A stretch of 64,000 nt of DNA from an uncultured cyanobacterium (GTDB lineage: Bacteria > Cyanobacteriota > Cyanobacteriia > Cyanobacteriales > CAWUOF01): assembly GCA_963744145.1 (NCBI GenBank), contig CAVUSO010000001.1, positions 1,934,831-1,998,830 of the forward strand, in the 5' to 3' direction. Positions 1-64,000 of the stretch are shown here, one piece after another. How positions within the stretch are numbered: position 1 is the first letter of the stretch; each line of letters starts with the position of its first letter. A program made the position numbers and the translations under genes. Below the pieces are notes generated by a model, which worked only from the letters and a program-made list of their open reading frames with translations, ran no database searches and had not been told where the DNA came from.

Positions 1-588
1 AATGATTTTGCTTTAAGTCCAGATAACGAAACTATAGCTTTTGGTACTTGGGATAAAAAAATTAAAATATGGGATCTAAATGCTGGAAAACTATTAAAAA
101 CCCTTAATGATAGCCCTCGTTCCCTTGTGATCAGTCCAGATGGAAAAGCCTTAATTAGCGGTGGTAATGATGGCACAATAAAGATTTGGAATCTTGCTAC
201 AGGAAATTTGCTGAATACACTCTATGATAACTATAATAATAATTGGGTTGGCGCTCTGGCCATCACTCCAGACGGAAAAACTTTAGTTAGTGGTGGTGAT
301 TTACAGAGGATTAAGTTGTGGGATTTAGCTACAGGTAAATTATTAAATACCCTCGATGATCATCGTGGTTCTATTACGGCGATCGCCATTAGTTCTGATG
401 GTAATAAAATTGTGAGCGGTAGTGGTGATGGTGATAAAGCCATCAAAGTATGGGATTTGACTACAGGAAAATTACTATACTCTCTTAAAGGTAATGAGTG
501 GCCTACTTGGTCTGTTGCTATCGCCAGAGATGGAAAAACAATCGTTAGTAGTGATAGTATTCACATTAATATATGGCGATTACCTTGA
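1..588 (+). CDS. WD40-repeat protein, 5'-truncated at window edge (C-terminal beta-propeller; probable paralog of the downstream kinase-WD40 gene)
   Basis: Frame 1 is open from nt 1. Translation (NDFALSPDNETIAFGTWDKKIKIWDLNAGKLL...) parallels residues about 530-723 of the 898..3069 protein. Multiple 'K[IV]W[DN]L.TG' WD40 repeats. Stop at 586-588. Confidence 0.8.
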   Translation, partial: NDFALSPDNETIAFGTWDKKIKIWDLNAGKLLKTLNDSPRSLVISPDGKALISGGNDGTIKIWNLATGNLLNTLYDNYNNNWVGALAITPDGKTLVSGGDLQRIKLWDLATGKLLNTLDDHRGSITAIAISSDGNKIVSGSGDGDKAIKVWDLTTGKLLYSLKGNEWPTWSVAIARDGKTIVSSDSIHINIWRLP

Positions 589-592
589 CTAA

Positions 593-614
593 GGGTGAGT
601 TCACCCAGATTTTT
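593..614 (+). terminator. putative rho-independent terminator (GGGTGAGTTCACCC hairpin followed by T-run)
   Basis: Inverted repeat gggtga/tcaccc immediately after the stop at 588, followed by agatttttg. Also resembles a fragment of the dispersed repeat family. Confidence 0.35.
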
Positions 615-897
615 GAAATTTACCTACTAATCATAAAAACCCACCCTCACCTACAGAGCAATCTTATTAATGGATCGTCGATCGCATTTCTCAGAGTGAG
701 CAATCCCCACCCTGATTGAGATACTAGAGCTAAAATATCCCACATTCCGCACCCTCAAATTAGAGTTTTTGCATCTGTATTGCATTTATTTGGTGAGGAT
801 AATTGCTAAAAACCTTACTCATAAAAGAATTAAGATGTGTGACACTTAGGGTGTGGAATCTGGGAAATATAGATAGATATATCAACCAGTAACCGAT

Positions 898-3069
898 ATG
901 GGTATCTGTATTAACCCGGACTGTCTGACTCCCAATTACCCCCATGACCCCGCTCACCGCTACTGTCAAAGTTGTGGTTCTGATTTACTGTTAGTGGGAC
1001 GTTATCGCGTGACATCTCTGTTGAGTGATAATAGTGGTTTTGGCACCATCTATGAAGCTGATGAACAGAATATCCCCAAAATTCTCAAAGTTCTCAAAAA
1101 ACAGCTCAATCATCAGCCCAAAGCGGTAGAATTATTTCAGCAGGAAGTAGAAGTTTTGCAACAGCTAGATCATCCTGGGATTCCCAAAGTGGATGGTTAT
1201 TTTCAGTATCAGACTAAGCATAATCTATCCCTACATTGTTTTGTGATGGAAAAAATTGATGGTCTCAATCTTGAACAGTGGTTAGAACTACGGCTAAATC
1301 AACCTATTGATGAAAAAACAGCGATTAAATGGCTCAAGCAAGTTACAGAAATTTTAGATAAAGTTCATCAAAAAGACTATTTTCACCGGGATATTAAACC
1401 ATCAAATATCATGGTACGCGGGAATGGGCAATTAGTTTTAATTGATTTTGGAACAGCGAGAGAAATTACAGGTACTTATCTAGCCAAAGTCAGTCGAAAA
1501 AAAGAAGAAGTTACAGGAATTATTACGCCAGGTTATACACCTTTAGAACAAGCTAATGGTCAAGCATTACCCCAATCAGATTTTTTTGCATTAGGACGTA
1601 CTTTTGTATATTTAGTAACAGGAGAATCGCCAAATTTCATGAAGATAAATCCTTATACAGGAGAATTAATTTGGCAAGATCAAACTAAACATATATCACC
1701 GCAATTGATAGATTTAATCAATTATTTAATAGCTCCATTTCCCGGACAACGTCCCAAAAATGCTCAAGAAATTTTATCTCGATTGACAGAAATTGAGCAA
1801 AAAAACAAAACTTTATATCAATCTCAAAATCTTTCATCTAAAAAAATAAATCTTTCTCAAAAACATAAAAATATTCAACATCAAGCAGTTTCCCCTACTC
1901 TAATCCAAGGGAAAAAACCTACTCATGTGTCAAGAAACTCGTTATCAATTTTTTGGATATCAAGTTATTTCTGGATAAAATTAATAGAAGTGTTATTAAG
2001 TGCTTTGATAGCAATGTTATTGGTAGGATCGATAATATTTATTAGTATACGGGGACATGAGATTGATATTGATAATCGTCTAGTACCGATTAAGCATGTT
2101 GATCCATCTCAAGTACCGGTTTATCCCTATAATCATCGTAATAAATATTTAATTAAACAGATAAATGTACCATATCAAGTCTATTCGCTAGTAATTAGTC
2201 CAGATATAAAAACTCTAGTTAGTAGCCATCCCGAAAGAGTCATCATGTGGGATATAAACACAGGAATGATATTAAATCAGATTCAGGTTACTTGGGAATC
2301 TATTACACCTAAAAAATATTCTAATTCAGATATTTCTATTGCGATCAGTCGGGATAGTAAAACGGTCGTTTGTAGCTGTGTTGATCATACAATTAAAGTT
2401 TGGAATTTGGTTACAGGTGAGTTAATTAAAAGTTTTCCAGGAGGAGATAATACTCTAATTAATGTGCTTTCTGATATTAATATTAATAAGTTTGCTTTAA
2501 GTCCGGATAACGAAACTCTAGCTCTTGGTACTTTGGGTAAAATTAAAATATGGGATCTAAATGCTGGAAAACTATTAAAAACTCTTAATGATAGCCCTAG
2601 TTCCCTTGTGATCAGTCCAGATGGAAAACTCTTAATTAGTGGTGGTAATGATGGCAAAATTGGCAAAATAAAGATTTGGAATCTTGCTACAGGAAATTTG
2701 CTGAATACACTCTATGATAACTATAATAGTTGGGTTGGCGCTCTGGCCATCACTCCAGACGGAAAAACTTTAGTTAGTAGTGGTTCAAAGGGGATTAAGT
2801 TGTGGGATTTAGCTACAGGTAAATTATTAAATACCCTGGATTATCGTGGTGGTTATATTACAGCGATCGCCATTAGTTCTGATGGCCAGAAAATTGTGAG
2901 CGGTGGTGATATTGATAAAGCCATCAAAGTATGGGATTTGACTACAGGAAAATTACTATACTCTCTTGAAGGTAATGAGTGGCATACTTTGTCTGTTGCC
3001 ATTGCTAGAGATGGAAAAACAATTGTTAGTAGTGATAGTATTCACATTAATATATGGCGATTACCTTAA
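898..3069 (+). CDS. Ser/Thr protein kinase with N-terminal zinc-ribbon, TM segment and C-terminal WD40 repeats
   Basis: CxxC...CxxC at N-terminus (CINPDC...CQSCGS). Hanks kinase motifs HRDIKPSNIM and DFG. Hydrophobic stretch (ISSYFWIKLIEVLLSALIAMLLVGSIIFISI). C-terminal WD40 repeats. Confidence 0.85.
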   Translation: MGICINPDCLTPNYPHDPAHRYCQSCGSDLLLVGRYRVTSLLSDNSGFGTIYEADEQNIPKILKVLKKQLNHQPKAVELFQQEVEVLQQLDHPGIPKVDGYFQYQTKHNLSLHCFVMEKIDGLNLEQWLELRLNQPIDEKTAIKWLKQVTEILDKVHQKDYFHRDIKPSNIMVRGNGQLVLIDFGTAREITGTYLAKVSRKKEEVTGIITPGYTPLEQANGQALPQSDFFALGRTFVYLVTGESPNFMKINPYTGELIWQDQTKHISPQLIDLINYLIAPFPGQRPKNAQEILSRLTEIEQKNKTLYQSQNLSSKKINLSQKHKNIQHQAVSPTLIQGKKPTHVSRNSLSIFWISSYFWIKLIEVLLSALIAMLLVGSIIFISIRGHEIDIDNRLVPIKHVDPSQVPVYPYNHRNKYLIKQINVPYQVYSLVISPDIKTLVSSHPERVIMWDINTGMILNQIQVTWESITPKKYSNSDISIAISRDSKTVVCSCVDHTIKVWNLVTGELIKSFPGGDNTLINVLSDININKFALSPDNETLALGTLGKIKIWDLNAGKLLKTLNDSPSSLVISPDGKLLISGGNDGKIGKIKIWNLATGNLLNTLYDNYNSWVGALAITPDGKTLVSSGSKGIKLWDLATGKLLNTLDYRGGYITAIAISSDGQKIVSGGDIDKAIKVWDLTTGKLLYSLEGNEWHTLSVAIARDGKTIVSSDSIHINIWRLP

Positions 3070-3380
3070 CCCACCAACGATTCCCAATCCAGCCAAGCAA
3101 TCATCATGATTAGAGTCAAACTTATGGATCACCAATATTCTGGGATAGGAAAGTCTTTGGGTAGCAGTAATTGATTGGAATCAAATTAGAGAAATAGAGG
3201 ATATTATTCCCAGCAATTTTAGCTTGCCTGAAAGTGATATAGCTCTACCAATATCCTGATTACTACTCTGATCCGCAACGGTAATTTATTAGATCGATAG
3301 CGATCGCTTGAAAAATGGCCTGGGAAATATCCCAATTTTTGATCACCTCCACAGTTTTCCAGGGACTACAATAAAATGCT

Positions 3381-5273
3381 CTACTTCCGCAAAATTACTA
3401 ACTCGTGGTTGCAGCTTTTTAACACCGTGATTCTGATTTTTAAAACTTCTTGCCATATTTTTATGCTGCAATATTTTTTGATCGGTTTATAATACCAGTC
3501 ATCATCTTCGACCCTGAGAACCACTGCAAAAATACCACCTGGTTTGAGAATCCGAATCAGTTCCTCAAAGCTTTCTAAAGGAACTTGATTGCGAGTAAAA
3601 ACGCCTGTTGATACTAAAGCATCAAACTGATGATCTGCAAAAGAAAGAGTTTTACCCAACTCTTCTAGATGCAAAGTATTGTATATACCCTGATCTCTTA
3701 ATATATCTAAAGATTTTTGGCTGATGTCGAGACCTTGGATATTTTTGAAGCCATAAGAATTGAGTTCTCGACCCAATAATCCTGTCCCACATCCAATATC
3801 TAAAATTAAAGCATCTTTCTTTAAATATGATGTGAGGGTGTAAGCAATATGGTTGAGTAAAACTGTCCAGCCGTTATCGTAATGTTCCCGATCGTAAAAT
3901 GATACCCAAGTATCGTATTTACCCTTCACTTCTTCGATATTTTCAAAGTAGTCTGTTAATCCATTGGGATAATCTTGATGCTCGTCTTGTCTCAAAATTT
4001 TATACAGAACATCTTTGATAATATAGCCGATTAAATTAAGGTCATCGCCATCAAAATAAGATGGCAATCTCAGATCGCAAGCCGCAGAAATAATCGCTTC
4101 AGTTTTTGCCAGACTGGGTATTTCTGTAAATGAGTATTGCCAGTTTTTGTAATAACGAGAATTATCGTCTCTGCCAAAAATCTGGATAGCCACACCCCTT
4201 TCGTTAGTTTGTTCAACAAATTGATCGACCTGTTCTGAAGTTACTCCTAACAGATTAAATTGCAAACTGTCAGGCGCAGGTTTCACTTTTGCCAAAGGAG
4301 AGGGAATATAAATATTTTTGACGGAACTGAGAATTTCTACTAATCGATCGTACTTTTGTATACCTTGAGATATCTTGGTTTCTAAAAATTCTAGTTGAGG
4401 TCTTAAGACAGCAGCAGTTAAGTTACTCATTCGCAAACTAAAATTGGGAACATGAGGCTTCAATTCTTCAAATAAATTGTCATCATCAGGACGAGCTAGA
4501 TGTTTCTTATACAACTTTTCGTAAGAACCTGATCCTAGAATACAATAGGCAGCAAATTGGGGATGATTAGTGGCAATTAAACCACCTTCACCAGAGTTGA
4601 GTAATTTATAACTTTGGGTACTAAAGCAAGCAATTTCTCCATGATGTCCTACTAAGTTGCCATCCCATTCAGCACCTAAACTATGAGCGCAATCTTCGAT
4701 TAAATAAATTCCAGCGTTATCGCAAATATTCTTGACAGCATCTATATCTGAAATATGTCCCCTCATGTGGGACAAAACCAAAAACTTGGCGTCTGGATAA
4801 TTTGCTACTTGATGTTTTAAATCTTCAATATCAATTCCATATTCAGAGTTACACTCAACATAGAGTGGAACTCCACCAGCATGAACAATACTACTAGGAA
4901 CTGCGGTAAAGGTAAAAGCATTAGTCAATACTTTGTTTCCCGACTTTACCCCAATTGCTTTCAGGGCTAAAAAGAGCGCACTTCCACAAGAATTAACTGC
5001 AATCACATACTTGTGTTTCGTGTAGAGACTAAACTCATATTCCAGATTAGCTACTTCAGTTGCTAATTGTTCATCTTCATCTTTTAACCCATAAACATTA
5101 CTATAATTGCTCAAATCATCTGAAAAATTATAGCGATAAAGTCTTCCTGTTTGCATCAATTTGATTGCTTGCTGAATACCTGCTTGAGGAATTGGATCGG
5201 GGGTTTTGAAACTTTTATTAAATTTAGTTACTGATTTTTGTTCTTTTTGTGATTCTGTAATATTGGTTTTCAT
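3381..5273 (-). CDS. bifunctional fusion: DegT/DnrJ/EryC1/StrS-family PLP-dependent aminotransferase (N-terminal) plus class I SAM-dependent methyltransferase (C-terminal)
   Basis: N-terminal region with GSALFLALKAIG, EDCAHSLGA and FSTQSYK (PLP lysine region) typical of DegT family. C-terminal LDIGCGTGLLG...ILKPGGIFAV methyltransferase motifs I and post-I. Confidence 0.7.
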   Translation of the reverse strand: MKTNITESQKEQKSVTKFNKSFKTPDPIPQAGIQQAIKLMQTGRLYRYNFSDDLSNYSNVYGLKDEDEQLATEVANLEYEFSLYTKHKYVIAVNSCGSALFLALKAIGVKSGNKVLTNAFTFTAVPSSIVHAGGVPLYVECNSEYGIDIEDLKHQVANYPDAKFLVLSHMRGHISDIDAVKNICDNAGIYLIEDCAHSLGAEWDGNLVGHHGEIACFSTQSYKLLNSGEGGLIATNHPQFAAYCILGSGSYEKLYKKHLARPDDDNLFEELKPHVPNFSLRMSNLTAAVLRPQLEFLETKISQGIQKYDRLVEILSSVKNIYIPSPLAKVKPAPDSLQFNLLGVTSEQVDQFVEQTNERGVAIQIFGRDDNSRYYKNWQYSFTEIPSLAKTEAIISAACDLRLPSYFDGDDLNLIGYIIKDVLYKILRQDEHQDYPNGLTDYFENIEEVKGKYDTWVSFYDREHYDNGWTVLLNHIAYTLTSYLKKDALILDIGCGTGLLGRELNSYGFKNIQGLDISQKSLDILRDQGIYNTLHLEELGKTLSFADHQFDALVSTGVFTRNQVPLESFEELIRILKPGGIFAVVLRVEDDDWYYKPIKKYCSIKIWQEVLKIRITVLKSCNHELVILRK

Positions 5274-5533
5274 TGTTAATCATCTCCCGATGTATAAGTT
5301 TTTAATCATTATTGAGATTGAAACGCTGTTATTGACATTGACTTTCATATAAAAACAGTATCATGTTATTTCCGTTACATGAACATTCCAAAATTCCAAC
5401 TTTTTAATATCGGAATAATAGGCCAAATAAAGTATAATTTGGGAATTATCTAGCCAAAGCTCGCCAAAGCTAACTTAAGCCTCCTAATCAAACCGGATAA
5501 TCCTAGGTCGATGTCTAGAACCATAACCCACGG

Positions 5534-6295
5534 TTATGAATCGAATTCCGATTCCATGAGGTTAGGGTTTAGAATCGACACTGGAAAATTAATTGGCTCA
5601 GTATCCGCAACTGACAGTGCTGCAACAATCGGCTCGTTGACTTGGATTTCGCCATACTTCTCCATATCCTGAGATTTGCTCTGACCGAAAACCATTGCCA
5701 CCAGTACAAGAGTTGCACCAATCAGACCTCGTACTCCCAGTTTCTCTCCCAGTAGTAAAAACGAGAAAACCGCTCCGAAAATCGGATCAAGGGTATAGAT
5801 TAGCGCCGTTTCGTAAGCGTTAACCCATCGTTGAGCCACTGCTTGGAGAACAATAGTAGCAGCAGTATCAAATAAACCAAGGTATAAGAGTAAACCAAAG
5901 TTCGTACCAATTACCTCATGTTGTCTAACCAAATCTGGAGCTGCCCAGATTAAAGATACTACCGCGATCGCCCAAATCTGGATCGCTGTGAGTGGCAAAA
6001 TGGGGTGGCGCAACGTGATGCACTCAAGCTTGAGAATGTAGATCGAGTAAAGGAAGGCGTTACCTAACATCAAGAGATCGCCGATAACTATTTCTTCACT
6101 CTCCCAACACATCACTCCTACACCCAAGATGGCAATTCCTGCGGCTCCGAAAGTTTTCAGGAACACCTGCCGACCTAGCAATTGCCCCAACAGAGGAACT
6201 AGGATGACATTGAAACTGGCAATGAATGCAGCATGATTTGCCGAGGTAGTTTCAAGGGCAAATGTTTGGAGCGTTAAGGTACTAAAGATGATCAA
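5534..6295 (-). CDS. DMT-superfamily (EamA-like) membrane transporter
   Basis: Multi-TM hydrophobic protein with EamA-like repeats (GAAGIAILGVGVM..., LLGEKLGVRGLIGATLVLVAMV). The true start may lie upstream of the annotated M. Confidence 0.55.
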   Translation of the reverse strand: MIIFSTLTLQTFALETTSANHAAFIASFNVILVPLLGQLLGRQVFLKTFGAAGIAILGVGVMCWESEEIVIGDLLMLGNAFLYSIYILKLECITLRHPILPLTAIQIWAIAVVSLIWAAPDLVRQHEVIGTNFGLLLYLGLFDTAATIVLQAVAQRWVNAYETALIYTLDPIFGAVFSFLLLGEKLGVRGLIGATLVLVAMVFGQSKSQDMEKYGEIQVNEPIVAALSVADTEPINFPVSILNPNLMESEFDS

Positions 6296-6493
6296 TCCTA
6301 AGAAGACTCCATCCCTTAGTAGGGAAAGATTAAGGAAGCGTAAATAGGGGGTGAAAGATTATTGACATTAATTTCCAAGCAAAATAAAGTATAATTTTAT
6401 TTCTGCAAAAGGAACATTCCAGATTTTCAACTTTTTTATATCTGTATAATCGACAAAATCGAGGATATTTTAAAGCCCATCGCCGCTCATCTG

Positions 6494-7480
6494 ATGTCAA
6501 TCTCTAGGATTTGTGAAAACCAACCTGACTCTGCCCCTGTTGTCGTCACGCGCCAGTTCGACGATATTGATGTTTGTGCCCAAGCCATCAAACAGTTAAA
6601 CATCACTGGCACCCAGTTAACCTCTGGTCAGTTTGCGGGGAGAGTTAGTTTTGCTGACTTGGGGAGTCTGAAGTTTACCGATGCTACCTATAATCAAGGG
6701 ATAAGAATAAAAGGGTTAAAGAATCCTCATCTGCTAGGATTTACGATCGCACTTCAAGGTGAGCAGACCCAGGTTCTAGCCCATGGTTGCCCGATTAAAA
6801 AACACGATCTATTTGGGTTCGATCCCACGAAAGAAAACGATGTGATCACAGGAAAAGATGCTCACATAGTCCTGGCTAACGTTGATTTGTTCTTTTTCCA
6901 GTCCCTAGCCGAGCAAATGGGATACCATGACTTAGGGCAAAAGTTTTTCCAGCAAAATTTACTCCATTTCGATCTCGCTTCATTTCGCCATCTCAGAGCT
7001 TATTATCAGCAAGTCTCTCAAATATTGATTCATAAACCATCATTATTCGAGTCGCAAGCACAATCTTACATCATTGAAAATTTCTTGCCGTTGCTGATGG
7101 ATACGATCGGAGCGAGTATCCGACAAAAAAGGCCGATCATAAAAACTTTACGCCGTTATCCTATAGTGAAAAAAGCCGAAGAAATTTCCCAATCCTACAT
7201 TAACAAACCCTTAACCCTTAAACAATTGTGTGACGCATTGGAAACTAGCAGTAGTGCATTATATTATGGATTTCAAGACATTTTTGGTATGAGTCCAATG
7301 GCAGTTTATATCAAGATTCAAAGACTGAATGGGGTACGTCGCGCTTTAAAAAAAGCTGACCCTAGTGCAATAATGGTGATGAAGTTGGCTCATGAGTGGG
7401 GATTTTGGAGTCCAGGGCATTTTGCTAGAGATTACCGACAAATGTTTGGTGAGTTGCCATCAGAAACACTGCGACGGTAA
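6494..7480 (+). CDS. AraC-family transcriptional regulator
   Basis: C-terminal AraC-type HTH (LKQLCDALETSSSALYYGFQDIFGMSPMAVYIKIQRL...WGFWSPGHFARDYRQMFGELPS). N-terminal cupin/ligand-binding-like region. Confidence 0.8.
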   Translation: MSISRICENQPDSAPVVVTRQFDDIDVCAQAIKQLNITGTQLTSGQFAGRVSFADLGSLKFTDATYNQGIRIKGLKNPHLLGFTIALQGEQTQVLAHGCPIKKHDLFGFDPTKENDVITGKDAHIVLANVDLFFFQSLAEQMGYHDLGQKFFQQNLLHFDLASFRHLRAYYQQVSQILIHKPSLFESQAQSYIIENFLPLLMDTIGASIRQKRPIIKTLRRYPIVKKAEEISQSYINKPLTLKQLCDALETSSSALYYGFQDIFGMSPMAVYIKIQRLNGVRRALKKADPSAIMVMKLAHEWGFWSPGHFARDYRQMFGELPSETLRR

Positions 7481-7579
7481 TTTGAAATAATCGGTAGTGT
7501 CTGTCCTAGTTATTTTTAATTTCTTGTTTAATCTGCTTCTGGAGGGCGATCGCCTGTATAATTCAGAAATATCTAGCTG

Positions 7580-10500
7580 ATGTCTGTCAAGTCTGAAACT
7601 ATGCTGTCATCTATTTTTACAACCTGTGATCCACGCGATGAAGTCCTTGGTGGTAACTTATCCGAGGATATTTTTGCAGCTAAACTGAAGCAAGTAGTAG
7701 ATGGTAACGCACCTTTAGTTTACCAAGATCCACAGATATTTTTTGCTAATACATTTCCTACCAACGGACTCAAAACACTTATTTCAGAAGTATTTGGACG
7801 TTTAACAGGTGTTGATACTGGTTCCCCTGTAATTCGGTTAGAAACAAGCTTTGGTGGTGGAAAAACCCACGATGAAATCGCCCTTTGGCATATTGCTAAA
7901 AATGGACGGTGTATTAGTGGGTTAGATCGATTTATTAATGACATCAATATTATTCCAGATCAGCCGATTCAAGTAGCAGCGATCGCTTGTCAAGACCTAG
8001 ATCCGGTCAATGGTGTTTTCCATGAAGAATCAGGGATAAAAATTCATACCCTTTGGGGAGAAATAGCTTATCAAATTGGTGGAATAGAAGGTTATAGTTT
8101 ACTGAGAGGTTCGGACGAGCAGAAAGTTAGCCCAGGTACAGTTGTATTAGAAAAACTGACTAAAAAAGAACCAACAGTAATTATCCTTGATGAAATCGCT
8201 CAGTATCTGCGTCGCGCTAAAGCAATTCCTATTGGTAATAGTGATCTATCTGAACAAGTAGTTGCATTTCTATTTGCACTGATGGATTTAACTGCTGCTT
8301 GTAATAATATAGTATTTGTCTACACCCTAGCATCAATATCCGATACATTTGGCACTGAAACCGCAGATATTAAAGAAGCATTACAAGCATCAGCTCGACA
8401 AGAAAGGGTACTTAGTCCTAGTACGGATATGGAAATTTACAACATTGTTAAGCAGCGGATTTTTAAGAGGATTGAGGATAAAGCTGCTGATCTTGCTGCT
8501 AAGGATTATTTTAGTGTTTACCAAAACAGTCGGTTAAATCTACCTGATAGCTGTAAAGATGCTAACTATACTCAGGTATTAAAGTCTAGCTATCCCTTTT
8601 CACCGGAACTCTTTACTCTATTAACTAAAAAAATTGCTTCAATTCCTAATTTTCAACGCACCAGAGGAGCTTTACGATTACTTGCAATGGTAGTAAGACA
8701 TCTTTGGTTGGATACATCGGTATGGATACCAATGATTCATCCCCATCATATTCCTATTGGTGTAGATGAAGGTGTCACCAGTGAATTTACTTCTCGGTTA
8801 GAACGTCCCTTAATGCGAAACCCGATTCAAGCAGATATTTTTAATCCTGATGGTAAACTTGCTCATGCTCAAATATATGATGAAGAGTGGTTAGTAGCAG
8901 GAAAACCACCTTTTACAACATGGGTAGCAAGGACTATTTTTCTTCATTCAATTAATCAAGGGACTGTCGCAGGAATTCGACGCGCTGAGTTAAATTTAGC
9001 GTTACTTACTCCCAAGATTGAGATTAGTTTTATTGAACCGGTACTAGAACGTTTGACGACTGTAGCATGGTATTTAGATATTGATCCGGTGACAACGATC
9101 GCTCGTTTTAAAGAAGAGCCATCAATTAATAAAATTATTGCTGAGGAAAAAGAACAGATTCACACACTAGCTGCTAAAGAAACTCTGCGATCGCGACGGG
9201 ATAGTATTTTTGCTAATCAAGTATTTACCTTAGTTACTAATCCGGAAAGTGCGGGAGATGTGGATGATCAACCTGATGATATTGCTCTGTGTATAATTGA
9301 CTTTGATCAAGAAACTGTATCAGCACCAACGGATGGAGTACCTCCTCTAGTAGAACAAATTTTTCATAATACCGGGGAGTCTGGTAAGTTCCGGATATTT
9401 CGGAATCGGCTGCTTTTCTTAGTAGCAAATAAACATGAATTACAACGAGCGATCGAGATTACTAAAGAATATTTGGCAATCCAAAATATTTTGAAGTCAC
9501 CAAACCGTCTCGAAGATTTGTCTGAGTATCAGCGGAAGCAACTGCGAGAAAGGAGTGGAGCTAAAGATTTAGATGTAAGAGTTTCTTTAACTAATACCTA
9601 TCGTCATCTTTTTTATCCAACTAGCGATGCTGTCAAAGCACCAAAGGGATTATTACACTTCACTTTACCCGCTGAAGCTACAGGATATATAAAAGGAAAT
9701 AAGAATCAGCAGGATGTTATTCTCAAAGCTTTAAAAGATTGCGAAAAAATTCGCAAGGAAGATTTAGCTCCTGTTGCTCCTGCTTACATTTTGCAAAAAG
9801 TTTGGTTAGCAGGAATTGATCACTGGACGACCAAAGCTTTGCGCGAAGAATTTGCTAAGAAGCTTTCTCTAAATATGCTCCTTGATGCAGATATTTCCAA
9901 ACTAAGGGAAACCATCCGCACTGGAATAGAGAAAGGTCAATGGGATTTGAAAGTTGGTAATAAAGTCTATATTCTCTCTGACGATGGAAAATTACCAAAT
10001 TTGCCAGATACAATTGAGTTTTCTGATCGGATGGAGTTATATCGACGTGGGATTCTAAAACCTCCTGAACCCCGTGTGATTGAGTTTAATGCTCAAGTTA
10101 TGTCTAGTAGTAATTTAGCTAAACCTGTTCGTCTACGATGGCGATCGCTAGGTGCTTTATCAATTCAAGTTTATCAGGATAATATCCCGCTAACTGGTGA
10201 ATTTTCACCAACAGATAATTATGAAGTTGAAATTACCCAAACCACAACTTTCAAAATTGTCGCTGACTATGGTAATGGTGAAACCGCAGAAAAAGAAACT
10301 CAGGCTACAATTGCTTCCTATTCGACCCCAATCAGTGCAAAGACTAAGTTTCATGATACACCATCAATTTTTGAGGTTAAACCTGAGATCATAGAAGAAA
10401 ATGGGACTGTTAATGCTGCTTTTACCGCATTTAGCGATCGCTGTTCTGATGACAAAGTTAAAGGAGTTAAGAGTTTAGAAATTGCGGTGGATCAGGTGAT

Positions 10501-10819
10501 GGATTATCGTCGAATTACCACGGCTTTTTCCTTAATAGGGAAATTTAATTTTTCGATTGACCAAAAAGCAACTATTCAAATAGACGAGCAGTTTGTCCGA
10601 TTAGATTATCAAGGGAAATTGCGCGGTTTTCAAGGATTTCTTACAGCAATTAATGCGCTGCTAAGTAATGATCAAGTTAGGGCAAATGTGAGTCTCAAGT
10701 TGATATTTACTTTTGATCCGGCGATCGCCCATGATAGTAATGAGTTGATCACACTACAGCAAGCACTTAAGCGCAATCCTGTAGAGCGTCTATCTCTAAC
10801 AGCGAGGGTAAGTTACTAA
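7580..10819 (+). CDS. large Walker-type ATPase, COG1483/DUF499-like (BrxC/PglY-like) defence-associated protein
   Basis: Walker A SFGGGKTH and Walker B VIILDEIAQY near the N-terminus. About 1080 aa. TAATG stop/start overlap with the next ORF. Genomic association with a DUF1156 MTase and SNF2 helicase. Confidence 0.6.
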   Translation: MSVKSETMLSSIFTTCDPRDEVLGGNLSEDIFAAKLKQVVDGNAPLVYQDPQIFFANTFPTNGLKTLISEVFGRLTGVDTGSPVIRLETSFGGGKTHDEIALWHIAKNGRCISGLDRFINDINIIPDQPIQVAAIACQDLDPVNGVFHEESGIKIHTLWGEIAYQIGGIEGYSLLRGSDEQKVSPGTVVLEKLTKKEPTVIILDEIAQYLRRAKAIPIGNSDLSEQVVAFLFALMDLTAACNNIVFVYTLASISDTFGTETADIKEALQASARQERVLSPSTDMEIYNIVKQRIFKRIEDKAADLAAKDYFSVYQNSRLNLPDSCKDANYTQVLKSSYPFSPELFTLLTKKIASIPNFQRTRGALRLLAMVVRHLWLDTSVWIPMIHPHHIPIGVDEGVTSEFTSRLERPLMRNPIQADIFNPDGKLAHAQIYDEEWLVAGKPPFTTWVARTIFLHSINQGTVAGIRRAELNLALLTPKIEISFIEPVLERLTTVAWYLDIDPVTTIARFKEEPSINKIIAEEKEQIHTLAAKETLRSRRDSIFANQVFTLVTNPESAGDVDDQPDDIALCIIDFDQETVSAPTDGVPPLVEQIFHNTGESGKFRIFRNRLLFLVANKHELQRAIEITKEYLAIQNILKSPNRLEDLSEYQRKQLRERSGAKDLDVRVSLTNTYRHLFYPTSDAVKAPKGLLHFTLPAEATGYIKGNKNQQDVILKALKDCEKIRKEDLAPVAPAYILQKVWLAGIDHWTTKALREEFAKKLSLNMLLDADISKLRETIRTGIEKGQWDLKVGNKVYILSDDGKLPNLPDTIEFSDRMELYRRGILKPPEPRVIEFNAQVMSSSNLAKPVRLRWRSLGALSIQVYQDNIPLTGEFSPTDNYEVEITQTTTFKIVADYGNGETAEKETQATIASYSTPISAKTKFHDTPSIFEVKPEIIEENGTVNAAFTAFSDRCSDDKVKGVKSLEIAVDQVMDYRRITTAFSLIGKFNFSIDQKATIQIDEQFVRLDYQGKLRGFQGFLTAINALLSNDQVRANVSLKLIFTFDPAIAHDSNELITLQQALKRNPVERLSLTARVSY

Positions 10820-11247
10820 TGCAAGAGTTTCAATTAAGGGTTGTCCCGACAGATAACAATAATTTTGCTTTAGAATTATATCAATGTGCTTATAAGCAAG
10901 CGGGAGCAAAAAAACGTCCTGCTGCTAAACGGATTGGTAAAATTAAGGGTAATGCTTTGGTACTGACTAGACAGATGATCTATACAGTGCTGAAAACTAA
11001 TAAATATGATCCGAAAACTTTGAAATGCGATCGCCAAACGCCCTATATCCTTGATGAACAGTCAGGAGTAAGTTTAGCTTTGCTATTTCAAACAGTGCAA
11101 CCACTCTCAAAAGAAGACCGAATTGCTAACATTGCTAATGGTGTAATGGCGATGAGTAATGAGGAGGCACATTATTGGTTTGCTAAAGTTTCTAATGGGC
11201 ATAAAAAAAATGCACTCAAAGCGATTCGGGTGCTGTTGGGTGATTAG
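10819..11247 (+). CDS. small basic protein translationally coupled to the DUF499-like ATPase (possible DUF3780-like system component)
   Basis: ATG overlaps the upstream TAA (TAATG). Lys/Arg-rich. No recognisable catalytic motif. Confidence 0.4.
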   Translation: MQEFQLRVVPTDNNNFALELYQCAYKQAGAKKRPAAKRIGKIKGNALVLTRQMIYTVLKTNKYDPKTLKCDRQTPYILDEQSGVSLALLFQTVQPLSKEDRIANIANGVMAMSNEEAHYWFAKVSNGHKKNALKAIRVLLGD

Positions 11248-11278
11248 ATAAAAATTTTATAAACAATCGGAGAAAATC

Positions 11279-11998
11279 ATGATCGCTCCCACCAATCCCC
11301 GCCGCATCACCATTCCACCGCTAGAAAATGGCGATTTACTCTCCTGTCAAGAATTTGAACGGCGCTACACAGCTATGCCCAATCTCAAAAAAGCTGAACT
11401 AATCGAAGGAATTGTTTATATGGCTTCACCTTTACGGTTTGAACCCCATGCTGAACCTCATGCTGATTTAATTGGCTGGTTTTGGACTTACAAAATTAGT
11501 ACCCCTGGTGTGCGTCTAGGTGATAACCCCACTGTCCGTCTAGATGTGGATAATCAACCCCAGCCCGATGCGGTGTTGTTGATTGATACCCAAAAGGGAG
11601 GTCAAAGTTGCTTAAGTGATGATGGCTATATCAAAGGTGCGCCAGAACTTGTGGCTGAAATTGCTGCTAGTACCGCGACGATCGATCTACGGGACAAAAA
11701 GCGAGTTTATTGTCGCCATAGAGTTAAAGAATATTTAGTTTGGCAGGTAAGCGATGACCGCTTCGATTGGTTCTGCTGGCAAAATGGAGAATACATTGCT
11801 CTTACTCCTGATGCAGAAGGAATTATCCGCAGCCAAGTTTTTCCTGGTTTATGGTTAGCAACTTCAGCACTGCTAGCGGGAGATATCCCCCAAGTTATTG
11901 CTACCTTGCAAACTGGATTAGCAAGCACTGCCCATCAACAGTTTGTCCAAAAATTAGCCACCTTTTCTAACCACAATTCTGAAACGGGTAAAAAATGA
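11279..11998 (+). CDS. Uma2-family (DUF820) PD-(D/E)xK endonuclease
   Basis: Motifs ELIEGIVYMASP, PDAVLL, PELVAEIAASTATIDLRDKKRVYCRHRVKEYLVWQV typical of cyanobacterial Uma2 proteins. ATGA overlap with the next gene. Confidence 0.7.
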   Translation: MIAPTNPRRITIPPLENGDLLSCQEFERRYTAMPNLKKAELIEGIVYMASPLRFEPHAEPHADLIGWFWTYKISTPGVRLGDNPTVRLDVDNQPQPDAVLLIDTQKGGQSCLSDDGYIKGAPELVAEIAASTATIDLRDKKRVYCRHRVKEYLVWQVSDDRFDWFCWQNGEYIALTPDAEGIIRSQVFPGLWLATSALLAGDIPQVIATLQTGLASTAHQQFVQKLATFSNHNSETGKK

Positions 11999-12582
11999 TT
12001 ACTGTACCTAATAATCAAAAACTCTCACCTGATGAATATTTTGCATGGGAATCACAGCAAGAAATCCGTTATGAATATATTGATGGTAAGGTATTTGCAA
12101 TGGTAGGAGTAACGATAGCCCATAGCACGATCGCTACTAATTTGATTGCTTTACTGCGACCACATTTACGGGGACGAAATTGTCGAGTATTGGGGTCAGA
12201 TGCGAAAGTGGGTATTTCTCCAAGTGGTGAATTTTTCTATCCAGATTTATTGGTAACTTGTGACGATCGCGATCGCAATTTTGCTAAGGCGGTATTTTAT
12301 CCAAAGCTGATTATTGAGGTATTATCCCCTAGCACAGAAGCATACAATCGCGGTGGTAAGTTTGCGCGTTATCGACAGTTAGCAAGTTTGAACGAATATG
12401 TGTTAGTTAGCTCGGAAAGTATTGGGGTTGAGGTATTTCGGCTTAATGAGCGGAGCAAGTGGGAATTAACACCCTTTGGGGTTGGGGATTTGGTGCAGTT
12501 TGCTAGTATTGAATTTGAATGCGCGATCGCTGCAATTTATGAAGACGTGGATTTTTTAGAATACAGCGGATTCGGTGGCTGA
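11995..12582 (+). CDS. Uma2-family (DUF820) PD-(D/E)xK endonuclease
   Basis: YEYIDGKVFAMVG, YPDLLV, PKLIIEVLSPSTEAYNRGGKFARYRQLASLNEYVLV are Uma2 hallmarks. Confidence 0.75.
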   Translation: MITVPNNQKLSPDEYFAWESQQEIRYEYIDGKVFAMVGVTIAHSTIATNLIALLRPHLRGRNCRVLGSDAKVGISPSGEFFYPDLLVTCDDRDRNFAKAVFYPKLIIEVLSPSTEAYNRGGKFARYRQLASLNEYVLVSSESIGVEVFRLNERSKWELTPFGVGDLVQFASIEFECAIAAIYEDVDFLEYSGFGG

Positions 12583-12892
12583 TGAAGTACAGTAAGATTT
12601 GGCATGAATGGTGGGACAGGCATCTTGCCTGTCAGAGATTGTAAGTGATCTGTGTTGGTTGGGCAGGTTTATGATAGTTATCTGTTTGGAGCAGAATTGA
12701 TTGGTGAACCTGCCCCTACAAATCCTGTTAATCTTGTAATCCTCTCATCCTGATCGATTTTTTGGTAAATCCCTGTAGGGGCGGGTTCACCGATGAACTT
12801 GCCACACACAAATAACCCTTGTGCCGAGCGCAGTCGAGGTATTAATGAACCCGCCCTGCCCCACAGATCACCTTGATGAACTTCATAAACCT
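12583..12892 (+). repeat. MITE-like dispersed repeat (GGTGAACCCGCCCCTAC core family), about 310 bp copy with nested inverted repeats
   Basis: Contains ggtgaacctgcccctacaaatcc ... ctgtaggggcgggttcacc and gatctgtgttggttgggcaggtttatgat ... aacccgccctgccccacagatcacc pairs. Direct copy at about 17895-18160, inverted partial copy at about 14014-14165. Confidence 0.7.
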
Positions 12893-12922
12893 GGAATAGG
12901 CTGTAACCATTGAAGCTGTACA

Positions 12923-13369
12923 TTATTTAGTTTCTGTAAGCAATTGTTCTAGAGTCTCAGGAAAATCACCATTAAAAACCATGCGAGAGAATACATTGTA
13001 ACAGTCATTTTTATCGCCTTCTTTGCGTGGAAATCCTAGCCAAAGAATAATCAAAACCTTACGATCATCTGCTTCAAAAGCTCGAAAAAATAAACGGTAG
13101 CGATCGCTTAGTCCCATACCCTTTAAGCGTCCGTAATGTCTGAGGGAACCTTTGAGGGCAAATTGAGGTGCAAAGGGATCAAGAACTATTTTCTCTTTGA
13201 TCCCTATCATCACTGCGGCTAGTAATTTAACGGTGGGATGTTTGACAAATTCTTCCCTAGGGAGACTGAGTTTTAGTTGGTTAACTTGTGCCTTTAGTTG
13301 TCGTCTTTGTTCCCCAAATAAGTTGTCATGGAAGTAGATTTCCCAGCCATTACGGACGATGACGCTCAT
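12923..13369 (-). CDS. yhaV: type II toxin, YhaV-family ribonuclease-like
   Basis: About 148 aa. 4 bp overlap with an upstream AbrB/SpoVT-type antitoxin. Size, arrangement and sequence character match PrlF/YhaV modules. Confidence 0.5.
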   Translation of the reverse strand: MSVIVRNGWEIYFHDNLFGEQRRQLKAQVNQLKLSLPREEFVKHPTVKLLAAVMIGIKEKIVLDPFAPQFALKGSLRHYGRLKGMGLSDRYRLFFRAFEADDRKVLIILWLGFPRKEGDKNDCYNVFSRMVFNGDFPETLEQLLTETK

Positions 13370-13695
13370 GGGTCAAGCTCAACTCCTGCAAGAAGTTCAT
13401 CATCTTCCTGGGCCATTGCTTCTGTATAGGCTTCTAACTTATCGCTATTTTTGAGAGCATCTTTGGTGATGAAGTCCAGAAATAAACTCAACATTAAATT
13501 ATCGTCTTCTTCTTCCTCATCTGCTTCAGGTGTAACTGGTTCAAGCTTTACCAACAAAGTATTATCAGGTAGCACTTTCACCCATCCAGTAGCATTGGCA
13601 AATTGGGGGTTGTCATGATAAAACGAGGCTGGCAATCTAAAGCCTAAAGAGTTGCCAATTTTGGCTGGTGAGAGGGTGTAGGTTTTGGAACTCAT
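13366..13695 (-). CDS. prlF: type II antitoxin, AbrB/SpoVT (PrlF-like) with acidic C-terminal tail
   Basis: N-terminal swapped-hairpin motif IGNSLGFRLPASF. Acidic C-terminus (EADEEEEDD). Overlaps the toxin start. Confidence 0.55.
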   Translation of the reverse strand: MSSKTYTLSPAKIGNSLGFRLPASFYHDNPQFANATGWVKVLPDNTLLVKLEPVTPEADEEEEDDNLMLSLFLDFITKDALKNSDKLEAYTEAMAQEDDELLAGVELDP

Positions 13696-14013
13696 ATATG
13701 TTAGTACAAATTGTAATAACGATAATGCTATACTAGCACGAAAGTTTAAGGTGGTTACAATCTAGGTATGGACAAGTTCAATCTATGAAAATTCGGGAGT
13801 TATGAGCGATCGCTATTTCTATGCTTGAAAGCTATAGACAAAATAAATATATTAAATTTTAACCATCTCCGTTAGTCAGATGGGGTGGATTCATCCATGT
13901 GATCTGTAAGGTTGGGCGGTGCAATTGTATGACCAAGGGAATAATTTCCAAACAATCAAGATTAAATTAGATGATCAGAATAGATGGTCGATAAATTTAT
14001 GATTACAATTAAC

Positions 14014-14165
14014 CAGGATTTGTAGGGGCGGGTTCACCAATTAATTTTGTGACAAACCGATCACCATTATAAACCCGCCCAACCAACACAGATCAATCAC
14101 AATCGACTTTAACTGATCGGACAGGCAAGATGCCTGTCCCACAATCTTACTGTACTTCATCAATA
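14014..14165 (-). repeat. MITE-like dispersed repeat, partial inverted copy
   Basis: tgtaggggcgggttcacc ... aaacccgcccaaccaacacagatc ... gacaggcaagatgcctgtcccacaatcttactgtacttcatca is the reverse complement of the 12583-12650/12700 segments. Confidence 0.65.
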
Positions 14166-14499
14166 TAGAAATCCGCTGTAAATCAATCAATTTCCTCTCT
14201 AATCTCATATTCACCTTGGGGATATCGCACCAATATCTCATCAGCTAAACATCCTGCTGTCTGTTCAAAAAAACTAGAAGGCCAGCCTAATTCTTCAGAA
14301 GTTTGAGGTGGAGTTTGATTGCTCAAATCGTTCATGATATTTTCTGGTAGATGATGAGCAAAATCAGGATAAATTATTATTTTACTAAATTTAACCTACT
14401 TTATAGGTCGGCACAGATTCCCATGATGCTATAGTATAGCAATTACCCAGGAAAGTCAAGGGGTAATTTCTTTTTACTTCACTTACTCGAAAATTAATT

Positions 14500-17436
14500 A
14501 TGACTAACCCTAGTTCCCAGCGTCCTCAAGTTTTTATTGAAAAAATTATGCCCGTGAAGTTACTCAACGAGCAGGTATATTACGAACATGGGGGTAATCC
14601 GTTTAAGGGTTTACATCGGTGGTATTCGCGCAAACCTTTGTCCTTTAGTCGAGCCAGTGTGTTAGCTTCCTTGTTACCTGGGGATGTGACGATCGAGGAG
14701 TTTAAATATCTGTTAGGTTTGTACCCAGAACAAGAAGGTTTAAAACCAGATCCTGATATTAAGCTGTATAAAACACCTCCTGGTAAATTGAGAATTAAAA
14801 AGGTGCAGGATTATTGTGAAAAATTGTGGGGAACTCGAACTCCTACAGTTTTAGATGCGTTTGCAGGTGGTGGGAGTATTCCCTTTGAAGCAGCAAGATA
14901 TGGGTTTAATGTATTAGCATCGGATTTGAATCCTGTTGCAGTTGTGACAATGAAAGCTGCGATGGAATATCCCCTAAAGTTTGGACCGGATTTGCAGCAG
15001 GATATTGATCAATGGGTGAAGTGGGTAGGTGATGAAGCCGAGAAACGGTTAGCTGAGTTTTTCCCTTCTTTACCTGGGGAAACTGTACAGAATTATCTGT
15101 GGGCGCATACAGTGGTTTGTCCGAATTGTGAATCGGTTGTACCTTTGAGTCCGAATTGGTGGTTATATAAACGTCCAGAAAAGCAGAATTTACATAAATG
15201 GTGTGCAGTAAAGCCAATTCCTAACATTGAGAATAAGCGGGTTGATTTTGAATTGGTGAAGGGGAAGAAGGGAAAAGGAACAACTATTCAAACTGATGAT
15301 GGGGAATATGATCCTGATACTACAACTACTATTGGTCGAGGTGTTGGTAGATGTCCTAATTGCGACAATGTGATCGAAGATGATGTAATTAAATCTCAAG
15401 CGCAATCAGGTATTTTAGGACATCAACTTTATGCAGTTGCTTATAAAAAAGGTAAAGGAAGTTTAGAATTTAGAATTCCCGAAGAATTAGATTTAGAAGG
15501 AATTGATAAATCTCAATGTTATTTAAAATCACAATTTTTGGAAATTCAAGCTAATGGTATTTTGCCTGATGTTGCAGTTACTCATGGACAAGAAACTGAA
15601 AGATTATTCTCAATTGGGATTGATAGCTGGTACAAATTCTTTAATCCACGCCAACTTTTAACACTTGTTACATATTTAGAAATTATCAATGAAGCAAAAG
15701 CACTAATTCAGACTAAATGTGAAGAAGAAAAAGAAACAGCGATCGCTAAATTAAAATCTAATCCAGAAGTAGAGGATATCCAGAGGGCGATCGCAAATAT
15801 TGAATCCTACTATCAGAATAAAATTGAGGCGATCGCCACTTATTTAGCTTTGGTATTTGATAGATGTGTTGACAGAAATTCTAGGCTTGGACATTGGCAT
15901 TCAGCTAGAGGCTATGCAGAGATAGCAATGGCTCAACATTCTCTAAATCTAAATTGGAATTATCCTGAAACTAGCGGTGCAGGTGAACTCTGGCAATCAT
16001 GCGCTGATGCCTTTATATCAGATTATCAAAATCTTTGTGCCTTATTCGGAACTAAACCAGATTCAACAGGTATTTTAGGAATAGAACAACACAATCTCAA
16101 ATCCATTCAAATTGATTCAGCATCTGCTGACAGTCTAACGCATATTCTTGATAACTCAGTAGATGCAATTATCACCGATCCACCTTATTACGCAACCATC
16201 CAATATGCGGAACTATCAGACTTTTTTTATGTCTGGCAAAAACGCACCCTCGGCGATATCTTCCCCGATCTCTTCTGGATGGAACTTACAGACAAAGATC
16301 GCGAAACTGTAGCCAATCCTTCACGCTTTCGCAACATGGGAGCATCCCCCGAAGAACTCGCCAACCAAGACTATGAAGCAAAAATGGCAATGGCATTTGC
16401 TGAATATCATCGTGTCTTACGAGAAGACGGAGTAATGACCGTGCAATTCAATCACAAAGAATCAGGAGCATGGGATACCCTAGCATATTCCTTAATTAAT
16501 GCAGGTTTCGAGATCACCGCATCATGGTCAGTCAGCACCGAAAACCCCCAAAACCTCCACCAAGCCCAAAAGAACTCCGTCGCTAGTACAGTATTACTCG
16601 TGTGCCGCAAACGCGACCCCAACGCTGAACAAGCCTGGTGGGATGACCTCCGCCCCGAAGTCTCCAACCTAGTCGAACAACGCGCCCCAGAATTTGAAGC
16701 CAATGATATTCAAGGGATTGACCTTTATCTCAGCGCCTTTGGTCCGGCCCTCAACGTCTTCTCCCGCTCCTGGCCAGTTCTTGATAGTACAGGTAACGAA
16801 GTCCGCCCCGAAGTTGCATTTGCTGAAGCTCGCAAAGCTGTTGCTAACTACCGCTTCCGCAAACTCGCTCAAACCGACACAATGGGTTTTGACCCCGTTA
16901 CCCAATGGTATTTTCTCGCTTGGGATGCTTTCCGCGCCCGCGAATTTCCCTTTGATGACGCTCGACAACTTGCCCTAGCAGTAGGTGGTTTCAATGTCGC
17001 AGACCTAGGAAAAAGCTACAAAATCCTCGACATCAAAAGCGGTACTTGTAAATTCCTCAGCCCCGAACAACGCTACAAAAAACACGCATTCTCGATCGCA
17101 GACAATGAATTTTCTGCCCGTTATCTCATTGACGGACTCCACGCGATCATTGCTATCTATCAACAAGAACAAACCATCGAACCAATCCGCCGTTTTATGA
17201 AAGCCACAGAACTAATCAGCAATGATAAGTTTATGCGAGCTTGGGAAATAGCATTAAAAGTTATCCCTCGCATCGGAGACGATCGCAAACGCATCCCCGA
17301 AGAAAAAGCCTTATTAAATTTATGGTTAGCAATGGATGAAATCAAAGCCAAAGTAGTTTATGTGCAGCAGGAATTGCTTTTAGGACCTGGACAATTGACT
17401 TTAGATTTAAAAAGTGTTATTGATGAAGATAAATAA
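14500..17436 (+). CDS. DUF1156 / COG1743 Zn-ribbon N6-adenine DNA methyltransferase (defence-associated)
   Basis: N-terminal GGNPFKGLHRWYSRKP (DUF1156 signature). Zn-ribbon CPNCES...CPNCDN. Motif IV DPPY (IITDPPYYATIQY). Confidence 0.8.
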   Translation: MTNPSSQRPQVFIEKIMPVKLLNEQVYYEHGGNPFKGLHRWYSRKPLSFSRASVLASLLPGDVTIEEFKYLLGLYPEQEGLKPDPDIKLYKTPPGKLRIKKVQDYCEKLWGTRTPTVLDAFAGGGSIPFEAARYGFNVLASDLNPVAVVTMKAAMEYPLKFGPDLQQDIDQWVKWVGDEAEKRLAEFFPSLPGETVQNYLWAHTVVCPNCESVVPLSPNWWLYKRPEKQNLHKWCAVKPIPNIENKRVDFELVKGKKGKGTTIQTDDGEYDPDTTTTIGRGVGRCPNCDNVIEDDVIKSQAQSGILGHQLYAVAYKKGKGSLEFRIPEELDLEGIDKSQCYLKSQFLEIQANGILPDVAVTHGQETERLFSIGIDSWYKFFNPRQLLTLVTYLEIINEAKALIQTKCEEEKETAIAKLKSNPEVEDIQRAIANIESYYQNKIEAIATYLALVFDRCVDRNSRLGHWHSARGYAEIAMAQHSLNLNWNYPETSGAGELWQSCADAFISDYQNLCALFGTKPDSTGILGIEQHNLKSIQIDSASADSLTHILDNSVDAIITDPPYYATIQYAELSDFFYVWQKRTLGDIFPDLFWMELTDKDRETVANPSRFRNMGASPEELANQDYEAKMAMAFAEYHRVLREDGVMTVQFNHKESGAWDTLAYSLINAGFEITASWSVSTENPQNLHQAQKNSVASTVLLVCRKRDPNAEQAWWDDLRPEVSNLVEQRAPEFEANDIQGIDLYLSAFGPALNVFSRSWPVLDSTGNEVRPEVAFAEARKAVANYRFRKLAQTDTMGFDPVTQWYFLAWDAFRAREFPFDDARQLALAVGGFNVADLGKSYKILDIKSGTCKFLSPEQRYKKHAFSIADNEFSARYLIDGLHAIIAIYQQEQTIEPIRRFMKATELISNDKFMRAWEIALKVIPRIGDDRKRIPEEKALLNLWLAMDEIKAKVVYVQQELLLGPGQLTLDLKSVIDEDK

Positions 17437-17450
17437 GTGAAGCTAAAATT

Positions 17451-17774
17451 ATGAAAATTAAAGGTATTAAACGCGGTATCATGATTGAATTATTTGAAGA
17501 AATCGATATTCCTGATGGGATGGAAGTGATGGTTGAAATTCAAAATAGTCATCCTCTTGCAGGACTAAGTAAAGAAGAAATTCAAAAACGGATCAATAAA
17601 GTAGCAGGAGTCTGGAAAGACGATCCAGAAATTGAGCAAATCTTTGCAGAAATAAATCAAGAACCTTTGGAAATTGAGCGATCGGCTACAACCATCTCGC
17701 AACGAATGAAGCAATTTGCCCAAGATGGTATTGATCTAGATGCTAAAGAAGGCTTAACACAATTGAGAGAATAA
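17451..17774 (+). CDS. hypothetical small protein downstream of the MTase
   Basis: ORF 14 nt after the MTase stop. A partial duplicate of its 5' end (MKIKGIK...) follows at about 17769-17885. Confidence 0.35.
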   Translation: MKIKGIKRGIMIELFEEIDIPDGMEVMVEIQNSHPLAGLSKEEIQKRINKVAGVWKDDPEIEQIFAEINQEPLEIERSATTISQRMKQFAQDGIDLDAKEGLTQLRE

Positions 17775-17894
17775 AATCATGAAAATCAAAGGTATTAAAC
17801 AGGGTGTAACAGCGGTAGATCGTGGCAACCCAAACGCGATCGCGCAATTTAGTCATAAAACTGAATTACCACAAAAATACAGCGGATGACCCGT

Positions 17895-18160
17895 TGATGA
17901 AGTACAGTAAGATTTGGCGCTAATAGCGATAAGTTAAAGTCAATTGTGATTGATCTGTGTTGGTTGGGCGGGTTTATGATGTTGATCTATTTGTGTCAGA
18001 ATTAACTGGTGAACCCGCCCCTACAAATCCTGGTTTATTGTCCTCATAAATTCATCGACAATACATTTTTATGAGCTAGTAGGGGCGGGTTCACCGCTGA
18101 ATTTGCCACACACAAATAACTTTAATAAACCCGCCCAACCTCACAGATAACCTTGATGAA
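17895..18160 (+). repeat. MITE-like dispersed repeat (same family as 12583-12892)
   Basis: tgatgaagtacagtaagatttgg ... gatctgtgttggttgggcgggtttatgat ... ggtgaacccgcccctacaaatcctgg ... gtaggggcgggttcaccg ... aacccgcccaacctcacagataacc. Confidence 0.7.
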
Positions 18161-18300
18161 AACTACCCCATCTTACATCACAGACAACACTGCTATACTT
18201 CATAAATAGGTCATACGCTAGATCTCATCCAGATTGAGAGTCTTTAAAATGTCACAAGGCACATCAAAGATAACGATGCTGGACTTTTAAGGTATTTTTT

Positions 18301-21300
18301 ATGAAAAAATTGCGCGATCGCTATTGGAAAATCGGTTATGGTAGTGATGAAGATAACCTAATCGTTGATTTTTATATCCCGGCTCTTGAATGTGCCCTCC
18401 AATACGATCGCAAAGCCGGATTTTTTAATAGTACCATACTCAGTCGCGTCGCCAGAGGATTAGGAGCATTATTAGCAAATCAAGGACGAATGCGCTTAAT
18501 TATGGGTTGTCAGTTTTCTCCTGAAGACTTACAAGCGGTTCAACAAGGTTACGCATTACGAGAAACCCTAACTCATCGACTAGATCAAGAACTTACTCCA
18601 CCTGTCAACTTTGCCCAGCTCAAACATTTTGAAATCCTCAGTTGGTTGATTCAAAATGAATATCTCGATATTCGCATTGCAATTCCCCTCAAACCTAATG
18701 GTAATCCTGAATCCTCAGAATTGGTATTAGATCCAAAGCATTTATTTCACGAAAAAGTAGGCATTATTTCCGATGTAAATGGCGATCGCCTAGCTTTTAA
18801 TGGTTCCAATAATGAATCAATCGGTGGATGGCAATCTAACCTAGAATCATTTCATGTATTTTTTTCCTGGGATGGTGGTAGCGATTTACAAAGAGTACAA
18901 CATGAATGCGATCGCTTTGAGCGTCTTTGGAATGATGAACTTCCCAATGTGCGAGTATTTGAAATTCCTACAGCAGTAAAACAAAAACTATTAAATTATA
19001 CCCCAAACCAAAAACCCGACTGGAATCCGCAAGCAGAATTTAATACCAGCCCCATCACTTATTTAGAAACAATAAATGAGTTCCAAATCTCTGAAGAAGA
19101 ACTACAAAAAGAACGAGAACAATTTACCCAACTTGCTAATATTCATCACCATCCTGGTTGTCTAGACTTCTCAGTTAAATCAATTCCCATCAAACCTTGG
19201 GCACATCAACTAAAAATCTTGCGACGGATAGCAGCAGAGTTTCCCCGTAATGCTTTAATTGCTGATGAAGTAGGTTTAGGTAAAACCATTGAAACCGGTT
19301 TAATATTGCGTTACTTGCTGCTCTCGAAAAAAGCAACGCGAGTGTTAATTTTAGTACCAGCTAGTGTACAACCTCAGTGGCAAGAAGAAATGCGGGAAAA
19401 ATTTAACTTGCACTTCTGGTCCTATGGCAAAAATGAACTGGTTGATCCGTACCAACAATCAGTCGCGATCGCCGGAAATCTTTGGAATCAGAAAAACCTG
19501 ATCCTTGCATCTAGTCATCTAGTCAGACGCAAAGAACGAATGCAAGAATTACTAAACTCTGAAGCATGGGATTTAATCGTTTTAGATGAAGCACATCACG
19601 CAAGAAGAAAAAGCCCTCAAAATCACAAAGATACTCCCAACCGTCTACTTGAACTAATGGAGCGTCTGAGAACAAATACTCAAGCTTTGCTACTCCTTTC
19701 TGCAACACCAATGCAAATTGATGCGATCGAAATGTTTGATTTAATCAAGTTACTTGGTTTAAAAGGTCATTGGGAATTTCCTGATAATTTTTGTCATTAT
19801 TTCGCCACTCTATCTGAATCACCTAATAAAGATATGCTCAACTTTTGGCAAACCATGTCTACAGATTATTTTGATCATGGTGGTCAGCCTTGTAGTAAAA
19901 TTCAGAAAGGATTAGAAACTAGCGATCGCCTGTTATTTTATCAACTTGAGGATATTTGGCGCAATGGTCAGAAAATAACTAATCCTCAGAAATATCTAGC
20001 CGATGATAATTTTATCAGTGCATCTCAAAGATTTCTGGCAACTAATACACCGATTAAAGACTTAATGTTTCGCCACACCCGCGATACATTGCGAGAATAT
20101 TTTAAACGTGGTTTATTAGCTCAAGATGTACCGATAAGAGAGGTATTTGATCATGCAATTGCTCTCGAAGCAAATCGCGAAGTTCATCTCTATATTGCTG
20201 TTAGTGATTACGTGCGACATTTTTACCGTCTCGCGCAAAAGGAAAACCGCAAAGCCCTGGGTTTTCTAATGACCCTATATCGTAAACGTCTCACCAGTTC
20301 TTTCTATGCGATCGAGAAATCATTACAACGTAGATTAGATTATTTACTTACTCAACAGGGTAGCTTATTAGGAGATGATGACTACAGCGATCTAGAAGAT
20401 GCCGATGATGCTATTATTGAAGGCTTAGAATCCTTCATGGAACCCATAGATCCAAAGGAAATTGAATATTTACAAGATTTATTGCATCAATTTGACAATA
20501 CAGGGGAAGATACCAAGCGATCAAAATTTATCAACAAATTAAGACAAGAATTCTTAGAGCGTGATAGTGCGATCATCTTTACCCAATATACCGATACAAT
20601 GGACTATTTGCGCGATATCTTAACTCAATTATATGGTTCATCAGTTGCCTGTTATTCAGGAAGGGGTGGAGAAATCAATTATGATGGTAAATGGCAAATT
20701 ATCCCCAAGGAAGAAATCAAAAGACGGTTTCGTGATGGGGAAATTAAAATCTTGCTATGTACCGAGTCAGCTAGTGAAGGGCTAAATTTACAAACTTGTG
20801 GAGTTTTATTTAATTATGATATGCCTTGGAATCCGATGCGAGTGGAGCAGCGGATCGGACGGATTGATCGGATTGGTCAAAAATTCTCTCAAGTCAGAAT
20901 CCATAATTTTTACTATGACGGAACAGTAGAAGCAAAAGTCTATCGTAAATTGCGCGATCGCATCCAAGCATTTACCACAGTAGTTGGTAATCTGCAACCC
21001 ATCCTCGCTCTTGTACCTACTTTTATTGAAAAAGCAGTAATGAGTGCCGATCCCTTAGAAGAAAATGTCTTGCTGTCGGAATTTGAGCAAACTTTGGATA
21101 TATCACCTTTACAACCTGCACTTAATGATGCTGTCGCAATGGATGTGGAAGCCGATCTTACTGAACTTCGTCAACCAATCCCATCATCTCCCTTTAATGC
21201 TGAAATAATCGAACAGGTTTTGACGCGATCGCGACTATTACAGAAAGCCGGAATTAGGTTTGAGAAGATCGCAGAAAAGCTGTGGAAATTACAATTAGAA

Positions 21301-21426
21301 GATCAATCTTATCAAGTTACCTTTTATGCCGATACTTTTGACGAACATCCATCTTTGCGATTAATGACTTTTGGTGATCCTATTTTTGAGCTCCTGTTGC
21401 ATAAACGTTTAGCGTCAGCAACCTGA
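18301..21426 (+). CDS. PLD-family nuclease domain fused to SNF2/DEAD-like helicase (defence-associated)
   Basis: HxKxxxxD motif (HEKVGIISD) at the N-terminus. Helicase motifs I (DEVGLGKTIE), II (VLDEAHHARR), III (SATPMQ) and C-terminal helicase block (LLCTESASEGLNLQ, QRIGRIDRIGQ). Confidence 0.8.
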   Translation: MKKLRDRYWKIGYGSDEDNLIVDFYIPALECALQYDRKAGFFNSTILSRVARGLGALLANQGRMRLIMGCQFSPEDLQAVQQGYALRETLTHRLDQELTPPVNFAQLKHFEILSWLIQNEYLDIRIAIPLKPNGNPESSELVLDPKHLFHEKVGIISDVNGDRLAFNGSNNESIGGWQSNLESFHVFFSWDGGSDLQRVQHECDRFERLWNDELPNVRVFEIPTAVKQKLLNYTPNQKPDWNPQAEFNTSPITYLETINEFQISEEELQKEREQFTQLANIHHHPGCLDFSVKSIPIKPWAHQLKILRRIAAEFPRNALIADEVGLGKTIETGLILRYLLLSKKATRVLILVPASVQPQWQEEMREKFNLHFWSYGKNELVDPYQQSVAIAGNLWNQKNLILASSHLVRRKERMQELLNSEAWDLIVLDEAHHARRKSPQNHKDTPNRLLELMERLRTNTQALLLLSATPMQIDAIEMFDLIKLLGLKGHWEFPDNFCHYFATLSESPNKDMLNFWQTMSTDYFDHGGQPCSKIQKGLETSDRLLFYQLEDIWRNGQKITNPQKYLADDNFISASQRFLATNTPIKDLMFRHTRDTLREYFKRGLLAQDVPIREVFDHAIALEANREVHLYIAVSDYVRHFYRLAQKENRKALGFLMTLYRKRLTSSFYAIEKSLQRRLDYLLTQQGSLLGDDDYSDLEDADDAIIEGLESFMEPIDPKEIEYLQDLLHQFDNTGEDTKRSKFINKLRQEFLERDSAIIFTQYTDTMDYLRDILTQLYGSSVACYSGRGGEINYDGKWQIIPKEEIKRRFRDGEIKILLCTESASEGLNLQTCGVLFNYDMPWNPMRVEQRIGRIDRIGQKFSQVRIHNFYYDGTVEAKVYRKLRDRIQAFTTVVGNLQPILALVPTFIEKAVMSADPLEENVLLSEFEQTLDISPLQPALNDAVAMDVEADLTELRQPIPSSPFNAEIIEQVLTRSRLLQKAGIRFEKIAEKLWKLQLEDQSYQVTFYADTFDEHPSLRLMTFGDPIFELLLHKRLASAT

Positions 21427-21512
21427 AACAGGGTGAGTAAAGCCCACCCTGATCGATCTATTCTGCTCCGACAATTGGTGCAAATCCTTGACGTTGAACA
21501 TTCTCAGTCATA
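21427..21512 (+). repeat. about 85 bp direct duplicate of the putA 3' end plus downstream hairpin (att-like remnant)
   Basis: Near-identical to 33553-33645. Minus-strand reading gives ...TENVQRQGFAPIVGAE*, identical to the PutA C-terminus. Contains hairpin cagggtgagtaaagcccaccctg. Confidence 0.7.
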
Positions 21513-21540
21513 GTTCGCGATCGTCTTAACTTGGGGGTCT

Positions 21541-22044
21541 TTGGGTTTAGATCCTAAACTGATGCAAGTGACCTATAAGCAACAGGAAATCACCTTCAGA
21601 CCCAAAGAATATGCTCTGCTCCAACTATTTCTGCAACATCCTCAGCGCATTTTTAGCCGCAATACCATTATCGATCAGCTTTGGTCGATCGACCAATCGC
21701 CAACGGAAGCAGCCGTAACAACTTTGATCAAAGACTTGCGTCGTCGGTTAAAAGCCGCAGGAATTACCGAAGAAGTGATTGAGACAGTTCATGGGTTGGG
21801 ATATCGACTTACAACAGCACCAACAGTTGAAAAGAGCAGTTCTCCGACTTCTTTGGGAAAATCTAGATTGCCTGGATGTGAATCTGAATCAAAAATCGGG
21901 GAACTACCGAAAGTTTCAGAGGATAGTTTAGTAGAGCGATTTAGAGTGTCCTTAAAGCAGAGATTAAGAGTCTTAGAGGAAATGGAAGTCGCGCTACACC
22001 ATCAACTCAGGAGATCAGTTCAAATTCTCTTGTGCTGGCAATAG
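21541..22044 (+). CDS. stand-alone OmpR/PhoB-type winged-helix DNA-binding domain protein (no receiver)
   Basis: trans_reg_C-like segment EITFRPKEYALLQLFLQHPQRIFSRNTIIDQLW...VTTLIKDLRRRL...VHGLGYRL. Start codon is a non-ATG in the track; the true start may be the MQVTYK Met. Confidence 0.55.
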   Translation: MGLDPKLMQVTYKQQEITFRPKEYALLQLFLQHPQRIFSRNTIIDQLWSIDQSPTEAAVTTLIKDLRRRLKAAGITEEVIETVHGLGYRLTTAPTVEKSSSPTSLGKSRLPGCESESKIGELPKVSEDSLVERFRVSLKQRLRVLEEMEVALHHQLRRSVQILLCWQ

Positions 22045-22385
22045 TCAGCGATGCTACATTTGCAAAAAGACTTCAGCAGGAAGCACCACGATGGGGACTG
22101 AGGCTGGAAGTCATCAGCGATCGTTCAACAGTGCAACATCGATTAACACAAACCACCCCAGAAGTAATTCTGCTGGCTCTAGATGGTGATGGGGCGGACA
22201 ATCCCTTGGCGCTATTGCAAACAATAAAGGCAGATTATCCAGCCATGCCGATTGTCATCCTGTCAGATCCTGAATCAATGCGACGAGCATTTGCCGTTGG
22301 AGCCAATGATGTGCTTGGAAAACCTGTGGTTGAAGCCGAGTTGGTGACAAGGATGATCAGCCGAATCAAGCAATTAGGCCAATAA
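22032..22385 (+). CDS. stand-alone receiver-like (CheY-like) domain, partly degenerate acid pocket
   Basis: LAIVSDA...ILLALDGDG...IVILSD...GANDVLGKP matches the receiver topology but the N-terminal DD pair is reduced to SD. GTG start. Confidence 0.45.
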   Translation: MLAIVSDATFAKRLQQEAPRWGLRLEVISDRSTVQHRLTQTTPEVILLALDGDGADNPLALLQTIKADYPAMPIVILSDPESMRRAFAVGANDVLGKPVVEAELVTRMISRIKQLGQ

Positions 22386-22392
22386 GCAGATT

Positions 22393-22773
22393 TTGCTCAT
22401 TGACCATGAGGCTTCTGTTCGAGAAGTTTTGCAGCTTTGCTTAAGCAGTGTTGATGGTTGGCAAATTATATCCGTTGCTTCTATCCAAGCCGGCTTAGAA
22501 AAGCTGTGCATTGAGCGTGTAGATGCTATTCTTCTAGATACAGAAAACTTAGAAACTGATGGAATTAGTTTTATTAAAAAACTTAAAAATGACCCATTTA
22601 CTCGATCGATTCCAGTTATCTTCATTACAGCTAAGGCAAAAAGCTTTTTGTCGCATCAACTGCAAGCATTGGGGATTGCGGGTGTGATGGCGAAACCATT
22701 TAATGCCAGGACTTTACCGATTCAATTGGCTGGAATGTTGAATTGGAGTCTGGGTTCTAAATTTGTTGATTGA
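22393..22773 (+). CDS. stand-alone response-regulator receiver domain
   Basis: ILLIDHEAS...AILLDTENLETDGISF...PVIFITAK...GVMAKPF. TTG start. Confidence 0.5.
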   Translation: MLIDHEASVREVLQLCLSSVDGWQIISVASIQAGLEKLCIERVDAILLDTENLETDGISFIKKLKNDPFTRSIPVIFITAKAKSFLSHQLQALGIAGVMAKPFNARTLPIQLAGMLNWSLGSKFVD

Positions 22774-22926
22774 GCGATTCTTTATGATTTTATTTCTTGT
22801 TTATAAGGGCAGGGTAAACGCATCTAAATTGGGATAAATTGTCCTTGATAAAAAAGCACTGATCATGATAATCATTCAACAACTATCCTGGCTAACTCTC
22901 TTCATCTGAGGTAATGCTTCCATGTC

Positions 22927-23490
22927 TCAATGCTTTAAAATCACTTTGGCAGGAATCCCTATTGCAATTGAATTTGGCGGGATATCTTTGGTTACTACCG
23001 CACCAGCAGCAACAATAGAATTATCTCCAATTGTTACACCAGCTAAAATAGTTGCCCTAGATGCAATCCAAACATTATTACCAATAACAATTGGTTTATA
23101 TTCATGCTCTCTCGGATATTCTTTAACAGGCAAAGAGAAGTTGATCAGATTTTTTAAGCTTAAATATTCTGTGGGCAATTGCTCATTTTCCACCGCAGCT
23201 ATTTCATGCACTTTTAATCGACCAGTTTCCAGAATTACATAAGAAGAAATACTCACATATTGACCGATATCAATTCCACCTCCACCACCCATAACTACAC
23301 CATAATTAATAGATGTATAATCACCAATTTTAATTTTTTCAGGAGAGTACATTCTTGGCCACGCATATACTAATACTGATTTACCTAACTCCTTAACCAG
23401 AAGAGATAAAAATATATATCTGATATAGAGCAAGATGACATCGGTACTATTAAATATCCCTAGGGCTATTTTTTTGAATATGTTACTCAT
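22927..23490 (-). CDS. hexapeptide-repeat (left-handed beta-helix) acyl/acetyltransferase
   Basis: [48 protein letters not shown] hexapeptide repeats (WcaF/MAT-like). Confidence 0.75.
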
Positions 23491-23541
23491 AATCCATTTA
23501 ATTGCTAATGTTCAAAGTTCTCAGACTTGCTTAAATCTTTT

Positions 23542-24279
23542 TCAAAGTCTCTTGGCTAAAATAGTTACATATTTGAGATTTTCACCATTAAAAAAACTCC
23601 GATGATTATAAACATGAGTATCATGCAGTTTTAAAGTGCCTTCTGAGATCGCCTGACGGTAAAAGCGGATAAATTCAGGAGGATTACTTTGATTTTCGTA
23701 GCTAGTCTGGGCAATATTAAACATTACCCATGCCCCGGCTTGAATAAGATTCAATGCCAACTTAAAAGCATCAACAGGGATGTGATCGGAACTCAGAGCA
23801 GAACAACAGACTAAACAATTTAATTGTTGCTCTTTAATCCGGTTTTTGGTTGATTCTGATAACTGAGTTAAATCTTCAACGATATAATCTTGGTAAACCC
23901 CTGGACATTCTCTATTCGCGGCTACTGCTGCTTCAGGAACAATATCTATTCCGACAATAGCAGTAATACCCAATTTGGCTAATGCTTTACCAAATAAACC
24001 ACTACCCGCACCAAGTTCTAATATTTTGAGTTTGTCAATTGGTAAGCCTGTTTCTTTTACTTTTTCCACTAACAGAGATGACATGATTTCAGGCGATCGA
24101 TATTTGAGTATTTCAATAGCAATATATTCATACAACCCTGGAATACTATATACATCGCCATAGTCGTGTAATCTTAAGCGACGCTCTTGGCCATTTTGAG
24201 TAAGGAAAAAATACTCTTCATTAATAGATAAATTTCCTACATGATCGGGCAATCTGATTTGAAAATTAGTTTGAGTCAT
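23542..24279 (-). CDS. class I SAM-dependent methyltransferase
   Basis: Motif I ILELGAGSGLFGKALAKLG. Acidic residue after beta2 (GIDIVPEA). Confidence 0.7.
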   Translation of the reverse strand: MTQTNFQIRLPDHVGNLSINEEYFFLTQNGQERRLRLHDYGDVYSIPGLYEYIAIEILKYRSPEIMSSLLVEKVKETGLPIDKLKILELGAGSGLFGKALAKLGITAIVGIDIVPEAAVAANRECPGVYQDYIVEDLTQLSESTKNRIKEQQLNCLVCCSALSSDHIPVDAFKLALNLIQAGAWVMFNIAQTSYENQSNPPEFIRFYRQAISEGTLKLHDTHVYNHRSFFNGENLKYVTILAKRL

Positions 24280-24357
24280 AATATCAATTAGCTAAATTTT
24301 TGCTAGAGCTGAAGCAGGAAAAATCAATTGTCACCCAAGTAAAGAGTCGATTAATTA

Positions 24358-25050
24358 TTATCCTGTCGGAATTGCTAACGCTTTACCGTTATCGCTAGCA
24401 CCAATCTGTAAGATAAAAGGAATAGCTCTAATTACCCAATCTTGATCAGAAATGTAATTAGCTGCTTTTTCCTTACCATAGATAGTTTCTAAGGTATCAG
24501 TGTGAATTGTTCCGGGCCAAAGGGAAACTGTAGCCATACCAGATGGTAATTCTTGAGCAAAGGCTTTAGTTAATCCTTCAATAGCCCATTTACTAGCGCA
24601 GTAAGGAGTAGCATTAGCAGTGGTATAACGTCCCCAACCAGCACTAAAGTTAATAATTATTCCCCTATTTTGCTCCACCATTGCAGGGACAAAATGGCGA
24701 ATTACGTTAGCTACGCCTTTGATATTAATATCAATAACGCGATCGAATACTTCACTTTTAATTTTCCAGAGGGGCAAAAGTTCGTGAACGATACCTGCAT
24801 TATTTATGATTAAGTCAGGAGGTTCATATTGGGAGAGTATGGTTTTACTCCAAGCTTCTACTTGAGCTTCATTGGCAACATCTACAGAGGTAAAGTGATG
24901 ATGGGGCTGGGGGAATTGCTGTTGCAGATTTGCGATCGCTTCATGGTTAGTAGCACAACCTATTATAGTATGTCCTAACTGGATCAACTGTTCAGTCATT
25001 ACTCTACCTAAACCCCGACTTACGCCAGTAATTAGAATGATTTTGGTCAT
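24358..25050 (-). CDS. short-chain dehydrogenase/reductase (SDR) family oxidoreductase
   Basis: TGxxxGxG (ILITGVSRGLGRVM), NNAG, catalytic YxxxK (YCASKWAIEGL). Confidence 0.8.
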   Translation of the reverse strand: MTKIILITGVSRGLGRVMTEQLIQLGHTIIGCATNHEAIANLQQQFPQPHHHFTSVDVANEAQVEAWSKTILSQYEPPDLIINNAGIVHELLPLWKIKSEVFDRVIDINIKGVANVIRHFVPAMVEQNRGIIINFSAGWGRYTTANATPYCASKWAIEGLTKAFAQELPSGMATVSLWPGTIHTDTLETIYGKEKAANYISDQDWVIRAIPFILQIGASDNGKALAIPTG

Positions 25051-25059
25051 AATTATAGA

Positions 25060-26022
25060 TTAACCCACAGATAACAAGCTTCTGTTCGCAACACAGTAGT
25101 TGCTATACCAATAACTCATTGGCTTTGACCAAAAATATTGGGCATAACCTTCGCTCACAGCTTCACTACTTTCTCGGTACAGAAGAGAAGGAGAGTTATC
25201 AACCACATAAAATGTATGTCCTTGCCGATCTTGGTAGATCGGATTTTCTATTTTGGTGGCATGAGTACCTTGAATTGCTCTGCCGGTATCGGCTGCTGCA
25301 TCGATAATCCAGCCCGTAGATTTCATGGAATTAAGCATTTGCAAAGTAACAATTGGTGCATCAGATTCAGCTATTTCTACCGTATTAATAAAAATATCAT
25401 AATTTTGAAACTCTTGCTTGAGTAAATCCACATTACTTCTTCTACGCAACAATGGTTCGATTCCTTTACTAGCCAAATATTTTAATACACCATAAGCTAC
25501 ATTACCAGAACCAAATACTGCTACTTGGTCTTTTTCTATAATCCCGCCTCGCAACATAATTGCCTGCATAACTGAGGCATAACCAGCCAAAATACTATTT
25601 TTGTAGGTTATGTCTCTAGGAATATTCAGCTTTTCGGATTTTCCTTGATAAACGCGAATAGAAATTCGATTTGTCACATCAAAAAGTTGGAGCTTTTTCG
25701 GTTTAGCACAATGTTCTGTAAAGTGCTTTCCTGATGCACCAAACGGATGAATCCAACCAGCTAATCCTTGGTTTTCTCTAAAGTATTGATAGTCTTGGGG
25801 TTGAGGTACTTTAATACAGTAAATTACATCTGCCCAAGCAAAGAGACTTTCTCTGGAATAACCGCCAGCTTCTCCATACGCCCAATCGGGAATACCTAAA
25901 TTTTCTCCATAACCTTGTTCAAATCTACGTTCGTCTTCTGTGCTACAATAGGGTAAATCTTTCGGTAATAAACCGACTCTTTTTTCATTAGGGAAACTTG
26001 GCTTGATATAGGCAATCTTCAT
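25060..26022 (-). CDS. AlaDH/PNT-family NAD(P)-dependent enzyme (alanine dehydrogenase / saccharopine dehydrogenase / N5-(1-carboxyethyl)ornithine synthase-like)
   Basis: N-terminal KIAYIKPSFPNEKRVGLLP resembles the AlaDH/PNT N-terminal domain. Rossmann motif VAVFGSGNVAYG. Confidence 0.5.
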   Translation of the reverse strand: MKIAYIKPSFPNEKRVGLLPKDLPYCSTEDERRFEQGYGENLGIPDWAYGEAGGYSRESLFAWADVIYCIKVPQPQDYQYFRENQGLAGWIHPFGASGKHFTEHCAKPKKLQLFDVTNRISIRVYQGKSEKLNIPRDITYKNSILAGYASVMQAIMLRGGIIEKDQVAVFGSGNVAYGVLKYLASKGIEPLLRRRSNVDLLKQEFQNYDIFINTVEIAESDAPIVTLQMLNSMKSTGWIIDAAADTGRAIQGTHATKIENPIYQDRQGHTFYVVDNSPSLLYRESSEAVSEGYAQYFWSKPMSYWYSNYCVANRSLLSVG

Positions 26023-26039
26023 TTGATTTTCCTCAACTA

Positions 26040-27149
26040 TTAAAATTCTTGGTGTTGAAAATTTCTTCTGCCGACAAAGAAGTCCCAGTCTACATAACCT
26101 GAATTGAGCTTTCTGTCTCCTGTTGAGGGGTCAAAAGCTGTTCTTCCATGAAGGATTCTAAAGTTTTGGAAGAGTAGACAGTTATGTGGCTTCAGACGAA
26201 ACTGATATTGATAATCTGGTTTTTTGAGATAGCGGAAGAAAGTATTAAAAGCTTGGTAGAAATCTTCTAATTGCTCGAAGGGTAAATGAGGTCTACAGTT
26301 TCTTTTGCTAAATCGCACTGTACTAACATTACCATCTCGATCGCATTCCAGGATGGGAGAAGTGTTACAAAAACGATATTGATGATGGCGATCGACTAAC
26401 CAAAATTGTACGGGAGTTTCTCCTAATAGTTGAAAGTAATTTGGATAATCTTGGCGAAAGTCTTGAGCCACTCGAAATCCATCTACCAGAGTAGATTCAC
26501 CCCCGATTGCTTGGTGTTCTAAACAATAGAGAAACTGGACGAGATGATGTCCTCCCCAGTAACTGAGATCGTTATGGAGGGGTAAACTACATCCATCACG
26601 AGGAGGTAAAGATTCTTTCGTTTTGGCTTGGGGTTGTAGAGCAAATATTGTCCCGTAATCAACGTTATGAATTGGCCCAATAGATGAAATAAAAGATTCT
26701 AATTCGTCAGGTGGGATGTTTTCTAAAACGACGAATCCGAGACTAAATAATTGATCAATCCAAGAATTATCATTAATCGCCTGAACATCATAGCTTTTGG
26801 GCGATGGTAATTCTAGTTGTGTCCGATCCCATAAAATATAGCTCTCAGACTTTACTTGTGGTTGAGGATCGTAAGCATTCTTTAGTAACCAATCAACAGA
26901 GAATATACTACGATAGGCAGGAGTTTCATCCCAGTCAATGATTAAGGTTTCCCCATTGAACTCCACTGATAAAGGCTGCGGTTGTTCTGGGCGATCGCTA
27001 ATATTAGGATCGGAGAGTTGTTGATAGGGTGCTGGATACCGACAACTCGGACAATTTTCCCGTAACCAGATGTAATGAAAGCGTTTATCACCAACAGTAA
27101 TAAACTTTTCTGAGGTCATAGTTGTGGTTTTTTCTTTTTGAAGTTTCAT
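26040..27149 (-). CDS. Fe(II)/2-oxoglutarate dioxygenase, gamma-butyrobetaine hydroxylase-like (TauD/BBOX family with DUF971-like N-terminal domain)
   Basis: N-terminal FHYIWLRENCPSC (BBOX/DUF971-like). HxD...H facial triad region HNDLSYWGGHH...ILHGR. Paralog of 27166..28287. Probable real start at about 27119 (MTSEKF). Confidence 0.65.
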   Translation of the reverse strand: MKLQKEKTTTMTSEKFITVGDKRFHYIWLRENCPSCRYPAPYQQLSDPNISDRPEQPQPLSVEFNGETLIIDWDETPAYRSIFSVDWLLKNAYDPQPQVKSESYILWDRTQLELPSPKSYDVQAINDNSWIDQLFSLGFVVLENIPPDELESFISSIGPIHNVDYGTIFALQPQAKTKESLPPRDGCSLPLHNDLSYWGGHHLVQFLYCLEHQAIGGESTLVDGFRVAQDFRQDYPNYFQLLGETPVQFWLVDRHHQYRFCNTSPILECDRDGNVSTVRFSKRNCRPHLPFEQLEDFYQAFNTFFRYLKKPDYQYQFRLKPHNCLLFQNFRILHGRTAFDPSTGDRKLNSGYVDWDFFVGRRNFQHQEF

Positions 27150-27165
27150 ATTACTCTAGGATTTT

Positions 27166-28287
27166 TTACCGACTAAGAATAGATAAGCGACTGAGTAATT
27201 CTGTCCGTTCGATAAACGTACTTTGCATAAAGCGTTCTCCGGTATATTCGGTACGCCCATGTAGCACCCGATGGTTATCAAAAATCAGCAGATCTCCTGA
27301 ATTGAACTTGATCTTAACTCTATATTCATTGCAGTTACACAGTTCCATAAAGGTGCGGTATGCCTCGTAATAAGGCTTTATTATCTCTGAAGGGAAGTTA
27401 AAGGGCTGAATAGCACGCGAAGAAAAGCGAATTAACTTTACTTCGCCCAAACAATTGAGTTCGATAATCGCGCCTTCTCCCATTAAATCCGCATCAGTGT
27501 GTTGGAAGCGAAATTGTACAGGTAAAGTTGAGAGCAGTTTAAATTTCTCTGGGGCTTGTTGGCGTAATACTTCTGCTATTTTAAAACCATCAATCAGACT
27601 ATTCTCTCCTCCAGTAGCACCAGTGATTAAGTAGTGAAAGAGTAAATAAGCAGGTGGAGAAGCAAAATAAGATAAATCGGTATGGGGTAAAATCCTTAAA
27701 TTAGTAAACGCATCGGTTTCAGGATTCGCTACATTTTTAACATTATTACACTTACCCCAATAGGTTTCACGCACACAACCTAGCTGAGATGCTATTTCTA
27801 AGATAGTACCTGGCTCGGTAGGAACATTTTGTAGTACAGCAATTCCCTCATCACGTACAGCTAATAACCAGTCTTTCAGTTGGGCTTCATTCTGCCAAAT
27901 ATCGCGATAGTCAGCTTTGGTTATTGAAGTTGCTTTTTCTGAACCCCATAATTTAGGTTGCCAAGATTTGGACTGTGTTTTATTAGAGTAGGAATGTTCG
28001 CGTAACCAGAGCGAATCGAATTTGCTAACATGACTTTCATTAGCCCAGACAATTTCGATTTGTTGTTCGTGATTGATGCTGACTTGATCGGGATAGGGTT
28101 CAAGCGGAAGAGTCAAAGGATCGATGGTACGCTGACAGTTGACACGGGGGGTTGCTGGGCAATTGTCTCGTAGCCAAACATAATGAAATTGACTGTGAAA
28201 TCCATCTTCCCATTCAACCTGAAGCAAGTCTTTTTCAGTTTTCAGTTTGAGGACAGATCTATCTGAATTAGTTGCTACTGTTAACAT
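27166..28287 (-). CDS. Fe(II)/2-oxoglutarate dioxygenase, gamma-butyrobetaine hydroxylase-like (paralog)
   Basis: FHYVWLRDNCP, HTDLSYFASPP, RVLHGRTEY. Same architecture as 26040..27149. Confidence 0.65.
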   Translation of the reverse strand: MLTVATNSDRSVLKLKTEKDLLQVEWEDGFHSQFHYVWLRDNCPATPRVNCQRTIDPLTLPLEPYPDQVSINHEQQIEIVWANESHVSKFDSLWLREHSYSNKTQSKSWQPKLWGSEKATSITKADYRDIWQNEAQLKDWLLAVRDEGIAVLQNVPTEPGTILEIASQLGCVRETYWGKCNNVKNVANPETDAFTNLRILPHTDLSYFASPPAYLLFHYLITGATGGENSLIDGFKIAEVLRQQAPEKFKLLSTLPVQFRFQHTDADLMGEGAIIELNCLGEVKLIRFSSRAIQPFNFPSEIIKPYYEAYRTFMELCNCNEYRVKIKFNSGDLLIFDNHRVLHGRTEYTGERFMQSTFIERTELLSRLSILSR

Positions 28288-29281
28288 CGGTTTCTCCTGA
28301 TTGTGTCATTAATGTTTTAACGATTTCTTGCCAAGCTAGATCGCAAATTCGACTACGACTATCTTGGGTATTGGTGGCAATGTGAGGAAAAATTAAGCAA
28401 TTATCAAGCTTATGCAGAGGATCATTAACAGGTAGGGGTTCTGGTTCGGTGACATCTAACAGTGCCATCGCGATTAAACCCTTTTCTAAGGCTATATATA
28501 GGTGATCTTGATTACAAATTGCTCCTCTGGCAATATTGATAAAAATTCCCGATCGCTTCATCTTCTCAAATGCTTTTGTGTCAAACATATTTTGGCTAGA
28601 GTTGTTGAGAGAACAGCAGACGATCACAGCATCTGATTCAGTAAGCAGTTGCTCAAAACTGACATATTCAAGTGAATACTGATGTTCTAATTCTGGCTTC
28701 TGATGTGGAGAAAAATAGAGGATACGAGAATTAAATCCCACCAGACGTTTAACGATCGCACTGCCAATCTTACCCATACCAACGATCCCAATTGTCAGTT
28801 GTGATAAAGCAAACCCATCTAAATTCCACAAATAATATGGCGTTACATTATTATCACTTAGTTGGAGATTTTTGTCAATACGTCTAATCCCAATTAATAA
28901 AAGAGCGATCGCGTAATCGGCAATAGCATCTGTGGTTACTCCGGGTACATTAGCAACCTGAACACCATGTTTCTGACAAGCATTGAGATCGACATTTTCG
29001 ATCCCATTACTCATCACTGAAACTATTTTAAGAGTCTCTCCCGCAGCTTGAATTAAGGTGGCATCAATTCGATCTTCATAGGTGCATAAAATAGCATCAT
29101 AGTTGTTTTGAGTAACTTTGCTCAGTAGTTCTTGATAAGTCATCTGACGTTTTTCGGTAAAACAATCAATAGCAAAGTAATCGGGAAATTTTTCTCTTGA
29201 TTGCTGAGGAATCAGAGCAGTTATTAGAATTCGATAATGCACAATATTGGTTTTGGTTTTTACCTGTTCTAAGGGTTTCAT
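28268..29281 (-). CDS. D-isomer-specific 2-hydroxyacid dehydrogenase family (glyoxylate/hydroxypyruvate reductase-like)
   Basis: NAD-binding GIVGMGKIGSAIVKRL. Catalytic region ...FINIARG...HIATNT. Confidence 0.75.
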   Translation of the reverse strand: MKPLEQVKTKTNIVHYRILITALIPQQSREKFPDYFAIDCFTEKRQMTYQELLSKVTQNNYDAILCTYEDRIDATLIQAAGETLKIVSVMSNGIENVDLNACQKHGVQVANVPGVTTDAIADYAIALLLIGIRRIDKNLQLSDNNVTPYYLWNLDGFALSQLTIGIVGMGKIGSAIVKRLVGFNSRILYFSPHQKPELEHQYSLEYVSFEQLLTESDAVIVCCSLNNSSQNMFDTKAFEKMKRSGIFINIARGAICNQDHLYIALEKGLIAMALLDVTEPEPLPVNDPLHKLDNCLIFPHIATNTQDSRSRICDLAWQEIVKTLMTQSGETDVNSSN

Positions 29282-29300
29282 TTGCTGATGTTAGCAATGT

Positions 29301-29879
29301 TTATTTAACTGGGATAAATTGATATTGAGGTTTTGGTTGAGCAAAAATTTGTTTGACTATAGGGACAAAAAAATCTAGGTCGAAAGAGTCATAATTGGGA
29401 TCGAAGCTGTTTTGATCATATTTTTCACAGAAATCTATTGTGGCTTGATAATAGGGAGAATCTCGATATTTTTCTCGGACATCGCGATCGCCTCCCAGAT
29501 AGTGGGCGCAATAATACTTTTGAAACAAGGAGTGATGTTTAACTATCCAATAAGTCTGTTCTGACACATAGGGCTTAAGAATAGCAGCAGCCATTTCTCC
29601 ATGATTGTAAGGAGCTAAGATATCGCCAATATCGTGAAGTAAAGCAGCAGCAATTGTCTCGACGTTTTCACCTTCCCGAGCAGCTCTGGTAGCTGCTTGC
29701 AGAGAATGTTCATAACGAGTTACTTGGTAGCCATCAAAGGAAGTTTTCAATGGTTCTAAAGCTTTTAAAATCCGTTCTGGAACATCTTGTGTTGCTTCAG
29801 CGGCTAAGGCATATAGAAGCACAAAGTCTTCTTTTGTTCCATGTTCCATAGCAGTAAAATTAACTTGGTTCATGCTCAT
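29301..29879 (-). CDS. HD-domain protein (PhnZ/TmpB/MIOX-like mixed-valent diiron oxygenase candidate, or phosphohydrolase)
   Basis: HD motif AALLHDIGD with upstream His (YEHSLQAATRA) and downstream HH (VKHHSLF). About 190 aa, the size of PhnZ-like proteins. Confidence 0.5.
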   Translation of the reverse strand: MSMNQVNFTAMEHGTKEDFVLLYALAAEATQDVPERILKALEPLKTSFDGYQVTRYEHSLQAATRAAREGENVETIAAALLHDIGDILAPYNHGEMAAAILKPYVSEQTYWIVKHHSLFQKYYCAHYLGGDRDVREKYRDSPYYQATIDFCEKYDQNSFDPNYDSFDLDFFVPIVKQIFAQPKPQYQFIPVK

Positions 29880-31273
29880 ACCTCCTGAAAAAAAGGTGTT
29901 AAATTATTCGCTGGAGTTTCGACAAAAGGTAACTTTTGATTCTCGAAGAAATCTTCAACCTTTCCTAACTCACGAATAACTTCAATTTTTCCTTTGCTAT
30001 AAGCTATTTCCGCCGGATAATTATGGAGAGCAAAATTAGTTACGGAGTGATTGAAACCATAAGCTCCACAATTATAAATTACTAGGCGATCGCCTATTTC
30101 TACATCTTGAGGTACTTCCACATCTTCTACCATAATGTCTAAAGGTGTAGGTAGTTTTCCGGCGAGAGTTACTGTTTCGGTATTGAATTTCTCTTTACCC
30201 AAAACATCCATAAATTTGCTGGCTTTTTTCATAGACATAGATATTCTTAACAGTTGATGAATGCCACCATCCAAAATTAAAAACTTTTTGCCTTGGGATT
30301 CTTTGATGTCAAGAATTTCTGCAACATAAGAACCAGATTCGCAGACTAAATAACGACCTAATTCAAAAAAATAGTCGTATCGATAGGGATTATTATCACT
30401 AATATTCTGCATTTGCTTGCCAAATTCTTCAAGATTAAATTCGGCATCAATAGCATTGTAAGGAACACCCATTCCCCCACCGAAATCGACTATAGATATC
30501 AGATAGCCTTGATCTCGCAGACGATTAGCAATTCTAATAGTATTCTGACAAGAAGCAACCAATAGTTGGTAATCAAGAATATTACTTTCGGTAAAAATAT
30601 GAATACCTTTGAGGTTAATATTTGGCAGAGATACAATCTCCCCGATCGCTTCTGAAACTATCTGTTCATCAATCCCAAATTTACTAGCACTTTGGCAAAT
30701 TAATTGGATCGGAGCAGTTGATTCTGTATTCAGAGTACAACTACTACTTCCTTGACTTACTTCACAACTATTACTGGTGCGATATAAGGGATTAATTCTT
30801 ACCAGGATATCTTGAATGATTCCATATTTTGCTGCCAAAGAATTTAAACGACGTGCTTCATTGATAGATTCAACAACAATTAAACGAATGCCTTGTTTCA
30901 AGGCAAATGATAATTCTCGGTTGGTTTTCCCTGGACTTGTAAATACAATCTGTTGGGGAGAAAAACCAGCTTTAATAGCTGCAACTAATTCGCCAATAGA
31001 ACTAATATCTGCTGAAGCTCCCAGCTTAGCTAAATGATGACAAATAGACAAATTACTATTTGCCTTGAGAGTGTAATGAACTCGAAAATGCTCTGGCAAA
31101 AAGGTTGTCAAACTATTAAATTGACGTTCAATTTTGTCAAAGTCATAAAAATATAGTGGAGTTTCATATTGCCCAACTAATCTTTCAATTTTTTGGTGCT
31201 GCCGAGATGTAGATTGTATAAATTCAGTCATCATATTGATTGTTGTTGTAACATTGACCAGTGAACTGAACAT
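29876..31273 (-). CDS. PLP-dependent decarboxylase, Orn/DAP/Arg decarboxylase family 2 (fold-type III, LysA-like)
   Basis: PLP-lysine motif YTLKANSNLSICHHLAKLG. C-terminal beta-barrel motifs (CESGS, GAYGF). Confidence 0.75.
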   Translation of the reverse strand: MFSSLVNVTTTINMMTEFIQSTSRQHQKIERLVGQYETPLYFYDFDKIERQFNSLTTFLPEHFRVHYTLKANSNLSICHHLAKLGASADISSIGELVAAIKAGFSPQQIVFTSPGKTNRELSFALKQGIRLIVVESINEARRLNSLAAKYGIIQDILVRINPLYRTSNSCEVSQGSSSCTLNTESTAPIQLICQSASKFGIDEQIVSEAIGEIVSLPNINLKGIHIFTESNILDYQLLVASCQNTIRIANRLRDQGYLISIVDFGGGMGVPYNAIDAEFNLEEFGKQMQNISDNNPYRYDYFFELGRYLVCESGSYVAEILDIKESQGKKFLILDGGIHQLLRISMSMKKASKFMDVLGKEKFNTETVTLAGKLPTPLDIMVEDVEVPQDVEIGDRLVIYNCGAYGFNHSVTNFALHNYPAEIAYSKGKIEVIRELGKVEDFFENQKLPFVETPANNLTPFFQEV

Positions 31274-31421
31274 TTTGGACCAGGTGGTTTCAACCGCAGG
31301 CAGCTACAAAAACGAAATTTGCCTGTGCAGGTGACAAAACCCTTGATTGGTTAGTCAAGACTGATAATAGAGGAAAAATATAAGAAATATATGAGAAGGA
31401 CAAGATTTCCAATTCTCTTAA

Positions 31422-33215
31422 TCATTCCGCTTCCTGCTGAACGGGTAGCCTGAAATAAAAGGTGCTTCCTGCTCCCAACCCACTCTCTACCCAAATCTGT
31501 CCTTGGTGCTGTTGCACAATACTCTTGCAAATGGCAAGTCCTAACCCCGTTCCTCGCTTCTTTTGGGAATCCTGCACATCCACTTGCTGAAATCGACCAA
31601 AGATGGTTTCGAGTTTATCCGCAGGAATCCCAAGTCCCTGATCCTGAATGGAGAAGAGAATATAGGGTAGTGGGGTATGGATGTTTTCCCTGACTTTCTC
31701 GCTCTCCCAATCCTTCGCTTCGACAACCTCTGCTTTTACCCACACTGTACTATTAGCCGGAGAAAACTTGATGGCATTGCTCAACAGGTTGGTTAATGTT
31801 TGCACGATCGCATCTGGTGCAGCCCATACCGAGACGGTCAGCGGTGTTCAATCCAGATGGATTTTGGCAGCATCGGCGATCGGCTGTATGGTTTCAACTC
31901 CTTGCTGGATCAGATCCGTCACCTCACAAGCTGCCATCTCCAGCGCGGTTGTGCGAGACTCTAACCGCTCCAGATCGAGGATGTGATTAACTAATCGCAC
32001 CAGTCGCTCGCTATTATTGAGGGCGATCGAAATCAGATGGTTAAACTTTTCAGAATTGTTGTGATAGAGCCCTGATTCCAGGATGCCGAGAGAACCGTGA
32101 ATAGCAGTCAGTGGGGTTCGGAGTTCATGACTAACAATGGAGATAAATTCATCTTTCATCTGCTCGATCACATGGCGATCGCTAATGTCTTGAATTTGAG
32201 CAATAAAGTAGATCGGTTCTCCCTGGTGATCTCGGACAAGTGATAAATTCAACAGAGACCAAACCACATAACCTTGTTGATGGAAATACCGCTTCTGTAC
32301 TTGGTAGGTTTGAATTTCACCTGCCAGGACTCTTTGGATTTGCTCTAAATTAATGACCAGATCATCAGGATGGGTAATTGCTTGAAAGGTTTTGGTCAAC
32401 AATTCGGCTTGACTGTAGCCCAGAATTTCTGAAAGCGATCGATTGACGCGAATCAATTGACCTTCAAGTGCTATTAATGCAATACCAATGGGAGCATCTT
32501 CAAAAGCACTGCGGAACCGTTCTTCAGTACGTTGGAGTTCCTGGGTGCGTGCCGCGATCTGGTCCTCTAGCTCTCTGGAATAATCGGTTAAAATTCGCTC
32601 GGCTTCTCGTCGTTTCGTGATGTCTTGAAAGGCATTAATAGCATAGAGAACCTGCTCTACCGGATAAAGTTGATTGGTTCCTGCTTGGTAGATTTGATCG
32701 GCTTGAGACTGTCGTAAAGGCGACAAGTTGAAAATATTTCCTCCTCCTAAAATGGTTTCACCCACTTGATTGAGGAGAATTTGATTTCCAGTGGCATCAA
32801 AGACGCTGATTCCGACTGGAACATTACTCAGGAGCTTCTCAAATCGTCGTTCGCTCTTTTGCAGCGATCAGAACGACGTTTCAATCTGATGCGCCATCCG
32901 TTGAAAAGCGTTCGTTAGACCTGCGACTTCACTGACGACCGAGTTTTCGACTGGATCATCTAACTGTCCGGTGGCGATCGCCACTGCTGCTTGCTGCAAG
33001 CGATAAATCGGTCTGGCAATCCAACCAGCACTCAACATTCCTGTCCCCGCAGCGATGAGTAGAGTCAGCCCACACAAGAGCCATGTTCGCTGGGTATTAG
33101 CCTGAATTTTTGCCATGAAATCGGATTCGGGAATGATCACCACCACCAGCCAATCCAACCCGTATTGATCTTGGTAAGGAGTTACCTGGACAAACTGCCG
33201 CTGGTGGTTACTCAT
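31422..33215 (-). pseudogene. sensor histidine kinase (TM-HAMP-PAS-HisKA-HATPase) interrupted by two in-frame TGA codons
   Basis: Three consecutive same-frame ORFs (33215-32868 HAMP, 32765-31848 PAS+HisKA with SHELRTPLTAI, 31805-31422 HATPase with NLLSNAIKF...GLGL). The first two each end in TGA. No frameshift between them. Confidence 0.65.
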
Positions 33216-33363
33216 CAGCGTCAGTTGTTGGGTTATTTGCAGGGTGCTTCTCCTGTCTCGTTGCTAAAGAAGATAGATTGGAGGGAGGGATTCAGGATGA
33301 TTTATTGCCAAAATTGCTGTTGCAGTTGCTTAAAGTCTTTAAATTGCCACTCCCACCCCTAAA

Positions 33364-33548
33364 GCAGGGCTGTTTCATGCTCGATTCTCAGATAATCGAC
33401 CTAACCCCCCAACCCTCTTCCCTGCGAGGGAAGGGGGAGTAATTCTTATGGTTAAATTGATCGGATTTAATCAGAGTCATTCTGCTCCCCTTTCCTAAAA
33501 GGAAAGGGGTTGGGGGAGAGGTGTTCTGGTAGCATGAAACAGCCCTGC
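33364..33548. repeat. about 185 bp palindromic MITE-like element with 18 bp perfect terminal inverted repeats and internal G/C-rich hairpins
   Basis: gcagggctgtttcatgct ... agcatgaaacagccctgc termini. Internal ccccaaccctcttccctgcgagggaaggggg and ctcccctttcctaaaaggaaaggggttggggg hairpins. Confidence 0.6.
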
Positions 33549-33552
33549 TAAA

Positions 33553-33645
33553 ACAGGGTGAGTAAAGCCAACCCCGATCGATCTATTCTGCTCCGACAAT
33601 TGGTGCAAATCCTTGACGTTGAACATTCTCTGTTACTGTTCGCGG
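33553..33645 (+). repeat. putA 3' end / downstream segment duplicated at 21427-21512
   Basis: About 85 bp near-identical direct repeat. This copy is part of the intact putA gene. Confidence 0.7.
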
Positions 33646-36558
33646 TTCTAAGAATTGCAACAAATAATCAGGACCGCCAGCTTTAGAACCAACTCCCGAT
33701 AACTTAAATCCACCAAAAGGTTGTCGAGATACGATCGCACCAGTAATCCCACGATTGATATATAGATTACCGACTTCAAATTCAGTTTGGGCTTGTTGAA
33801 TATGAGAAGGTGTGCGAGAATATAAACCACCAGTTAAAGCAAAGTTAGTGCTATTCGCGATCGCGATCGCTTCAGCAAAGTCTTTAGCTTTAATTACTGC
33901 TAAAACCGGTCCAAAAATTTCTTCCTGAGCAATCTTAGCGGTGGGTGACACATTGGTAAAAACTACCGGTCCAATAAAATAACCTGAATCTGGTGCAGGT
34001 ATTTCTACAGCTAACTCTGCTTCTTGACGACCGATTTCAATATATTCACGAATTTTTTGATGAGCATTAGCATCAATTACCGGACCGACTTGAGTGCTAG
34101 GTAACTCAGCAGCACCAATATTTAGCGATCGGGTAGCTTCTACTAAACGTTGCACAAAAGTATCATAGATTGATTCTAACACAATCACCCGTGAACAAGC
34201 GGAACATTTCTGACCACTATAACCAAATGCGGACTGAACTACTCCTGCAACTGCTTGATCTAAATCAGCACTTTCATCAACAATTATTCCATTCTTACCA
34301 CCCATTTCTGCAATTACTCGTTTCAGATGTTTCTGTCCTGGTTGTAAAATTGCTGCATCTGCATAGATCCGACAACCAACTTCTTGAGAACCAGTAAAAG
34401 TAATCATCTGTACATCAGGATGCTTGACCATATAAGCACCTACACTTGATCCTTTTCCCGGTACAAATTGAAATACTCCCGGAGGAATTCCTGCTGCTAC
34501 TAAAATATCAGCGATTTGAGCAGCAATCACTGAGGAAACTTCTGCTGGTTTGAGTAAGGTACAATTTCCTGCTACTAAAGAAGCTACTGTCATTCCCGTC
34601 GGAATTGCTAAGGGGAAATTCCAAGGAGAGATAATTAAAGAAATCCCACGGGGTTGATAGGTATAGCGATTAGTTTCTCCAGCAACATCATAATTATATC
34701 CTTGTTCTAACCGTTCCATTTCTGCTGCATAATAACGACAGAAATCGATCGCTTCGGAAACTTCCCCATCACATTCACGTAGAGGTTTACCAACTTCTAA
34801 CATCATCCAAGCACATAATTGTGCCCGTCTGGTTTCCATTATATCTCCAGCTTTTCGCAATATTTCCGCTCGTTTTTGGACGGGAGTTTTGCGCCAATTA
34901 TGAAATGCTTTTTTAGCAGCAGTAATTGCAGTTTCCGCTTGTTCGATGGAAATTAATCCAAGTTTACCAATCACTTCACTAGGATGAGAAGGATTAATTG
35001 AATCCACTGTTTGGGCGGTATTTTGGTATTCACCATCAATTAAAGGTAAATAGGTTTTCCCCAATTGCAGACGGATTTCTTGCAAAGCTTGGTGAGCTTT
35101 TTTCCGATTATTTACATCAGCATAATCTGTATCCGCAGCATTAGGAAATACTTGATGTTTTTCGTAAACTGCGTTAGGATCTTTAACAACTGGTGGTGCT
35201 AGTAATTCATCGATCGGACGTTCTTCCAAACTTTGACGCAAAAATGAGCTATTAGCCGTATTTTCTAATAAACGACGAATTAAATAACCCATTCCTGGCA
35301 GTAAATTACCATAAGGAGCATACACCCGCACCCGATGACCACAATCTACTAATCCTTTAGCAATTTTATCACCCATCCCGTATAAAACTTGCATTTCAAA
35401 TCGACGACGGGGGATATTTAGAGTTTCGGCGATCGCCATTGCTTTAGCTTGCGATCGGACATTATGACTAGCGATCGCTCCATAAAGATACTGATGATTT
35501 TCTAATAAAATCTGAGTGAGTTTCTCATAATTAGCATCAGTAGCAACTTTATCATTAAAAACTGGTTGATGCCAATCTTTTTGAGCAGATTTAATGGTTT
35601 CTTGATCCCAATATGCACCTTTAACTAAACGTACAGTTACCGGATTTCCGCGTTCTTTAGCCCAAACAATTAAATCTTGTAAATCTTTTTCTGTATCGCG
35701 CAAATATCCTTGGAGAGTCATTCCAATATCAGTGCGATCGCGAAATTCTGGTTCGAGCAGGATTTGTTTAAGAGTAGCTAGAGTTAAGTCTTTATAGCAA
35801 TATTGTTCCATATCGAAGTGAACTGCTGCTCCGACTGCTTGAGCATGACGTAATAGAATCCGGATGCGATCGCTAACTTTTGCTTGACTTCCCTGATCAT
35901 TGAGGGGATCGAATTGGGAATAAAAGGCAGTTAACTTGACAGATACTTGAACTTGTGGTATAGATTCTCCATCTGCTTGATCAATTACTGGTACAGATGA
36001 CCATTTTTTGGCAGCTTCGGCAAGTTGGGTCATCAAATCTAAGTAGCGATCGAGATAGGATTGTGCTTCCACCTCAGTAATGACAGCTTCCCCTAACAAA
36101 TCAATAGAGAAAGCCATTTTTTCTTTGCGGAGACGTTCAACAGTTTTAATCACAGCGGAAATATTTTCCCCAGCAATATACTTATGTGCTAAGGTTTCAA
36201 CTGCGGTAGCCACAGTCGTAGCAGCGACTTGACCAGGAATAGAATCAGCATGAGCAAAATTGAGTATACCTTTCAAAGCCGAAGGAAGTTCAACTTCTGC
36301 CGTCGTTAGATATTCTTGGAGATGACGGGCAATTTCAGCTTTACTACGCAAAGCAGGTAAACAATCAATAAAACGAAATAGTTGGACCCTTAGTCCTGGA
36401 TTACTCATGGCCCAAGCGAGTAATTTATCATCCCAGCGCATTTGTTCTTGTAATTGTCCGAACAGGGAGCGTTTTTTCTCCTGAGTAGCGGATAAAAGTT
36501 CTTGAGCGATTACTTGAGTTTTAGCTTCGTAGGTGCTATTTGATACTTGTACGACCAC
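33583..36558 (-). CDS. putA: bifunctional proline dehydrogenase / delta-1-pyrroline-5-carboxylate dehydrogenase (PutA, no DNA-binding domain)
   Basis: N-terminal proline dehydrogenase domain. C-terminal aldehyde dehydrogenase motifs EMGGKNGIIVDESADLD and FGYSGQKCSACSR. 991 aa. Confidence 0.85.
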   Translation of the reverse strand: MVVQVSNSTYEAKTQVIAQELLSATQEKKRSLFGQLQEQMRWDDKLLAWAMSNPGLRVQLFRFIDCLPALRSKAEIARHLQEYLTTAEVELPSALKGILNFAHADSIPGQVAATTVATAVETLAHKYIAGENISAVIKTVERLRKEKMAFSIDLLGEAVITEVEAQSYLDRYLDLMTQLAEAAKKWSSVPVIDQADGESIPQVQVSVKLTAFYSQFDPLNDQGSQAKVSDRIRILLRHAQAVGAAVHFDMEQYCYKDLTLATLKQILLEPEFRDRTDIGMTLQGYLRDTEKDLQDLIVWAKERGNPVTVRLVKGAYWDQETIKSAQKDWHQPVFNDKVATDANYEKLTQILLENHQYLYGAIASHNVRSQAKAMAIAETLNIPRRRFEMQVLYGMGDKIAKGLVDCGHRVRVYAPYGNLLPGMGYLIRRLLENTANSSFLRQSLEERPIDELLAPPVVKDPNAVYEKHQVFPNAADTDYADVNNRKKAHQALQEIRLQLGKTYLPLIDGEYQNTAQTVDSINPSHPSEVIGKLGLISIEQAETAITAAKKAFHNWRKTPVQKRAEILRKAGDIMETRRAQLCAWMMLEVGKPLRECDGEVSEAIDFCRYYAAEMERLEQGYNYDVAGETNRYTYQPRGISLIISPWNFPLAIPTGMTVASLVAGNCTLLKPAEVSSVIAAQIADILVAAGIPPGVFQFVPGKGSSVGAYMVKHPDVQMITFTGSQEVGCRIYADAAILQPGQKHLKRVIAEMGGKNGIIVDESADLDQAVAGVVQSAFGYSGQKCSACSRVIVLESIYDTFVQRLVEATRSLNIGAAELPSTQVGPVIDANAHQKIREYIEIGRQEAELAVEIPAPDSGYFIGPVVFTNVSPTAKIAQEEIFGPVLAVIKAKDFAEAIAIANSTNFALTGGLYSRTPSHIQQAQTEFEVGNLYINRGITGAIVSRQPFGGFKLSGVGSKAGGPDYLLQFLEPRTVTENVQRQGFAPIVGAE

Positions 36559-36687
36559 AGTTTTTAGACCCTCGATTGGGCAAGAGGTTGAATAAACCGA
36601 AGTGACCCAATCTCTATGTCACTTCGACTATACTATTTTAAGTGGAGAAAGTAGACTTAAAGGATGAATTTAGCAATTAGGAATTGA

Positions 36688-36810
36688 TGGCTCAAATATC
36701 AAAGGTCATACCGAGGGGTCTTTTCTCAATGATGCCCACAAGGATTTAAAAGCAGATTTTGTGATGGCGAATTCCCCTTTTAATAATAGTGACTGGGCAA
36801 TTATTGGATG
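36688..36810 (+). pseudogene. remnant of an N6-adenine DNA methyltransferase (HsdM-like motif IV region)
   Basis: Short ORF encodes ...[30 protein letters not shown], resembling the DFVLANPPFNxxxW motif IV block of type I/IIG MTases. Truncated on both sides. Confidence 0.35.
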
Positions 36811-36888
36811 AGGAGATTAAAAAGCAGTTGGCTAAGGTTGGTTTCAGTCTTGGTGATTAGTTGGTCAAGTAATGGTTAGGTCGGTTTT

Positions 36889-37116
36889 ATGTTGACTTTG
36901 CAAGAAATTATTAAGTCTATTGATAGTCTGTCTATAAACGATCAGCAATATTTATTTGAGTTTCTGCGTAAAAAGCAGGAACAGCCTAAAGCAAATAATT
37001 TCTGGGCGGGTTTACAAAAATTTAGACAGACAATTCAACGTGAGGGAATTGTTTTTACTGATGAAGATTTTGCGGATTTGCGCGATCGCAGTCCTGGGAG
37101 AGAAATCGATCTATGA
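36889..37116 (+). CDS. type II antitoxin (VapB-like, uncharacterised family)
   Basis: 75 aa ORF immediately upstream of a PIN-domain gene, with 4 nt overlap. Confidence 0.5.
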   Translation: MLTLQEIIKSIDSLSINDQQYLFEFLRKKQEQPKANNFWAGLQKFRQTIQREGIVFTDEDFADLRDRSPGREIDL

Positions 37117-37544
37117 GTTTGAAGTTTTTACTTGATACAAATATCCTCTCAGAACCATCACGTCCTATTCCTAATGCTAATGTTCTAGCCAAATTAGATA
37201 TTCATCAGTCAGAAATTGCTGTCGCTAGTGTGGTTGTGCATGAGCTTTTACATGGTTGCTTGCGTTTACCAGAGTCAAAAAGACGAGAAAATCTTTGGGA
37301 ATATATTAATGAATCAGTTTTAAATTTACCAATTCTAAGTTATGATCTACATACGGCGCAGTGGCACGCGAATGAAAGGGCGAGGTTATCGAAGATTGGT
37401 AAAACTCCTGCATTTGTGGATAGTCAGATTGCGAGTATTGCTTACAGTAATAATTTAATTTTAGTGACTAATAATGTGCCTGATTTTCAGTTTTTCGATA
37501 GTTTAAAGATTGAAAATTGGTTCGTTAGTGGTGAGGATGGCTAA
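37113..37544 (+). CDS. vapC: PIN-domain ribonuclease toxin VapC
   Basis: N-terminal LLDTNIL PIN signature. About 143 aa. Coupled to the upstream small ORF. Confidence 0.75.
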   Translation: MSLKFLLDTNILSEPSRPIPNANVLAKLDIHQSEIAVASVVVHELLHGCLRLPESKRRENLWEYINESVLNLPILSYDLHTAQWHANERARLSKIGKTPAFVDSQIASIAYSNNLILVTNNVPDFQFFDSLKIENWFVSGEDG

Positions 37545-37690
37545 ATTATGGTTGTTTTCAAGTCCGTTATTAGAATTTGCCAAACGCTGTCTGGCATTTT
37601 CGCAGGAAATATAAGCTTTATTTGTCTGACTTGCTTTCGGGCGATTGCTAGTATGTCTAATCAATTTTTGCAAGATCCATCAGGTAATTA

Positions 37691-37843
37691 ATGACAAATA
37701 AATCAATCCCACGCATAGAATATCTCCAAGTGCAAAACTACCGTGCCTTAAAAAAGGTAGAGCTTAAAGATATTAAGCCAATTAGCGTTTTTTTAGGTCC
37801 TATACCAAAACTAATGAGCGGTCAACTCCGGGTTAAGGAATAA
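37691..37843 (+). pseudogene. N-terminal fragment of an ABC/AAA_15-AAA_21-type ATPase (defence-type, truncated at Walker A)
   Basis: MTNKSIPRIEYLQVQNYRALKKVELKDIKPISVFLGP then IPKLMSG instead of NGSGKS. ORF ends after 50 codons. Confidence 0.45.
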
Positions 37844-37846
37844 CCT

Positions 37847-38083
37847 ATGACTACAACAAAACCAGAATTATTTGACATCATAGAACTTCTTGTTAATTTA
37901 CCAGAAGATAATCAAGCAATCGGCGATAAAGGAACCATTGTTGAATGCTACGACAGCGATAATTTTGAGATTGAATTTATCAATAAAAACGGTAAAGCGA
38001 TCGCATTATGTACCCTATTTTCTCAACAATTTATAGTTGTCTGGAAAGCCAGCACCAAAACTCAATCTTGTCGCAGCTATTGA
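37847..38083 (+). CDS. DUF4926-like small protein
   Basis: Pattern LPE...GDKGTIVE......FEIEF....G..IAL.TL resembles the DUF4926 family. Confidence 0.4.
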   Translation: MTTTKPELFDIIELLVNLPEDNQAIGDKGTIVECYDSDNFEIEFINKNGKAIALCTLFSQQFIVVWKASTKTQSCRSY

Positions 38084-38165
38084 AAAACGCTTTACCCATC
38101 TAGGCGATTTTGAACTACCCGAAATCACTAGAAAATAATTGCATGAGTATCTAATAAAAACCTCA

Positions 38166-38381
38166 TTACTGTTTGCCATAGAACATAAAATTAATCTCCT
38201 CTGACTCATCGTCAAAATCATCAGCAATCCAAACGCGCCCTTCCCAAGCACCTGGAGTACGTGGCTCAAGTTTTCCCTGATCACTAAGCTCCAATGGTTG
38301 ATCAAAATCATCTGAACCACAATTTAAACCCATGATCGCCGCTTCCGAAAAAATTTCCCTTAAATCATACCAATTCACCAT
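38166..38381 (-). CDS. hypothetical small acidic protein
   Basis: ORF starting at the internal Met (MVNWYDLREIF...). The annotated longer N-terminus lies inside a repeat copy. Acidic C-terminal half. Confidence 0.3.
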   Translation of the reverse strand: MVNWYDLREIFSEAAIMGLNCGSDDFDQPLELSDQGKLEPRTPGAWEGRVWIADDFDDESEEINFMFYGKQ

Positions 38382-38557
38382 GAAGATACATTGATGTATA
38401 TTGATCTGTGGGTGAGGGTGGGTTTTGATGATTAGTAGGTAAATGTCAAACATCTCGGTGAACCCGGGCGGGTTTTTCTAATTAATTGGTAAATTTCAAA
38501 AATCTGGGCGAACCCGCCCCTACTACAGAAATCCGCAAATTGAGGATAAAATTGGTA
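38368..38557 (+). repeat. left half of a MITE-like element split by IS insertion
   Basis: Identical to 58765-58957 (...gaggataaaattggtag). Continues at 40288 after the IS. Confidence 0.75.
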
Positions 38558-40290
38558 GATACTGTCTTGATTTGTCAAGGGGTAGCGATCGCCAAATTGC
38601 CTAATTAGGGTCAAAGAGTTTAGCAGATTTGAAAATCGCCAAAATATGGTTAGGGATTTTACCATTAAAGCACTAATCTCCTGGATTTTTACCTGACCCA
38701 CGCAGCCATCATCTCTCACTCATTAATGGGAGTAATGAGTGGTGAAGCATCGTGACTGTGGGCAGAAAGGCGAGCATTTTTGGCACTGGAAACCCGACGG
38801 ATTGACCCTAACTATAGAGCCACCGTTTGTTCACCCATACTGGGAATAGAAGTCAACCAGTTCCGTAGTTGTTTAAGCGAGATCCTCTCGATGCACAGTC
38901 GTCAGTTTCGTCTGTTCATCTTGGTTGAGGGATGAACATGTTCTGGTGGCGAGATTTCGCCCGCCAGATCCCATCTAGACGGGTAAAGGGGTAGCGCTCG
39001 CATAATTGGGGTCAAAAGGTGTTTGGGATTTTAAAATCCCAAACGCCAAATGTAGGAGTTTTCGCATCAGGGCTCCAACCACCTGCATTTTCACCTTGCC
39101 ACGCTCCAATAATCGCTCACTCATTGCCTTGAGTAATGGGTTATGACTCATCGCTACTACGGCGGGCATATAAGCGCGCTTTTCGCAGTCGAGTATTGCC
39201 TATACAAGACAAGCGAGTTTTACCATGAACTGAAGTTCCTGAACTCCGCTCGCAGGGATTTAACCCAACATAAGCAACTAATTGGCGGGCATTTTTATAA
39301 TCGGTAATCCGACCAATTTCAGCTAACAATACAGCCGCAGTTTGTTCGCCAATTCCCGGAATTGAAGTCAACAGCTCACGTTGTTTTTTCAAATGGGGAT
39401 GTTGGTCAAAATGGTCGCGAATTAATTGTTTGATCTCAGCTTGTTGTTGGGCGAGATATTCTAGATGCTTTCTCGTTATCAGCGCGACAGATTCGCTCTC
39501 GGTTTCGAGCCGATTCTGCTCCTGTTGCGCGATTTCGATGAAGGATTCTAGTCGTCTGAGTAGGGCTTGTAATTCCTTAACTTCCGGTGCTGTTGGTTTC
39601 CAAAATGACGGCTTCATCGCCACACAAAAACGCGCAATTAAGCCTGCATCTACCGCGTCGGTTTTCGTTCGCAGGAGTTCACTTTTGGCAAATCCTTTGA
39701 TCCGCGCTGGATTAACGATACTTACCTGATAACCAGCCTGGTAGAGGAATTCAGCTAATGCTTCCCCATAAATACTGGTCGCTTCTAAGCAAGCATGAAG
39801 TTCTACCACACCTTGACATTTGAGCCATTGTGCTAAACTTTCAAACCCTTCTAGATCATTAGTAAACTTTTTTGGTTTTGGCTTTTTCCCACAGTCCAGT
39901 TTCAATAAAACGACATGAAAGTCTTTTTTACTGATGTCTATTCCTAAGACTGTAGATGTCATAAGTTTCTCCTGATGTCGAGTTGATGGGTGAGAACTTG
40001 ACAGACATTAAACTAACCTTGTTAATACAGGCTATCTCGTGACCACGAGTGCCTTAGATACTGTCGAGTTTTCTGTGCGTCTGTCATCAGCGACTGGGAG
40101 CTTATCTACAAAACAGACTTATGAGGTCTGAGGGGCGGGCCAACTTCACCACTTGCTGATGTTCTTCAGCACACTTTCTCATCTCTACTGAGCTGAGGTC
40201 GAAAACTTTTCTAGTTTCTTTAGATTTCTCACTAATCCTTGATGTACCTGCATCTTGGTAGTCCAATTATCTGTATCCTTTAAAGATACA
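38558..40290 (-). mobile_element. IS110-family insertion sequence (about 1.7 kb) inserted into a MITE-like repeat copy; carries a partially duplicated 3' segment
   Basis: Transposase gene on the minus strand. Insertion point defined by comparison with the uninterrupted repeat at 58765-59070 (ggtag|gggcagg). 38560-38960 resembles the transposase 3' end (GQVKIQEISALMVKSL... versus GKVKMQVVGALMRKLL...). Confidence 0.7.
38975..39962 (-). pseudogene. IS110-family transposase, frameshifted (273 aa N-terminal ORF plus 64 aa C-terminal ORF)
   Basis: N-terminal DEDD_Tnp_IS110 (LGIDISKKDFHVVLL). Transposase_20 (IPGIGEQTAAVLLAEIG). C-terminal LLERGKVKMQVVGALMRKLLHLAFGILK in a different frame. Frameshift in the gcgcgc run near 39150. 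Confidence 0.75.
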
Positions 40291-40410
40291 AGGGGCAGGT
40301 TCACCAGTCAATTTTGCTACCAACAGATCACCATTATAAACCTGCCCTGACTTAACAGATCAACCTCAGATTAAGTGCAATTTCATAGTTAATTGGTATC
40401 AGCACCACCA
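40288..40410 (+). repeat. right half of the MITE-like element split by the IS
   Basis: gggcaggttcaccagtcaatttt...caacagatcaccattataaacctgccctg...tcaacctcagattaagtgcaatttcatagttaattggtatca matches 58958-59066. Confidence 0.75.
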
Positions 40411-40419
40411 AAGTTCAGA

Positions 40420-41214
40420 TTATAAATTTTTATCCCATTCTAACTGATGACTTAAACCATATTTAATAAATTCTTCTGGGGTCACTCGATCATTTTTACC
40501 AAACACCCCTAAACTATAAGGATTTTCTTGCATTCTTTCTCTGACTAATTCCTGTTCAAATTGTTTCACTTCGGCTCTAGGTTGATCAGGTTTAAAGAAA
40601 TCTACAACTAAAACAGTTCTGTCATAGTTGGTGTAATTATGAGGACAATGGGGGTAGCTATGATCTAAAACTAAAAATTCGCCTTCATGCCAATAAAATT
40701 TGTCATGGCATATTTTCATTGCCACATCTCCAACCGGAACAATCAATCCTAAATAACCGCGATTCATGTGGGGATTATAGTTAACATGAAGTTTAACATC
40801 TAATCCGGGATGAAATGTGCCAAAATAGACATTTCTGAGAATATGATCATTGATAGAGTTGGTTTGAGCGATCGCCTGACTTAACTGAGGAAAGTATCTT
40901 TCTCGTAATTCCAGTGCTGTTTGCTGGACATCCTGCGACTCATATTGCGGATATTGAATTTGATGGACTTGAATATATTCTTCAATAAATATTCCTTGAA
41001 ATAATACCCCAAAAGCGCTATATTTAGCGTTACCTTTAGTTTTAATCGTTTTATTTTTCGGTCCCATGACATCAATACTAAACTGTAACTCTTCCTGAGA
41101 AGCTTGATTTTTAAAGTGAGTAAATTCATCTCTAATCGCTTCCCAGTTTTCTTGGAGATTGTTTAGAAAAGTAAATTGTTTGGGGTCTAAATTGTACTCG
41201 GTAAAATTTGCCAT
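40420..41214 (-). CDS. aspartyl/asparaginyl beta-hydroxylase-family (AspH/LpxO-like) 2OG-Fe(II) oxygenase domain protein
   Basis: Conserved His-rich core (HPGLDVKLHVNYNPHMNRGYLGLIVPVGD...WHEGEFLVLDHSYPHCPHN) resembles the Asp_Arg_Hydrox domain. Confidence 0.45.
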   Translation of the reverse strand: MANFTEYNLDPKQFTFLNNLQENWEAIRDEFTHFKNQASQEELQFSIDVMGPKNKTIKTKGNAKYSAFGVLFQGIFIEEYIQVHQIQYPQYESQDVQQTALELRERYFPQLSQAIAQTNSINDHILRNVYFGTFHPGLDVKLHVNYNPHMNRGYLGLIVPVGDVAMKICHDKFYWHEGEFLVLDHSYPHCPHNYTNYDRTVLVVDFFKPDQPRAEVKQFEQELVRERMQENPYSLGVFGKNDRVTPEEFIKYGLSHQLEWDKNL

Positions 41215-41296
41215 GGTCTTTTCTCTTGAATCTGATTGAATCGCAGGTGCTATAATTTGATTTTAGAAGTTTTATTTTAATTGATCAAGAGGTGCT

Positions 41297-42790
41297 GTGT
41301 CAGAAATTACATTTTTGGATCTAATTATTAAGAACGTCCGCGTAGTTCGTCCCAATCAATCATCCATAGAATGCTGGGATCTGGGAATTAAGGATGGTAA
41401 ATTTAGCCAAATTTCGCCGCAAATCAGTCCAGATCAGGGTAAAGAAGTGTTTGATGCACAAAATCTGCTCGGTTTTCCCGGAGTCGTTGATGCTCATACA
41501 CATATTGGAATTTATCAACCTCTGGAACAAGACGCGATTACCGAAAGCAAAGCAGCAGCAATGGGAGGAGTAACTACTACTCTAACCTATATTCGCACGG
41601 GTCAGTATTATCTGAATAAAGGTGGTTCTTACCGGGATTTTTTCCCAGAAGTATTAGCTTTGTCATCGGGCAATTTTTTTGTTGATTATGGTTATCACAT
41701 CGCTCCAATTAGTTCTCAGCATATTGAAGAAATGCAGTGGTTATTTGATGAATATGGAGTTGCTTCATTCAAAATTTTTATGTTTTATGGGGGATATGGT
41801 CTCCATGGACTTTCCGATCAACAAAATCTATTTTTAATGATTAATAAAGACGATCGCTATGATTTAGCCCATTTTGAATTTATTATGAGGGGACTGTCGC
41901 AACTCCGAGAACGCTACCCCAGTCAGAAAGATATCATCAGTCTCAGTTTGCATTGTGAAACCGCTGATATTCTTAATGCTTACACTAAAATTGTGCAGCA
42001 AGACCCTAATCTCACCGGACTTAATGCTTATAGTGCAGCACGTCCTCCCCACTCAGAAGGGTTAGCAATTTGCATTGCATCTTATCTGGCTCACGAAACG
42101 AATTGTGTTAACATTAATTTGCTACATCTCAGTTCTCGTAAAGCTGTGGAAGCAGCGTTGATGATGCAAAAAACTTTTCCCCACATCAATTTTAAGCGAG
42201 AAGTTACAGTCGGTCATTTGTTGTTAGATGTAGATGTATCTACGGGTAAATGGGCAAAAGTTAATCCTCCTATTCGTCCCCGTGCTGATGTGGAATTTTT
42301 ATGGAATGCAATATTAGAAAATCAGATCGATTGGATTGTGAGCGATCATGCTTGTTGTGCTACGGAGCAAAAAGCTAGTTTAAGAGATCCGAATAATATT
42401 TGGCTGGCTAAATCTGGTTTTGGTGGTACTGAATATCTCCTTTCTGGTATGATTAGTGAAGGCAGCAAACGGGGAATGTCTTATAATCAAATAGCAAAGC
42501 TACTTGCTTGGAATCCTGCACAAAGATTTGGCTTATTCCAAAAAGGTGACATCGCGATCGGCTATGATGCTGATTTGGTGCTAGTAGATCCTGATGAAAC
42601 TTTTGTTGTTCGTGCTGCGGAATCATTTTCTCAACAGGGTTATACTCCCTTTGAGGGAATGGAGTTAACGGGACGAGTTAAAAATACGTTTTTGCGAGGG
42701 AATTTGATTTACGATCGCACCCAAGTAATAGGTTTACCTCAAGGGCGTTATTTAAAGCGATTGCTTGTAGGCGATCGCCGATTTTCATAA
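41297..42790 (+). CDS. cyclic amidohydrolase (dihydropyrimidinase/hydantoinase/allantoinase family)
   Basis: Metal-binding GFPGVVDAHTHIG. About 497 aa. C-terminal YDADLVLVDP...GRV typical of D-hydantoinase-like enzymes. Confidence 0.7.
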   Translation: MSEITFLDLIIKNVRVVRPNQSSIECWDLGIKDGKFSQISPQISPDQGKEVFDAQNLLGFPGVVDAHTHIGIYQPLEQDAITESKAAAMGGVTTTLTYIRTGQYYLNKGGSYRDFFPEVLALSSGNFFVDYGYHIAPISSQHIEEMQWLFDEYGVASFKIFMFYGGYGLHGLSDQQNLFLMINKDDRYDLAHFEFIMRGLSQLRERYPSQKDIISLSLHCETADILNAYTKIVQQDPNLTGLNAYSAARPPHSEGLAICIASYLAHETNCVNINLLHLSSRKAVEAALMMQKTFPHINFKREVTVGHLLLDVDVSTGKWAKVNPPIRPRADVEFLWNAILENQIDWIVSDHACCATEQKASLRDPNNIWLAKSGFGGTEYLLSGMISEGSKRGMSYNQIAKLLAWNPAQRFGLFQKGDIAIGYDADLVLVDPDETFVVRAAESFSQQGYTPFEGMELTGRVKNTFLRGNLIYDRTQVIGLPQGRYLKRLLVGDRRFS

Positions 42791-42912
42791 AGACGGACGA
42801 TCAATCTCTTGACCAAGATTAAAGGGGCGCGATCGCCGAGTTTCATGCTGCACACAGATCTCAGATCACCGCACCCCTAATTTGTTAAATTTTTTGTTAG
42901 TTTAACAACAAC

Positions 42913-43116
42913 TTACAGCAGTCCAGTATTAGTTCCTTGCTTACCTGTGGCAAGTTCAACCTTCACAATTTTGCCACCCATTTTCATAATCCGTTGTTGT
43001 TCACTAAACCAGTTTTCGTAAGGAACTAGCTTGGTAAAGAAAGTATTTTGTAATTCTCTTTGAGTGCGAATGCGTGTCTGACTAGGGACACAAGCGGTGA
43101 TTTTAAATGTCCGCAT
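42913..43116 (-). CDS. apcC: phycobilisome core linker protein Lc (7.8 kDa), ApcC
   Basis: MRTFKITACVPSQTRIRTQRELQNTFFTKLVPYENWFSEQQRIMKMGGKIVKVELATGK matches the CpcD-like ApcC family. Downstream of apcA-apcB on the same strand. Confidence 0.85.
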   Translation of the reverse strand: MRTFKITACVPSQTRIRTQRELQNTFFTKLVPYENWFSEQQRIMKMGGKIVKVELATGKQGTNTGLL

Positions 43117-43415
43117 GAGTTAACTTCTCCTAATTGGGTTCACAAAATTCTGAATCTGAATTGAGGTTTAGCGGATAGAAACCAAAACTATTCTGCAATT
43201 TTGCCAATAGTCGGGAGAGATCTAGAATAGAGCCACAGCCAGCACATCAATTATGCTTTCACCACTGTGCTACATCACCTGATCTGTCTTAACTATCAGC
43301 CTAAAACTTATAAAACTGAAGGCAGGGAGTCCAGAGTAAATACTAGATCGCCTAGACTCATTATTTTTGGTTAACGAGCCTTTGATGAGCTAGCACTCAC
43401 TCTTGACATCCCTAC

Positions 43416-43464
43416 CCTTCGGCTTCGCTCAAAACAAGCCCTTCGGCTTCGCTCAAGACAAGCC
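43416..43464. repeat. 2 x 24 bp tandem direct repeat in the apcB-apcC spacer
   Basis: cccttcggcttcgctcaaaacaagc / ccttcggcttcgctcaagacaagcc. Confidence 0.5.
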
Positions 43465-43505
43465 TTACCAGTTGGAAGTGAAGCAACCTGCTTCGTCGGA
43501 ATTGT

Positions 43506-43991
43506 CTAGCTCAAACCAGAGCTAATATAGTCGAGGTAGACGCCCATTTCTTTGCCAGCGTCAGCACCAACCAAACTAGCAGTGACTTCTTTGATCGCTT
43601 GAATTGTTTGAACGGTAGATCCAATGGGTACACCTAAAGAGTTATAGGTTTCTTTAAGACCATTGAGTACGCGCTCATCCAAAATGGAAGGATCGCCAGC
43701 TAACATGGCATAGGTAGCATAGCGGAGGTAGTAGTCTAAGTCGCGGATGCAAGCAGCATAGCGACGGGTGGTGTACATGTTGCCACCGGGACGGGTGACA
43801 TCAGTATAAAGCAGGGATTTGGCAACTGCTTCTTTGACGATCGTGGCAGCATTAGCACTGATAGTGTTAGCAGCACGAACACGGAGTTCCCCGGTCTTGA
43901 AATAGTTCTTCAGTTTTTCCAGAGCGTTGGCGTCGAGGTATTTACCTTGAACGTCTGAAGAATTAATTACAGCGGTAATTGCGTCTTGCAT
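43506..43991 (-). CDS. apcB: allophycocyanin beta subunit
   Basis: 161 aa. [20 protein letters not shown]...[49 protein letters not shown] is canonical ApcB. Confidence 0.95.
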
Positions 43992-44058
43992 TCTTGTGGT
44001 TCCTTACGGTCTTTTAGGTTTACGTTAGTTGGCTATCATCAGGAGGCAGAAAACTACC

Positions 44059-44544
44059 CTACTGGATGGCACCGATAACATAGTCGAAGTAAGAACCGGC
44101 TTCAGCAGCGTCATCTCCAGAAAGTAAGGAGGTAGCAGCGCTCTTAGCCGCACGGATTCCTTCAGCTACTGCTTCGATGGGAGTACCCAAGGATTTGTAC
44201 ATTTCCCGGACACCGACAACCCCAATCTCTTCGATCGGAGTAACATCGCCAGCTACGACACCGTAGGTGATCAAGCGGAGGTAATAGTCTATATCGCGCA
44301 GGCAGGTGGCGGTCATTTCTTGACCGTAGGCATTGCCACCGGGAGAAACGATGTCAGGACGTTTTTGGAATAGTTGGTCGCCAGCTTGCTTGACAATGCG
44401 TTCACGAGATTCTGTCAGCACTTGAGCGATGCGGATGCGACGTTCGCCAGAGGTGACGAAGCTTTTAATCCGATCTAATTCGCCAGGGCTGAGATAACGA
44501 GCCTCAGCATCAGCATTCACGATCGATTTCGTGACGATACTCAT
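44059..44544 (-). CDS. apcA: allophycocyanin alpha subunit
   Basis: Start at the internal Met ([26 protein letters not shown]...), canonical ApcA 161 aa. The 10-codon upstream extension in the ORF track is rejected. Confidence 0.95.
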
Positions 44545-44887
44545 TAATAGTTTCCTCCAAAGAGAGAATGTCAACCAGATGTGTGAGTTTTTGGGCTTTC
44601 TAAAATTAGCTTCACAACTTAAGTTTAAGTTTTGAAGCCATTCAGAACCCCCTAAAGCATTTTAGGGGAAGTTGCAACCCACCCGACTGCACATGGTGGT
44701 TTTCGCAAATACGGATATTTTGCAGCATGAGGTTTACACTTTGATTGTCAAGTTCACATTTTGTAACAAAAAGCCTCATTTTTCCCTTTTTTCCCGAAAA
44801 TATGTCCCACGATCGGCAAATCTAGACGCAGATCAGGGTGGAGTTGATAAGTAAATATGCTCATTCAGCCAAATTTAAAATAATTAG

Positions 44888-46519
44888 GTGTTCCAGACGC
44901 GAACTTTTTTTCGCGTTAAACTTTCAATATTAAATAAATCGGGATTACTTAAATTTTTATTAAATCCTCTTTTAACTATTGGGAGTGATAGTACAATGAT
45001 AGAGAGACTCTTGCTGCCTTTAGATCGGCACAATTTAATTAACCGCAGCAATATTCCCCAATGGCAGATGACTTTTGATCTGATCCAGGAAGCGGTTTGT
45101 TGGCTAGATGGGGAAGGGCAGATGATCCACAGCAATCGTGCCCTGTGTAGGTTATGCCATCAGCTCGAACCAGAAAATCGCGATCGCCTCGCTCATGAAC
45201 TACATCAAGCTGTTAAAAATCAACTCTTAGGTCAGGAAGATGAGCCAGAGTTAAGCTATGAGTTACCTTTGGGCGATCGCTGGTTGCAAATTACCACCAC
45301 TCAAATCAACGATGAAGCCAGTGAACAAATCATCACAGTTTGTCTGATCGTGGATCTTACCATGCCTAAACTCAGCCAATTAGCGACTGAGAAACTAGCA
45401 GCTACCAATCAAGAACTGCTCCAGCAAATAGTCCAGGGTAAACAAGCTCAAGCTGAATTACAACGTCAACAACAGGTTATGCAAGCTTTAGTCGAAAATT
45501 CTTCTGAATTCAAGCGGATTGAATTAGCTTTACGACAAAGTGAAGCCCGGTTTCGACGTTTACTTGAATCTAACATGATTGGGATGGGCTTTTGGAATAT
45601 TCAAGGTCAAATCACCGCAGCTAACGATGCTTTCTTAAAAATTATCGGCTATGCTCAAGCTGATCTGCTGGGTGGAAAATTAAATTCACGACTCATTACA
45701 CCCCCAGAATATGCTCATTTAGATCGACGCTATTATAAGCAAATTTTAAAATCCGGCTATTGCTCTCCTTATGAAAAAGAATTTATCCGCTCAGATGGTA
45801 ACCGTATTTCTGTTTTAGTTGGGGGTGCATTATTCGAGGAAACTACTGATAGCGGTGTATTTTTTGTCCTGGATTTAACCGAACGTAAACAGCTAGAATT
45901 GATGCTCAAACAAGTTAATCTAGAATTAGAAACCCGGGTGCAAGAACGGACAGTCGCACTCCAACAGGCAATTAAACAATTAGAACAGGAAATCACCGAA
46001 CGTTTATTAGTTGAAGAAGCACTTCAAGCCTCAAATGAGGAATTGGGTAGTATTAATATGGAGGTGATCGCTTCTAATCGAGAACTCCAGCATTTGAATG
46101 CTCAATTAGCAGCTAGCTATCGTGATTCTAAGGCCGAAAGTTTACATTATTGGGAGTTGTGTAACTTTATTCCCGATGCTTATTTACTTACTGGTCTAGA
46201 TGGAATAATCTTAGAAGCTAATCAGGCTGCGGGAGTTTTATTTGGCAGTCAGCCAATCACTTTAGTTGGCCAAAATATCGCTAGTTTAGTGGTGGAAAAC
46301 GATCGGGAAAAATTACAACTTTATCTGGAACAGTTTCGCCAACCTCGATGCGACTCAGGTCAGATTAATCCATCATTAAAAGAACAGCGTTCATCATTTC
46401 AACTTCAATTAGCGACAAAATCATTTCAGATTGGTAATTTTACTATTGCTTACCGGTTCAATATTTATGGAGAGATTATTGGGTGGCGCTGGTTGTTACA
46501 AACGGTGATAAAAGATTAA
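44888..46519 (+). CDS. PAS-domain / coiled-coil signalling protein without recognisable output domain
   Basis: PAS/PAC-like segments (FDLIQEAVCWLDGEGQMIHSNRA, GMGFWNIQGQITAANDAF, YLLTGLDGIILEANQAAGVLFG) and a long coiled coil. The true start may be Met at about 44996. Confidence 0.55.
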   Translation: MFQTRTFFRVKLSILNKSGLLKFLLNPLLTIGSDSTMIERLLLPLDRHNLINRSNIPQWQMTFDLIQEAVCWLDGEGQMIHSNRALCRLCHQLEPENRDRLAHELHQAVKNQLLGQEDEPELSYELPLGDRWLQITTTQINDEASEQIITVCLIVDLTMPKLSQLATEKLAATNQELLQQIVQGKQAQAELQRQQQVMQALVENSSEFKRIELALRQSEARFRRLLESNMIGMGFWNIQGQITAANDAFLKIIGYAQADLLGGKLNSRLITPPEYAHLDRRYYKQILKSGYCSPYEKEFIRSDGNRISVLVGGALFEETTDSGVFFVLDLTERKQLELMLKQVNLELETRVQERTVALQQAIKQLEQEITERLLVEEALQASNEELGSINMEVIASNRELQHLNAQLAASYRDSKAESLHYWELCNFIPDAYLLTGLDGIILEANQAAGVLFGSQPITLVGQNIASLVVENDREKLQLYLEQFRQPRCDSGQINPSLKEQRSSFQLQLATKSFQIGNFTIAYRFNIYGEIIGWRWLLQTVIKD

Positions 46520-46717
46520 CATTTATCCTACTTATCTTTGATTTTCCTGCTCATTTATTCTCCGGTCTATTTCCATCAAAACTTGGCTCGAATTAATCTC
46601 TAAAGTTTCTACTTGCTCAAAATGCTAAGTTTTATTAAGGTTGCTAAACCAGCAATTAATTGTGATAATTAAGGGATCAGAAAAGCCGGGAAATTGTAAA
46701 TGTGTAAAAATAAGAGC

Positions 46718-47381
46718 ATGGACAAAATATTAGTTGTTGATGATGAACCAGGTTTTGTGATCGTTTTGGTCCAGATATCTAGAAACCCAAGGATACCAGG
46801 TAAAATGTGCAAAATCTGGGGTGGAGGCTCTGCAAATTTTTGGACAAGAAGCACCAAGTTTAGTAATTTCCGATGTCCTGATGCCCGAAATGGACGGATT
46901 TGAGTTTTGTCGTCGTTTACGAGCCATGCGGGAAGGTCAGCTAGTCCCTTTCATATTTTTATCTGGTCAAAATGAAATAGATGCTAAAGTTGAAGGTCAT
47001 TCCATCGGAGCAGATGATTATCTAGTGAAACCTTTTCAACCCCAGGAAATCTTGGCCAAAATCAAGGCCCAATTAGAGCGATCGCACCGAATTCACGCAG
47101 AAATAGTCCGTCTGCTCCAAACCAGTAACTCACCAACTACTACACCGAGCAGTCCAACCTTAGATCCCTTACCCTTAACTCCTGCCGAAGAAAGAGTTTT
47201 TTGGGAAGTGATTGAAGGCTATACTAATAAACAAATCAGCGATCTGTTATTTATTAGTCCCCGCACAGTCCAAGCTCATCTGAGTAGTATTTTTAGTAAA
47301 CTAAATTTAACTAATCGTTCTCAATTAGTTCGTTTTGCTATGGAAAGAGGCTACAAACCAGTTTCAGGCAAACAAATATAA
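46718..47381 (+). pseudogene. NarL/FixJ-family response regulator (receiver plus LuxR HTH) with a frameshift in the receiver N-terminus
   Basis: MDKILVVDDEPGF in one frame (ORF 46700-46903), then GYQVKCAKSGVEALQIFGQEAPSLVISDVLMPEMDG...YLVKPF and LuxR HTH (ISPRTVQAHLSSIFSKL) in another frame. Shift near the tttt run at about 46770. Confidence 0.65.
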
Positions 47382-47400
47382 CGGGGGCTACAATAAAATT

Positions 47401-49338
47401 TTAATTGATTAACTGATCAAATTCAAAACTATGGACAGTTCGACCGAGAACATTAGACAAAGTTTTTAACAAATTTATGCCTGTATAAGGTTTTTGTAAA
47501 AAAGCTTGGAGATCAACATGATGTGATTGGGCGATCGCAATACTAGGAGCAACTCCACTCGCAGCAATAATTTTTACCAAGCAATTAATTTTTCGCAAGG
47601 CTCGAATGGTCGCGTTCCCATCCATAATCGGCATTTTCATATCCACAATTACCACCTGAATTTCGGTCCGATACTGCACATATAAAGCGATCGCTTCTGT
47701 CCCATCTTCAGCTGTTAAAACCCGATAGCCATATTTTTCTAAAGTTTCTTTAGTCACCTCAAGGATCGAGACTTCATCATCAACTACTAGAATTAATTCT
47801 CCCGTTCCTAAAAACATTGGTTCGATGTGAGCATGAGTTAAATTAAGCTGATTTGTCAACTGAGCTGGGAAGTAAACCTTAAAAGTTGTCCCCATCCCAG
47901 GATCACTAGATACATGAATAACTCCACCGTGACTTTTCACAATCCCCATCACAGTAGAAAGACCTAAACCAGTGCCTTGATCAACTGGTTTAGTCGTAAA
48001 AAATGGTTCAAAAATTTTATCTATTAATTCGGGAGGGATACAGCCACCCAGATCAGAAACTGAAAGTAATACATAGTGTCCTGGTTTAGCAGTAGAGCTG
48101 ATCCCAGGACAATCTTGATCGAGATAAATATTTTCAGCTTTAATAGTTAAAATCCCACCATTAGGCATAGCATCACGAGCATTAACACACAAATTTAACA
48201 AGACTTGCTGTAATTGAGTAGCATCTCCAGAAATTAGCCAAAGTTCTCTTTTGATATCAACAACTATTTCAATCGATTTGGGAAAAGTATGTTTAGCCAT
48301 CTGCACTATTTCGCGAATCAGATGGTTAATTTGAATATCGGCTTTTTGTCCTTCTAATCCTCTGGCAAAAGCCAACACCTGTTTAACAATATCTACTCCT
48401 TGTTGAGCGCTACATTCAAGGGTATTGATCAGATTTTGACTAGCCGGATCGGGTAATTTCATTTTCAATAGTTCTAACCCCATCAGAATCGGAGAAAGCA
48501 CATTATTTAAATCATGAGCGATCCCACCAGCTAGAGTGCCAATACTTTCTAATCGCTGGGTCCGCAGAAATTGAGCTTCAATCAGTTTTTTCTCAGTAAT
48601 ATCTGTATTGATGACCAAAATAGACTTGGGCTTGCCCCGATGATCCAGTAACAATTTCCACCGACTTTCTACAATAATAGCTTTTTTAGATTTAGTAATC
48701 TGATGCCATTCACCCTGCCATTCACCCTTTTCTTTGAGAGTCAATTGGATTGATTGATATTCCGGCGGGATCATGGCAAATAGTAGTGTTGCTGCTTGCC
48801 AACCAAAAGCTTCGATCGCTGTCCAGCCATACAAACGTTCGGCACTTTTATTCCAGTAGGAAATCTGATCTTTGAGGTTTAAAACTAGAATCGCATCTTG
48901 AGCAACATCAAGCAAAGCCGCTTTTTCTCGTAGTTCTTCTTCTGCTAATCTACTTTCTCTTCTCAGAGTCGCTTCCCGTAATTCTCTTTCGACCGCAGGC
49001 ACTAGTCGTGCTAAATTGCCTTTCATCAGATAATCATGGGCACCTGCTTTCATGGCTGCTACTGCCATTTCTTCGTTAATTGTACCTGAGACAATCAAAA
49101 ATGGCAGGTCAACCCCAATTTCTTTCAGCAGTTGTAAAGCTGCAATCCCACTGAAGTGGGGGAGGGAATAATCAGAAATAATTACATCCCAGGGCTGTTG
49201 TAAAAGAGCAGCTTCCATTGCATCGGCAGTTTCGACTCGTTGAGAATTCGGCTCATAGCCTCCACGTCGTAGTTCACGTAGAAGCAATAAAGCGTCATTT
49301 TCTGAATCTTCGATTATTAAAGTGCGTAACTGGATCAC
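47401..49338 (-). CDS. hybrid sensor histidine kinase (REC-PAS-HisKA-HATPase-REC)
   Basis: N-terminal receiver (LIIEDSENDA...ISDYSLPHFSG). H-box LAGGIAHDLNNVLS. HATPase G-boxes (DQGTGLGL). C-terminal receiver (LVVDDEVS...VDMKMPIMDG). Confidence 0.85.
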   Translation of the reverse strand: MIQLRTLIIEDSENDALLLLRELRRGGYEPNSQRVETADAMEAALLQQPWDVIISDYSLPHFSGIAALQLLKEIGVDLPFLIVSGTINEEMAVAAMKAGAHDYLMKGNLARLVPAVERELREATLRRESRLAEEELREKAALLDVAQDAILVLNLKDQISYWNKSAERLYGWTAIEAFGWQAATLLFAMIPPEYQSIQLTLKEKGEWQGEWHQITKSKKAIIVESRWKLLLDHRGKPKSILVINTDITEKKLIEAQFLRTQRLESIGTLAGGIAHDLNNVLSPILMGLELLKMKLPDPASQNLINTLECSAQQGVDIVKQVLAFARGLEGQKADIQINHLIREIVQMAKHTFPKSIEIVVDIKRELWLISGDATQLQQVLLNLCVNARDAMPNGGILTIKAENIYLDQDCPGISSTAKPGHYVLLSVSDLGGCIPPELIDKIFEPFFTTKPVDQGTGLGLSTVMGIVKSHGGVIHVSSDPGMGTTFKVYFPAQLTNQLNLTHAHIEPMFLGTGELILVVDDEVSILEVTKETLEKYGYRVLTAEDGTEAIALYVQYRTEIQVVIVDMKMPIMDGNATIRALRKINCLVKIIAASGVAPSIAIAQSHHVDLQAFLQKPYTGINLLKTLSNVLGRTVHSFEFDQLIN

Positions 49339-49459
49339 AATAGTTGAAAAAAAATTATTTAATGACTATAATCAATTTAAGCATGGTTTTTTTTAACAAA
49401 TGTTTAAATTAATCTAATCTTGTTGAAAGTATTACATAGTTTTGGTACGATCGTCTGCT

Positions 49460-49915
49460 TTATGTCTGATCAGAAGAATTAATCGGGGGAGACTCGTTAA
49501 AACGAAGCCAATATAAGCCTAATTTTTCAATTACCTCCGTAAATTCCAGGAAGTTGACAGGTTTGCGAATATAGCTATTACACCCAAAGTCATAACCAGC
49601 GATTAAATCGGTCTTTTCGATGGAGGTAGTCAGCATGACGACTGGGACAAGCTTGGTATTTTGGTGAGCCCGGATTTGCTTTAAAACTTCTAACCCGTTG
49701 AGTTTGGGAAGTTTTAAGTCCAGCAGAATTAATTTTGGAATAATTTGGGGATCGCGATCATGATAATTACCCCGAGCAAATAAATAATCTAATGCTTCCA
49801 CCCCATCCCGGACGACGATCACTTGATGGGCAATTTTACATCTTCTCAGCGCTCGCAGAGTTAGTGCTTCGTCATCACGATTATCTTCTACTAAAAGAAT
49901 AAGTTTATTATCCAT
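49460..49915 (-). CDS. single-domain response regulator (CheY-like receiver)
   Basis: ILLVEDNRDDEAL...LILLDLKLPKLNGLEVL...SYIRKP. Confidence 0.85.
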   Translation of the reverse strand: MDNKLILLVEDNRDDEALTLRALRRCKIAHQVIVVRDGVEALDYLFARGNYHDRDPQIIPKLILLDLKLPKLNGLEVLKQIRAHQNTKLVPVVMLTTSIEKTDLIAGYDFGCNSYIRKPVNFLEFTEVIEKLGLYWLRFNESPPINSSDQT

Positions 49916-49986
49916 TTATATCAGGATGGGTAATTATCATGAATATCTTTATTATATGCAGTACCGACCTGAAAATTTTTGCTAGC

Positions 49987-52440
49987 TTAAGTATGATTTG
50001 ACCGGGGGATGAGAGAAGATATGGTAAAATAAAATGTAGCACCTTGTTCAATCGCACCTTCGGCCCATACTTGACCCCCATGTCGATGAATAATCCGCTG
50101 CACGGTTGCTAATCCGATTCCAGTCCCTTCAAATTCTTGCATCCCATGTAAGCGTTGAAAAACACCAAATAATTTATCAACATAAGCCATATCAAATCCA
50201 GCTCCATCGTCACGCACAAAATAAGTGAGTTGAGCGGAATTATTTTTGACACAAGCACCAAATTCGATCTGAGCATGAGGATGTTTAGAGGTGTATTTCC
50301 AAGCATTTCCCAATAAGTTTTCTAAAACTACTCGCAATAGTCTTCCATCTCCAGTGGCAAAAATTTCGGGATGGATGATAAATTCTACTTGTCGATCGCT
50401 ATGATTTTGCTGTAAATAAGTAGCAATTTCGGTAGCAATTACACTTAAATCGACCTGTTCTTGTTTAATTTCACCACGACTGATGCGAGAAAATTCTAAT
50501 AAATCATCTATTAATTCTCCCATTCTTTGGGCGGCACTTCTCACCCGTTGTAAATAATCTTTGCCAAATTCATCCAGTTGATCTTCATAATCTTCTAGTA
50601 ATGCTTGACTAAATCCATCAATACTCCGTAATGGCGATCGCAAATCGTGGGAAACGGAATAGGAAAAAGATTCTAATTCCTGATTAGCTGCTTCTAATTG
50701 CTTAGTGCGTTCAATTACCCGCTGTTCTAATTCAGCATTCAAATGGCGAATTTCTAATTCTGCTTGCATTCTGCGCTCAATTTCCTGAGTTAATGTAGCA
50801 TTAGATTTAGCCAGTTCAACGGTTCTCTTTTCAACGCGGATTTCTAACTCATCATTAGCTTTTTTTAACGCTAATTCTGCTTGCTTACGTTCAGTTAGAT
50901 CCCTTGCTATACCCGCAATTCCAATAATTTCACCATCTTGATTATAAATAGGTGTTTTAATTGTTTCAATCCAGATCGTTTCTCCTGATGCTTTGACAAA
51001 AGGTTCTTCAAACCGCTTCCGAGTCTTGGTTCTAATTACTTCTAAATCATCTGCTCGATATTTTTCGGCTAATTCTAAAGGTGCAATATCAAAATCGGTT
51101 TTACCAATTAATTCTTCCAGACTGGTAGCATTAACTGATTTGACTAAGCATTCATTCACCGCAATAAATTTACTTTCAGGATCTTTTAACCAAGCCATAT
51201 CTGGGATATTATTAAAAATCGCTTTAGTTAAATGATCACTCTCTTGCAAAGCAATTTCGATTAACTTGCGCTGGGTAATATCCGTTGAAGTACCCGTGAT
51301 CCGATAAGGTTTATTATCAACATCCCAAATCGCATTACCACGAGCAAGAAACCAACGGATCTCACCATTTCTATGCACCATCCGATATTCACTTTCGTAA
51401 TTAGCTGTATGACCTTGGAGATGTTCTGCTAATTCTGTCCTCATTTTTAGAACATCATCCTTATATACTAAAGCATACCAATCATCCGGGTTATTAGCAA
51501 TGTCATAATCAGAATATCCCAGCATGGCTTTTAAGATAAAATCTAGATAAATTTCATTTGTTTCTAAGTTCCAATCCCAGACTCCCACATTACCAGCACT
51601 GACAGCTAGAGCATATCTTTCTTGACTAATTTTTAGCTGTTCTTCTACTTGTTTGCGTAAACGTAATTCACTGCTAGCATCACTAATATTAATCGCTACA
51701 CCGTGCCAAATTACATCTCCACAGTCTAATCTTTCTGGTTGAGCAATCCATTGAATCCATTCCGTCTCCCCAGATTGTTTGACAACCCTTCCTTCCCATC
51801 TCCAAGGTTCTAATCTAGTTGCACTTGCTTCTAATTCATTAACTAAACTATGACGATCATCTCGATGAACCATTTTTAGAATCGGCACCTGACTATCGGG
51901 TTGAATTTCCCCTGATTCTAACTCAAATAATTTGCTACCACCCGAACTAATAAATGGAAAAGAAAAATCCCCATTAGGTTGCATTAAAAATTGAAAAACC
52001 ATCCCCGGTAAACTATCTACAGCTTTGGCTAATCTGGTGGTATTTTTTTCAATTTCAGCAGCAGCGATCGCTGATTTTACAGTTAATGGTAAAACCTTTA
52101 GATAATTAAGCTCTGCATCTTTCTTCAGATAATCTTTTGCTCCCATTTTCATAGCTTTGACAGCTATTTCTTCACTACCTTTATTAGTTAATATTATTAC
52201 AGGAATGTCAATTTTTACCTGGAAAATATCAAAAATATTACCATCGCTCAATCGATATTCAGAAATAATTAGGTCAAAGCTATTAAGAGATGAAATTTGG
52301 TTATATTCAGCAATAGATCTAATTATTTGGTAATCATAATTTAGATTTATTTCTTTTACCTGATGCTGAAAAGCAAGTTGGTAAAATTGGTCATCTTCAA
52401 TCAGCAAAATTTTGTAAACAGCTTTCATCTGATCATCCAA
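49987..52440 (-). CDS. multi-PAS sensor histidine kinase with N-terminal receiver
   Basis: Receiver (ILLIEDDQF...[10 protein letters not shown]). Several PAS/PAC blocks. H-box [11 protein letters not shown]. HATPase ([17 protein letters not shown]). Confidence 0.85.
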
Positions 52441-52545
52441 TCCTTGATAATTTGTGCTGACAAATTATTAGGGGCATAGACTAAAAATTGGTTAATTTAT
52501 ATAAAGGCAATTATTCTGTCTAGATGCACCCTAAATATGGCGGAG

Positions 52546-53406
52546 CTATTGAGGATAAATAGCACTATATAGTGCGGCGTAATCTGCGTCAGAAAATCCC
52601 AACTCATTCGTGATTTCTAAGATTTGACGAACTCCCTCTAAACTGTTGGTATTTAAGCCATTTGAATTAGCCTCAGCTAGAAATAAGTTGGTATCTTTGA
52701 GCAAATGTTTAGTCGGAAAATTAGGATTATTATAATCTCGCTGAATCATGCGTGGCAACTTTTTGTCAAAAGTAGGAGCATAAAGGGCACTTTGGCGCAA
52801 AATTTGCATAAAAGTGTCTACTTCTAGTCCTTGTTGTTCAACAAAACTCAAGCTTAGAGCAAAAGCAGTTGTCAAGGAACTAATTAGTTGATTGAGAGCT
52901 AGTTTAACACTAGCAGCCAATCCAACCGGACCAATTAAACGTGGTTCTGGTCCAAAATTTTGCAGCAAACTAGACCATTTTTGAAATTGGACAGGGTCAG
53001 CTCCCACCATCACCATTAATTTTCCTGATGTTGCTTCGGGAATACTCCCTAACACAGGTGCTTCTAAATACTCACCTCCAAGAGCGACAATTTCAGCCAA
53101 GAGCGCTCGACTTTGGGTAGGAGAAATAGTCCCCATTTGAATAATAGTGCGATTTCTCAGCTTTAGTTTAGCATGATCTGACAATAAAGTTTCTGCGATC
53201 GCCTGAGCATCTTGTAGCATCAGAATGATACAATCAGATTGCTCAATCATCTCTACCCCAGAAGCAGCAACAATTGCCCCAGCACTTTGTAAAGATTCTA
53301 GTTTAGAGCGGGTACGATTGTAGACAATCACCGGTAATTGAGCTGACAAAAGTCTTCTCACCATTGGCTGTCCCATCAGTCCTGTACCTAAAAATCCTAT
53401 GTTCAC
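52546..53406 (-). CDS. NAD(P)-dependent oxidoreductase, 3-hydroxyisobutyrate/6-phosphogluconate dehydrogenase-like family
   Basis: N-terminal Rossmann MNIGFLGTGLMGQPMVRRLL. About 286 aa. Confidence 0.75.
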   Translation of the reverse strand: MNIGFLGTGLMGQPMVRRLLSAQLPVIVYNRTRSKLESLQSAGAIVAASGVEMIEQSDCIILMLQDAQAIAETLLSDHAKLKLRNRTIIQMGTISPTQSRALLAEIVALGGEYLEAPVLGSIPEATSGKLMVMVGADPVQFQKWSSLLQNFGPEPRLIGPVGLAASVKLALNQLISSLTTAFALSLSFVEQQGLEVDTFMQILRQSALYAPTFDKKLPRMIQRDYNNPNFPTKHLLKDTNLFLAEANSNGLNTNSLEGVRQILEITNELGFSDADYAALYSAIYPQ

Positions 53407-53464
53407 GCTTCATCCTGACCAAATAACGACAACTAGCAAATATGCTTAAATCTTGCTTTTCTAG

Positions 53465-54736
53465 ATGATAATCGATCAGGGGGGAAAAAATAATCCTGAT
53501 CTACCGGATAAATTTTTTCAAGGAGAAATAATGATGAATCTTGAACAAATTGATCAATTGCTAGCTGACTGGCAACATAAAATCAACCTAATTAGTCAAA
53601 ATCTGATCGATTTACAAGCATTTCCAACCTACCAAAGACTATCTGGTGATCCTGGTTATCCTCTGCTCCAATTAAAGGGAGTAACCCAAGCCAGAGTAAA
53701 TCCAGCATTACAGAGCATGAATGAATTATTTCAACATTTTGATTTATTGTTAAATACACTTAATCAAGCCACTGATTTAAGAAAGCAAATCCTAAGATTT
53801 TTAGGTTCAGAATCCAAAATTAGAGAAATTGAAAAGATTTTAAAATCACCATCAATTAAATTACCAGCTGTCCAAATTCCCCTAGCAATGAGACATTTAC
53901 TGAGTGCGACAGAAACGGTTAATGCGATCGCTCCGGAACAGTTACTGATGGAAATGATCAAAGCATTTCAAATTGCTAAAGATGCTGTATTAGCAGTTGA
54001 TAGTGCTTGGTCAACTTTAGAAGAAAAACTAGCCCAAGCTGAACTGGAAGTTAGCACCCTGCAAAAATTAGCCAAATCTTTGGGTGTAAATATAGAAAAT
54101 GAATTATTGATCACCAGACAAAAGATTGATTGTTTACGCGATCGCATTGATACTGATCCCCTAGGAGTTAGTGCCGATTTCGACCAAGAGATTCGAGCGA
54201 CACTTGCCCAAATAAAAACTAATCTCGAAAATTTAGTCAAACAACAAAACCAGATTAAAGATAACTTAGCGATCGCCCATAATCTGTTCAATCAGTTAAC
54301 TCAAATTCACCACCAAGCTGAAATAGCTTTTCAAGAAAGTTATGAAAAAATCCTGGAACAGTCTCATTTACAGAGTCCTCTACCGATCGCCCAAATTGAC
54401 GCATTAGGTCAATGGTTAAGTAGACTAGAAACTAAATTTTCTGAAGGTATATTAAATCCGGTTAGCGTTGGATTAGCAAACTGGATGATTAAAGCTCAGG
54501 AATATATTACTATAGAAAATAAAGCTTATACTGCCAATAATGCTCCTTTAGCAACTAGAAAAGAGTTAAGGGGAAGACTCGAAGCACTGAAAGTGAAAGC
54601 AGTAGCAAGGGGTTTAGCAGAAGATCCGACTATTGCGGAATTAGCTGAAAATGCTAAACAGCTTTTATATACAAGTCCGACACCTTTAGATCAAGCATTA
54701 GATTTGGTATCGCGATATGAAAAAAAAATTAAATAG
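53465..54736 (+). CDS. hypothetical coiled-coil protein
   Basis: Long helical/heptad-like sequence. No catalytic motifs. Probable start at MMNLEQ (about 53531). Confidence 0.4.
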   Translation: MIIDQGGKNNPDLPDKFFQGEIMMNLEQIDQLLADWQHKINLISQNLIDLQAFPTYQRLSGDPGYPLLQLKGVTQARVNPALQSMNELFQHFDLLLNTLNQATDLRKQILRFLGSESKIREIEKILKSPSIKLPAVQIPLAMRHLLSATETVNAIAPEQLLMEMIKAFQIAKDAVLAVDSAWSTLEEKLAQAELEVSTLQKLAKSLGVNIENELLITRQKIDCLRDRIDTDPLGVSADFDQEIRATLAQIKTNLENLVKQQNQIKDNLAIAHNLFNQLTQIHHQAEIAFQESYEKILEQSHLQSPLPIAQIDALGQWLSRLETKFSEGILNPVSVGLANWMIKAQEYITIENKAYTANNAPLATRKELRGRLEALKVKAVARGLAEDPTIAELAENAKQLLYTSPTPLDQALDLVSRYEKKIK

Positions 54737-54761
54737 TTAATCCTAATTTACTCGGTCAGAT

Positions 54762-54965
54762 CCATTGATGAGATTGATCTGTGGGTGGGGGTGGGTTTTT
54801 ATAATTAGTGGGTAAATTGCCAAAATCCGGGTGAACCCACCCCTACAATAATCGGCAAATTGAGGATAAAATTGATGGAAAAATATGTGATTAAATTGGT
54901 AGGGAGAGGTTCACCAATAAATTTGTTACCAACAGATAACGATCATAAACCTGTCCCGTTCTCCC
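54762..54965 (+). repeat. MITE-like dispersed repeat, divergent copy
   Basis: gatctgtgggtgggggtgggttt...ccgggtgaacccacccctacaa...gaggataaaattgatgg...gagaggttcaccaataaattt...cagataacgatcataaacctgtccc. Confidence 0.65.
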
Positions 54966-54993
54966 AAATCAAACTAATTTAAAGGAGTGTTCC

Positions 54994-57171
54994 ATGAACT
55001 CAGAAAAATGTCAAAGACCAGGATGTAACGGTATCATAGAAGATGATTACTGCAATATTTGTGGACTTGCAGCACTAAAAAAGTCAGACATAAATACCTC
55101 TTCACCAAGTAGAGCAACTAAACCAAGCGATCGGATTACGACCGGTACAGGTTCCTCACCCCTCACCAATCGTTCTTCTAAAGGTTCTCGACGTACCAGT
55201 ACCTCAGCTAGAAGTAGTCGTAAACAACTCGGTGCTGGACTGGTATCAATTCCAGAATTACCTTCAACCGAACCAGAAAAAGCGATTATGCTAGAAGCAA
55301 AAGTGCCAGAAAATAAGCGCTTTTGCTCAAATTGTGAAAACCCCCTGAAACGAGAACAGGGATTCTGTAGTAAATGTGGCAAAAAATTTTCTTTTATTGC
55401 TACACTCCATTCTGGTGATTTAATTGCTGGTCAATATGAAGTAAAAGGAGCGATCGCTTATGGAGGATTAGGTTGGATTTATCTTGGGTTTGATCGGACT
55501 TTATCTCGTTATATAGTTCTCAAAGGGTTACTCAATACTGAAGATGCTGCTAGTGCAGCAGTTGCAGTAGCAGAACGCAAATTTCTTGCTGCGGTTAAAC
55601 ACGCTAATATTGTCGGAATTTATAACTTTGTCAATCATGGAAACGAAGGTTTTATCATCATGGAATATGTTGGTGGTAAAACTTTAAAACAAATTCGGAA
55701 AGAACGCGGACCACTACCAGTTACCGAAGCGATCGCTTATATTCACCGAATTTTAGGTGCATTTGCTTATCTCCATTCCTTGGGATTAGTATATTGTGAC
55801 TTTAAACCTGATAACGTGATGCTCGAGGGAAATGATGTCAAATTAATTGATTTAGGTGGTGTGAGACGGATTGATGATTTAGAGGGTGATATTTATGGGA
55901 CAGTTGGTTATAGCGCTCCCGAAGCAGGTGAAGGACCAACTGCAAGTTCTGATTTATTCACGATCGGAAGAACATTAGCTGTTCTGATTGCTGACATTAG
56001 AGGTTTTAGTAAAGAACATCTTTATACTTTACCCAACGCGATTGAAGAACCTGTATTTGCTCAACAAGAATCCTTATATCGATGGTTAATTAAATCCACC
56101 GCTGAAAATCCAGACGATCGCTTTCAATCTGCGGATGAAATGGCTGATCAATTATTAGGAGTATTGCGAGAAATAGTTGCAAAAGAAACAAATACTCCCC
56201 GTCCGAGTGATAGTAATATCTTTGGGGGAGATCTATTATCAATGATCACTAGCAATGATTTTGAACCGATCGCTCCTAGTTATCAACAACTACCTATTCC
56301 CATGATTGACTCAACTGATCCTGGGTTTAATGTAGTAATCAACGCAAGTGCTATTGCTAATCCACACCGACAATTTGAGAGTTTTAAACAAATTGTGCAA
56401 CAATTTCCTACTTCTACTGAGGGAGTTTTACGTCTAGCTAATAGTTTAATTAATCTTGGTGCTTATGATGAAGTAGAAAAAGTTTTAGCGCAAATTGAGG
56501 AAAAAGATCCTTGGGATTGGAGAGTGCTATGGTATCGAGGACGATCATTAATGTCTCAAGGTAAAGCAAAGGAAGCAGAAGCAGCTTTTGATCAGGTTTA
56601 TTTCGATTTACCAGGAGAATTAGCACCAAAATTAGCCCTAGCTTTAGCCGCAGAGTTAGCTCATAATTATCAACTAGCAATTAAAATGTATGATGTGGTA
56701 TCACGGACTAATCCAAGTTTTACTACTGCTGCTTTCGGTTTAGCCCGTTGTTTAAGCGCAATTAGCGATCGCAATGGTGCAGTAAAAGCTTTAGAACGAA
56801 TACCACAAACATCATCTTTATGGGTAAAAGCGCGGGTAGAAATAGCCCGGACTTTAATCGATCGTCAACATCAAACACCGGGAATGGAGGAATTACAAGC
56901 AGCAGCATCAGCAATTGAAGCGATCGCTCTAGAAGGAATGGATCACCATAAACTAACCTTACAGGTTTTAGAAACAGCTTTACATTTAATTTCTTCCCAA
57001 GCATTAGCACCAAATTCCAGGATCTCAATTTTCGGACAACCTCTGCAAGAATTACATCTGAGAAAAGGGTTAGAAAAATCTTTGCGAGCGATGGCACATT
57101 TAACAACTGGAGATGATAAAATTCGGTTAGTGGATCAAGCTAATCAAGTCCGTCCAGTCACCTGGGTTTAA
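54994..57171 (+). CDS. PknG-like Ser/Thr protein kinase: double zinc-ribbon N-terminus, Ser/Thr-rich linker, kinase domain, C-terminal TPR-like domain
   Basis: CQRPGCNG...CNICG and CSNCEN...CSKCG. Kinase motifs CDFKPDNVML and DLGG. TPR-like C-terminal helices. AAAGGAG RBS upstream. Confidence 0.8.
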   Translation: MNSEKCQRPGCNGIIEDDYCNICGLAALKKSDINTSSPSRATKPSDRITTGTGSSPLTNRSSKGSRRTSTSARSSRKQLGAGLVSIPELPSTEPEKAIMLEAKVPENKRFCSNCENPLKREQGFCSKCGKKFSFIATLHSGDLIAGQYEVKGAIAYGGLGWIYLGFDRTLSRYIVLKGLLNTEDAASAAVAVAERKFLAAVKHANIVGIYNFVNHGNEGFIIMEYVGGKTLKQIRKERGPLPVTEAIAYIHRILGAFAYLHSLGLVYCDFKPDNVMLEGNDVKLIDLGGVRRIDDLEGDIYGTVGYSAPEAGEGPTASSDLFTIGRTLAVLIADIRGFSKEHLYTLPNAIEEPVFAQQESLYRWLIKSTAENPDDRFQSADEMADQLLGVLREIVAKETNTPRPSDSNIFGGDLLSMITSNDFEPIAPSYQQLPIPMIDSTDPGFNVVINASAIANPHRQFESFKQIVQQFPTSTEGVLRLANSLINLGAYDEVEKVLAQIEEKDPWDWRVLWYRGRSLMSQGKAKEAEAAFDQVYFDLPGELAPKLALALAAELAHNYQLAIKMYDVVSRTNPSFTTAAFGLARCLSAISDRNGAVKALERIPQTSSLWVKARVEIARTLIDRQHQTPGMEELQAAASAIEAIALEGMDHHKLTLQVLETALHLISSQALAPNSRISIFGQPLQELHLRKGLEKSLRAMAHLTTGDDKIRLVDQANQVRPVTWV

Positions 57172-57198
57172 TCAAACCTATAGTCAAAAATTAATTTT

Positions 57199-58146
57199 AT
57201 GCAATGTCCAAAATGTCATAATTCCGTCCAAATTACCGACCGTTTTTGTGAAGAATGCGGGACAGAACTAATGGTAACTAATTTGAGCAGTGCGATCAGC
57301 AACTGTGAAAAATGTGGTGCAGATGCGGAGCAAATTGATCAGGAAGGATACTGCTCTAATTGTGGATTTCGTCGAGAAGAAAGAGAAACAGATCGGATTG
57401 AAATAAATTGCTCTCCCTGTTTAGCTGGGATCAGCGATCGGGGACTTAGACATCATCATAATCAAGATTATATCGCTGTTCAACATATAGAGCATACGGA
57501 CATATTAGTTGTATGTGATGGAGTTTCCAGTTCCGAATCACCAGAATTAGCAGCAAAAGCTGCTGCTGTAAGTGCTTGTCACAGTTTAGTAACTGCGGTT
57601 GAAAATAATATTCCCTTACCAGCAGCAATCAAACAAGCGATCGCAGCAGCACAAGCAGCAGTATGTGCTGTTCCTTATACCACACCGACAGAAAACTCAC
57701 CATCAACTACCATTGTCGCAGCGATCGTGCAAAATAGTATGGCTGTAATTGGTTGGTTAGGAGATAGTCGTGCTTATTGGATTTCTGACCAAGATTCACA
57801 ACAATTAACCACTGACGACTCTTGGTTAAATGATATGATCGCATCCGGTCAATTGACCGAAGCAGAAGCAATCCAATCAGACAAAGCACACGCAATTACT
57901 CGTTGGTTAGGAGCAGATAATAGCGACACTGAACCATCGATTATTACTTTTCCTTTTGCTAATTCTGGATATTTGTTACTATGTAGTGATGGTCTATGGA
58001 ACTATTTACCTAAATCTGCACAAATTGCTGAACTTGTCAAGCTCAATATCAAATCAGATACCATAACAATTTCGCGCTCGTTAGTTGAATATGCGCGACA
58101 CTGTGGCGGGCATGATAATATTAGTGTGGCGATCGCAAAAGTATAA
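57199..58146 (+). CDS. PP2C-family Ser/Thr phosphatase with N-terminal double zinc ribbon
   Basis: CPKCH...CEECG and CEKCG...CSNCG. PP2C motifs (GISDRGLRHHHNQD, VCDGVSSS, LLCSDGLWN, GGHDNISVA). Confidence 0.8.
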   Translation: MQCPKCHNSVQITDRFCEECGTELMVTNLSSAISNCEKCGADAEQIDQEGYCSNCGFRREERETDRIEINCSPCLAGISDRGLRHHHNQDYIAVQHIEHTDILVVCDGVSSSESPELAAKAAAVSACHSLVTAVENNIPLPAAIKQAIAAAQAAVCAVPYTTPTENSPSTTIVAAIVQNSMAVIGWLGDSRAYWISDQDSQQLTTDDSWLNDMIASGQLTEAEAIQSDKAHAITRWLGADNSDTEPSIITFPFANSGYLLLCSDGLWNYLPKSAQIAELVKLNIKSDTITISRSLVEYARHCGGHDNISVAIAKV

Positions 58147-58149
58147 TAT

Positions 58150-58262
58150 TTGATAAATTGTTGAAGCAAACGTAAATTATCTAGCATCCGAATATAAGCT
58201 TTCACTTGGGGATATTTTTGATTAATTTTCCAGGAGAAACTAGCGATCGCTACTAAATATTT
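58150..58262 (-). repeat. diverged/truncated copy of the about 140 bp peptide-encoding repeat
   Basis: caaacgtaaattatctagcatccgaatataagctttcacttggggatatttttgattaattttccaggagaaactagcgatcgc. Confidence 0.6.
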
Positions 58263-58341
58263 TTGCTCTGATATTTACTCCTCAATAAAAAGTCCATTCT
58301 ATTATCCCAATTCAGGCGATCGCCCTTTTAATCCAACAACA

Positions 58342-58611
58342 CTAACCCCGGATCGGACAAAGACTGAGAGTGGAACAATCAACTTTAATTCTCGGACGCA
58401 GTTCAACTTGAACCAAAGTCTTTAACTCTTCATTTTGTGGTGCTACAAAAAATTCTAATTTGCCGTTAATATAGTCAGTAATTTTAATCATATTCACCAA
58501 TTCAAAACACATAATTCCTATCGTTGCATCGGCTATTTTTAATTGAATTTGAACTGATTCTTGAATAATATTTATTCCCAACTTGAGAGTAACACCTAAC
58601 GAATCTGTCAC
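58342..58611 (-). CDS. hypothetical protein (weak)
   Basis: ORF only. An upstream same-frame segment is separated by TAA. Confidence 0.2.
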   Translation of the reverse strand: MTDSLGVTLKLGINIIQESVQIQLKIADATIGIMCFELVNMIKITDYINGKLEFFVAPQNEELKTLVQVELRPRIKVDCSTLSLCPIRG

Positions 58612-58764
58612 TTCATAACACCAATAACCATCGGACGGTTGAGATTTTTTCGGTTCTTCACAAAATAATTATAGGAAAGCTAGTTCATCAAATCCACCTT
58701 GCAGATTGATTTTTGTCATTTTTTTACCTAAGATATCAGGTCATTTTCCATATATTATAGCACT

Positions 58765-59070
58765 GATACCAATTCACCATGAAGATACATTGATGTATAT
58801 TGATCTGTGGGTGAGGGTGGGTTTTGATGATTAGTAGGTAAATGTCAAACATCTCGGTGAACCCGGGCGGGTTTTTCTAATTAATTGGTAAATTTCAAAA
58901 ATCTGGGCGAACCCGCCCCTACTACAGAAATCCGCAAATTGAGGATAAAATTGGTAGGGGCAGGTTCACCAGTCAATTTTACCACCAACAGATCACCATT
59001 ATAAACCTGCCCTGGCCTAACAGATCAACCTCAGATTAAGTGCAATTTCATAGTTAATTGGTATCACCTC
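58765..59070 (+). repeat. intact about 300 bp MITE-like element (reference copy; equals 38368-38557 plus 40288-40410 joined)
   Basis: Continuous identity to both flanks of the IS110 insertion. Confidence 0.8.
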
Positions 59071-59317
59071 AATATCTACTTCACCCTCTTCTCCTGTATT
59101 GTTATTTATAAAAGTCTCAGTAAATCGTTTAACAATATTGCTTTCTTGCTGCACAGTTTGCTCAAGATGAGTTTGAATAAATTGACGAGATTCTGAATGT
59201 CAAGGGCTTATTTTTAATATATAGGTTTTAGGAATTGTAAAATTATATCATTTTTAGCAAATAGGCGGGAAGTATTGAATAATAACAAGATTATGCTGGC
59301 TGAGTTTTTATTTTAAC

Positions 59318-59470
59318 TCTGAATTTACCTACTGATTATGATTTTTGGATCGATCGCTCATCATCCTGATGTCCAAGGATCAGCAAACGTAAATAATCTA
59401 GCATCCGAATATAAGCTTTCATTTGGGGATATTTTAAATTAATTTCCCAGTAAAAACTAGCGATCGCGGG
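59318..59470 (-). repeat. about 150 bp repeat whose minus strand encodes MKAYIRMLDYLRLLILGHQDDERSIQKS; here forms the 3' end of the 142 aa ORF
   Basis: Near-identical to 60304-60444. Confidence 0.7.
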
Positions 59471-59764
59471 AATATCAAACACTCGCATTCTTTGCAATCG
59501 CTCAATTGCTTCCTGTTCATTTTCAATCCAACCTCGTACTTGAATTTGACTAGCATAACCACGGATATCTGATGTTAACAGATCAATTTCCTCTAAAACC
59601 GTAAAGTCTTCATTGGTAACTAAAGGTAAAGCCGCTATCTCTTTTCGTTCTTGCTTGGTATTCTGGTAATCGATAGTTAATTGCTCTAACAGGTGAGTAA
59701 TATAGCTTCTAGTGCTTGGAGAACTTTTAGGATTAAACGTTGCTTCAGTCATCATTAACTCCAT
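59336..59764 (-). CDS. hypothetical protein (C-terminus contributed by repeat)
   Basis: 142 aa ORF, 20 nt overlap with the upstream 114 aa ORF. The last 28 codons are identical to the stand-alone peptide ORF in the repeat copy at 60315-60401. Confidence 0.4.
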   Translation of the reverse strand: MELMMTEATFNPKSSPSTRSYITHLLEQLTIDYQNTKQERKEIAALPLVTNEDFTVLEEIDLLTSDIRGYASQIQVRGWIENEQEAIERLQRMRVFDIPAIASFYWEINLKYPQMKAYIRMLDYLRLLILGHQDDERSIQKS

Positions 59765-60089
59765 AGGTGACTATTTTTTCAATTCCAAATTGATTGGGTC
59801 TTACAATTAGATATTCATTTCCTTTTCGATAAACGGCTGAACTATCTCGACGATATCCAGTCGGTGGGACTCGGTTTGCTCTCTTCTTATTGAAGTTATG
59901 GGCTTTGCGTAGATATTTTAATGGATCAAATTCTTTTCTTAAAGCATGGTCTAAAATATTTTGAGCTACACTGATATAAGTAGAAGCATCCCACTCAGCC
60001 ATATACTGCATTATTTCGGTAACTTCTGTCTCACTGTATCCTTCATATAGCTGGGTTAAAAATGGATCGATAGACTCATTCGACATCAA
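59745..60089 (-). CDS. hypothetical basic protein
   Basis: 114 aa. Lys/Arg-rich C-terminal half (RKAHNFNKKRANRVPPTGYRRDSSAVYRKGNEYLIVRPNQFG). Coupled to the next ORF. Confidence 0.4.
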   Translation of the reverse strand: MMSNESIDPFLTQLYEGYSETEVTEIMQYMAEWDASTYISVAQNILDHALRKEFDPLKYLRKAHNFNKKRANRVPPTGYRRDSSAVYRKGNEYLIVRPNQFGIEKIVTYGVNDD

Positions 60090-60303
60090 TTTTTAACTCT
60101 AATTGAGTGAGTGGTTTGATCATAAAAAATGAGATATTTATCCAAACCTCAGCATTTTCTGATGGCTGTGACGTTATCATATAGGTTGATCGCTTTGCCT
60201 AAATTTGTTTCTCCCTCAACTGCGAATTATCCTCTATATCTATATTATGATAACCTATTTTTGGAAAAATTTATGATAGGTAATGTCCATTTTAGCTCCA
60301 AAT

Positions 60304-60444
60304 TTACCTAGGGATTATGATTTTTGGTGCGATCGCTCATCATCCTGATGTCCAAGGATCAGCAAACGTAAATAATCTAGCATCCGAATATAAGCTTTCA
60401 TTTGGGGATATTTTAAATTAATTTCCCAGTAAAAACTAGCGATG
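60304..60444 (-). repeat. about 140 bp repeat copy immediately downstream of the vWA gene; contains a free-standing 28-codon ORF (about 60315..60401)
   Basis: Near-identical to 59318-59470. The repeat edge supplies the TAG stop of the vWA gene. Confidence 0.7.
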
Positions 60445-61722
60445 ATCATCACTCAATACAGTTTTAGAAACAATCCGGGTTTTCTTGCGATCGCTTTGGG
60501 AAAGTTCTTTTCCTGACTGTAACTGAGTAGCACTACTTTGTAACACTGTCGCAGCACTTTGATCACCCATTTGTAAAGCAGTTTTTGCCGCAGTTTGCAA
60601 CATGGTTGCAGCACCTGCTCGGTCTCCTTGTTCTAATTTTATCTCTGCTAACTGAGTTTGTCGATATTTCGCTAAAGCTAATATATATTGTTGTACCTCT
60701 GCATCTTGCATTGGTTGATAATTCCGTACCACATTTGCTTCAACTGGAACAATTTGTGATAATAAACCTTCCTGATTGCTCCCAGGATCATCATAGCGAA
60801 TTTGGACTTGTGCGATCGTATTTTTTCCTTCTGATAAAGCTCCAATATAAATATTCCCCAATAATATTCTAGGATTATCCTTCATTAAATCTCCCACTCG
60901 TATTTGCCATCGATTACCTAATTTCTCCACAGGTAATTCAATCACATCTGGTCGAATTTGGGCGATCGGTTTCAGTTCAGCTAGACGAATATTATCACTT
61001 AGAGATAGAAGGAGATAAGCATTAGTTAAACCTACAGATTGTAACCGATTAAACAGACGACTAAACTCAGTTACAGCTTGTTCTGGATGCTCAATATAAC
61101 ATAAACTTCCTCCACCCGCATCAGCGATATTTTCCAGCAAATCTTGATTCCAATCTGAGCCAAAACCTAAAGTATTAATAGTAATATTTGTTAAAGCAGC
61201 AGTGCGTAGTGCTAATTCACGACAGCGTCGATTATCATCATTACCAATTTGCCAATTAAAAATCTTGAAACCGCTTTCTCCATGTCCATCCGTGAGTAAA
61301 AATGCGTGGGAAATTGCTTGATTTGTTCCCTTATTCAATTCTTCCAGTCCCTGATTTAAACCAGCATAAATAGAAGTGCTACCCTCAGCTACCAAATTTT
61401 TGACTTGCGATTTTACTTGTGCTGGTGATTGCATCAGTTGATTGGGAACAATCACTTTAGCTTCTTCATTAAAAGCGACTATGGAAATGCGATCGGTAGG
61501 TTTAAGCTGATCCAATAATTTTTCAACTGCTAATTTCACAGTTTGGAGAGGTTTTCCGGACATCGAACCACTCCGATCCAAAATTAACCCCAAATTCAGG
61601 GGAATATTTTGATCTAGTGCTTCCGAAATTGCCGCAATAGAAATACCTAATTGACGCTGACTATTCTTTTGATTAGCATCAATATTAGCATCATTTAAAA
61701 TCGCTTGTAATTTAATTTTCAT
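60436..61722 (-). CDS. von Willebrand factor type A (vWA) domain protein with C-terminal helical (TPR-like) region
   Basis: MIDAS DxSxS (ILDRSGSMSG) and T/D (LLTDGHGE). Start taken at MKIKLQAILND by homology with the paralog. The track ORF is extended upstream. Confidence 0.75.
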   Translation of the reverse strand: MKIKLQAILNDANIDANQKNSQRQLGISIAAISEALDQNIPLNLGLILDRSGSMSGKPLQTVKLAVEKLLDQLKPTDRISIVAFNEEAKVIVPNQLMQSPAQVKSQVKNLVAEGSTSIYAGLNQGLEELNKGTNQAISHAFLLTDGHGESGFKIFNWQIGNDDNRRCRELALRTAALTNITINTLGFGSDWNQDLLENIADAGGGSLCYIEHPEQAVTEFSRLFNRLQSVGLTNAYLLLSLSDNIRLAELKPIAQIRPDVIELPVEKLGNRWQIRVGDLMKDNPRILLGNIYIGALSEGKNTIAQVQIRYDDPGSNQEGLLSQIVPVEANVVRNYQPMQDAEVQQYILALAKYRQTQLAEIKLEQGDRAGAATMLQTAAKTALQMGDQSAATVLQSSATQLQSGKELSQSDRKKTRIVSKTVLSDDHR

Positions 61723-62971
61723 GACGAGGTTTATCCTGCAAAACAGTTTTCGATACAATCCGAGTTTTCTTACGTTCAGCTTCAGAAAGTTGTTGACCAG
61801 ATTGAAGACGAGTAGCACTACTTTGTAATACCGTCGCTGCACCTTGATCACCCATTTGCAAAGCAGTTTTTGCCGCAGTTTGTAACATTGTAGCTGCACC
61901 AGCGCGATCGCCTTGTTGTAATTTCATTTCTGCTAATTGAGTTTGTCTATATTTCGCTAAAGCTAAAATAAACTGTTGTACTTGAGGGTGAGGAGCAGGT
62001 TGATAAGACTTGACAACATTAGCATTAACTTGAATCACCTCAGACAATAACCCTGTCATCCCAAAAGTTGGATCATCGTAGCGAATTTGCACTGTAGCGA
62101 TCGGTTGTCTACCTTCTGGAAACTTACCAATATAAAGATTAGCTAAAATTACCTTTTCGACATCCTTCATTAAATCTCCCAACCGGATGACAAACCTACC
62201 ATCTTCTACTTGGGTGGGTAATTCAATTACATCTGGTGCTACCTGAGCGATCGGTTTTAGATCCGCAAGACGCACATTAGGAACTAGAGATAAATACAAA
62301 AAAGCATTAGTTAATCCGACCGCAGAAATCCGGTTAAATAAACGACTAAAAGCTTCTACGGCTTGTTCTGGACGTTCAATATAAGATAAATTACCACCAC
62401 CACCATCTGCAATTTTTTCCAGAATATCTTGATTCCAATTATCACCAAAACCTAAAGTATTTAAAGTAATATTATATTCAGCCGCTAAAGCAGCTAACTT
62501 TAAACAACGCTCATTATCACCATGTTCATTTTCCCCATCAGTCAACAAAAAAGCTTGAGAAGTAGCATCTTTTTTCCCCTTAGCTAACTCTTCAATTCCT
62601 AATTTTAAACCTTCATCAATAGCTGTTCCCCCGTCAGCCCGTAAACCACTAATTGCACTATTAATCTTACTCGGTTCTTCAATTAACTGATTTGGCACAA
62701 TAATCTTAGCTTTATGATCAAATGCTACTACCGACAGGCGATCGGTAGGTCTGAGTCGTTCCACAATTCGTTTAGCCGCATTTTTGACTGTATCAAGGGC
62801 GCGTCCACCCATTGACCCACTATGATCCAAAATTAAACAGAGATTGAGGGGGACATTACCATCCAGCTCACCAGCGATCGCGGAAATCGAAATGCCTAAC
62901 TGACGTTGACTCGTCGCTTGATTAGCATCAACATTGGTATCATTTAACATCGGCTGCAAATTAACTTTCAT
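61712..62971 (-). CDS. vWA domain protein (tandem paralog)
   Basis: ILDHSGSMGG, LLTDGENE. C-terminus ...AGAATMLQTAAKTALQMGDQ...KKTRIVSKTVL shared with the paralog. 11 nt overlap with the downstream paralog start. Confidence 0.8.
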   Translation of the reverse strand: MKVNLQPMLNDTNVDANQATSQRQLGISISAIAGELDGNVPLNLCLILDHSGSMGGRALDTVKNAAKRIVERLRPTDRLSVVAFDHKAKIIVPNQLIEEPSKINSAISGLRADGGTAIDEGLKLGIEELAKGKKDATSQAFLLTDGENEHGDNERCLKLAALAAEYNITLNTLGFGDNWNQDILEKIADGGGGNLSYIERPEQAVEAFSRLFNRISAVGLTNAFLYLSLVPNVRLADLKPIAQVAPDVIELPTQVEDGRFVIRLGDLMKDVEKVILANLYIGKFPEGRQPIATVQIRYDDPTFGMTGLLSEVIQVNANVVKSYQPAPHPQVQQFILALAKYRQTQLAEMKLQQGDRAGAATMLQTAAKTALQMGDQGAATVLQSSATRLQSGQQLSEAERKKTRIVSKTVLQDKPRHEN

Positions 62972-63148
62972 AAACCCAAAGTCCTAGCAACATCAAAGAT
63001 TCTATTCCAATTCTAAGGGTTAAACAGATTCACCGCACCAGCCAGCCTCACCAATGACCCATAAATGATCCCAATCCCGATCTGCTGCTCATCCCAGAAG
63101 CAAGCTACTATGTTTTAAAGATAGCGACATCATTACAGGCTACAGGCT

Positions 63149-63814
63149 ATGGACTCATCGATTCAGGCTGTTCAATCTCCCTACTATGGAGATGCTTACT
63201 ACCGAACACCTCCTCCCGATTTACCCTCCCTACTATTAAAGGAGCGAATAGTTTACCTTGGCATGCCTTTGGTGCCGGCTGTCACCGAACTAATTATCGC
63301 CCAACTTCTGTATTTGCAATACGAAGACCCCGAAAAGCCGATCAAAATCTACATCAACTCCATTGGTACTACTGGCTACGAAGGTAAACCAGTCGGCTTT
63401 GAAACAGAAGCCTTTGCCATCTGCGATACGATGAGCTACGTTAAACCTCCGATTCATACTATCTGTCTGGGATCGGCAATGGGTATGGCTGCGATGTTAC
63501 TTTCAGCCGGGACAAAAGGTTGCCGTGCTAGCTTGCCCAATGCTTCGATCGTTTTACACCAACCGATGATGTATTACCGAGGTATGGCCCAGGCTACCGA
63601 TATCCAAATTCGGGCTAAAGAAGTGCTGGCTAATAAAGCCACCATGATGAGTATTTTGTCTCGCACCACCGGTCAGTCAGCGGAAAAAATTGCTAAAGAC
63701 ATGGATCGGTTATTTTATCTAACTCCCCAAGCAGCGAAAGAGTATGGTTTGATTGACCGAGTTTTAGAAAGCAAGGAAGATTTACCTGTACCACTACCCG
63801 CTGGGGCGATCTAA
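63149..63814 (+). CDS. clpR: ClpP-like non-catalytic subunit ClpR
   Basis: ClpP fold (ERIVYLGMPL...IKIYINSIGT...ICLGSAMGMAAMLL...IVLHQP) but the catalytic Ser position is Gly (GSAMGMAA versus GQAASMGA). Immediately upstream of a clpP. Confidence 0.7.
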   Translation: MDSSIQAVQSPYYGDAYYRTPPPDLPSLLLKERIVYLGMPLVPAVTELIIAQLLYLQYEDPEKPIKIYINSIGTTGYEGKPVGFETEAFAICDTMSYVKPPIHTICLGSAMGMAAMLLSAGTKGCRASLPNASIVLHQPMMYYRGMAQATDIQIRAKEVLANKATMMSILSRTTGQSAEKIAKDMDRLFYLTPQAAKEYGLIDRVLESKEDLPVPLPAGAI

Positions 63815-63916
63815 TGGTGAGGGGTCGGCGATTAGTCCCAGGTCTAAGTCCGGGCGATCGGGACCTACTCACTTTATGGGTCATAATTCAATCAGATCAA
63901 AACGGAGTGCTGCTTT

Positions 63917-64000
63917 ATGCCTATCGGTGTCCCTAAAGTCCCCTACCGGATGCCGGGGGACTCTTATACCCAGTGGATCGACATCTACAATCGTCTTTAC
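63917..64000 (+). CDS. clpP: ATP-dependent Clp protease proteolytic subunit, 3'-truncated at window edge
   Basis: [28 protein letters not shown] is the canonical ClpP N-terminus. Likely clpP3, the partner of clpR. Confidence 0.8.

Follow-up and report, generated by a model that had tools for sequence, protein, structure and literature searches.

What might be made by nine tightly packed genes on one strand of a cyanobacterial genome? The genes occupy positions 22927–31273 on the minus strand of the window, that is, of the whole 64 000-nucleotide stretch of DNA analysed. The original prediction had described them as contiguous, with small or negative gaps. The ORF listing yielded nine intact ORFs within exactly those limits, with gaps in transcription order of −4, 19, −20, 16, 17, 9, 78 and 51 nt, and profile searches against Pfam and NCBIfam upheld the domain calls for all nine proteins (Table 1).

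Table 1. Genes of the operon, in transcription order, and the upstream pseudogene. Coordinates are window positions; CEOS, N5-(carboxyethyl)ornithine synthase.
Feature	Coordinates	Strand	Evidence
PLP decarboxylase (first gene of operon)	29876..31273	-	Orn_Arg_deC_N + Orn_DAP_Arg_deC (Pfam)
HD-domain protein	29301..29879	-	HD (Pfam)
D-isomer-specific 2-hydroxyacid dehydrogenase (2HADH)	28268..29281	-	2-Hacid_dh + 2-Hacid_dh_C (Pfam)
TauD_A, GBBH/TmpA-like Fe(II)/2-oxoglutarate dioxygenase	27166..28287	-	TauD + GBBH-like_N (Pfam)
TauD_B, GBBH/TmpA-like Fe(II)/2-oxoglutarate dioxygenase	26040..27149	-	TauD (Pfam)
AlaDH/PNT-family dehydrogenase, CEOS type	25060..26022	-	AlaDh_PNT_N + AlaDh_PNT_C (Pfam)
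Classical SDR	24358..25050	-	adh_short, 146.9 bits (Pfam)
Class I SAM-dependent methyltransferase	23542..24279	-	Methyltransf_23 + Methyltransf_25 (Pfam)
Hexapeptide-repeat acetyltransferase (last gene of operon)	22927..23490	-	Hexapep (Pfam)
Histidine-kinase remnant (pseudogene)	31422..33349	-	tblastn with L001 kinase; stops; split Pfam domains

No terminator or promoter signals above shuffled expectation were detected inside the operon, which, with the tight packing and overlaps, is compatible with a single transcription unit but is not proof of one. The cyanobacterial HIP1 palindrome occurs five times within the operon, which is therefore not foreign DNA. No transporter or channel adjoins it in the window itself. 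The kinase remnant upstream was recognized by tblastn with the 960-aa histidine kinase of a metagenome contig (L001), residues 319–959 of which matched window positions 33245–31428 in one frame at 78 % identity; the N-terminal portion is gone, translation revealed two in-frame stop codons, and the HAMP, PAS + HisKA and HATPase_c domains fall on three distinct ORFs in Pfam searches.

L001 carries the same nine genes, colinear with window positions 22942–31423 at 93.9 % nucleotide identity. At least 15 cyanobacterial genomes or MAGs contain the gene set, among them those of Okeania, Lyngbya, Microcoleaceae, Spirulina and Scytonema, and the arrangement is therefore not due to chance. Related clusters were present at 19 genome-collection loci and on additional metagenome contigs, cyanobacterial without exception, and the operon is carried by many filamentous, mostly marine cyanobacteria. 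A search for co-localized homologues elsewhere had been proposed with the original prediction, and this clustering in many genomes bears it out. It is extremely improbable that the nine genes merely sit side by side and share neither function nor pathway: each family is common individually and the HD family stands alone in many other phyla, but gene order was kept across genera despite protein identities of only 41–93 %, genes overlap and the co-occurrence of modules was strict.

The conservation of the cluster agrees with the notion of a nine-gene pathway unit, but the cluster family consists of modules and not of one invariant set. Only four genes form a near-universal core, those for the decarboxylase, the CEOS-like AlaDH/PNT dehydrogenase, the SDR (nearly all clusters, 61–93 % identity) and the methyltransferase, which were found in almost all of the roughly 20 cyanobacterial loci; the acetyltransferase gene and two modules of two genes each are accessory. 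TauD_B was present in all 10 clusters having the HD gene and in none of the five without it, and in Okeania just 1 nt separates it from the HD gene that precedes it. The 2HADH and TauD_A genes were invariably together, 2HADH occurring only in the window, L001, L003/L016 and L015. Acetyltransferase or sulfotransferase genes were confined to clusters with this second pair, the acetyltransferase being seen only in the window and L001 and a sulfotransferase replacing it in the sister clusters. Variable extra genes encoded ATP-grasp, AsnB-like, PhyH and sulfotransferase proteins, as is typical of biosynthetic diversification.

The cluster family has as its signature gene that of the AlaDH/PNT enzyme, a putative opine synthase. 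This protein had only 123 homologues at E<1e-5 and only 18 at E≤1e-30 among 1.84 billion representatives. It belongs to a tight, almost exclusively cyanobacterial clade (55–94 % identity; 76–93 % among the four orthologues first aligned), with approximately 100 members, almost all from benthic filamentous cyanobacteria. The clade is labelled CEOS by JGI, NCBI and UniRef, a label based on source names and on about 35–39 % identity to a Lactobacillales-containing group.

Its partner, the decarboxylase, has the alanine-racemase/ODC fold and, judged by its sequence, derives from DAP decarboxylase. The score against the lysA model TIGR01048 (269.9 bits) did not reach the cut-off of 297.9, and among solved structures BtrK was the nearest (186 bits), with DAP decarboxylases next. 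The PLP lysine, the ExGR motif and a second arginine are retained in the alignment (residue roles from PMC8277567), whilst the CES motif reads P-T-P in 13 of 13 cluster orthologues and the Glu that binds the distal amine of DAP is replaced by Thr in all orthologues. In Thermotoga DAPDC, the E315T mutant comes to prefer a substrate that lacks this amine (PMC8277567). Identity with LysA was ruled out, as the glutamate reading the distal amine is lost and both distal-carboxylate arginines are kept. These residues, together with the CEOS naming, strengthen the original idea of a decarboxylase acting with an opine-type dehydrogenase.

The operon very probably makes a small nitrogen-containing metabolite. 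By analogy with known enzymes we propose, with moderate confidence, that the nine genes, a single operon in a filamentous cyanobacterium, direct the NRPS/PKS-independent synthesis of a small and polar metabolite rich in nitrogen, namely a tailored opine-type N-(carboxyalkyl)diamine. In the first two steps condensation would precede decarboxylation, as it does with carboxy(nor)spermidine dehydrogenase and decarboxylase on the way to polyamines. In a polyamine branch proper, the two enzymes would attach an aminoalkyl group to an amine, like CANSDH/CANSDC or CAPADH/CAPADC, and the others would yield polyamines bearing hydroxyl, methyl and acetyl groups. Such a branch would likewise pair a dehydrogenase for reductive condensation with a decarboxylase of the ODC fold, and would suit a distal-carboxylate site without a DAP-amine site; polyamines are known to undergo N-acetylation, methylation and hydroxylation, which counts in its favour. 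We nevertheless give this branch a low probability. The dehydrogenase is of the AlaDH/PNT family, whereas CANSDH is of the saccharopine-dehydrogenase family, and the NspC model was not among the NCBIfam matches of the decarboxylase. The patchy spread of the clade, almost wholly among benthic filamentous cyanobacteria, is unlike that of a housekeeping polyamine route, and the retained arginines argue for a carboxylate kept in the product.

The two dioxygenases had been predicted to hydroxylate next to a quaternary or tertiary amine, in the manner of BBOX. TauD_A scored 307.5 bits against BBOX TIGR02409 (cut-off 414.75) and 289 bits against TmpA (cut-off 400) in NCBIfam, with PDB matches to TmpA (182 bits) and BBOX1 (159 bits); TauD_B, 30 % identical to TauD_A, scored 215 bits against TmpA and 203 bits against BBOX, each under cut-off. 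Both retain the Fe triad (H/D/H in TauD_A) and the 2OG arginine, and the aromatic-cage positions are partly kept (W/N/F/F in TauD_A, Y/F/R/Y in TauD_B). N191 and N292, the acid-binding asparagines that BBOX and TmpA have in common, are both replaced, by T/S in TauD_A and by E(D)/S in TauD_B, and so the substrates should differ from those of BBOX and TmpA. A quaternary-amine substrate is thus supported only in part.

The original prediction had named the HD-domain protein but assigned it no role. This protein gave weak NCBIfam matches to PhnZ and TmpB (34.9 bits for TmpB, cut-off 300), and in 37 homologues four histidines (H58, H82, H93 and H116) never varied and two aspartates (D83 and D155) hardly or never did, H93 and H116 lining up with TmpB histidines. 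Its AF2 model (pLDDT 92.6) placed TmpB and PhnZ at the top of the Foldseek matches (TM ~0.65), followed by MIOX, with HD hydrolases at just TM ~0.3. The modelled fold is thus of the TmpB/PhnZ oxygenase type and makes the protein a putative diiron oxygenase that would cleave a bond oxidatively; its six-ligand motif is found in dinuclear HD hydrolases too. Cascades of a 2OG hydroxylase and an HD oxygenase that cleave C-P or C-C bonds are established chemistry (PMC8177086; PMC12186529), and the strict co-occurrence of HD and TauD_B suggests hydroxylation followed by such cleavage. The HD family is large (5351 matches), and since its members in actinobacteria, Chloroflexota and other groups, at about 60 % identity, are encoded by isolated genes with unrelated surroundings, the protein may have a general function merely borrowed by the cluster.

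The same resemblances could signal a catabolic operon for the uptake and degradation of an environmental quaternary amine, opine or aminophosphonate. TauD_B and HD would then play the part of TmpA/TmpB or PhnY/PhnZ, freeing phosphate or a carbon/nitrogen skeleton that the cell can use, with the AlaDH/PNT enzyme running oxidatively. The best solved relatives of these proteins are indeed the phosphonate-degrading TmpA and TmpB/PhnZ, and near two clusters there are genes for a PstS-like binding protein and a sulfatase/phosphodiesterase. An intact dCache-HAMP-PAS histidine kinase also lies directly upstream of the operon in L001, the closest relative, and dCache domains often bind amino acids and amines; the kinase is, however, missing from most clusters and a pseudogene in the window. 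We consider degradation improbable. All TmpA, TmpB, PhnZ and BBOX equivalog cut-offs were missed widely (TmpA at 215–289 of 400 bits), the shared asparagines are replaced, the HD protein lacks the YxxE substrate loop of PhnZ/TmpB, no PEP-mutase motif was found in the window and an uptake transporter is part of no cluster. Moreover, the methyltransferase, ATP-grasp ligase, AsnB-like protein, sulfotransferase and acetyltransferase are enzymes that build and do not degrade.

Among the remaining enzymes, 2HADH resembles glyoxylate/hydroxypyruvate reductases and PGDH, its best NCBIfam match being glyoxylate reductase (232.6 bits, cut-off 455), and the SDR reached no NCBIfam model. For the methyltransferase, N-methylation had been suggested; with Foldseek, its model (AF2, pLDDT 94.2) matched nothing but generic class I methyltransferases, whose varied acceptors fit N- as well as O-methylation. 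For the acetyltransferase, N-acetylation had been suggested, but its best NCBIfam matches were the WcaF, galactoside, maltose and WbbJ O-acetyltransferases, all under cut-off. It is probably an O-acetyltransferase, acetylation of a hydroxyl being likelier because these families are the closest and a sulfotransferase substitutes for it in sister clusters.

A route to the tailored opine-type diamine can be drawn in five steps, each by chemical analogy. With NAD(P)H as reductant, the CEOS-like dehydrogenase would condense an amine with a carbonyl compound, a 2-oxo acid like pyruvate that 2HADH may provide or modify, giving an opine-type N-(1-carboxyalkyl) diamino acid. The two arginines of the PLP enzyme would grip the new distal carboxylate whilst the α-carboxyl at the opposite end is removed, leaving an N-(aminoalkyl) amino acid, which the methyltransferase would methylate, most plausibly on nitrogen. 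TauD_B would then hydroxylate a carbon for four-electron oxidative cleavage to a carboxylate by the TmpB/PhnZ-like HD oxygenase. TauD_A would add a second hydroxyl, to be O-acetylated here by the hexapeptide transferase and O-sulfated in the sister clusters, and the SDR may adjust one alcohol/ketone. As originally supposed, no characterized cluster was matched: none of the nine proteins reached an NCBIfam equivalog cut-off, and no description of the cluster was found in curated family models or the literature searched. With so unusual an enzyme set, the cluster would be overlooked by standard natural-product mining.

The most likely physiological role of the product is that of a compatible solute or other exported small molecule. 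An MscS-type channel, orthologous between the loci, lies next to the cluster either downstream (L001) or directly upstream (L008/L031 and L015), and EamA/DMT transporter genes lie within or beside the clusters of L030 (Scytonema), L031 (a Lyngbya MAG) and L015; both are hints of export or of an osmolyte. Alternatively, the same chemistry might yield an opine-type metallophore like staphylopine, pseudopaline or the mugineic acids, secreted by the EamA exporter, with the hydroxylases and 2HADH creating α-hydroxy-carboxylate metal ligands. We regard this as unlikely. The signature gene is opine-synthase-like, pseudopaline is exported by an EamA-family protein, mugineic-acid synthesis employs a keto-acid reductase and two 2OG dioxygenases, and a PrpD-family gene adjoins the CEOS-like gene in Ca. 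Magnetoglobus, all of which speak for a metallophore. However, no gene for a nicotianamine-synthase-like protein, TonB-dependent receptor or metal-uptake ABC system was present in or beside any cluster examined, methylation, O-acetylation and O-sulfation would mask or remove metal ligands, and the flanking MscS channels suit an osmolyte better.

The link between CEOS-like and methyltransferase genes extends beyond the cyanobacteria, since non-cyanobacterial CEOS-like genes also adjoin a methyltransferase gene (SET-domain in L036–L038, class I in Ca. Magnetoglobus). The methyltransferase of the operon belongs to a small, cluster-restricted family of 121 homologues, mostly cyanobacterial but including Ca. 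Magnetomorum and Ca. Magnetoglobus.

Nine open reading frames were found contiguously on the minus strand of the window, with limits identical to those of the original prediction in the ORF listing, and the domain calls made there for all nine proteins were borne out by Pfam and NCBIfam. In transcription order, the genes are separated by −4, 19, −20, 16, 17, 9, 78 and 51 nt. A consensus scan for promoter and terminator signals across 22000–33600 gave counts not above the shuffled expectation and did not define the limits of the operon; the signal-free block is compatible with a single transcription unit, short of proof. No match to a characterized pathway was found either through the NCBIfam equivalogs, whose cut-offs were reached by none of the nine proteins, or in full-text searches of the literature, in which no paper describing the cluster was found, and no curated NCBIfam model names any of the nine as a pathway member. 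The status of 'uncharacterized' originally given to the cluster is therefore provisionally retained.

Features of the window and of related loci (positions are those of the window unless a locus is named)
Feature	Coordinates	Strand	Basis
Fused DegT/DnrJ-type aminotransferase and methyltransferase	3381-5273	minus	
EamA-family ORF	5534-6295		
AraC regulator	6494-7480		
Defence-island-like set	7580-21426	plus	
DUF499 protein	7580-10819	plus	
DUF7680	10819-11247	plus	
Two Uma2 endonuclease genes	11279-12582		
YhaV/PrlF toxin-antitoxin pair	12923-13695	minus	
DUF1156 DNA methylase	14500-17436	plus	
107-aa ORF	17451-17774	plus	
SNF2/ResIII helicase	18301-21426	plus	
Three small two-component ORFs	21541-22773	plus	
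Hexapeptide transferase	22927-23490	minus	Pfam + NCBIfam
Class I methyltransferase	23542-24279	minus	Pfam + NCBIfam
Classical SDR	24358-25050	minus	Pfam + NCBIfam
AlaDH/PNT dehydrogenase (CEOS-like)	25060-26022	minus	Pfam + NCBIfam
TauD_B, TauD-family dioxygenase	26040-27149	minus	Pfam + NCBIfam
TauD_A, TauD-family dioxygenase with GBBH-like N-terminal domain	27166-28287	minus	Pfam + NCBIfam
D-2-hydroxyacid dehydrogenase (2HADH)	28268-29281	minus	Pfam + NCBIfam
HD protein	29301-29879	minus	Pfam + NCBIfam
PLP decarboxylase, Orn/DAP/Arg type	29876-31273	minus	Pfam + NCBIfam
Histidine kinase remnant	31422-33349	minus	
PutA	33583-36558		
PIN-domain gene	37113-37544		
IS110-family transposase	39141-39962		
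Asp/Asn beta-hydroxylase-family gene	40420-41214	minus	
497-aa amidohydrolase	41297-42790		
Phycobilisome genes	43506-44574		
MscS-type channel	L001 17007-18060; L008/L031/L032 3946-5064; L015 1554-2669		

When genomes, one for each species, were searched with an alignment of the AlaDH/PNT protein, 19 loci were recovered, all of them cyanobacterial, with carriers in Lyngbya, Okeania, Microcoleaceae, Lyngbya sp. PCC 8106, Spirulina, Scytonema hofmanni UTEX 2349, Symploca and Caldora. Comparison of the nine proteins with all loci by tblastn revealed that gene order was conserved at 41–93 % protein identity. The homologues are therefore co-localized elsewhere in a conserved order, so that the predicted cluster is real, and this synteny excludes a chance neighbourhood of nine genes. 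In the closest relative, the metagenome contig L001, the same nine genes were present and window positions 22942–31423 were colinear at 93.9 % nucleotide identity.

Gene content varied between loci around a near-universal core comprising the decarboxylase, the AlaDH/PNT enzyme, the SDR and the methyltransferase. In the most compact clusters, this core was joined by a single 2OG oxygenase, as exemplified by L017 (decarboxylase, PhyH, AlaDH/PNT, SDR and methyltransferase). The genes for the HD protein and TauD_B were jointly present in 10 clusters and jointly absent in five, and in Okeania (L004) they were adjacent, only 1 nt apart. Similarly, 2HADH and TauD_A were inseparable (the window, L001, L003/L016, L015 and, in part, L021), and an acyl- or sulfo-transfer gene was restricted to clusters possessing this pair; in the window and L001 this gene codes for the hexapeptide acetyltransferase, and in L003/L016 and L015 for a Sulfotransfer_5 protein. 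Five loci (L007, L008, L009, L011 and L019) carried an ATP-grasp ligase between the HD and TauD_B genes. Further accessories included PhyH, a WbmS-like protein and DUF2785, with an AsnB-like amidotransferase and an isochorismatase in the Spirulina cluster, and a second methyltransferase, a class II aldolase and another TauD in that of Scytonema. At the level of gene content, such a constant core combined with interchangeable tailoring genes has the look of biosynthetic clusters.

An orthologous MscS-type channel of 372 aa (52–79 % identity) flanked the cluster in several genomes, in two different arrangements and on a side that varied by genome, with no copy in the window, and EamA transporters were found within or beside three clusters; together these weakly favour a product that is exported or serves as a compatible solute. 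In one Okeania assembly (GCA_010672745; L004 7592–8954) the decarboxylase was split into two ORFs by a frameshift or an assembly error, and it was intact in a sister Okeania assembly with otherwise identical genes (L005 7593–8954).

Among solved structures, the best relative of the PLP decarboxylase was BtrK, followed by diaminopimelate (DAP) decarboxylases (DAPDC/LysA); the fold, the PLP lysine, ExGR and the GAYG motif are common to all of these. [quoted passage not shown] The sequences YTLKANSN, FELGRY and HQLLR were conserved in all 13 cluster orthologues, which thus keep the PLP lysine, ExGR and the second arginine, and so, like LysA, both distal-carboxylate arginines. At the CES position (GPVCESSD in Helicobacter pylori DAPDC), 12 of the 13 had P-T-P (GKLPTPLD) and the Scytonema enzyme had M-T-S, such that the operon decarboxylase has Thr and Pro in place of the Glu and Cys of LysA. 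As the glutamate is replaced and the score for lysA (TIGR01048; 269.9 bits) did not reach the cut-off of 297.9, a housekeeping LysA was ruled out. The x-T-P of the operon enzyme resembles the C-T-P of BtrK, but it keeps the second arginine that BtrK has lost; BtrK-like, carrier-protein-dependent chemistry was rejected on this ground and because no carrier-protein gene is present, the gaps of 9–78 nt fitting no carrier ORF. From these residues, the substrate should be an α-amino acid with a distal carboxylate that lacks the distal primary amine of DAP.

N5-(carboxyethyl)ornithine synthase (CEOS; Lactococcus lactis ceo; EC 1.5.1.24) uses NADPH to condense pyruvate reductively with the side-chain amine of Orn or Lys. 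The operon dehydrogenase resembles it in belonging to the AlaDH/PNT family, in its length (320 aa, compared with ~310–320 residues) and in possessing both the N- and C-terminal domains (AlaDh_PNT_N, 36.9 bits; AlaDh_PNT_C, 57.2 bits; both above cut-off in Pfam). It had 123 homologues at E<1e-5, of which ~95 formed an almost wholly cyanobacterial clade at 55–94 % identity, named N5-(carboxyethyl)ornithine synthase by JGI, NCBI and UniRef; the next group, which includes a Lactobacillales protein, was 35–39 % identical. Among 1.84 billion representatives there were 18 matches at E<=1e-30, and the clade collapsed to a single full-length 50 % cluster. Unlike CEOS, the enzymes of this clade, only 35–39 % identical to the nearest non-cyanobacterial group, are encoded in a multi-enzyme operon and always adjoin a methyltransferase. 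On the basis of names and family membership, an opine-type reductive condensation is the best reading of the CEOS-like enzyme, and a product of the CEOS type, for example an N-(1-carboxyethyl)diamino acid, would match the substrate predicted for the decarboxylase.

Non-cyanobacterial homologues have other neighbours. In L036–L038, a SET-domain methyltransferase gene overlapped the CEOS-like gene by 4 nt, within a set (7131–12764) consisting of a 452-aa unknown protein, the SET methyltransferase, the CEOS-like enzyme, a radical SAM enzyme and a choline-kinase-like gene. In Ca. Magnetoglobus (L039, 5469–12077), a class I methyltransferase gene and a PrpD-family gene adjoined the CEOS-like gene, which is split; the locus also contained an SDR, a ThDP enzyme that is likewise split, and an aminotransferase.

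Reductive condensation to a carboxylated secondary amine, followed by decarboxylation by a PLP enzyme of the ODC/DAPDC fold, is also the order of events with carboxy(nor)spermidine dehydrogenase and decarboxylase (CANSDH/CANSDC) and in the cyanobacterial CAPADH/CAPADC route to spermidine. A branch of polyamine synthesis would share the first two steps of the pathway, but it is at odds with the family of the operon dehydrogenase, which is of the AlaDH/PNT type and not, as CANSDH, of the saccharopine-dehydrogenase type, and with the patchy distribution of the cluster. The operon also differs from these routes in its decarboxylase, closest to BtrK/DAPDC rather than to NspC, and in the seven further enzymes that follow.

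TauD_A and TauD_B, which share 30 % identity, were both closest to TmpA among solved structures, and then to BBOX1 and DfmD. The Fe triad and the 2OG arginine (H202, D204, H347 and R360 of the human γ-butyrobetaine hydroxylase, hBBOX) were conserved in both proteins and in all aligned orthologues. In common with TMLH and BBOX of the carnitine pathway, TauD_A combines a GBBH-like N-terminal domain (47.6 bits in Pfam; cut-off 22.8) with a TauD core; the TauD core of TauD_B is preceded by a candidate domain of this type that scored 19.1 bits, below the cut-off. The Zn site is reduced, the ligand C40 being missing in both and C43 being kept in TauD_B only. The aromatic cage for trimethylammonium in hBBOX is formed by Y177, W181, Y194 and Y366 (PMC4736438); the corresponding positions were W/N/F/F in TauD_A and Y/F/R/Y in TauD_B, three of the four being aromatic in each, and a bulky cationic substrate is possible. 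The acid-binding asparagines (N191 and N292 of hBBOX, also Asn in TmpA) were replaced by T/S in TauD_A and by E(D)/S in TauD_B. Equivalog scores of TauD_A were 307.5 for BBOX (TIGR02409, its best NCBIfam match; cut-off 414.75), 216.6 for TMLD (268.3) and 289.1 for TmpA (400); those of TauD_B (202.9, 167.3 and 215, respectively) were likewise all below cut-off. Since the catalytic residues are kept and the acid-binding asparagines replaced, both are predicted to be active enzymes of the GBBH lineage, distinct from BBOX, TMLH and TmpA.

The six-ligand pattern H..HD..H..H..D is characteristic of diiron HD oxygenases (PMC8177086), although dinuclear HD hydrolases can share it. In the HD protein, H58, H82, H93 and H116 were strictly conserved among 37 homologues, as were, with at most rare exceptions, D83 and D155; in a profile search, H93 and H116 aligned with histidines of TmpB across an 11-residue deletion. 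The ten best Foldseek matches to a structure model of high confidence (pLDDT 92.6) were all TmpB and PhnZ (E 3e-6 to 1e-4, TM 0.62–0.66), followed by MIOX, and HD hydrolases reached a TM of only ~0.3. NCBIfam scores were far lower than the cut-offs (TmpB, 34.9 compared with 300; Phn-HD, 41.5 compared with 214.6). The YxxE substrate loop, a feature of PhnZ and TmpB (PMC8177086), was not conserved, Y24/E27 of PhnZ aligning with F48/Y51. The HD family of the cluster is best described as a conserved putative HD oxygenase. An exact-sequence look-up of the window protein returned no record. The wider family is large (5351 hits), with ~60 % identical members in other phyla. Stand-alone homologues (L026, L027/L028, L033 and L034/L035) lay beside Amidohydro_2 and Rieske genes, P450 and UbiA, gyrB or uvrD, and distant homologues in Saccharopolyspora, Chloroflexota and two metagenome genomes had no shared neighbours and gave no functional clue other than the breadth of the family.

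In TmpA/TmpB and PhnY/PhnZ, a 2OG hydroxylase and a mixed-valent diiron HD oxygenase together cleave the C–P bond of aminophosphonates. The operon pair resembles these systems in its strict co-occurrence, in the retained ligands and in the structural proximity of the HD model to TmpB and PhnZ. The similarities of the operon enzymes to TmpA, TmpB, PhnZ and DfmD, together with the dCache kinase of L001, would be consistent with a catabolic operon for phosphonate or betaine degradation. This was rejected as the main reading, because equivalog scores were far below cut-off, the YxxE loop and the pair of acid-binding asparagines were missing, and the clusters contain ligases, transferases and a methyltransferase, a setting that appears biosynthetic where those of TmpA/TmpB and PhnY/PhnZ are catabolic. 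Across the window, Pfam detected no genes for phosphonate biosynthesis, uptake or C–P lyase, and the PepM motif EDKxxxxxNS was absent; phosphonate metabolism in either direction was set aside on these grounds and on the weak scores and changed substrate residues. A biosynthetic precedent exists in SmaO/SmaX, in which a 2OG hydroxylase is followed by an HD oxygenase that cleaves a C–C bond beside an acid group, turning Asp into aminomalonate during the biosynthesis of a RiPP (PMC12186529). SmaX differs in acting on a peptide, with a single iron and no HD aspartate, whereas the operon protein has all six ligands and no precursor peptide is present.

The methyltransferase is a member of a small, cluster-restricted family. 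Its only sequence match in the PDB was METTL27 (E 0.008), and its AF2 model, of high confidence, gave matches to N-, O- and C-methyltransferases without distinction; the recurrent pairing of the CEOS-like enzyme with methyltransferases, including the SET-domain enzyme, would favour N-methylation. The acetyltransferase contains left-handed β-helix hexapeptide repeats (Hexapep, 52.1 bits; Pfam) and was nearest to sugar and polysaccharide O-acetyltransferases in NCBIfam, all below cut-off.

We infer both the mechanism and the product of the pathway as follows. The CEOS-like enzyme would carry out a reductive condensation to an N-(carboxyalkyl) diamino acid, for which 2HADH may supply or reduce the keto-acid partner, and the retuned DAPDC would remove the α-carboxyl to yield an N-(aminoalkyl) amino acid, so that condensation would precede decarboxylation as it does with carboxyspermidine dehydrogenase and decarboxylase. 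The methyltransferase would act on the decarboxylated product. Given the precedents of TmpA/TmpB, PhnY/PhnZ and SmaO/SmaX, TauD_B is proposed to hydroxylate a carbon, after which the HD oxygenase would cleave oxidatively, and TauD_A may place a second hydroxyl that would be O-acetylated in the window cluster and O-sulfated in sister clusters. The main alternative for the role of the product is that of an opine-type metallophore. In a more far-reaching and rather improbable reading, the product would belong to an undescribed class of cyanobacterial zwitterionic metabolites, as an N-methylated, hydroxylated and O-acetylated (in sister clusters O-sulfated) N-(carboxyalkyl)diamine serving as a compatible solute, with the TauD_B/HD pair acting as a TmpA/TmpB-type cascade of hydroxylation and oxidative cleavage on a small non-phosphonate molecule and the decarboxylase dedicated to an opine.

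Benthic filamentous cyanobacteria are a particularly rich source of natural products, and genome mining in them has focused on NRPS, PKS and RiPP clusters. The present cluster family, which extends through Okeania, Lyngbya, Microcoleaceae, Symploca, Moorena, Roseofilum, Spirulina and Scytonema, is a well-conserved orphan in this chemically prolific group. Pfam and motif searches detected no NRPS, PKS or PEP mutase in the window and no transporter adjoining the operon. As the cluster lacks NRPS, PKS and RiPP hallmarks, yet is conserved and diversified, it probably represents an overlooked metabolite family. It would be an NRPS/PKS-independent, amino-acid-derived pathway and constitutes no new category, since its parts belong to known enzyme families and its chemistry has precedents. 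It raises the question of the role of a CEOS-type opine synthase outside the lactic acid bacteria, presents a DAPDC retuned by a natural Glu-to-Thr change that mirrors an engineered specificity switch, and pairs a putative HD oxygenase with a GBBH-like hydroxylase in what may be a use on substrates other than phosphonates. Should the product act as an osmolyte or metal chelator, it would be relevant to the way in which mat-forming marine cyanobacteria withstand salt or trace-metal stress.

The HIP1 palindrome GCGATCGC occurred in 69 copies in the window, compared with 0.33 expected from shuffles. Phycobilisome genes were present, the closest homologues came from Microcoleaceae, Okeania and Lyngbya, and the window is, to judge from its sequence, cyanobacterial in origin. 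Five HIP1 copies lie inside the operon (24932, 26991, 28905, 29484 and 30086), indicating that it is native DNA. The similarity to L001 breaks off at window position 22942, and within a few kb on the upstream side of the operon there are genes for a PIN-domain protein and an IS110-family transposase, from which the cluster appears to occupy a variable region of the genome.

Directly upstream of the operon, and followed by PutA, is the remnant of a histidine kinase gene with two in-frame stops, a pseudogene that aligns in one frame with residues 319–959 of the L001 kinase and has lost the N-terminal sensor third; the counterpart in L001 is intact (960 aa, dCache-HAMP-PAS). The operon itself is intact. 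Abutting its 3′ end are three small two-component ORFs that are unusually arranged, the first (167 aa) with an OmpR-type DNA-binding domain only and the others (117 and 126 aa) with a receiver only, which may derive from response regulators broken up by rearrangement; nothing corresponds to them in L001 at this position. Downstream of the operon there is a defence-island-like set (DUF499/DUF1156/SNF2), interrupted by the Uma2 genes and the toxin–antitoxin pair. Scans of the window for tRNAs and Rfam families gave no matches. At a greater distance, the Asp/Asn β-hydroxylase-family gene is divergent from the amidohydrolase gene, and the fused aminotransferase–methyltransferase (630 aa) is adjoined by the short EamA-family ORF and the AraC regulator; this region (3381–7480) may be another small tailoring locus.

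What the first reader, a model, noticed from the sequence alone, without database searches (positions are those of the whole stretch)
26040..29879. Two BBOX-like 2OG dioxygenases plus an HD-domain protein: TmpA/TmpB- or PhnY/PhnZ-like pairing
Gamma-butyrobetaine-hydroxylase-like 2OG oxygenases paired with HD-domain mixed-valent diiron oxygenases have been shown to oxidatively cleave C-P bonds. TmpA/TmpB act on 2-(trimethylammonio)ethylphosphonate and PhnY/PhnZ on 2-aminoethylphosphonate. Both enzyme classes were long misannotated as BBOX and phosphohydrolase. Here two tandem BBOX-like paralogs (FHY[IV]WLR[ED]NCP N-domains) sit two genes away from a roughly 190 aa HD protein carrying the H...HD...HH pattern. 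Such a set-up could mediate organophosphonate utilisation, or an analogous hydroxylate-then-cleave chemistry on an ammonium compound, as part of the operon above.
Basis: partly seen in the sequence, partly recalled or inferred. Interest (0 to 1): 0.7.

Follow-up and report, generated by a model that had tools for sequence, protein, structure and literature searches.

The report
Hydroxylase plus PhnZ-like iron protein operon
A cyanobacterial nine-gene operon pairs a butyrobetaine-hydroxylase-like enzyme with a small iron-binding HD protein that has the fold and metal ligands of the known C-P-cleaving oxygenases but belongs to a large uncharacterised sister family. It most likely hydroxylates and then oxidatively cleaves a methylated amine compound, not a phosphonate.

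Summary
On the minus strand, 31273..22927 is one tight nine-gene operon. It holds a 192-aa HD protein and two BBOX-family Fe/2OG oxygenases, here called BBX-A and BBX-B.

It is not PhnZ or TmpB. It scores 41.5 bits against a cut-off of 214.6, and 34.9 against 300. The YxxE loop and His62 are replaced.

It belongs to a family of thousands of proteins, about 55-60% identical across cyanobacteria, SAR11, SUP05, Actinobacteria and Chloroflexi. I found no paper on this family.

BBX-B is the conserved partner of the HD protein; BBX-A is not. Ten cyanobacterial loci carry the core of decarboxylase, HD, BBX-B, carboxyethylornithine-synthase-like enzyme, SDR and methyltransferase. Sister clusters lack both HD and BBX-B and carry a class II aldolase and another TauD instead.

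In a SAR11 subset, a BBOX-like gene abuts the HD gene. In marine gammaproteobacteria the HD gene lies inside sarcosine oxidase or MttB/dimethylglycine-dehydrogenase operons. I found no phosphonate genes in the flanks I examined.

Verdict: the hydroxylate-then-cleave logic is supported. Orthology to TmpAB or PhnYZ and a phosphonate substrate are not.

The parts
29876..31273 (-). PLP-dependent Orn/DAP/Arg-fold decarboxylase (DC), 465 aa. First gene of the operon. Its stop codon overlaps the HD start (ATGA).
   Evidence: Pfam Orn_Arg_deC_N and Orn_DAP_Arg_deC. NCBIfam lysA 269.9 bits, below the 297.9 cut-off. Best PDB match is BtrK, the L-glutamyl-ACP decarboxylase, at 1.4e-53, followed by LysA structures. 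Conserved at 55-91% identity in every related cluster.
29301..29879 (-). HD-domain protein, 192 aa. The real start is probably Met3 at 29873, 7 nt after an AGGAGG. Predicted ligands are H58, H82, D83, H93, H116 and D155. It is a PhnZ/TmpB/MIOX-like putative diiron oxygenase from an uncharacterised clade.
28268..29281 (-). D-isomer-specific 2-hydroxyacid dehydrogenase, 337 aa. Lineage-specific accessory gene.
   Evidence: Pfam 2-Hacid_dh and 2-Hacid_dh_C. Glyoxylate reductase model 232.6 bits against a 455 cut-off. Found only in the window and in L001/L002 among related clusters.
27166..28287 (-). BBX-A, a BBOX-family Fe/2OG oxygenase, 373 aa. Accessory tailoring hydroxylase.
   Evidence: GBBH-like_N plus TauD. 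BBOX model 307.5 against 414.75; TmpA model 289.1 against 400. PDB: TmpA 1e-52, BBOX 1e-45, DfmD 1e-38. The H-x-D...H triad and the 2OG Arg are conserved. Present only in the window, L001 and L101. Groups with BBOX-type enzymes in the NJ tree.
26040..27149 (-). BBX-B, a BBOX-family Fe/2OG oxygenase, 369 aa. It is the conserved core partner of the HD protein.
   Evidence: TauD 8.5e-40. TmpA model 215 against 400; BBOX model 202.9 against 414.75. 67-92% identical orthologues sit in all type I clusters. Fused to the CEOS-like gene in Roseofilum casamattae. Active site positions read E/R/K/R where hBBOX has N191/Y194/N293/A294.
25060..26022 (-). AlaDH/PNT-fold enzyme, 320 aa, named N5-(carboxyethyl)ornithine synthase (CEOS) by the source databases. 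It is among the most conserved genes of the cluster.
   Evidence: Pfam AlaDh_PNT_N and AlaDh_PNT_C. Source names. 71-93% identical in related clusters. The tight family is almost only filamentous cyanobacteria, then identity drops to 39%.
24358..25050 (-). Short-chain dehydrogenase/reductase, 230 aa. Core gene.
   Evidence: Pfam adh_short 6.7e-43. 58-92% identical in related clusters, including type II.
23542..24279 (-). Class I SAM-dependent methyltransferase, 245 aa. Core gene of type I clusters.
   Evidence: Pfam Methyltransf_23/25/11. No informative PDB relative; the best is METTL27 at E 0.008. 41-92% identical in type I clusters.
22927..23490 (-). Hexapeptide-repeat acyl/acetyltransferase, 187 aa. 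Last gene of the operon and a lineage-specific accessory gene.
   Evidence: Pfam Hexapep. Found only in the window and L001.

Best explanation
The region is one co-transcribed nine-gene operon of a filamentous cyanobacterium that makes or remodels a small polar nitrogen compound. It is not a phosphonate-scavenging system.

The conserved core has six genes: a LysA/BtrK-like PLP decarboxylase, the HD protein, BBX-B, a carboxyethylornithine-synthase-like reductive N-alkylating enzyme, an SDR and a SAM methyltransferase.

**Proposed mechanism (inferred)**
1. The CEOS-like enzyme joins an amino group of a diamino or amino acid to a 2-oxo acid.
2. The decarboxylase removes one alpha-carboxylate.
3. 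The methyltransferase N-methylates the product, possibly up to a quaternary ammonium.
4. BBX-B hydroxylates a methylene carbon.
5. The HD protein binds the new hydroxyl and a neighbouring acidic group on a mixed-valent Fe(II)/Fe(III) pair. It uses O2 for a four-electron oxidative cleavage of the adjacent bond, most likely C-C, leaving a carboxylate.

This is the logic of PhnY/PhnZ, TmpA/TmpB and SmaO/SmaX.

BBX-A, the 2-hydroxyacid dehydrogenase and the acetyltransferase are lineage-specific tailoring steps.

**Shown:** gene content, operon structure, ligand conservation, fold class, co-variation of HD with BBX-B, and the wider contexts of the family.

**Inferred:** oxygenase activity, the order of the steps, and the nature of the substrate.
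For: **Operon structure.** Gaps are 4-nt and 20-nt overlaps or 9-78 nt. Promoter and terminator matches are no more frequent than in shuffled sequence.

**HD protein**
- H58, H82, D83, H93, H116 and D155 are invariant or nearly so in 28 family members. They align with the ligands of a TmpB orthologue and of a Nostoc Phn-HD.
- The AF2 model has pLDDT 91.8.
- Foldseek top hits are TmpB at 1e-6, PhnZ at 1e-5 and then MIOX.
- The best NCBIfam hits are the three C-P oxygenase families.

**Coupling to a BBOX-like hydroxylase**
- HD and BBX-B are both present in the window, L001, L007, L008, L009, L013, L096, L099, L107 and L108.
- Both are absent from the type II clusters L092 and L105. These keep the decarboxylase, CEOS-like enzyme and SDR but carry a class II aldolase and an unrelated TauD. 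That pairing looks like a non-oxidative hydroxylate-then-cleave alternative.
- In 10 of 64 SAR11 loci a BBOX-like gene abuts or overlaps the HD start. This is the arrangement seen for TmpA-TmpB in L010.

**Link to methylated amines**
- In 10-11 marine gammaproteobacterial loci the HD gene lies in soxBDAG or MttB-DMGDH operons. In SAR11 the BBOX-like/HD pair lies next to an AMP-binding gene, and in L016 also next to an OpuAC gene.
- A methyltransferase sits in the cluster, as in the DfmD-type operons described in PMC9296572.

**Precedent for C-C cleavage.** SmaO/SmaX, reported in PMC12186529.
Against: - No enzyme activity, metal content or product is known for any member of this HD clade.
- The six-ligand motif also occurs in dinuclear HD phosphohydrolases (PMC8177086).
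- The residues that position the substrate in PhnZ and TmpB are replaced: Y24 to F48, E27 to Y51, H62 to D86 and R158 to E152. The chemistry could therefore differ.
- In the window the HD gene is translationally coupled to the decarboxylase, not to a hydroxylase.
- Most SAR11 copies (54 of 80 loci) sit between purF and gshA with no hydroxylase nearby. The family may therefore act on a common metabolite without any hydroxylase.
- The Arg that binds phosphonate in TmpA (R288) is conserved in BBX-A, BBX-B and the SAR11 proteins. A strongly anionic group, even a phosphonate, is not excluded.
- The substrate and step order are guesses.
Confidence: 0.45

Rival explanations
1. True organophosphonate catabolism. 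One BBOX-like enzyme hydroxylates C1 of 2-AEP, TMAEP or a related phosphonate. The HD protein then cleaves the C-P bond to release phosphate, as TmpA/TmpB or PhnY/PhnZ do.
For: - TmpA is the best solved relative of both oxygenases.
- TmpB and PhnZ are the best relatives of the HD protein.
- The TmpA R288 equivalent is conserved.
- The SAR11 BBOX-likes next to the HD gene are sister to TmpA in the rough tree.
Against: - All family scores are far below the curated cut-offs.
- TmpA N187 and N287 are T and S in BBX-A, and E and K in BBX-B.
- The YxxE loop, His62 and Arg158 are replaced in the HD protein.
- No phosphonate transporter, PepM or Pho-type genes are in the annotated flanks of the window or in related loci.
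- A bona fide Phn-HD from a cyanobacterium (Nostoc, L011) sits in a phn C-P lyase operon and is only 26% identical to this protein.
- The operon partners are amine and acid biosynthetic enzymes.
Confidence: 0.1
2. The HD protein is a dinuclear metal phosphohydrolase, not an oxygenase. It removes a phosphate from a phosphorylated intermediate, for example a phosphocholine-like N-methylated phospho-alcohol. The BBOX-like enzymes are unrelated tailoring hydroxylases.
For: - H..HD..H..H..D is shared with diiron hydrolases such as YqeK (PMC8177086).
- Distant CEOS clusters carry a choline-kinase/APH-like gene.
- The invariant R55, R135 and H126 could bind phosphate.
- A place in betaine-catabolic operons would also suit a phosphocholine phosphatase.
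Against: - HD co-varies with BBX-B and is replaced by an aldolase plus TauD in sister clusters.
- There is no kinase in type I clusters.
- The methyltransferase has no detectable similarity to phosphoethanolamine methyltransferases.
Confidence: 0.15
3. The HD family catalyses one conserved reaction on a common metabolite, for example making glycine betaine or a related acid from a hydroxylated quaternary amine such as carnitine or choline. It does this independently of any neighbouring hydroxylase. In the cyanobacterial operon it was simply recruited for that step, and BBX-A and BBX-B act elsewhere in the pathway.
For: - The family is 53-65% identical across phyla, and its tree follows taxonomy.
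- 54 of 80 loci have no hydroxylase nearby.
- The gammaproteobacterial copies sit directly in glycine betaine, dimethylglycine and sarcosine demethylation operons without a 2OG oxygenase.
Against: - Presence and absence of HD and BBX-B co-vary strictly in the cyanobacterial clusters.
- BBOX-like and HD genes abut in SAR11.
Confidence: 0.2
4. A bacterial carnitine-type pathway. BBX-A and BBX-B play the TMLH and BBOX roles on trimethyl-lysine-like and butyrobetaine-like intermediates, and the HD protein is peripheral.
For: - There are two BBOX-family enzymes plus a methyltransferase and dehydrogenases.
- BBX-A groups with BBOX-type enzymes.
- BBX-A scores best on the BBOX model.
Against: - Both enzymes are below the BBOX and TMLH cut-offs.
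- The carboxylate-binding Asn191 and Asn292 are not conserved, and the aromatic cage is incomplete.
- BBX-A is missing from most clusters.
- There is no aldolase or aldehyde dehydrogenase in type I clusters.
Confidence: 0.07

Closest known systems
TmpA/TmpB of Leisingera caerulea (2-trimethylaminoethylphosphonate hydroxylase plus HD-domain mixed-valent diiron oxygenase; PDB 6NPB, 6NPA)
   Same: - A BBOX-family Fe/2OG hydroxylase is paired with a roughly 190-aa HD protein.
- The six metal ligands are identical.
- TmpB and TmpA are the best or near-best solved relatives by sequence and by fold.
- A methylated-amine theme is shared.
   Different: - Identity to TmpB is 22-26% and to TmpA 25-33%.
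- Scores are far below the NCBIfam cut-offs.
- YxxE is replaced by F..Y, the His after HDxG by Asp, and the Arg three residues before the last Asp is lost.
- There are three deletions of 11, 7 and 12 aa and a 24-aa N-terminal extension.
- The phosphonate-binding Asn residues of TmpA are replaced.
- The pair is embedded in a 6-9 gene biosynthetic-type operon rather than a two-gene catabolic unit.
PhnY/PhnZ (2-aminoethylphosphonate dioxygenase plus PhnZ; PDB 4MLM, 4MLN, 4N71)
   Different: - There is no PhnY-type oxygenase.
- The Phn-HD model scores 41.5 bits against 214.6.
- Glu27 and His62, which hold the amine and the hydroxyl of the substrate, are replaced.
- There is no phosphonate context.
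SmaO/SmaX (Asp beta-hydroxylase plus HD-domain C-C-cleaving oxygenase in RiPP biosynthesis, PMC12186529)
   Same: A 2OG hydroxylase is followed by an HD-domain oxygenase in a biosynthetic pathway, and a C-C bond rather than a C-P bond is cleaved next to a hydroxyl.
   Different: SmaX has a single Fe with only His, His and Asn ligands and acts on a peptide. The protein here keeps the full diiron set and sits in a small-molecule operon. The two were not compared directly.
myo-Inositol oxygenase (MIOX, PDB 2HUO)
   Different: It is 258 aa, about 14-17% identical, works alone without a partner hydroxylase, and acts on a cyclitol.
N5-(carboxyethyl)ornithine synthase plus LysA-like decarboxylase. 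This resembles the carboxy(nor)spermidine dehydrogenase/decarboxylase logic; that comparison is from my own knowledge.
   Same: The cluster's two best-conserved non-oxygenase genes have these folds. Reductive N-alkylation followed by decarboxylation is an established way to build N-alkyl amines.
   Different: Firmicute CEOS-type proteins are only 35-39% identical. The decarboxylase is below the lysA cut-off. No substrate is known.

Membership tests
PhnZ / Phn-HD (TIGR03276) | Score at or above the curated cut-off of the family model | tested here: not met
   41.5 bits against 214.6, and only residues 46-125 align.
PhnZ / Phn-HD (TIGR03276) | Six ligands H..HD..H..H..D (PhnZ H34, H58, D59, H80, H104, D161) | tested here: met
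   H58, H82, D83, H93, H116 and D155 align with the ligands of the TmpB orthologue and of Nostoc Phn-HD. They are invariant or nearly so in the family.
PhnZ / TmpB | YxxE gating loop (Tyr24/Glu27 in PhnZ, Tyr30/Glu33 in TmpB) and the His after HDxG (His62) that holds the substrate hydroxyl | tested here: not met
   The aligned residues are F48, Y51 and D86. The features are defined in PMC8177086 and PMC7916636.
TmpB (NF049941) | Score at or above the curated cut-off | tested here: not met
   34.9 bits against 300.
[quoted passage not shown] | Fold closer to the oxygenases than to the HD hydrolases | tested here: met
[quoted passage not shown] | Fe(II)/Fe(III) cofactor and O2-dependent four-electron bond cleavage | not testable with these tools
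   This needs metal analysis, EPR or Moessbauer spectroscopy, and enzyme assays.
TmpA (NF049936) | Score at or above the cut-off, and the phosphonate binders N187, N287 and R288 | tested here: not met
   BBX-A scores 289.1 and BBX-B 215 against 400. The three residues are T/S/R in BBX-A and E/K/R in BBX-B (residues defined in PMC9296572).
gamma-Butyrobetaine dioxygenase (TIGR02409) | Score at or above the cut-off; the carboxylate binders Asn191 and Asn292/293; a full aromatic cage | tested here: not met
   BBX-A scores 307.5 and BBX-B 202.9 against 414.75. Asn191 is T in A and E in B. The Asn pair is S-S in A and S-K in B. The cage positions Y177/W181/Y194/Y366 read W/N/F/F in A and Y/F/R/Y in B (the cage residues are from my own knowledge).
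Trimethyllysine dioxygenase (TIGR02410) | Score at or above the cut-off | tested here: not met
   216.6 for BBX-A and 167.3 for BBX-B against 268.3.
BBOX/TmpA/DfmD superfamily of Fe/2OG oxygenases (TauD fold with GBBH-like N domain) | H-x-D...H iron triad, the 2OG-binding Arg, the TauD domain and the GBBH-like N domain | tested here: met
   The triad and the Arg are conserved in both. TauD scores 4e-34 and 8.5e-40. GBBH-like_N scores 47.6 bits in BBX-A. In BBX-B it scores only 19.1, below the 22.8 cut-off, although the FHYIWLRENCP motif is kept.
PhnY (2-aminoethylphosphonate dioxygenase) | Similarity to a PhnY-type 2OG oxygenase | tested here: not met
   No PhnY-named family is among the NCBIfam hits of either oxygenase at E up to 0.01. 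I did not confirm that the library holds such a model.
Diaminopimelate decarboxylase LysA (TIGR01048) | Score at or above the cut-off | tested here: not met
   269.9 against 297.9. BtrK is a better PDB match than any LysA.

The most novel reading that the evidence does not exclude
[quoted passage not shown] The clade acts on non-phosphonate hydroxylated, N-methylated or quaternary-ammonium compounds, leaving a betaine-type carboxylate.

In marine filamentous cyanobacteria this clade completes the biosynthesis of an undescribed N-methylated metabolite. In SAR11, SUP05 and other abundant marine bacteria the same enzyme feeds glycine betaine, dimethylglycine and sarcosine demethylation. That would make it an unrecognised step of the oceanic methylated-amine cycle.
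Probability: 0.35. Interest if true: 0.8.

Novelty: new variant of a known kind. Interest (0 to 1): 0.62.

Why it matters
Only four or five HD-domain oxygenases have been characterised: MIOX, PhnZ, PhnZ1, TmpB and SmaX. The review literature names the identification of further ones as an open goal.

This protein marks a clade of thousands of sequences. It has the complete diiron site and the oxygenase-type fold, but its substrate-positioning residues differ.

The clade is present in most SAR11 loci retrieved. It also lies inside the betaine and sarcosine demethylation operons of SUP05-type and other marine gammaproteobacteria. If it is an oxygenase with a non-phosphonate substrate, the known chemistry of this cofactor would widen, and a reaction would be added to marine methylated-amine turnover.

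The cyanobacterial operon is a rare and compact gene set found in genera rich in natural products: Okeania, Moorena, Symploca, Lyngbya, Roseofilum and Leptolyngbya. It has variable tailoring genes and is a tractable route to both the substrate and the product.

Tried and rejected
- **Exact look-up of the window's HD protein:** not on record.
- **Papers on PhnZ structure and on TmpA/TmpB** (PMC6503667, PMC3986159, PMC3839769): not held. Residue roles were taken from two reviews and the DfmD paper instead.
- **Literature searches** for this HD clade, COG4341, HD oxygenases with betaine, carnitine or choline, or this cyanobacterial cluster: nothing relevant.
- **Rfam scan** of the window and ten related loci for a riboswitch that might name the ligand: none found, only tRNAs and one PYLIS-like hit.
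- **Promoter and terminator scan** inside the operon: no more hits than in shuffled sequence.
- **Test of a phospho-base (PEAMT-like) pathway:** the methyltransferase has no detectable similarity to phosphoethanolamine methyltransferases in the PDB.
- **Metagenome scan with the CEOS-like protein:** only ten short loci.
- **AlphaFold-database fold library:** not available.
- **Recent tandem duplication of the two BBOX-like genes:** rejected. They are 27-30% identical and fall in different clades.
- **Specific products:** I considered carnitine, glycine betaine, an opine-type metallophore and aminoethylglycine or BMAA-type amino acids. None could be tested.

Full report
**1. What is there**

The minus strand from 31273 to 22927 carries nine ORFs. 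They either overlap, by 4 nt for decarboxylase/HD and 20 nt for 2-hydroxyacid dehydrogenase/BBX-A, or are separated by 9-78 nt. Promoter-like and terminator-like matches inside the stretch are no more frequent than in shuffled sequence. I therefore read it as one operon.

Pfam and NCBIfam give the genes in this order:

| Coordinates | Length | Assignment |
|---|---|---|
| 29876-31273 | 465 aa | PLP Orn/DAP/Arg-fold decarboxylase |
| 29301-29879 | 192 aa | HD-domain protein |
| 28268-29281 | 337 aa | D-2-hydroxyacid dehydrogenase |
| 27166-28287 | 373 aa | BBX-A (GBBH-like_N plus TauD) |
| 26040-27149 | 369 aa | BBX-B (TauD, weak GBBH-like_N) |
| 25060-26022 | 320 aa | AlaDH/PNT-fold enzyme |
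| 24358-25050 | 230 aa | SDR |
| 23542-24279 | 245 aa | SAM methyltransferase |
| 22927-23490 | 187 aa | Hexapeptide acyltransferase |

**2. The HD protein**

*Family scores.* Its best NCBIfam hits are the three C-P-cleaving HD oxygenase families. All are far below the cut-offs and cover only the N-terminal half: Phn-HD 41.5 bits against 214.6, TmpB 34.9 against 300, and PhnZ1 32.4 against 300. The only PDB sequence matches are TmpB and PhnZ, at E 1e-4 to 1e-3 with the single sequence and 2.5e-9 and 3e-9 with a family profile.

*Ligands.* I fetched a TmpA/TmpB orthologue pair from an Aliiroseovarius plasmid (L010) and a Nostoc Phn-HD that lies inside a phn C-P lyase operon (L011). In the joint alignment H58, H82, D83, H93, H116 and D155 line up with the H..HD..H..H..D ligands. 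The same residues are invariant or nearly so in 28 diverse family members.

*Differences from PhnZ and TmpB.* The features that position the substrate are replaced. These features are described in PMC8177086 and PMC7916636, and the replacements are seen.
- The YxxE loop (Tyr24/Glu27) becomes F48..Y51.
- His62, which holds the substrate hydroxyl, becomes D86.
- Arg158 becomes E152.
- Glu162 becomes the invariant Q156.
- There are three deletions and a 24-aa N-terminal extension.
- The family has its own invariant residues: R55, Q61, W111, Y123, H126, R135, C151, Q156 and D160-P161.

It is a sister clade of PhnZ and TmpB, not a member of either.

**3. The HD family at large**

The homology search returned 5352 proteins. 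The best 120 are still 56-91% identical to the query and come from cyanobacteria, Actinobacteria, Chloroflexota and marine metagenomes.

In one genome per species, more than 594 loci matched. The best 80 are mostly Pelagibacteraceae, SUP05/Thioglobus and other gammaproteobacteria. Their contexts fall into the following classes.

| Context | Loci |
|---|---|
| SAR11: cvpA-purF-HD-gshA-gshB | 54 |
| SAR11: AMP-binding (662 aa)-BBOX-like-HD, with an OpuAC gene further upstream in L016; the hydroxylase gene abuts or overlaps the HD start | 10 |
| SUP05-type: soxB-soxD-soxA-soxG-HD-dsbB | 6-7 |
| Other gammaproteobacteria: MttB-like, dimethylglycine-dehydrogenase-like, HD, PLP enzyme, creatinase-like | 4 |
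| Cyanobacterial cluster | 1 |
| Other | 5 |

Outside these, a Saccharopolyspora copy follows amidohydrolase and Rieske genes, and a Chloroflexota copy precedes P450 and UbiA genes.

An NJ tree of the HD proteins follows taxonomy. The family therefore looks old and functionally uniform. It recurs next to BBOX-like hydroxylases and inside methylated-amine catabolic operons. I did not see it next to phosphonate genes in the contexts I examined.

I found no paper on this clade.

**4. The two oxygenases**

Both keep the H-x-D...H triad and the 2OG arginine. Both have TmpA as their best solved relative, at 1e-52 and 6e-38, followed by human BBOX and DfmD. Both are below the cut-offs of the TmpA, BBOX and TMLH models.

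They are only 27-30% identical to each other.

In a rough NJ tree without bootstraps, BBX-A groups with BBOX-type enzymes. BBX-B forms its own clade dominated by cyanobacteria. The SAR11 hydroxylases next to the HD gene are sister to TmpA.

| Position | BBX-A | BBX-B |
|---|---|---|
| TmpA phosphonate binders N187/N287/R288 | T/S/R | E/K/R |
| hBBOX Asn191 and Asn292/293 | Not kept | Not kept |
| Aromatic cage (hBBOX Y177/W181/Y194/Y366) | W/N/F/F | Y/F/R/Y |

These mappings come, with the residue definitions from PMC9296572. The mixed acidic and basic pocket of BBX-B suggests a zwitterionic, amino-acid-like substrate. That is an inference.

**5. The conserved cluster**

BBX-B, not BBX-A, is the conserved partner of the HD protein.
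- Orthologues of the decarboxylase (60-91%), HD (59-91%), BBX-B (67-92%), AlaDH-like enzyme (74-93%), SDR (62-92%) and methyltransferase (41-92%) occur together.
- The loci come from Okeania, Roseofilum (two species), Lyngbya and several metagenomes: L001, L007, L008, L009, L013, L096, L099, L107 and L108.
- Accessory genes vary: ATP-grasp, DUF2785, PhyH and WbmS-like. In the window's lineage they are the 2-hydroxyacid dehydrogenase, BBX-A and the acetyltransferase.

The AlaDH-like protein is named N5-(carboxyethyl)ornithine synthase by the source databases. Its tight family, at 55% identity or more, is small and almost only cyanobacterial. Identity then drops to 39%.

In Roseofilum casamattae BBX-B and this enzyme are fused into a 643-aa protein.

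A second cluster type occurs in Scytonema (L092) and in L105.
- It keeps the decarboxylase, the CEOS-like enzyme and the SDR.
- It lacks both the HD protein and BBX-B.
- It carries a class II aldolase, an unrelated 431-437-aa TauD and another methyltransferase instead.

HD and BBX-B therefore come and go together. They are replaced by a hydroxylase and an aldolase, the non-oxidative way to cleave next to a new hydroxyl, as in carnitine biosynthesis (my own knowledge).

The decarboxylase is closest to BtrK and to LysA.

I annotated roughly 14.5-40 kb of the window. Those flanks hold a fragmented sensor kinase, putA, fragmented response regulators, a helicase, a DNA methylase and an IS110. No phosphonate genes are present there. 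No riboswitch was found.

**6. Interpretation**

The best reading is a biosynthetic or remodelling operon for an N-alkylated, N-methylated compound derived from an amino acid. In it, BBX-B hydroxylates the compound, and the HD protein then oxidatively cleaves the adjacent bond as a mixed-valent diiron oxygenase.

PMC12186529 shows that the logic extends to C-C bonds.

It rejects orthology to TmpAB or PhnYZ and a phosphonate substrate. My confidence is 0.45.

| Rival reading | Confidence |
|---|---|
| The HD protein has a family-wide stand-alone function unrelated to the neighbouring hydroxylases | 0.2 |
| The HD protein is a phosphohydrolase | 0.15 |
| True phosphonate catabolism | 0.1 |
| A carnitine-type pathway | 0.07 |

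None of these can be closed without biochemistry.

**7. Novelty**

The pairing is a new variant of a known kind. The cascade is familiar, but it appears here in an uncharacterised and very large HD clade and in a new gene-cluster context.

The wider distribution of the clade is the most interesting lead. It occurs in most SAR11 loci retrieved and in the sarcosine and dimethylglycine operons of marine gammaproteobacteria.

Noticed in passing
window 31422-33215 (-): The sensor histidine kinase just upstream of the operon is split into three ORFs: HAMP (115 aa), PAS plus HisKA (305 aa) and HATPase (127 aa). It also lacks the dCache part. The closest relative (L001) has one intact 960-aa gene at the same position. 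This is probably a pseudogene or a sequencing error.
   Followed up: partly
window 21541-22773 (+): Three short ORFs just downstream of the operon carry Trans_reg_C and two Response_reg domains. They look like fragmented or orphan response-regulator genes.
   Followed up: no
window 14500-21426 (+), 37113-37544, 39141-39962: A DUF1156/N6-adenine DNA methylase (978 aa) and an SNF2/ResIII helicase (1041 aa) may form a defence-type island. A PIN-domain gene and an IS110-family transposase lie on the other side of putA (33583-36558).
   Followed up: no
L027:10007-10564 and 53 other Pelagibacteraceae loci: In most SAR11 genomes retrieved, the HD homologue (about 58% identical) sits in a fixed cvpA-purF-HD-gshA(GCS2)-gshB arrangement. 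This would make it close to a core gene of a streamlined genome, with unknown function.
   Followed up: partly
L016:5864-11685, L037:1210-5941, L021:6948-11679 and 7 more SAR11 loci: A second SAR11 arrangement reads AMP-binding enzyme (648-662 aa), BBOX-like oxygenase, HD, with a KASIII-like gene opposite. In L016 an OpuAC-type binding-protein gene precedes it. The oxygenase stop touches or overlaps the HD start. In a rough tree these oxygenases are sister to TmpA.
   Followed up: partly
L040:4807-11113, L014, L033, L062, L063, L079; L034:5954-13648, L083, L087, L089: In SUP05/Thioglobus-type gammaproteobacteria the HD gene follows soxB-soxD-soxA-soxG. In other marine gammaproteobacteria it lies between a dimethylglycine-dehydrogenase-like gene, which is preceded by an MttB-like gene, and PLP-enzyme and creatinase-like genes. 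This links the family to glycine betaine and sarcosine demethylation.
   Followed up: partly
L108:8001-9932: Roseofilum casamattae encodes a 643-aa fusion of the BBX-B-type oxygenase with the carboxyethylornithine-synthase-like enzyme. This argues that the two act on the same or consecutive intermediates. It could also be an assembly frameshift.
   Followed up: partly
L092:3714-16815, L105:8604-16004: A sister cluster occurs in Scytonema hofmannii and in a marine cyanobacterial MAG. It keeps the decarboxylase, the CEOS-like enzyme and the SDR. It replaces HD and BBX-B with a class II aldolase, a 431-437-aa TauD and another methyltransferase. PrpD-like, PhyH, cupin and EamA-exporter genes also appear.
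   Followed up: partly
L093:9492-13764, L094, L106: More distant CEOS-like genes (55-58% identical) sit with a SET-domain methyltransferase and a radical SAM enzyme. In L093 and L094 a choline-kinase/APH-like kinase and an SDR fragment are also present. This may be a third variant of the same N-alkyl-amine theme.
   Followed up: no
L034:6992-7091 (+): Rfam PYLIS_3, the pyrrolysine insertion sequence of mttB, scores 44.9 bits against a gathering threshold of 38 inside the MttB-like gene of a marine gammaproteobacterial MAG. This is unexpected for a presumed non-pyrrolysine MttB homologue and may be sequence conservation only.
   Followed up: no

Follow-up and report, generated by a model that had tools for sequence, protein, structure and literature searches.

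The minus-strand locus at 33340-31422 of the window (the whole 64-kb stretch of DNA that we analysed) is, with a probability that we put at roughly 93%, the non-functional relic of a membrane sensor histidine kinase of the single-copy type, in a HIP1-rich filamentous cyanobacterium. The copy carries at least six lesions. These disable the kinase: codons 1-95 and the promoter are lost, three sense codons have become stops (CAA->TAA, CGA->TGA, and TGG->TGA), a deletion of 574 nt shifts the frame within the sensor domain, and another of 123 nt lies in PAS1. A full-length kinase product can no longer be made, and the three ORFs that remain are mechanical leftovers of the gene. The identification of the locus as a sensor histidine kinase pseudogene, made in an earlier note on this DNA, is upheld by clear homology (E = 0) to proteins of 960-966 aa and by the disabling lesions themselves.

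That note had described three colinear ORFs in one frame, split only by two TGA codons. The sequence and a six-frame ORF list confirm this description: from 33215 to 31422 the minus strand holds one frame, interrupted by TGA 32870-32868 and TGA 31850-31848, and the peptides that flank the two stops are those quoted before, ..QIETSF*SLQKSERRFEKLL.. and ..AAKIHLD*TPLTVSVWAAPDAIVQTLTNLLSNAIKF.. The ORFs and the domain segments that they carry are as follows.

33215..32868, minus strand: ORF 1, 115 aa.
32765..31848, minus strand: ORF 2, 305 aa.
31805..31422, minus strand: ORF 3, 127 aa.
32871..33215, minus strand: part of ORF 1 with the end of the Cache domain, the second transmembrane helix (TM2) and HAMP (ORF list, Pfam, alignment).
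31851..32867, minus strand: PAS1 (truncated), PAS2 (intact-looking) and HisKA, with the H-box SHELRTPL (Pfam, alignment).
31422..31847, minus strand: HATPase_c segment with N-box, G-boxes and the native stop (Pfam, alignment).

When the stops are masked, Pfam finds on the concatenated translation HAMP at residues 63-112 (2.8e-09), PAS at 232-344 (5.5e-15), HisKA at 353-420 (2.5e-16), and HATPase_c at 467-593 (6.2e-27). An intact 960-aa homolog aligns by tblastn to 33245-31428 in one alignment across both stops (78% identity, E = 0). Because this single alignment spans both stops, the colinearity of the three ORFs is real and goes beyond chance. The H, N, G1, and G2 boxes of the remnant are still recognisable (SHELRTPL, NLLSNAIKF, DQGLG, and GTGLGLAI), and the native stop, TGA 31424-31422, lies at the terminus common to the homologs. 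The segment that had been called TM plus HAMP does contain HAMP and TM2, but its ORF begins at an internal Met: in the alignment to intact homologs, ATG 33215 falls within ..QQLTLMSNH.. and is not the kinase start. HisKA and HATPase_c are parted by a TGA, and the upstream part is interrupted by a TGA and a TAA, so no uninterrupted kinase ORF exists. The remnant also lacks TM1, most of dCache, and a start codon of its own, and with them the sensor input of a functional class I kinase.

The extent of the damage becomes apparent from the relatives. A database search returned six proteins (P0001-P0006, 960-966 aa), all contiguous across both TGA sites, from sources that include a Planktothrix tepida plasmid, Microseira wollei, and metagenomes. 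They share 75-79% amino acid identity with the window kinase by BLASTP and about 79-84% in a MAFFT alignment; at the nucleotide level, the homolog-encoding loci are 82-91% identical to the window copy. The intact kinase is a protein of ~960 aa with the architecture TM1-dCache_1-TM2-HAMP-PAS-PAS-HisKA-HATPase_c. The P. tepida protein is named 'DgcE' in its source annotation, and GGDEF is absent from its precomputed Pfam hits. We know of no tested function for any member of this dCache/HAMP/PAS kinase subfamily, P0001-P0006 being uncharacterised.

The window copy was compared with intact homologs in five assemblies besides its own (L009, L011, L012, L014, and L015), and the DNA alignments covered six homologous loci, these five and L010. 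At locus L011, the decarboxylase, HD, and 2-hydroxyacid dehydrogenase genes downstream of the intact kinase match those of the window, at 90% nucleotide identity. A scan of genome contigs with P0001 gave distant kinases only (25-47% identity) and no orthologs. In the corresponding scan of metagenome contigs, L053 was the one relevant locus, and it too is a decayed copy; the 49 other matches were distant. The same kinase family has been broken independently in at least three other assemblies, mostly through loss of the dCache sensor region.

L010, ~12450: disrupted kinase relative with a +1 insertion and frameshift.
L053, 1461-2147: disrupted kinase relative with two large deletions.
L069, 6211-8906: disrupted kinase relative in which codons 113-280 are missing.

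Alignment of the window copy to its homologs corrects the earlier picture of two nonsense mutations with no indels, since a third stop, two internal deletions, and a 5' truncation are present as well. The 5' boundary and the deletion junctions are identical against all six homologous loci. Read along the minus strand, the features are these.

33341..33547, no strand: filler of 207 nt, unrelated to the homologs, in place of the kinase 5' end and promoter.
33245..33340, minus strand: remnant of the dCache N-terminus, codons 96-127 (blastn against L011 607-702, 90.6%, and against L009, L010, L012, L014, and L015).
33302..33304, minus strand: third nonsense codon, TAA, where the homologs have CAA, Gln (DNA alignment).
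33244..33246, minus strand: junction of the 574-nt deletion, L011 nt 703-1276 (about codons 128-318) being missing.
32868..32870, minus strand: TGA number 1, where four of five homologs have CGA (Arg) and one has CAA (Gln).
32651..32652, minus strand: junction of the 123-nt in-frame deletion, between 32652 and 32651, L011 nt 1870-1992 being missing.
31848..31850, minus strand: TGA number 2, where all five homologs have TGG (Trp) at the DNA level.

Homology starts at 33340, which corresponds to codon 96; nothing remains of the first 285 nt (codons 1-95) with the start codon and TM1, or of the promoter. The segment 33340-33245 lies in a frame that differs from that of the main ORFs and translates as FKQLQQQFWQ*IILNPSLQSIFFSNETGEA; around its TAA (33304-33302) the window reads TGGCAATAAATC, whereas L009 and L011 read TGGCAACAAATC. 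The 574-nt deletion, with 1 base of microhomology at its junction, joins codon 127 to codon 319 at 33245, which shifts the frame and removes most of dCache. The 123-nt deletion takes 41 residues out of PAS1 (alignment columns 522-562), and PAS1 is therefore barely detected by Pfam. Both TGAs are single C:G>T:A transitions in the codon alignment (CGA->TGA and TGG->TGA), and the guess that orthologs would carry TGG or CGA at these sites proved right, with CGA in four of five at the first and TGG in five of five at the second. The missing pieces of the kinase were sought elsewhere in the 64-kb window, and none was found.

The filler at 33341-33547 may be the remnant of a MITE. It has a perfect inverted repeat of 19 bp (33363-33381 / 33531-33549) and, at 33413-33437, a GC-rich hairpin of the short-repeat type that is common in cyanobacteria. 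No consensus promoter-like site was found on the minus strand at the kinase, and a terminator-like hairpin follows PutA, the gene next to the remnant.

Could the kinase be intact in the organism, with the stops and deletions being errors of the reference? Two observations lean this way. TGA number 1 sits in a CGATCG methylation motif, and methylation motifs can give systematic miscalls on some platforms. In addition, the sole difference between the reference and an independent assembly, at 31847, directly adjoins TGA number 2 and hints at some heterogeneity. That assembly, the k-mer-based Logan assembly of public run ERR11571142, supplies a 5346-nt contig that corresponds to window 33605-28260 and differs from it by 1 mismatch over that length; each of the three stops is there, as are the two deletion junctions. 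The lesions are thus real in the reads. The artefact alternative raised in the earlier note is weakened accordingly, although the Logan contig may share the read set of the reference, so that it excludes an assembler error but not a mutation specific to the culture. Moreover, six separate lesions of three kinds fall within 2 kb, whereas no damage is seen in the adjacent 4.3 kb of genes, which end where their orthologs end, and the window has 68 intact GCGATCGC sites; therefore, CGATCG is not systematically miscalled. Programmed recoding is a different proposal, in which the TGAs are decoded (as selenocysteine, as Trp or Arg, or by readthrough) to give a functional TM2-HAMP-PAS-HisKA-HATPase protein. 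It could draw on the three ORFs in one frame with recognisable H, N, G1, and G2 boxes, and on the alignment of TGA number 2 with Trp, which TGA encodes in genetic code 4. Nevertheless, the two TGAs align with unlike residues (Arg/Gln at one, Trp at the other) and never with Cys. The fold of the 80 nt 3' of each TGA is no more stable than that of shuffled sequences (z = 0.39 and 1.80), which answers the earlier suggestion to look for a SECIS-like hairpin: there is none after either codon. No tRNA genes were found in the 64-kb window. TGA terminates 5 of 33 long ORFs there; the adjacent decarboxylase ends at a TGA with a C-terminus that matches its ortholog, and the kinase too ends at a conserved TGA. 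These ortholog-matching termini bear out the previous view that TGA is a genuine stop and speak against genome-wide recoding of the code 4 or code 25 kind. A readthrough product would in any case still be without TM1, the sensor domain, 41 PAS1 residues, and a promoter. Since the Logan contig reproduces the lesions, no SECIS-like fold follows the TGAs, and TGA is a normal terminator, both proposals are very unlikely, and for recoding we regard the probability as close to nil.

It is also highly improbable, in our judgement, that the fragments are kept as separate functional small proteins, for example as a PAS-HisKA piece or as a free HATPase acting in trans or as an inhibitor. All three ORFs were predicted as genes both for the NCBI record and for the Logan contig, and the substitution pattern of the fragments does not yet look neutral. 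Against this, non-elevated dN/dS is equally explained by recent inactivation. No database homolog is split at the TGA positions, and the close relatives are all contiguous there; orthologs that end at these positions as separate genes, which would have told against a pseudogene, were absent among the close homologs. The GTG codons at which ORFs 2 and 3 begin are internal and are not conserved as starts, that of ORF 3 lying inside the N-box region, and no promoter-like site was found for the fragments.

How old is the decay? Pairwise dN/dS is 0.25-0.29 for the window copy and 0.17-0.29 among intact homologs. Private nonsynonymous and synonymous changes number 34 and 41 in the window copy, compared with 31 and 32 and with 34 and 39 in two intact relatives (Fisher p = 0.77). 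Neither dN/dS nor private substitutions gave a signal of relaxed selection, measured against nearest relatives that are distant (dS about 0.3). Because the ratio of nonsynonymous to synonymous changes matches that of intact relatives, most of the divergence accrued under constraint and the inactivation is recent on the scale of dS ~0.3; the point mutations thus appear to be recent relative to the nearest relatives. We infer both the order of the lesion events and the absence of expression. The description of the locus as a very young pseudogene is defensible for the point mutations, which come without a rise in dN/dS, but the gene is structurally well decayed, and three nonsense mutations are somewhat more than would be expected under very recent inactivation. 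The dS between the kinase and its L011 counterpart is 0.33, whereas the genes of the adjacent cluster have values two to three times lower (0.11-0.18), a gap that suggests a mosaic history.

The nature of the mutations was considered as well. TGA number 1 arose in a CGATCG site, the first C of which became T. In Synechocystis this C carries a 5-methyl group, and methyltransferases that act on CGATCG occur widely among HIP1-rich cyanobacteria (PMC6105098, PMC4390886). It is plausible that TGA number 1 came from deamination of 5-methylcytosine. A deaminase or hypermutation source of the three nonsense codons was dropped, as the window lineage has no excess of G:C>A:T transitions (37 of 110, versus 45 of 96 and 18 of 102 in relatives). 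At 31847, the position directly beside TGA number 2, the plus strand reads T in the reference and C in the Logan contig, so that the codon right after the stop is ACA in one and GCA in the other. This difference may reflect heterogeneity of the culture or a second, nearly identical strain.

Directly after the kinase stop lies a conserved sequence that is shared with the relatives.

31367..31421, minus strand: conserved sequence of ~50-55 nt directly after the kinase stop, with its core at 31396-31373.
Sites of the same motif at other loci: L009 3246; L010 12938, 16480, and 18222; L011 3277; L012 12924 and 15032.
Sites at further loci: L014 10937 and 15619; L015 6887; L053 2119.

The core of the motif is TCTCATATATTTCTTATATTTTTC, an 11-bp direct repeat, and the motif can also be written TCTCATATATTTCWTATATTTTTC. 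It occurs once in the window, where 0 occurrences are expected, and it follows nearly all of the kinase homologs examined. It also precedes other, unrelated biosynthetic cassettes in L010, L012, and L014. The motif is operator- or promoter-like, and a putative operator for the OmpR-type regulator described below is a reasonable guess. An Rfam scan of 31000-33700 returned a match at chance level only (isrN, E = 0.74) and none for the motif. The cassettes downstream of the kinase homologs vary by genome and include radical SAM/EgtD/EgtB, PhyH, cupin/SDR, and Asp decarboxylase/TauD combinations.

The kinase is not the only decayed regulatory gene in this part of the window. A second relic lies 9 kb from it, and between the two is an enzyme cluster.

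21517..22393, plus strand: decayed REC-Trans_reg_C-Hpt-REC response regulator gene, recognised by homology to the intact 612-aa form in L015.
22927-31273, minus strand: nine-gene enzyme cluster, syntenic in L011.

The regulator relic has lost its 5' 374 nt and carries deletions of 191 nt and 397 nt. Beside it are an intact REC gene (22393-22773) and the position of one neighbouring REC gene that has been lost. In L015, the intact 612-aa regulator is located directly upstream of the kinase homolog P0004, and the regulator may have been the cognate partner of the dead kinase. We offer this partnership as a hypothesis because a regulator homolog adjoins kinase homologs in L015 and the window only. 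The two relics flank the cluster, which is intact. Its nine genes encode an Orn/DAP/Arg-type (PLP) decarboxylase, an HD protein, a 2-hydroxyacid dehydrogenase, a GBBH-like/TauD oxygenase, a second TauD oxygenase, an AlaDH/PNT-like dehydrogenase, an SDR, a methyltransferase, and a hexapeptide acyltransferase. The decarboxylase, the HD protein, the 2-hydroxyacid dehydrogenase, and the two TauD-type oxygenases are intact and co-terminal with their L011 orthologs, at 90% nucleotide identity. In L010, the same cluster is fragmented, with the decarboxylase, HD, and TauD genes split.

A direct repeat of 97 nt with 92.8% identity (21423-21519 and 33548-33644) brackets the relics and the cluster in a 12-kb block. 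The repeat consists of the last 62 nt of putA and 35 nt downstream of it, and the arrangement resembles what the integration of an element at a gene's 3' end would leave behind. No integrase was found in the 12-kb block, and the GC profile across it showed no clear island signal. For an empty-site comparison we turned to the PutA relatives L067 and L068, whose flanks are not syntenic with the window. One could imagine that the kinase, the regulator, and the 11-bp repeat motif form a portable regulatory module that travels with varied small-molecule cassettes among filamentous cyanobacteria, with both regulators decayed and the motif and enzymes intact in the 12-kb block; we consider this conceivable but unlikely. 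If it were true, the block would capture one moment in the loss of regulation that follows horizontal acquisition, and the cluster would be unregulated or rewired.

Directly beside the 12-kb block, on the plus strand, is an anti-phage defence system of the Hma type (7580-21426).

7580-10819, plus strand: HmaC AAA+ ATPase (6e-103).
11279-12582, plus strand: two PDC-S03 candidate genes, between the Hma genes.
14500-17436, plus strand: HmaB DUF1156 adenine methylase (3e-78).
18301-21426, plus strand: HmaA-like SNF2/PLD helicase.

Elsewhere in the window, two VWA-domain ORFs on the minus strand (60436-61899 and 61712-62971) overlap by 188 nt as mechanically called. Either a frameshift or a pair of tandem paralogs whose upstream start was called wrongly could account for this.

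Why do these findings matter? The gene callers applied to the Logan contig give separate HAMP, PAS/HisKA, and HATPase proteins. In annotation, the three ORFs should become a single entry, marked as a pseudogene and extended to 33340. The locus is also an example of why a gene that seems to be interrupted by in-frame stops only needs to be checked against full-length homologs before it is called a young pseudogene. Finally, a decayed sensor and its probable partner beside an intact, biosynthetic-looking cluster, together with the separate breaks of this kinase family in several other assemblies, bear on the loss of regulation after gene transfer.

How does the window kinase compare with known systems? 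It resembles class I kinases of the dCache_1-HAMP-PAS-HisKA-HATPase_c type (PF02743, PF00672, PF00989, PF00512, PF02518) in that the H-, N-, G1-, and G2-boxes and TM2 are kept. Unlike those kinases, it has no TM1, is missing most of dCache and 41 PAS1 residues, and contains three stops. With P0001-P0006 it shares the conserved downstream motif, and in L011 also the same downstream genes. Its sole likeness to selenoprotein and other UGA-recoding genes is the in-frame TGA; unlike selenoprotein genes, it shows no Cys/Sec alignment and no SECIS-like hairpin, and TGA is an ordinary stop. Bacterial pseudogenes arise by nonsense mutation, deletion, and truncation, and the window copy is typical of them in its premature stops, its frameshifting and in-frame deletions, its 5' truncation, and its intact neighbours. 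Compared with such pseudogenes, the only mild oddity is the presence of three nonsense codons with no measurable rise in dN/dS. The locus is what genome decay in bacteria ordinarily produces, and it leaves current understanding unchallenged.

Follow-up and report, generated by a model that had tools for sequence, protein, structure and literature searches.

Remnants of a probable single type I restriction-modification operon with embedded genes around an intact vapBC pair in an uncultured cyanobacterium

The segment at 36.64-38.1 kb of the window (the whole 64-kb stretch of DNA that was analyzed) consists, with a probability that we put at about 80%, of the decayed remains, still in place, of one type I restriction-modification (R-M) operon with embedded passenger genes. 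The first-pass annotation had described separate defense modules flanking a toxin-antitoxin (TA) pair, whereas the hsd pieces and vapBC are colinear with single hsdM-vapB-vapC-hsdS-hsdR operons. On the simplest reading, one gutted composite operon suffices, with no call for modules gained and lost one after another. The ancestral order was likely hsdM - vapB - vapC - (HEC-01 ATPase, probably with a DUF4276 partner) - hsdS - DUF4926 ... hsdR. At least four lesions have ruined the R-M and ATPase genes: the start of hsdM is gone, an internal hsdM piece has suffered frameshifting and point decay, one deletion lies inside hsdM, and another joins the ATPase gene to the end of hsdS. What looked like a graveyard of several defense systems resolves into one type I R-M operon with cargo, its deletion junctions mapped to the nucleotide and its sole addictive component, the VapBC pair, surviving loss of the operon. 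Remnants of this kind should not be counted as independent acquisitions in analyses of "defense hotspots".

Two hsdM pieces upstream of an intact vapBC pair

At 36.64-36.86 kb, the forward strand holds two parts of hsdM, the methyltransferase gene of a type I system. The first (36638..36797) corresponds to HsdM residues ~236-296, including motif IV, and was delimited by blastn, tblastn, pairwise alignment, Pfam, and PADLOC. The peptide read from about 36691-36797 matched Pfam N6_Mtase (PF02384; E=2.6e-6; 27.4 bits, cutoff 20.4) and PADLOC MTase_I (E=3.7e-11), and was 72-82% identical to HsdM fragments in a set of 5.8 billion proteins (E down to 1.7e-16). In tblastn it mapped to residues 244-296 of intact HsdM proteins. 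By blastn, 36680-36797 is 81% identical to the hsdM of locus L082 and 36664-36797 is 76% identical to that of locus L088; pairwise alignment traces decayed similarity back to ~36638. The remnant begins at about 36638-36664, upstream of the start at 36688 first assigned to it. Descent from an hsdM gene is supported by the N6_Mtase and MTase_I matches and by the 81% nucleotide identity to an intact hsdM, and the methyltransferase motif IV remnant first noticed upstream of vapBC is real, as Pfam, PADLOC, and nucleotide colinearity agree.

This piece lacks a proper start codon and is an open frame, not a called ORF. The N-terminal ~235 codons of the gene are missing, what remains is interrupted by small indels and shifts frame by a net -2 nt near 36683, and the catalytic motif NPPF reads NSPF, whereas it is NPPF in L082, L088, and all ten related fragments. 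These ten HsdM fragments (54-86 aa), recovered from the 5.8-billion-protein search, start at the same internal methionine (MNLAIRGID...), and therefore broken hsdM genes of this lineage are common. When the HsdM fragment served as query, a word-indexed protein search recovered short fragments only.

The second piece (36795..36860, forward strand) is the 3' tail of hsdM: its last 21 codons plus the stop, equivalent to HsdM residues 502-522 and identical at 21/21 residues to HsdM of L082 and L088. Seven nucleotides differ from L082, all but about one of them synonymous. The tail lies in a different frame from the internal remnant, to which it is joined through a ~613-nt deletion at a GGG microhomology. 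Tblastn with intact HsdM likewise places residues 244-296 and 502-522 in the window. Of a full-length ~520-aa HsdM, with its HsdM_N and AdoMet-binding regions, only residues ~236-296 and 502-522 are represented. Pseudogene remnants of other type I R-M systems also include hsdM fragments; the remnant in the window differs in that it maps, junction by junction, onto the architecture of an intact operon.

Downstream of the tail lies a VapBC pair that is intact, as first annotated: both ORFs are full-length and co-oriented, antitoxin first, with a 4-nt ATGA start/stop overlap. The vapB gene (36889..37116, forward strand; 75 aa) matched no Pfam or NCBIfam antitoxin family and is 93% identical to the 75-aa gene found between hsdM and vapC in L082 and L088. 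The vapC gene (37113..37544, forward strand; 143 aa) encodes a PIN-domain toxin of the predicted tRNA(fMet)-endonuclease type, with matches to Pfam PIN (E=3.6e-8, 34.5 bits against a cutoff of 23.6) and to NCBIfam VapC (E=3.4e-21, yet below the equivalog cutoffs: 75.9 versus 140 and 54.1 versus 143). It aligns over its full length to Shigella VapC (3TND; E=3.2e-13); the Shigella catalytic residues (D/E/D) have D8, E44, and D103 as their aligned counterparts, and the C-terminal VTNN motif is conserved.

Because of their homology and intactness, vapB and vapC would be expected still to work as a type II TA system, in which VapC would cleave initiator tRNA(fMet) and VapB would neutralize VapC and autoregulate. 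The tRNA(fMet) specificity is a predicted one, because VapC falls below the NCBIfam equivalog cutoffs. The pair shares with tRNA(fMet)-specific VapBC systems (Shigella MvpT/3TND, Leptospira, and NTHi) the full-length alignment, the acidic residues, the VTNN motif, and the antitoxin-toxin gene order; it differs in that its VapB belongs to no known family and its VapC scores below those cutoffs. We rejected dN/dS as evidence of present-day selection on vapBC: the values (0.19-0.23 for vapB, 0.17-0.19 for vapC) are equally low in the dead hsdM pieces, and they therefore reflect history before the decay. Survival of the pair may instead be a matter of addiction, in that deletions reaching into it would be counter-selected, whereas loss of the type I R-M genes would be harmless because restriction needs HsdM and HsdS.

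The nearest relatives of this VapC (P0015, 89% identical, and P0014, 90% identical) are both R-M-embedded and sit in intact operons with the arrangement hsdM (522-531 aa), 29 nt, vapB (75 aa), vapC (142 aa), 55 nt, hsdS, hsdR. The order hsdM-vapB-vapC-hsdS-hsdR was defined on seven fetched contigs, which represent two operon variants. The window follows the same plan: vapB lies 28-29 nt from the hsdM stop, as in the intact operons, and the gene lengths match (75 aa for vapB; 143 versus 142 aa for vapC). A 733-nt block that crosses the hsdM/vapB boundary (window 36804-37535, L082 9691-10423) is 92% identical at the nucleotide level and spans the last 57 nt of hsdM, the 28-29-nt spacer, and the sequence through to the end of vapC. 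Because the hsdM fragment, the hsdM tail, vapBC, and an hsdS tail described below are colinear with single intact operons, we conclude that vapBC was cargo inside an R-M operon. At synonymous sites the hsdM pieces have diverged from L082 far more than vapBC has, which hints at mosaic ancestry.

A chimeric reading frame downstream of vapC

Between vapC and the next remnant lies a 146-nt spacer (37545..37690, forward strand) with no nucleotide or protein similarity to about 180 fetched loci and no Rfam family. It is followed by a 50-codon ORF (37691-37843) that had been annotated as a broken ATPase. This holds for residues 1-37, which match the N-termini of ABC ATPases, and fails for residues 38-50, which are the 3' end of hsdS.

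The 37-codon ATPase stub (37691..37802, forward strand) carries all 13 invariant N-terminal columns of its relatives (PRIEYLxVxNYRAL...LGP region). Its Pfam AAA_15 match reaches only E=0.21, and no fragment gave an NCBIfam match. PADLOC assigned the stub to HEC-01A (PDLC04182; E=3.1e-7), and phmmer, run exhaustively against 1.84 billion representatives, gave 114 matches with E<1e-3, the best non-self match at 1.3e-8. The ORF does start like a defense ABC ATPase and stop at the Walker A motif, as first proposed: relatives continue with NGSGKS exactly where the window departs, and nucleotide matches to homologues stop at 37800-37802. The family is another matter, since the suggested Gabija, Septu, or PARIS type gives way to HEC-01A as the best match. 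The stub scored AriA at E=0.026 and AriAB at E=0.015 in PADLOC, with no GajA or PtuA match, and a full-length relative scored HEC-01A at E=2e-158, far ahead of AriA (1e-30) and PtuA (1e-16). Of HEC-01A itself, the Walker A, Walker B, and ABC signature motifs and the rest of the ~400-aa body are absent from the stub.

Residues 38-50 of the ORF (IPKLMSGQLRVKE, followed by the stop) are the C-terminus of HsdS. This hsdS tail (37803..37843, forward strand) comprises the final 13 codons and the stop, continues the reading frame of the ATPase stub to which it is fused, and matches HsdS residues 386-398 at 12/13 positions. Window 37803-37842 is 97.5% identical to the end of hsdS in L082 (11641-11680); the match to L088 (6860-6912) is 92% and runs on into the ATG of the next gene. 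The two target-recognition domains and conserved helical regions of an HsdS are gone, its last 13 codons alone remaining. The ATPase/hsdS junction reads GGTCCTA|TACCAAAA. Because its last 13 codons are the 3' end of hsdS, the ORF is a deletion chimera, not simply a truncated ATPase; the deletion begins immediately ahead of the ATPase Walker A and ends where 13 codons of hsdS are left before its stop. A word-indexed protein search with the 50-aa ORF found only itself, and an exact-sequence lookup found the identical sequence on a 4.8-kb Logan contig only.

It is exceedingly improbable that these short ORFs are chance open frames with an accidental resemblance to known motifs. Such an idea could draw on the AAA_15 value of 0.21 and the empty NCBIfam result, but it is refuted by the nucleotide colinearity with intact genes, by the identity of 21/21 residues in the HsdM tail and 12/13 in the HsdS tail, and by the phmmer value of 1.3e-8 over 1.84 billion sequences; profile searches also bear out the similarity originally claimed for the short ORFs (MTase_I, E=3.7e-11; HEC-01A, E=3.1e-7). 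With the AdoMet-binding region, the target-recognition domains, and the P-loop gone, the hsdM, hsdS, and ATPase remnants, respectively, would be non-functional. The decay of this locus is ordinary genome decay, neatly documented.

Embedded genes and the retained hsdM tail

Type I R-M, BREX, DISARM, and Hma operons are documented hosts of embedded genes ("guilt by embedding"; Payne et al., bioRxiv 10.1101/2024.01.29.577857), and the intact relatives of the present locus fit this pattern in holding vapBC between hsdM and hsdS. HEC-01, an ABC ATPase with a DUF4276/TOPRIM protein, is among the embedded genes; it gave no phage protection in that paper's own assay and therefore remains a candidate system (bioRxiv 10.1101/2024.01.29.577857). 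The intact relatives of the stub occur as HEC-01A/HEC-01B pairs, in many cases placed between hsdS and hsdR: DUF4276/HEC-01B follows directly in 52 of the 63 relatives with enough downstream sequence, 13 of 80 ATPase relatives lie inside type I hsd operons, and in all 13 of these the ATPase-DUF4276 pair comes after hsdS. Here, by contrast, the host operon and the HEC-01 gene are both dead, 37 ATPase codons are left, and the stub stands upstream of the hsdS tail. The DUF4276/TOPRIM partner is absent from this locus, where the next gene is DUF4926. No intact counterpart of the order hsdM-vapBC-ATPase-hsdS was observed. This, the unmatched 146-nt spacer, and the higher synonymous divergence of the hsdM pieces count against the single-operon reading.

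A parallel is PrrC, the anticodon nuclease of the EcoprrI type Ic locus (hsdM-hsdS-prrC-hsdR); this nuclease is fused to an ABC ATPase, cuts tRNA-Lys, and is kept silent by the R-M complex itself. The likeness to our locus, one of gene placement, is that a tRNA-cleaving toxin (for VapC, a predicted activity) is housed in a type I R-M operon; the difference is that here it is a PIN-domain VapC with its own VapB, between hsdM and hsdS. By analogy, a toxin so placed suggests a possible back-up suicide function or R-M-linked stabilization.

In other cyanobacteria, stand-alone vapBC pairs of the clade, about 80% identical and found in at least four other genomic contexts, likewise retain 20-26 codons of the hsdM tail as a stub ahead of vapB; on their other flank, similarity ends at the vapC stop codon. 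We tentatively raise the idea, at somewhat less than even odds, that the functional unit in this cyanobacterial VapBC clade is the hsdM 3' tail plus vapB plus vapC, and that the TA pair repeatedly outlives or leaves its type I R-M host operon. In that case, the final ~60-70 nt of hsdM would carry the vapBC promoter or operator, or a recombination handle; the same stub would recur across lineages, and the window would be a caught-in-the-act intermediate with more of the wreck left. The ~66-nt tail may have been spared here for carrying the promoter/operator or for otherwise belonging to the vapBC unit. A promoter scan of 36.5-38.6 kb found no convincing sigma-70 promoter in the hsdM tail and gave 6 promoter-like sites against 6.5 expected by chance. 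If the recurrent stub is a real regulatory or cassette structure, it offers a simple marker for tracing TA pairs born inside R-M operons and a testable case of a toxin-antitoxin system outlasting the immune system that housed it.

That stub plus vapBC recurs in other cyanobacteria, in at least four unrelated genomic settings, would also fit a mobile or recombining cassette that landed beside an unrelated, decaying hsd locus, so that the hsdM tail and the internal fragment came from different genes; the internal fragment is indeed 81% identical to L082, compared with 88-96% for the tail and vapBC. We consider this quite improbable: the internal fragment and the tail point the same way and meet at a simple GGG microhomology, the hsdS tail follows downstream, oriented as expected, and transposase, integrase, and terminal repeats were not found flanking stub plus vapBC.

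Downstream neighborhood and genomic setting

The TA pair had been described as the only intact survivor, a statement that needs amending: immediately downstream lies an intact DUF4926 gene (37847..38083, forward strand; Pfam DUF4926 E=9.7e-23, full model coverage). It starts 4 nt after the hsdS stop, the spacing at which hsdR follows hsdS in L088, and locus L131 has a DUF4926 gene flanked by hsdS and a HEC-01A ATPase. We regard DUF4926 as probable additional cargo of the operon. With two HsdR proteins as queries, sensitive tblastn gave no credible hsdR match across the 64-kb window.

A different history would be that a defense hotspot beside putA took up successive independent modules (a type I/IIG methyltransferase system, a stand-alone VapBC, and an ABC-ATPase system), all of which eroded except the TA pair. 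The position of the ATPase stub upstream of the hsdS tail, seen in 0/13 R-M-embedded relatives, favors this history; the sharply unequal synonymous divergence of the hsdM pieces and vapBC is consistent with different histories, IS110 and dispersed repeats adjoin, and a Hma defense system lies 15-29 kb away. Against it, the hsdM piece, hsdM tail, spacer, vapB, vapC, and hsdS tail share order, orientation, and spacing with intact operons, the 733-nt block at 92% identity crosses the hsdM/vapB boundary, and a separate insertion is needed for the ATPase at most. Among 80 cyanobacterial putA loci (76-81% amino acid identity, from a PutA scan of genome contigs), none shares any gene with the window on either side of putA, and in none of them was an intact counterpart of the locus found; with no synteny shared among related genomes at this site, the hotspot lacks comparative support. 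We judge serial acquisition unlikely and retain the reading of a single decayed operon.

Beyond the wreck lies IS110/repeat DNA, preceded by an orphan DUF2281/VapB-like ORF of antitoxin type on the reverse strand (38166..38381; partial matches to Pfam DUF2281 at E=2e-4 and NCBIfam TA_VapB at E=3.9e-6, the latter below cutoff), the first codons of which fall within the repeat that starts at 38367. The mobile DNA noted in the initial reading is indeed present: a ~300-nt dispersed repeat (38367..40401; parts 38367-38558 and 40291-40401) is split by a 1.73-kb IS110-family insertion. The two parts are 100% and 96% identical, respectively, to 58766-58957 and 58956-59066. The transposase ORFs (39141-39962 and 38975-39169) match Pfam DEDD_Tnp_IS110 and Transposase_20 and are apparently frameshifted. 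The Hma defense system mentioned above lies farther off, 15-29 kb away. Internal direct repeats are present, and a partial second IS copy lies at 38557-38874.

Layout and identity of the remnants

The window derives from a filamentous cyanobacterium. The remnants follow putA (33583-36558, minus strand), whose product is 76-81% identical to PutA of Oscillatoria, Kamptonema, Argonema and Microcoleus. On the plus strand, hsdM then continues through three frames: a first stretch reading RMNLAIRN-stop, a second of 45 residues past a net 2-nt loss, and a third of 19 residues. These are succeeded, also on the plus strand, by vapB (36889-37116), vapC (37113-37544), a 146-nt spacer, a 50-codon ORF (37691-37843) and a DUF4926 gene (37847-38083), and on the minus strand by a partial DUF2281/VapB-like ORF (38166-38381) that starts within a dispersed repeat, with repeat and IS110 DNA beyond. 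The DUF2281/VapB-like ORF has no toxin partner, and a 33-codon frame at 38037-38138, overlapping the DUF4926 3' end (…KLNLVAAIEKRFTHLGDFELPEITRK), returned no matches; both may be further TA debris.

The first-pass annotation had recognized a methyltransferase motif IV fragment, and profile searches bear it out (Pfam N6_Mtase, 27.4 bits against a cutoff of 20.4; PADLOC type I MTase, E=3.7e-11), with motif IV reading NSPF versus NPPF. Other HsdM fragments are 72-82% identical to it. A search of 5.8 billion proteins brought up pieces of HsdM pseudogenes on ten unrelated contigs (P0002-P0011). The gene calls for all ten begin at one shared internal Met (MNLAIRGID...), and each runs into frameshifted sequence just past NPPF; public data appear to contain many broken hsdM genes from this lineage.

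The 50-codon ORF begins, as claimed, like a defence ATPase broken at the Walker A. Its match to Pfam AAA_15 is weak (E=0.21), that to PADLOC HEC-01A is E=3.1e-7, and phmmer, run exhaustively against 1.84 billion representatives, gave 114 matches below 1e-3 (best non-self, 1.3e-8). Relatives read PRIEYLKVQNYRAL..LELK.ITPLTVFLGPNGSGKST; the window agrees up to ...VFLGP and then diverges, at a junction (37802/37803) reading GGTCCTA and then TACCAAAA. Since 37803-37842 matches the hsdS 3' end at 97.5% nucleotide identity, the ORF is a chimera: 37 ATPase codons run in frame into the final 13 codons of hsdS. In the alignment of the hsdS tail to L088, a locus with an intact operon, similarity continues beyond the stop codon and into the following gene's ATG.

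Intact operons and embedded cargo

Both of the closest VapC relatives (89-90% identity) lie within intact type I R-M operons, and the seven fetched contigs carrying such operons represent two variants. Their layout is hsdM (522-531 aa), 29 nt, vapB (75 aa), vapC (142 aa), 55 nt, hsdS and hsdR. Window positions 36680-36797 align to the hsdM interior (81% nucleotide identity), and 36804-37535 to the hsdM 3' end, spacer, vapB and vapC (92%). At the protein level, HsdM residues 244-296 and 502-522 (21/21 identical) and HsdS residues 386-398 (12/13 identical) are represented, and no trace of HsdR was found across the whole 64-kb window. A deletion of ~613 nt at a GGG microhomology joins the two hsdM pieces and ends ~66 nt short of the hsdM stop codon.

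The locus would thus represent a single composite type I R-M operon with embedded cargo that decayed in situ, a reading to which we assign a probability of roughly 0.8. The earlier picture of several separately acquired defence remnants is right in that the remnants are real, but the hsdM piece, hsdM tail, vapB, vapC and hsdS tail all preserve the order, orientation and spacing of one operon. That the ATPase formerly lay between vapC and hsdS of this operon is somewhat favored; we rate this lower because the ATPase stub precedes the hsdS tail, an order seen in 0/13 embedded relatives, and because the 146 nt upstream of it matched nothing in the fetched loci. A PutA-based scan of 80 cyanobacterial loci revealed no conserved neighbours and no close relative with the window locus.

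Full-length ATPase relatives (~400 aa, Pfam AAA_21/AAA_15) match HEC-01A end to end (E=2e-158), with AriA and PtuA models scoring far lower, which tells against the proposed Gabija, Septu or PARIS-type assignment. Among 80 loci with such relatives fetched in a metagenome scan, a DUF4276 gene lies directly 3' of the ATPase in 52 of the 63 with sufficient downstream sequence, and its product matches HEC-01B (E=2.5e-86). Thirteen of the 80 carry type I hsd genes, always ordered hsdM-hsdS-ATPase-DUF4276-hsdR; in one (L131), a DUF4926 gene sits between hsdS and the ATPase. One study describes HEC-01, found embedded in Hma systems, as the pairing of an ABC ATPase with a TOPRIM protein; it states that embedded genes are frequent in type I R-M operons, and in its assay HEC-01 gave no phage protection (bioRxiv 10.1101/2024.01.29.577857).

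In its architecture the locus joins the documented cases in which type I R-M operons house additional genes, among them the candidate system HEC-01. PrrC, a tRNA nuclease, is the classical example of such a gene. Descent of the remnants is clear; the AdoMet region, target-recognition domains, P-loop, DUF4276 partner and hsdR needed for function are absent, and motif IV is NSPF. The locus is a decayed further example of embedding, unsurprising to a specialist, and corrects how defence remnants should be counted.

Survival of vapBC and the hsdM tail

VapBC is intact, as first annotated: both genes have the lengths found in intact operons, and VapC aligns end to end with the Shigella tRNA(fMet)-specific VapC, acidic residues included. 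For vapB and vapC, dN/dS against intact-operon copies is 0.17-0.23; values are just as low in the dead hsdM pieces, a sign of shared history and no proof of current selection. Because type I restriction requires an HsdM2S1 core, a cell could lose hsdM or hsdS without harm, whereas deletions removing the labile antitoxin would be selected against, so that the TA pair would survive. Relative to L082, another intact-operon locus, dS is ~0.9-1.4 in the hsdM pieces (36683-36860; few sites) versus 0.12-0.32 in vapB/vapC (36889-37535), a difference that suggests separate histories for the cassette and surrounding hsdM via recombination or cassette exchange.

Stand-alone vapBC copies (~80% identity) from Nostocales and other cyanobacteria all keep a 20-26-codon hsdM-tail stub directly 5' of vapB (for example AQMQEAQSLDLEIKVKLAKVRFT and GAEALDLEIKIELAKVGFT, each ending in a stop), as does the window. 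Such stubs lie at 1442-1579 in L089 and 131-268 in L090 (each called as a 45-aa gene), ~6700-6765 in L173, ~5540-5600 in L176 and ~3440-3510 in L091. The copies occur beside holA, a DUF3352 gene or a Tn7-like element, and probably after a group II intron. The L091 copy adjoins a tnsB/tniB/tniQ module (4450-7514), with a divergent hsdR 7 kb off; in L175 the copy probably directly follows the intron reverse transcriptase (4953-6299). Stub nucleotides are conserved about as well as coding regions (MAFFT alignment, counted by eye), downstream similarity stops at the vapC stop codon, and remoter VapC relatives (71-75% identity) have no stub. Its recurrence, together with a deletion in the window that spares it, suggests that the hsdM tail belongs to the vapBC unit as a putative promoter, operator or recombination handle; a promoter scan of the tail found none convincing, so this role stays hypothetical.

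Neighbouring Hma system and mobile DNA

An apparently intact Hma-type system occupies 7580-21426, comprising an HmaC/DUF499 ATPase (7580-10819; PADLOC E=6e-103), an HmaB/DUF1156 methylase (14500-17436; E=3e-78) and a SNF2/PLD-type helicase (18301-21426). Embedded between its subunits are a DUF7680 gene (10819-11247), two Uma2 genes (11279-12582) and two small minus-strand genes (12923-13695).

One copy of the ~300-nt dispersed repeat, at 58766-59066, is uninterrupted, and sub-repeats of the element occur at ~600-680, 12661-12717, 14024-14096, 17950-18022 and 54758-54956. The copy adjoining the remnants (38367-38558 and 40291-40401) is interrupted by a 1.73-kb IS110-family insertion, whose transposase is apparently frameshifted (273-aa ORF, 39141-39962; 64-aa ORF, 38975-39169). 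Alongside lies a partial, diverged second copy of the same IS110 end (38557-38874 versus 38966-39389, ~70% identical).
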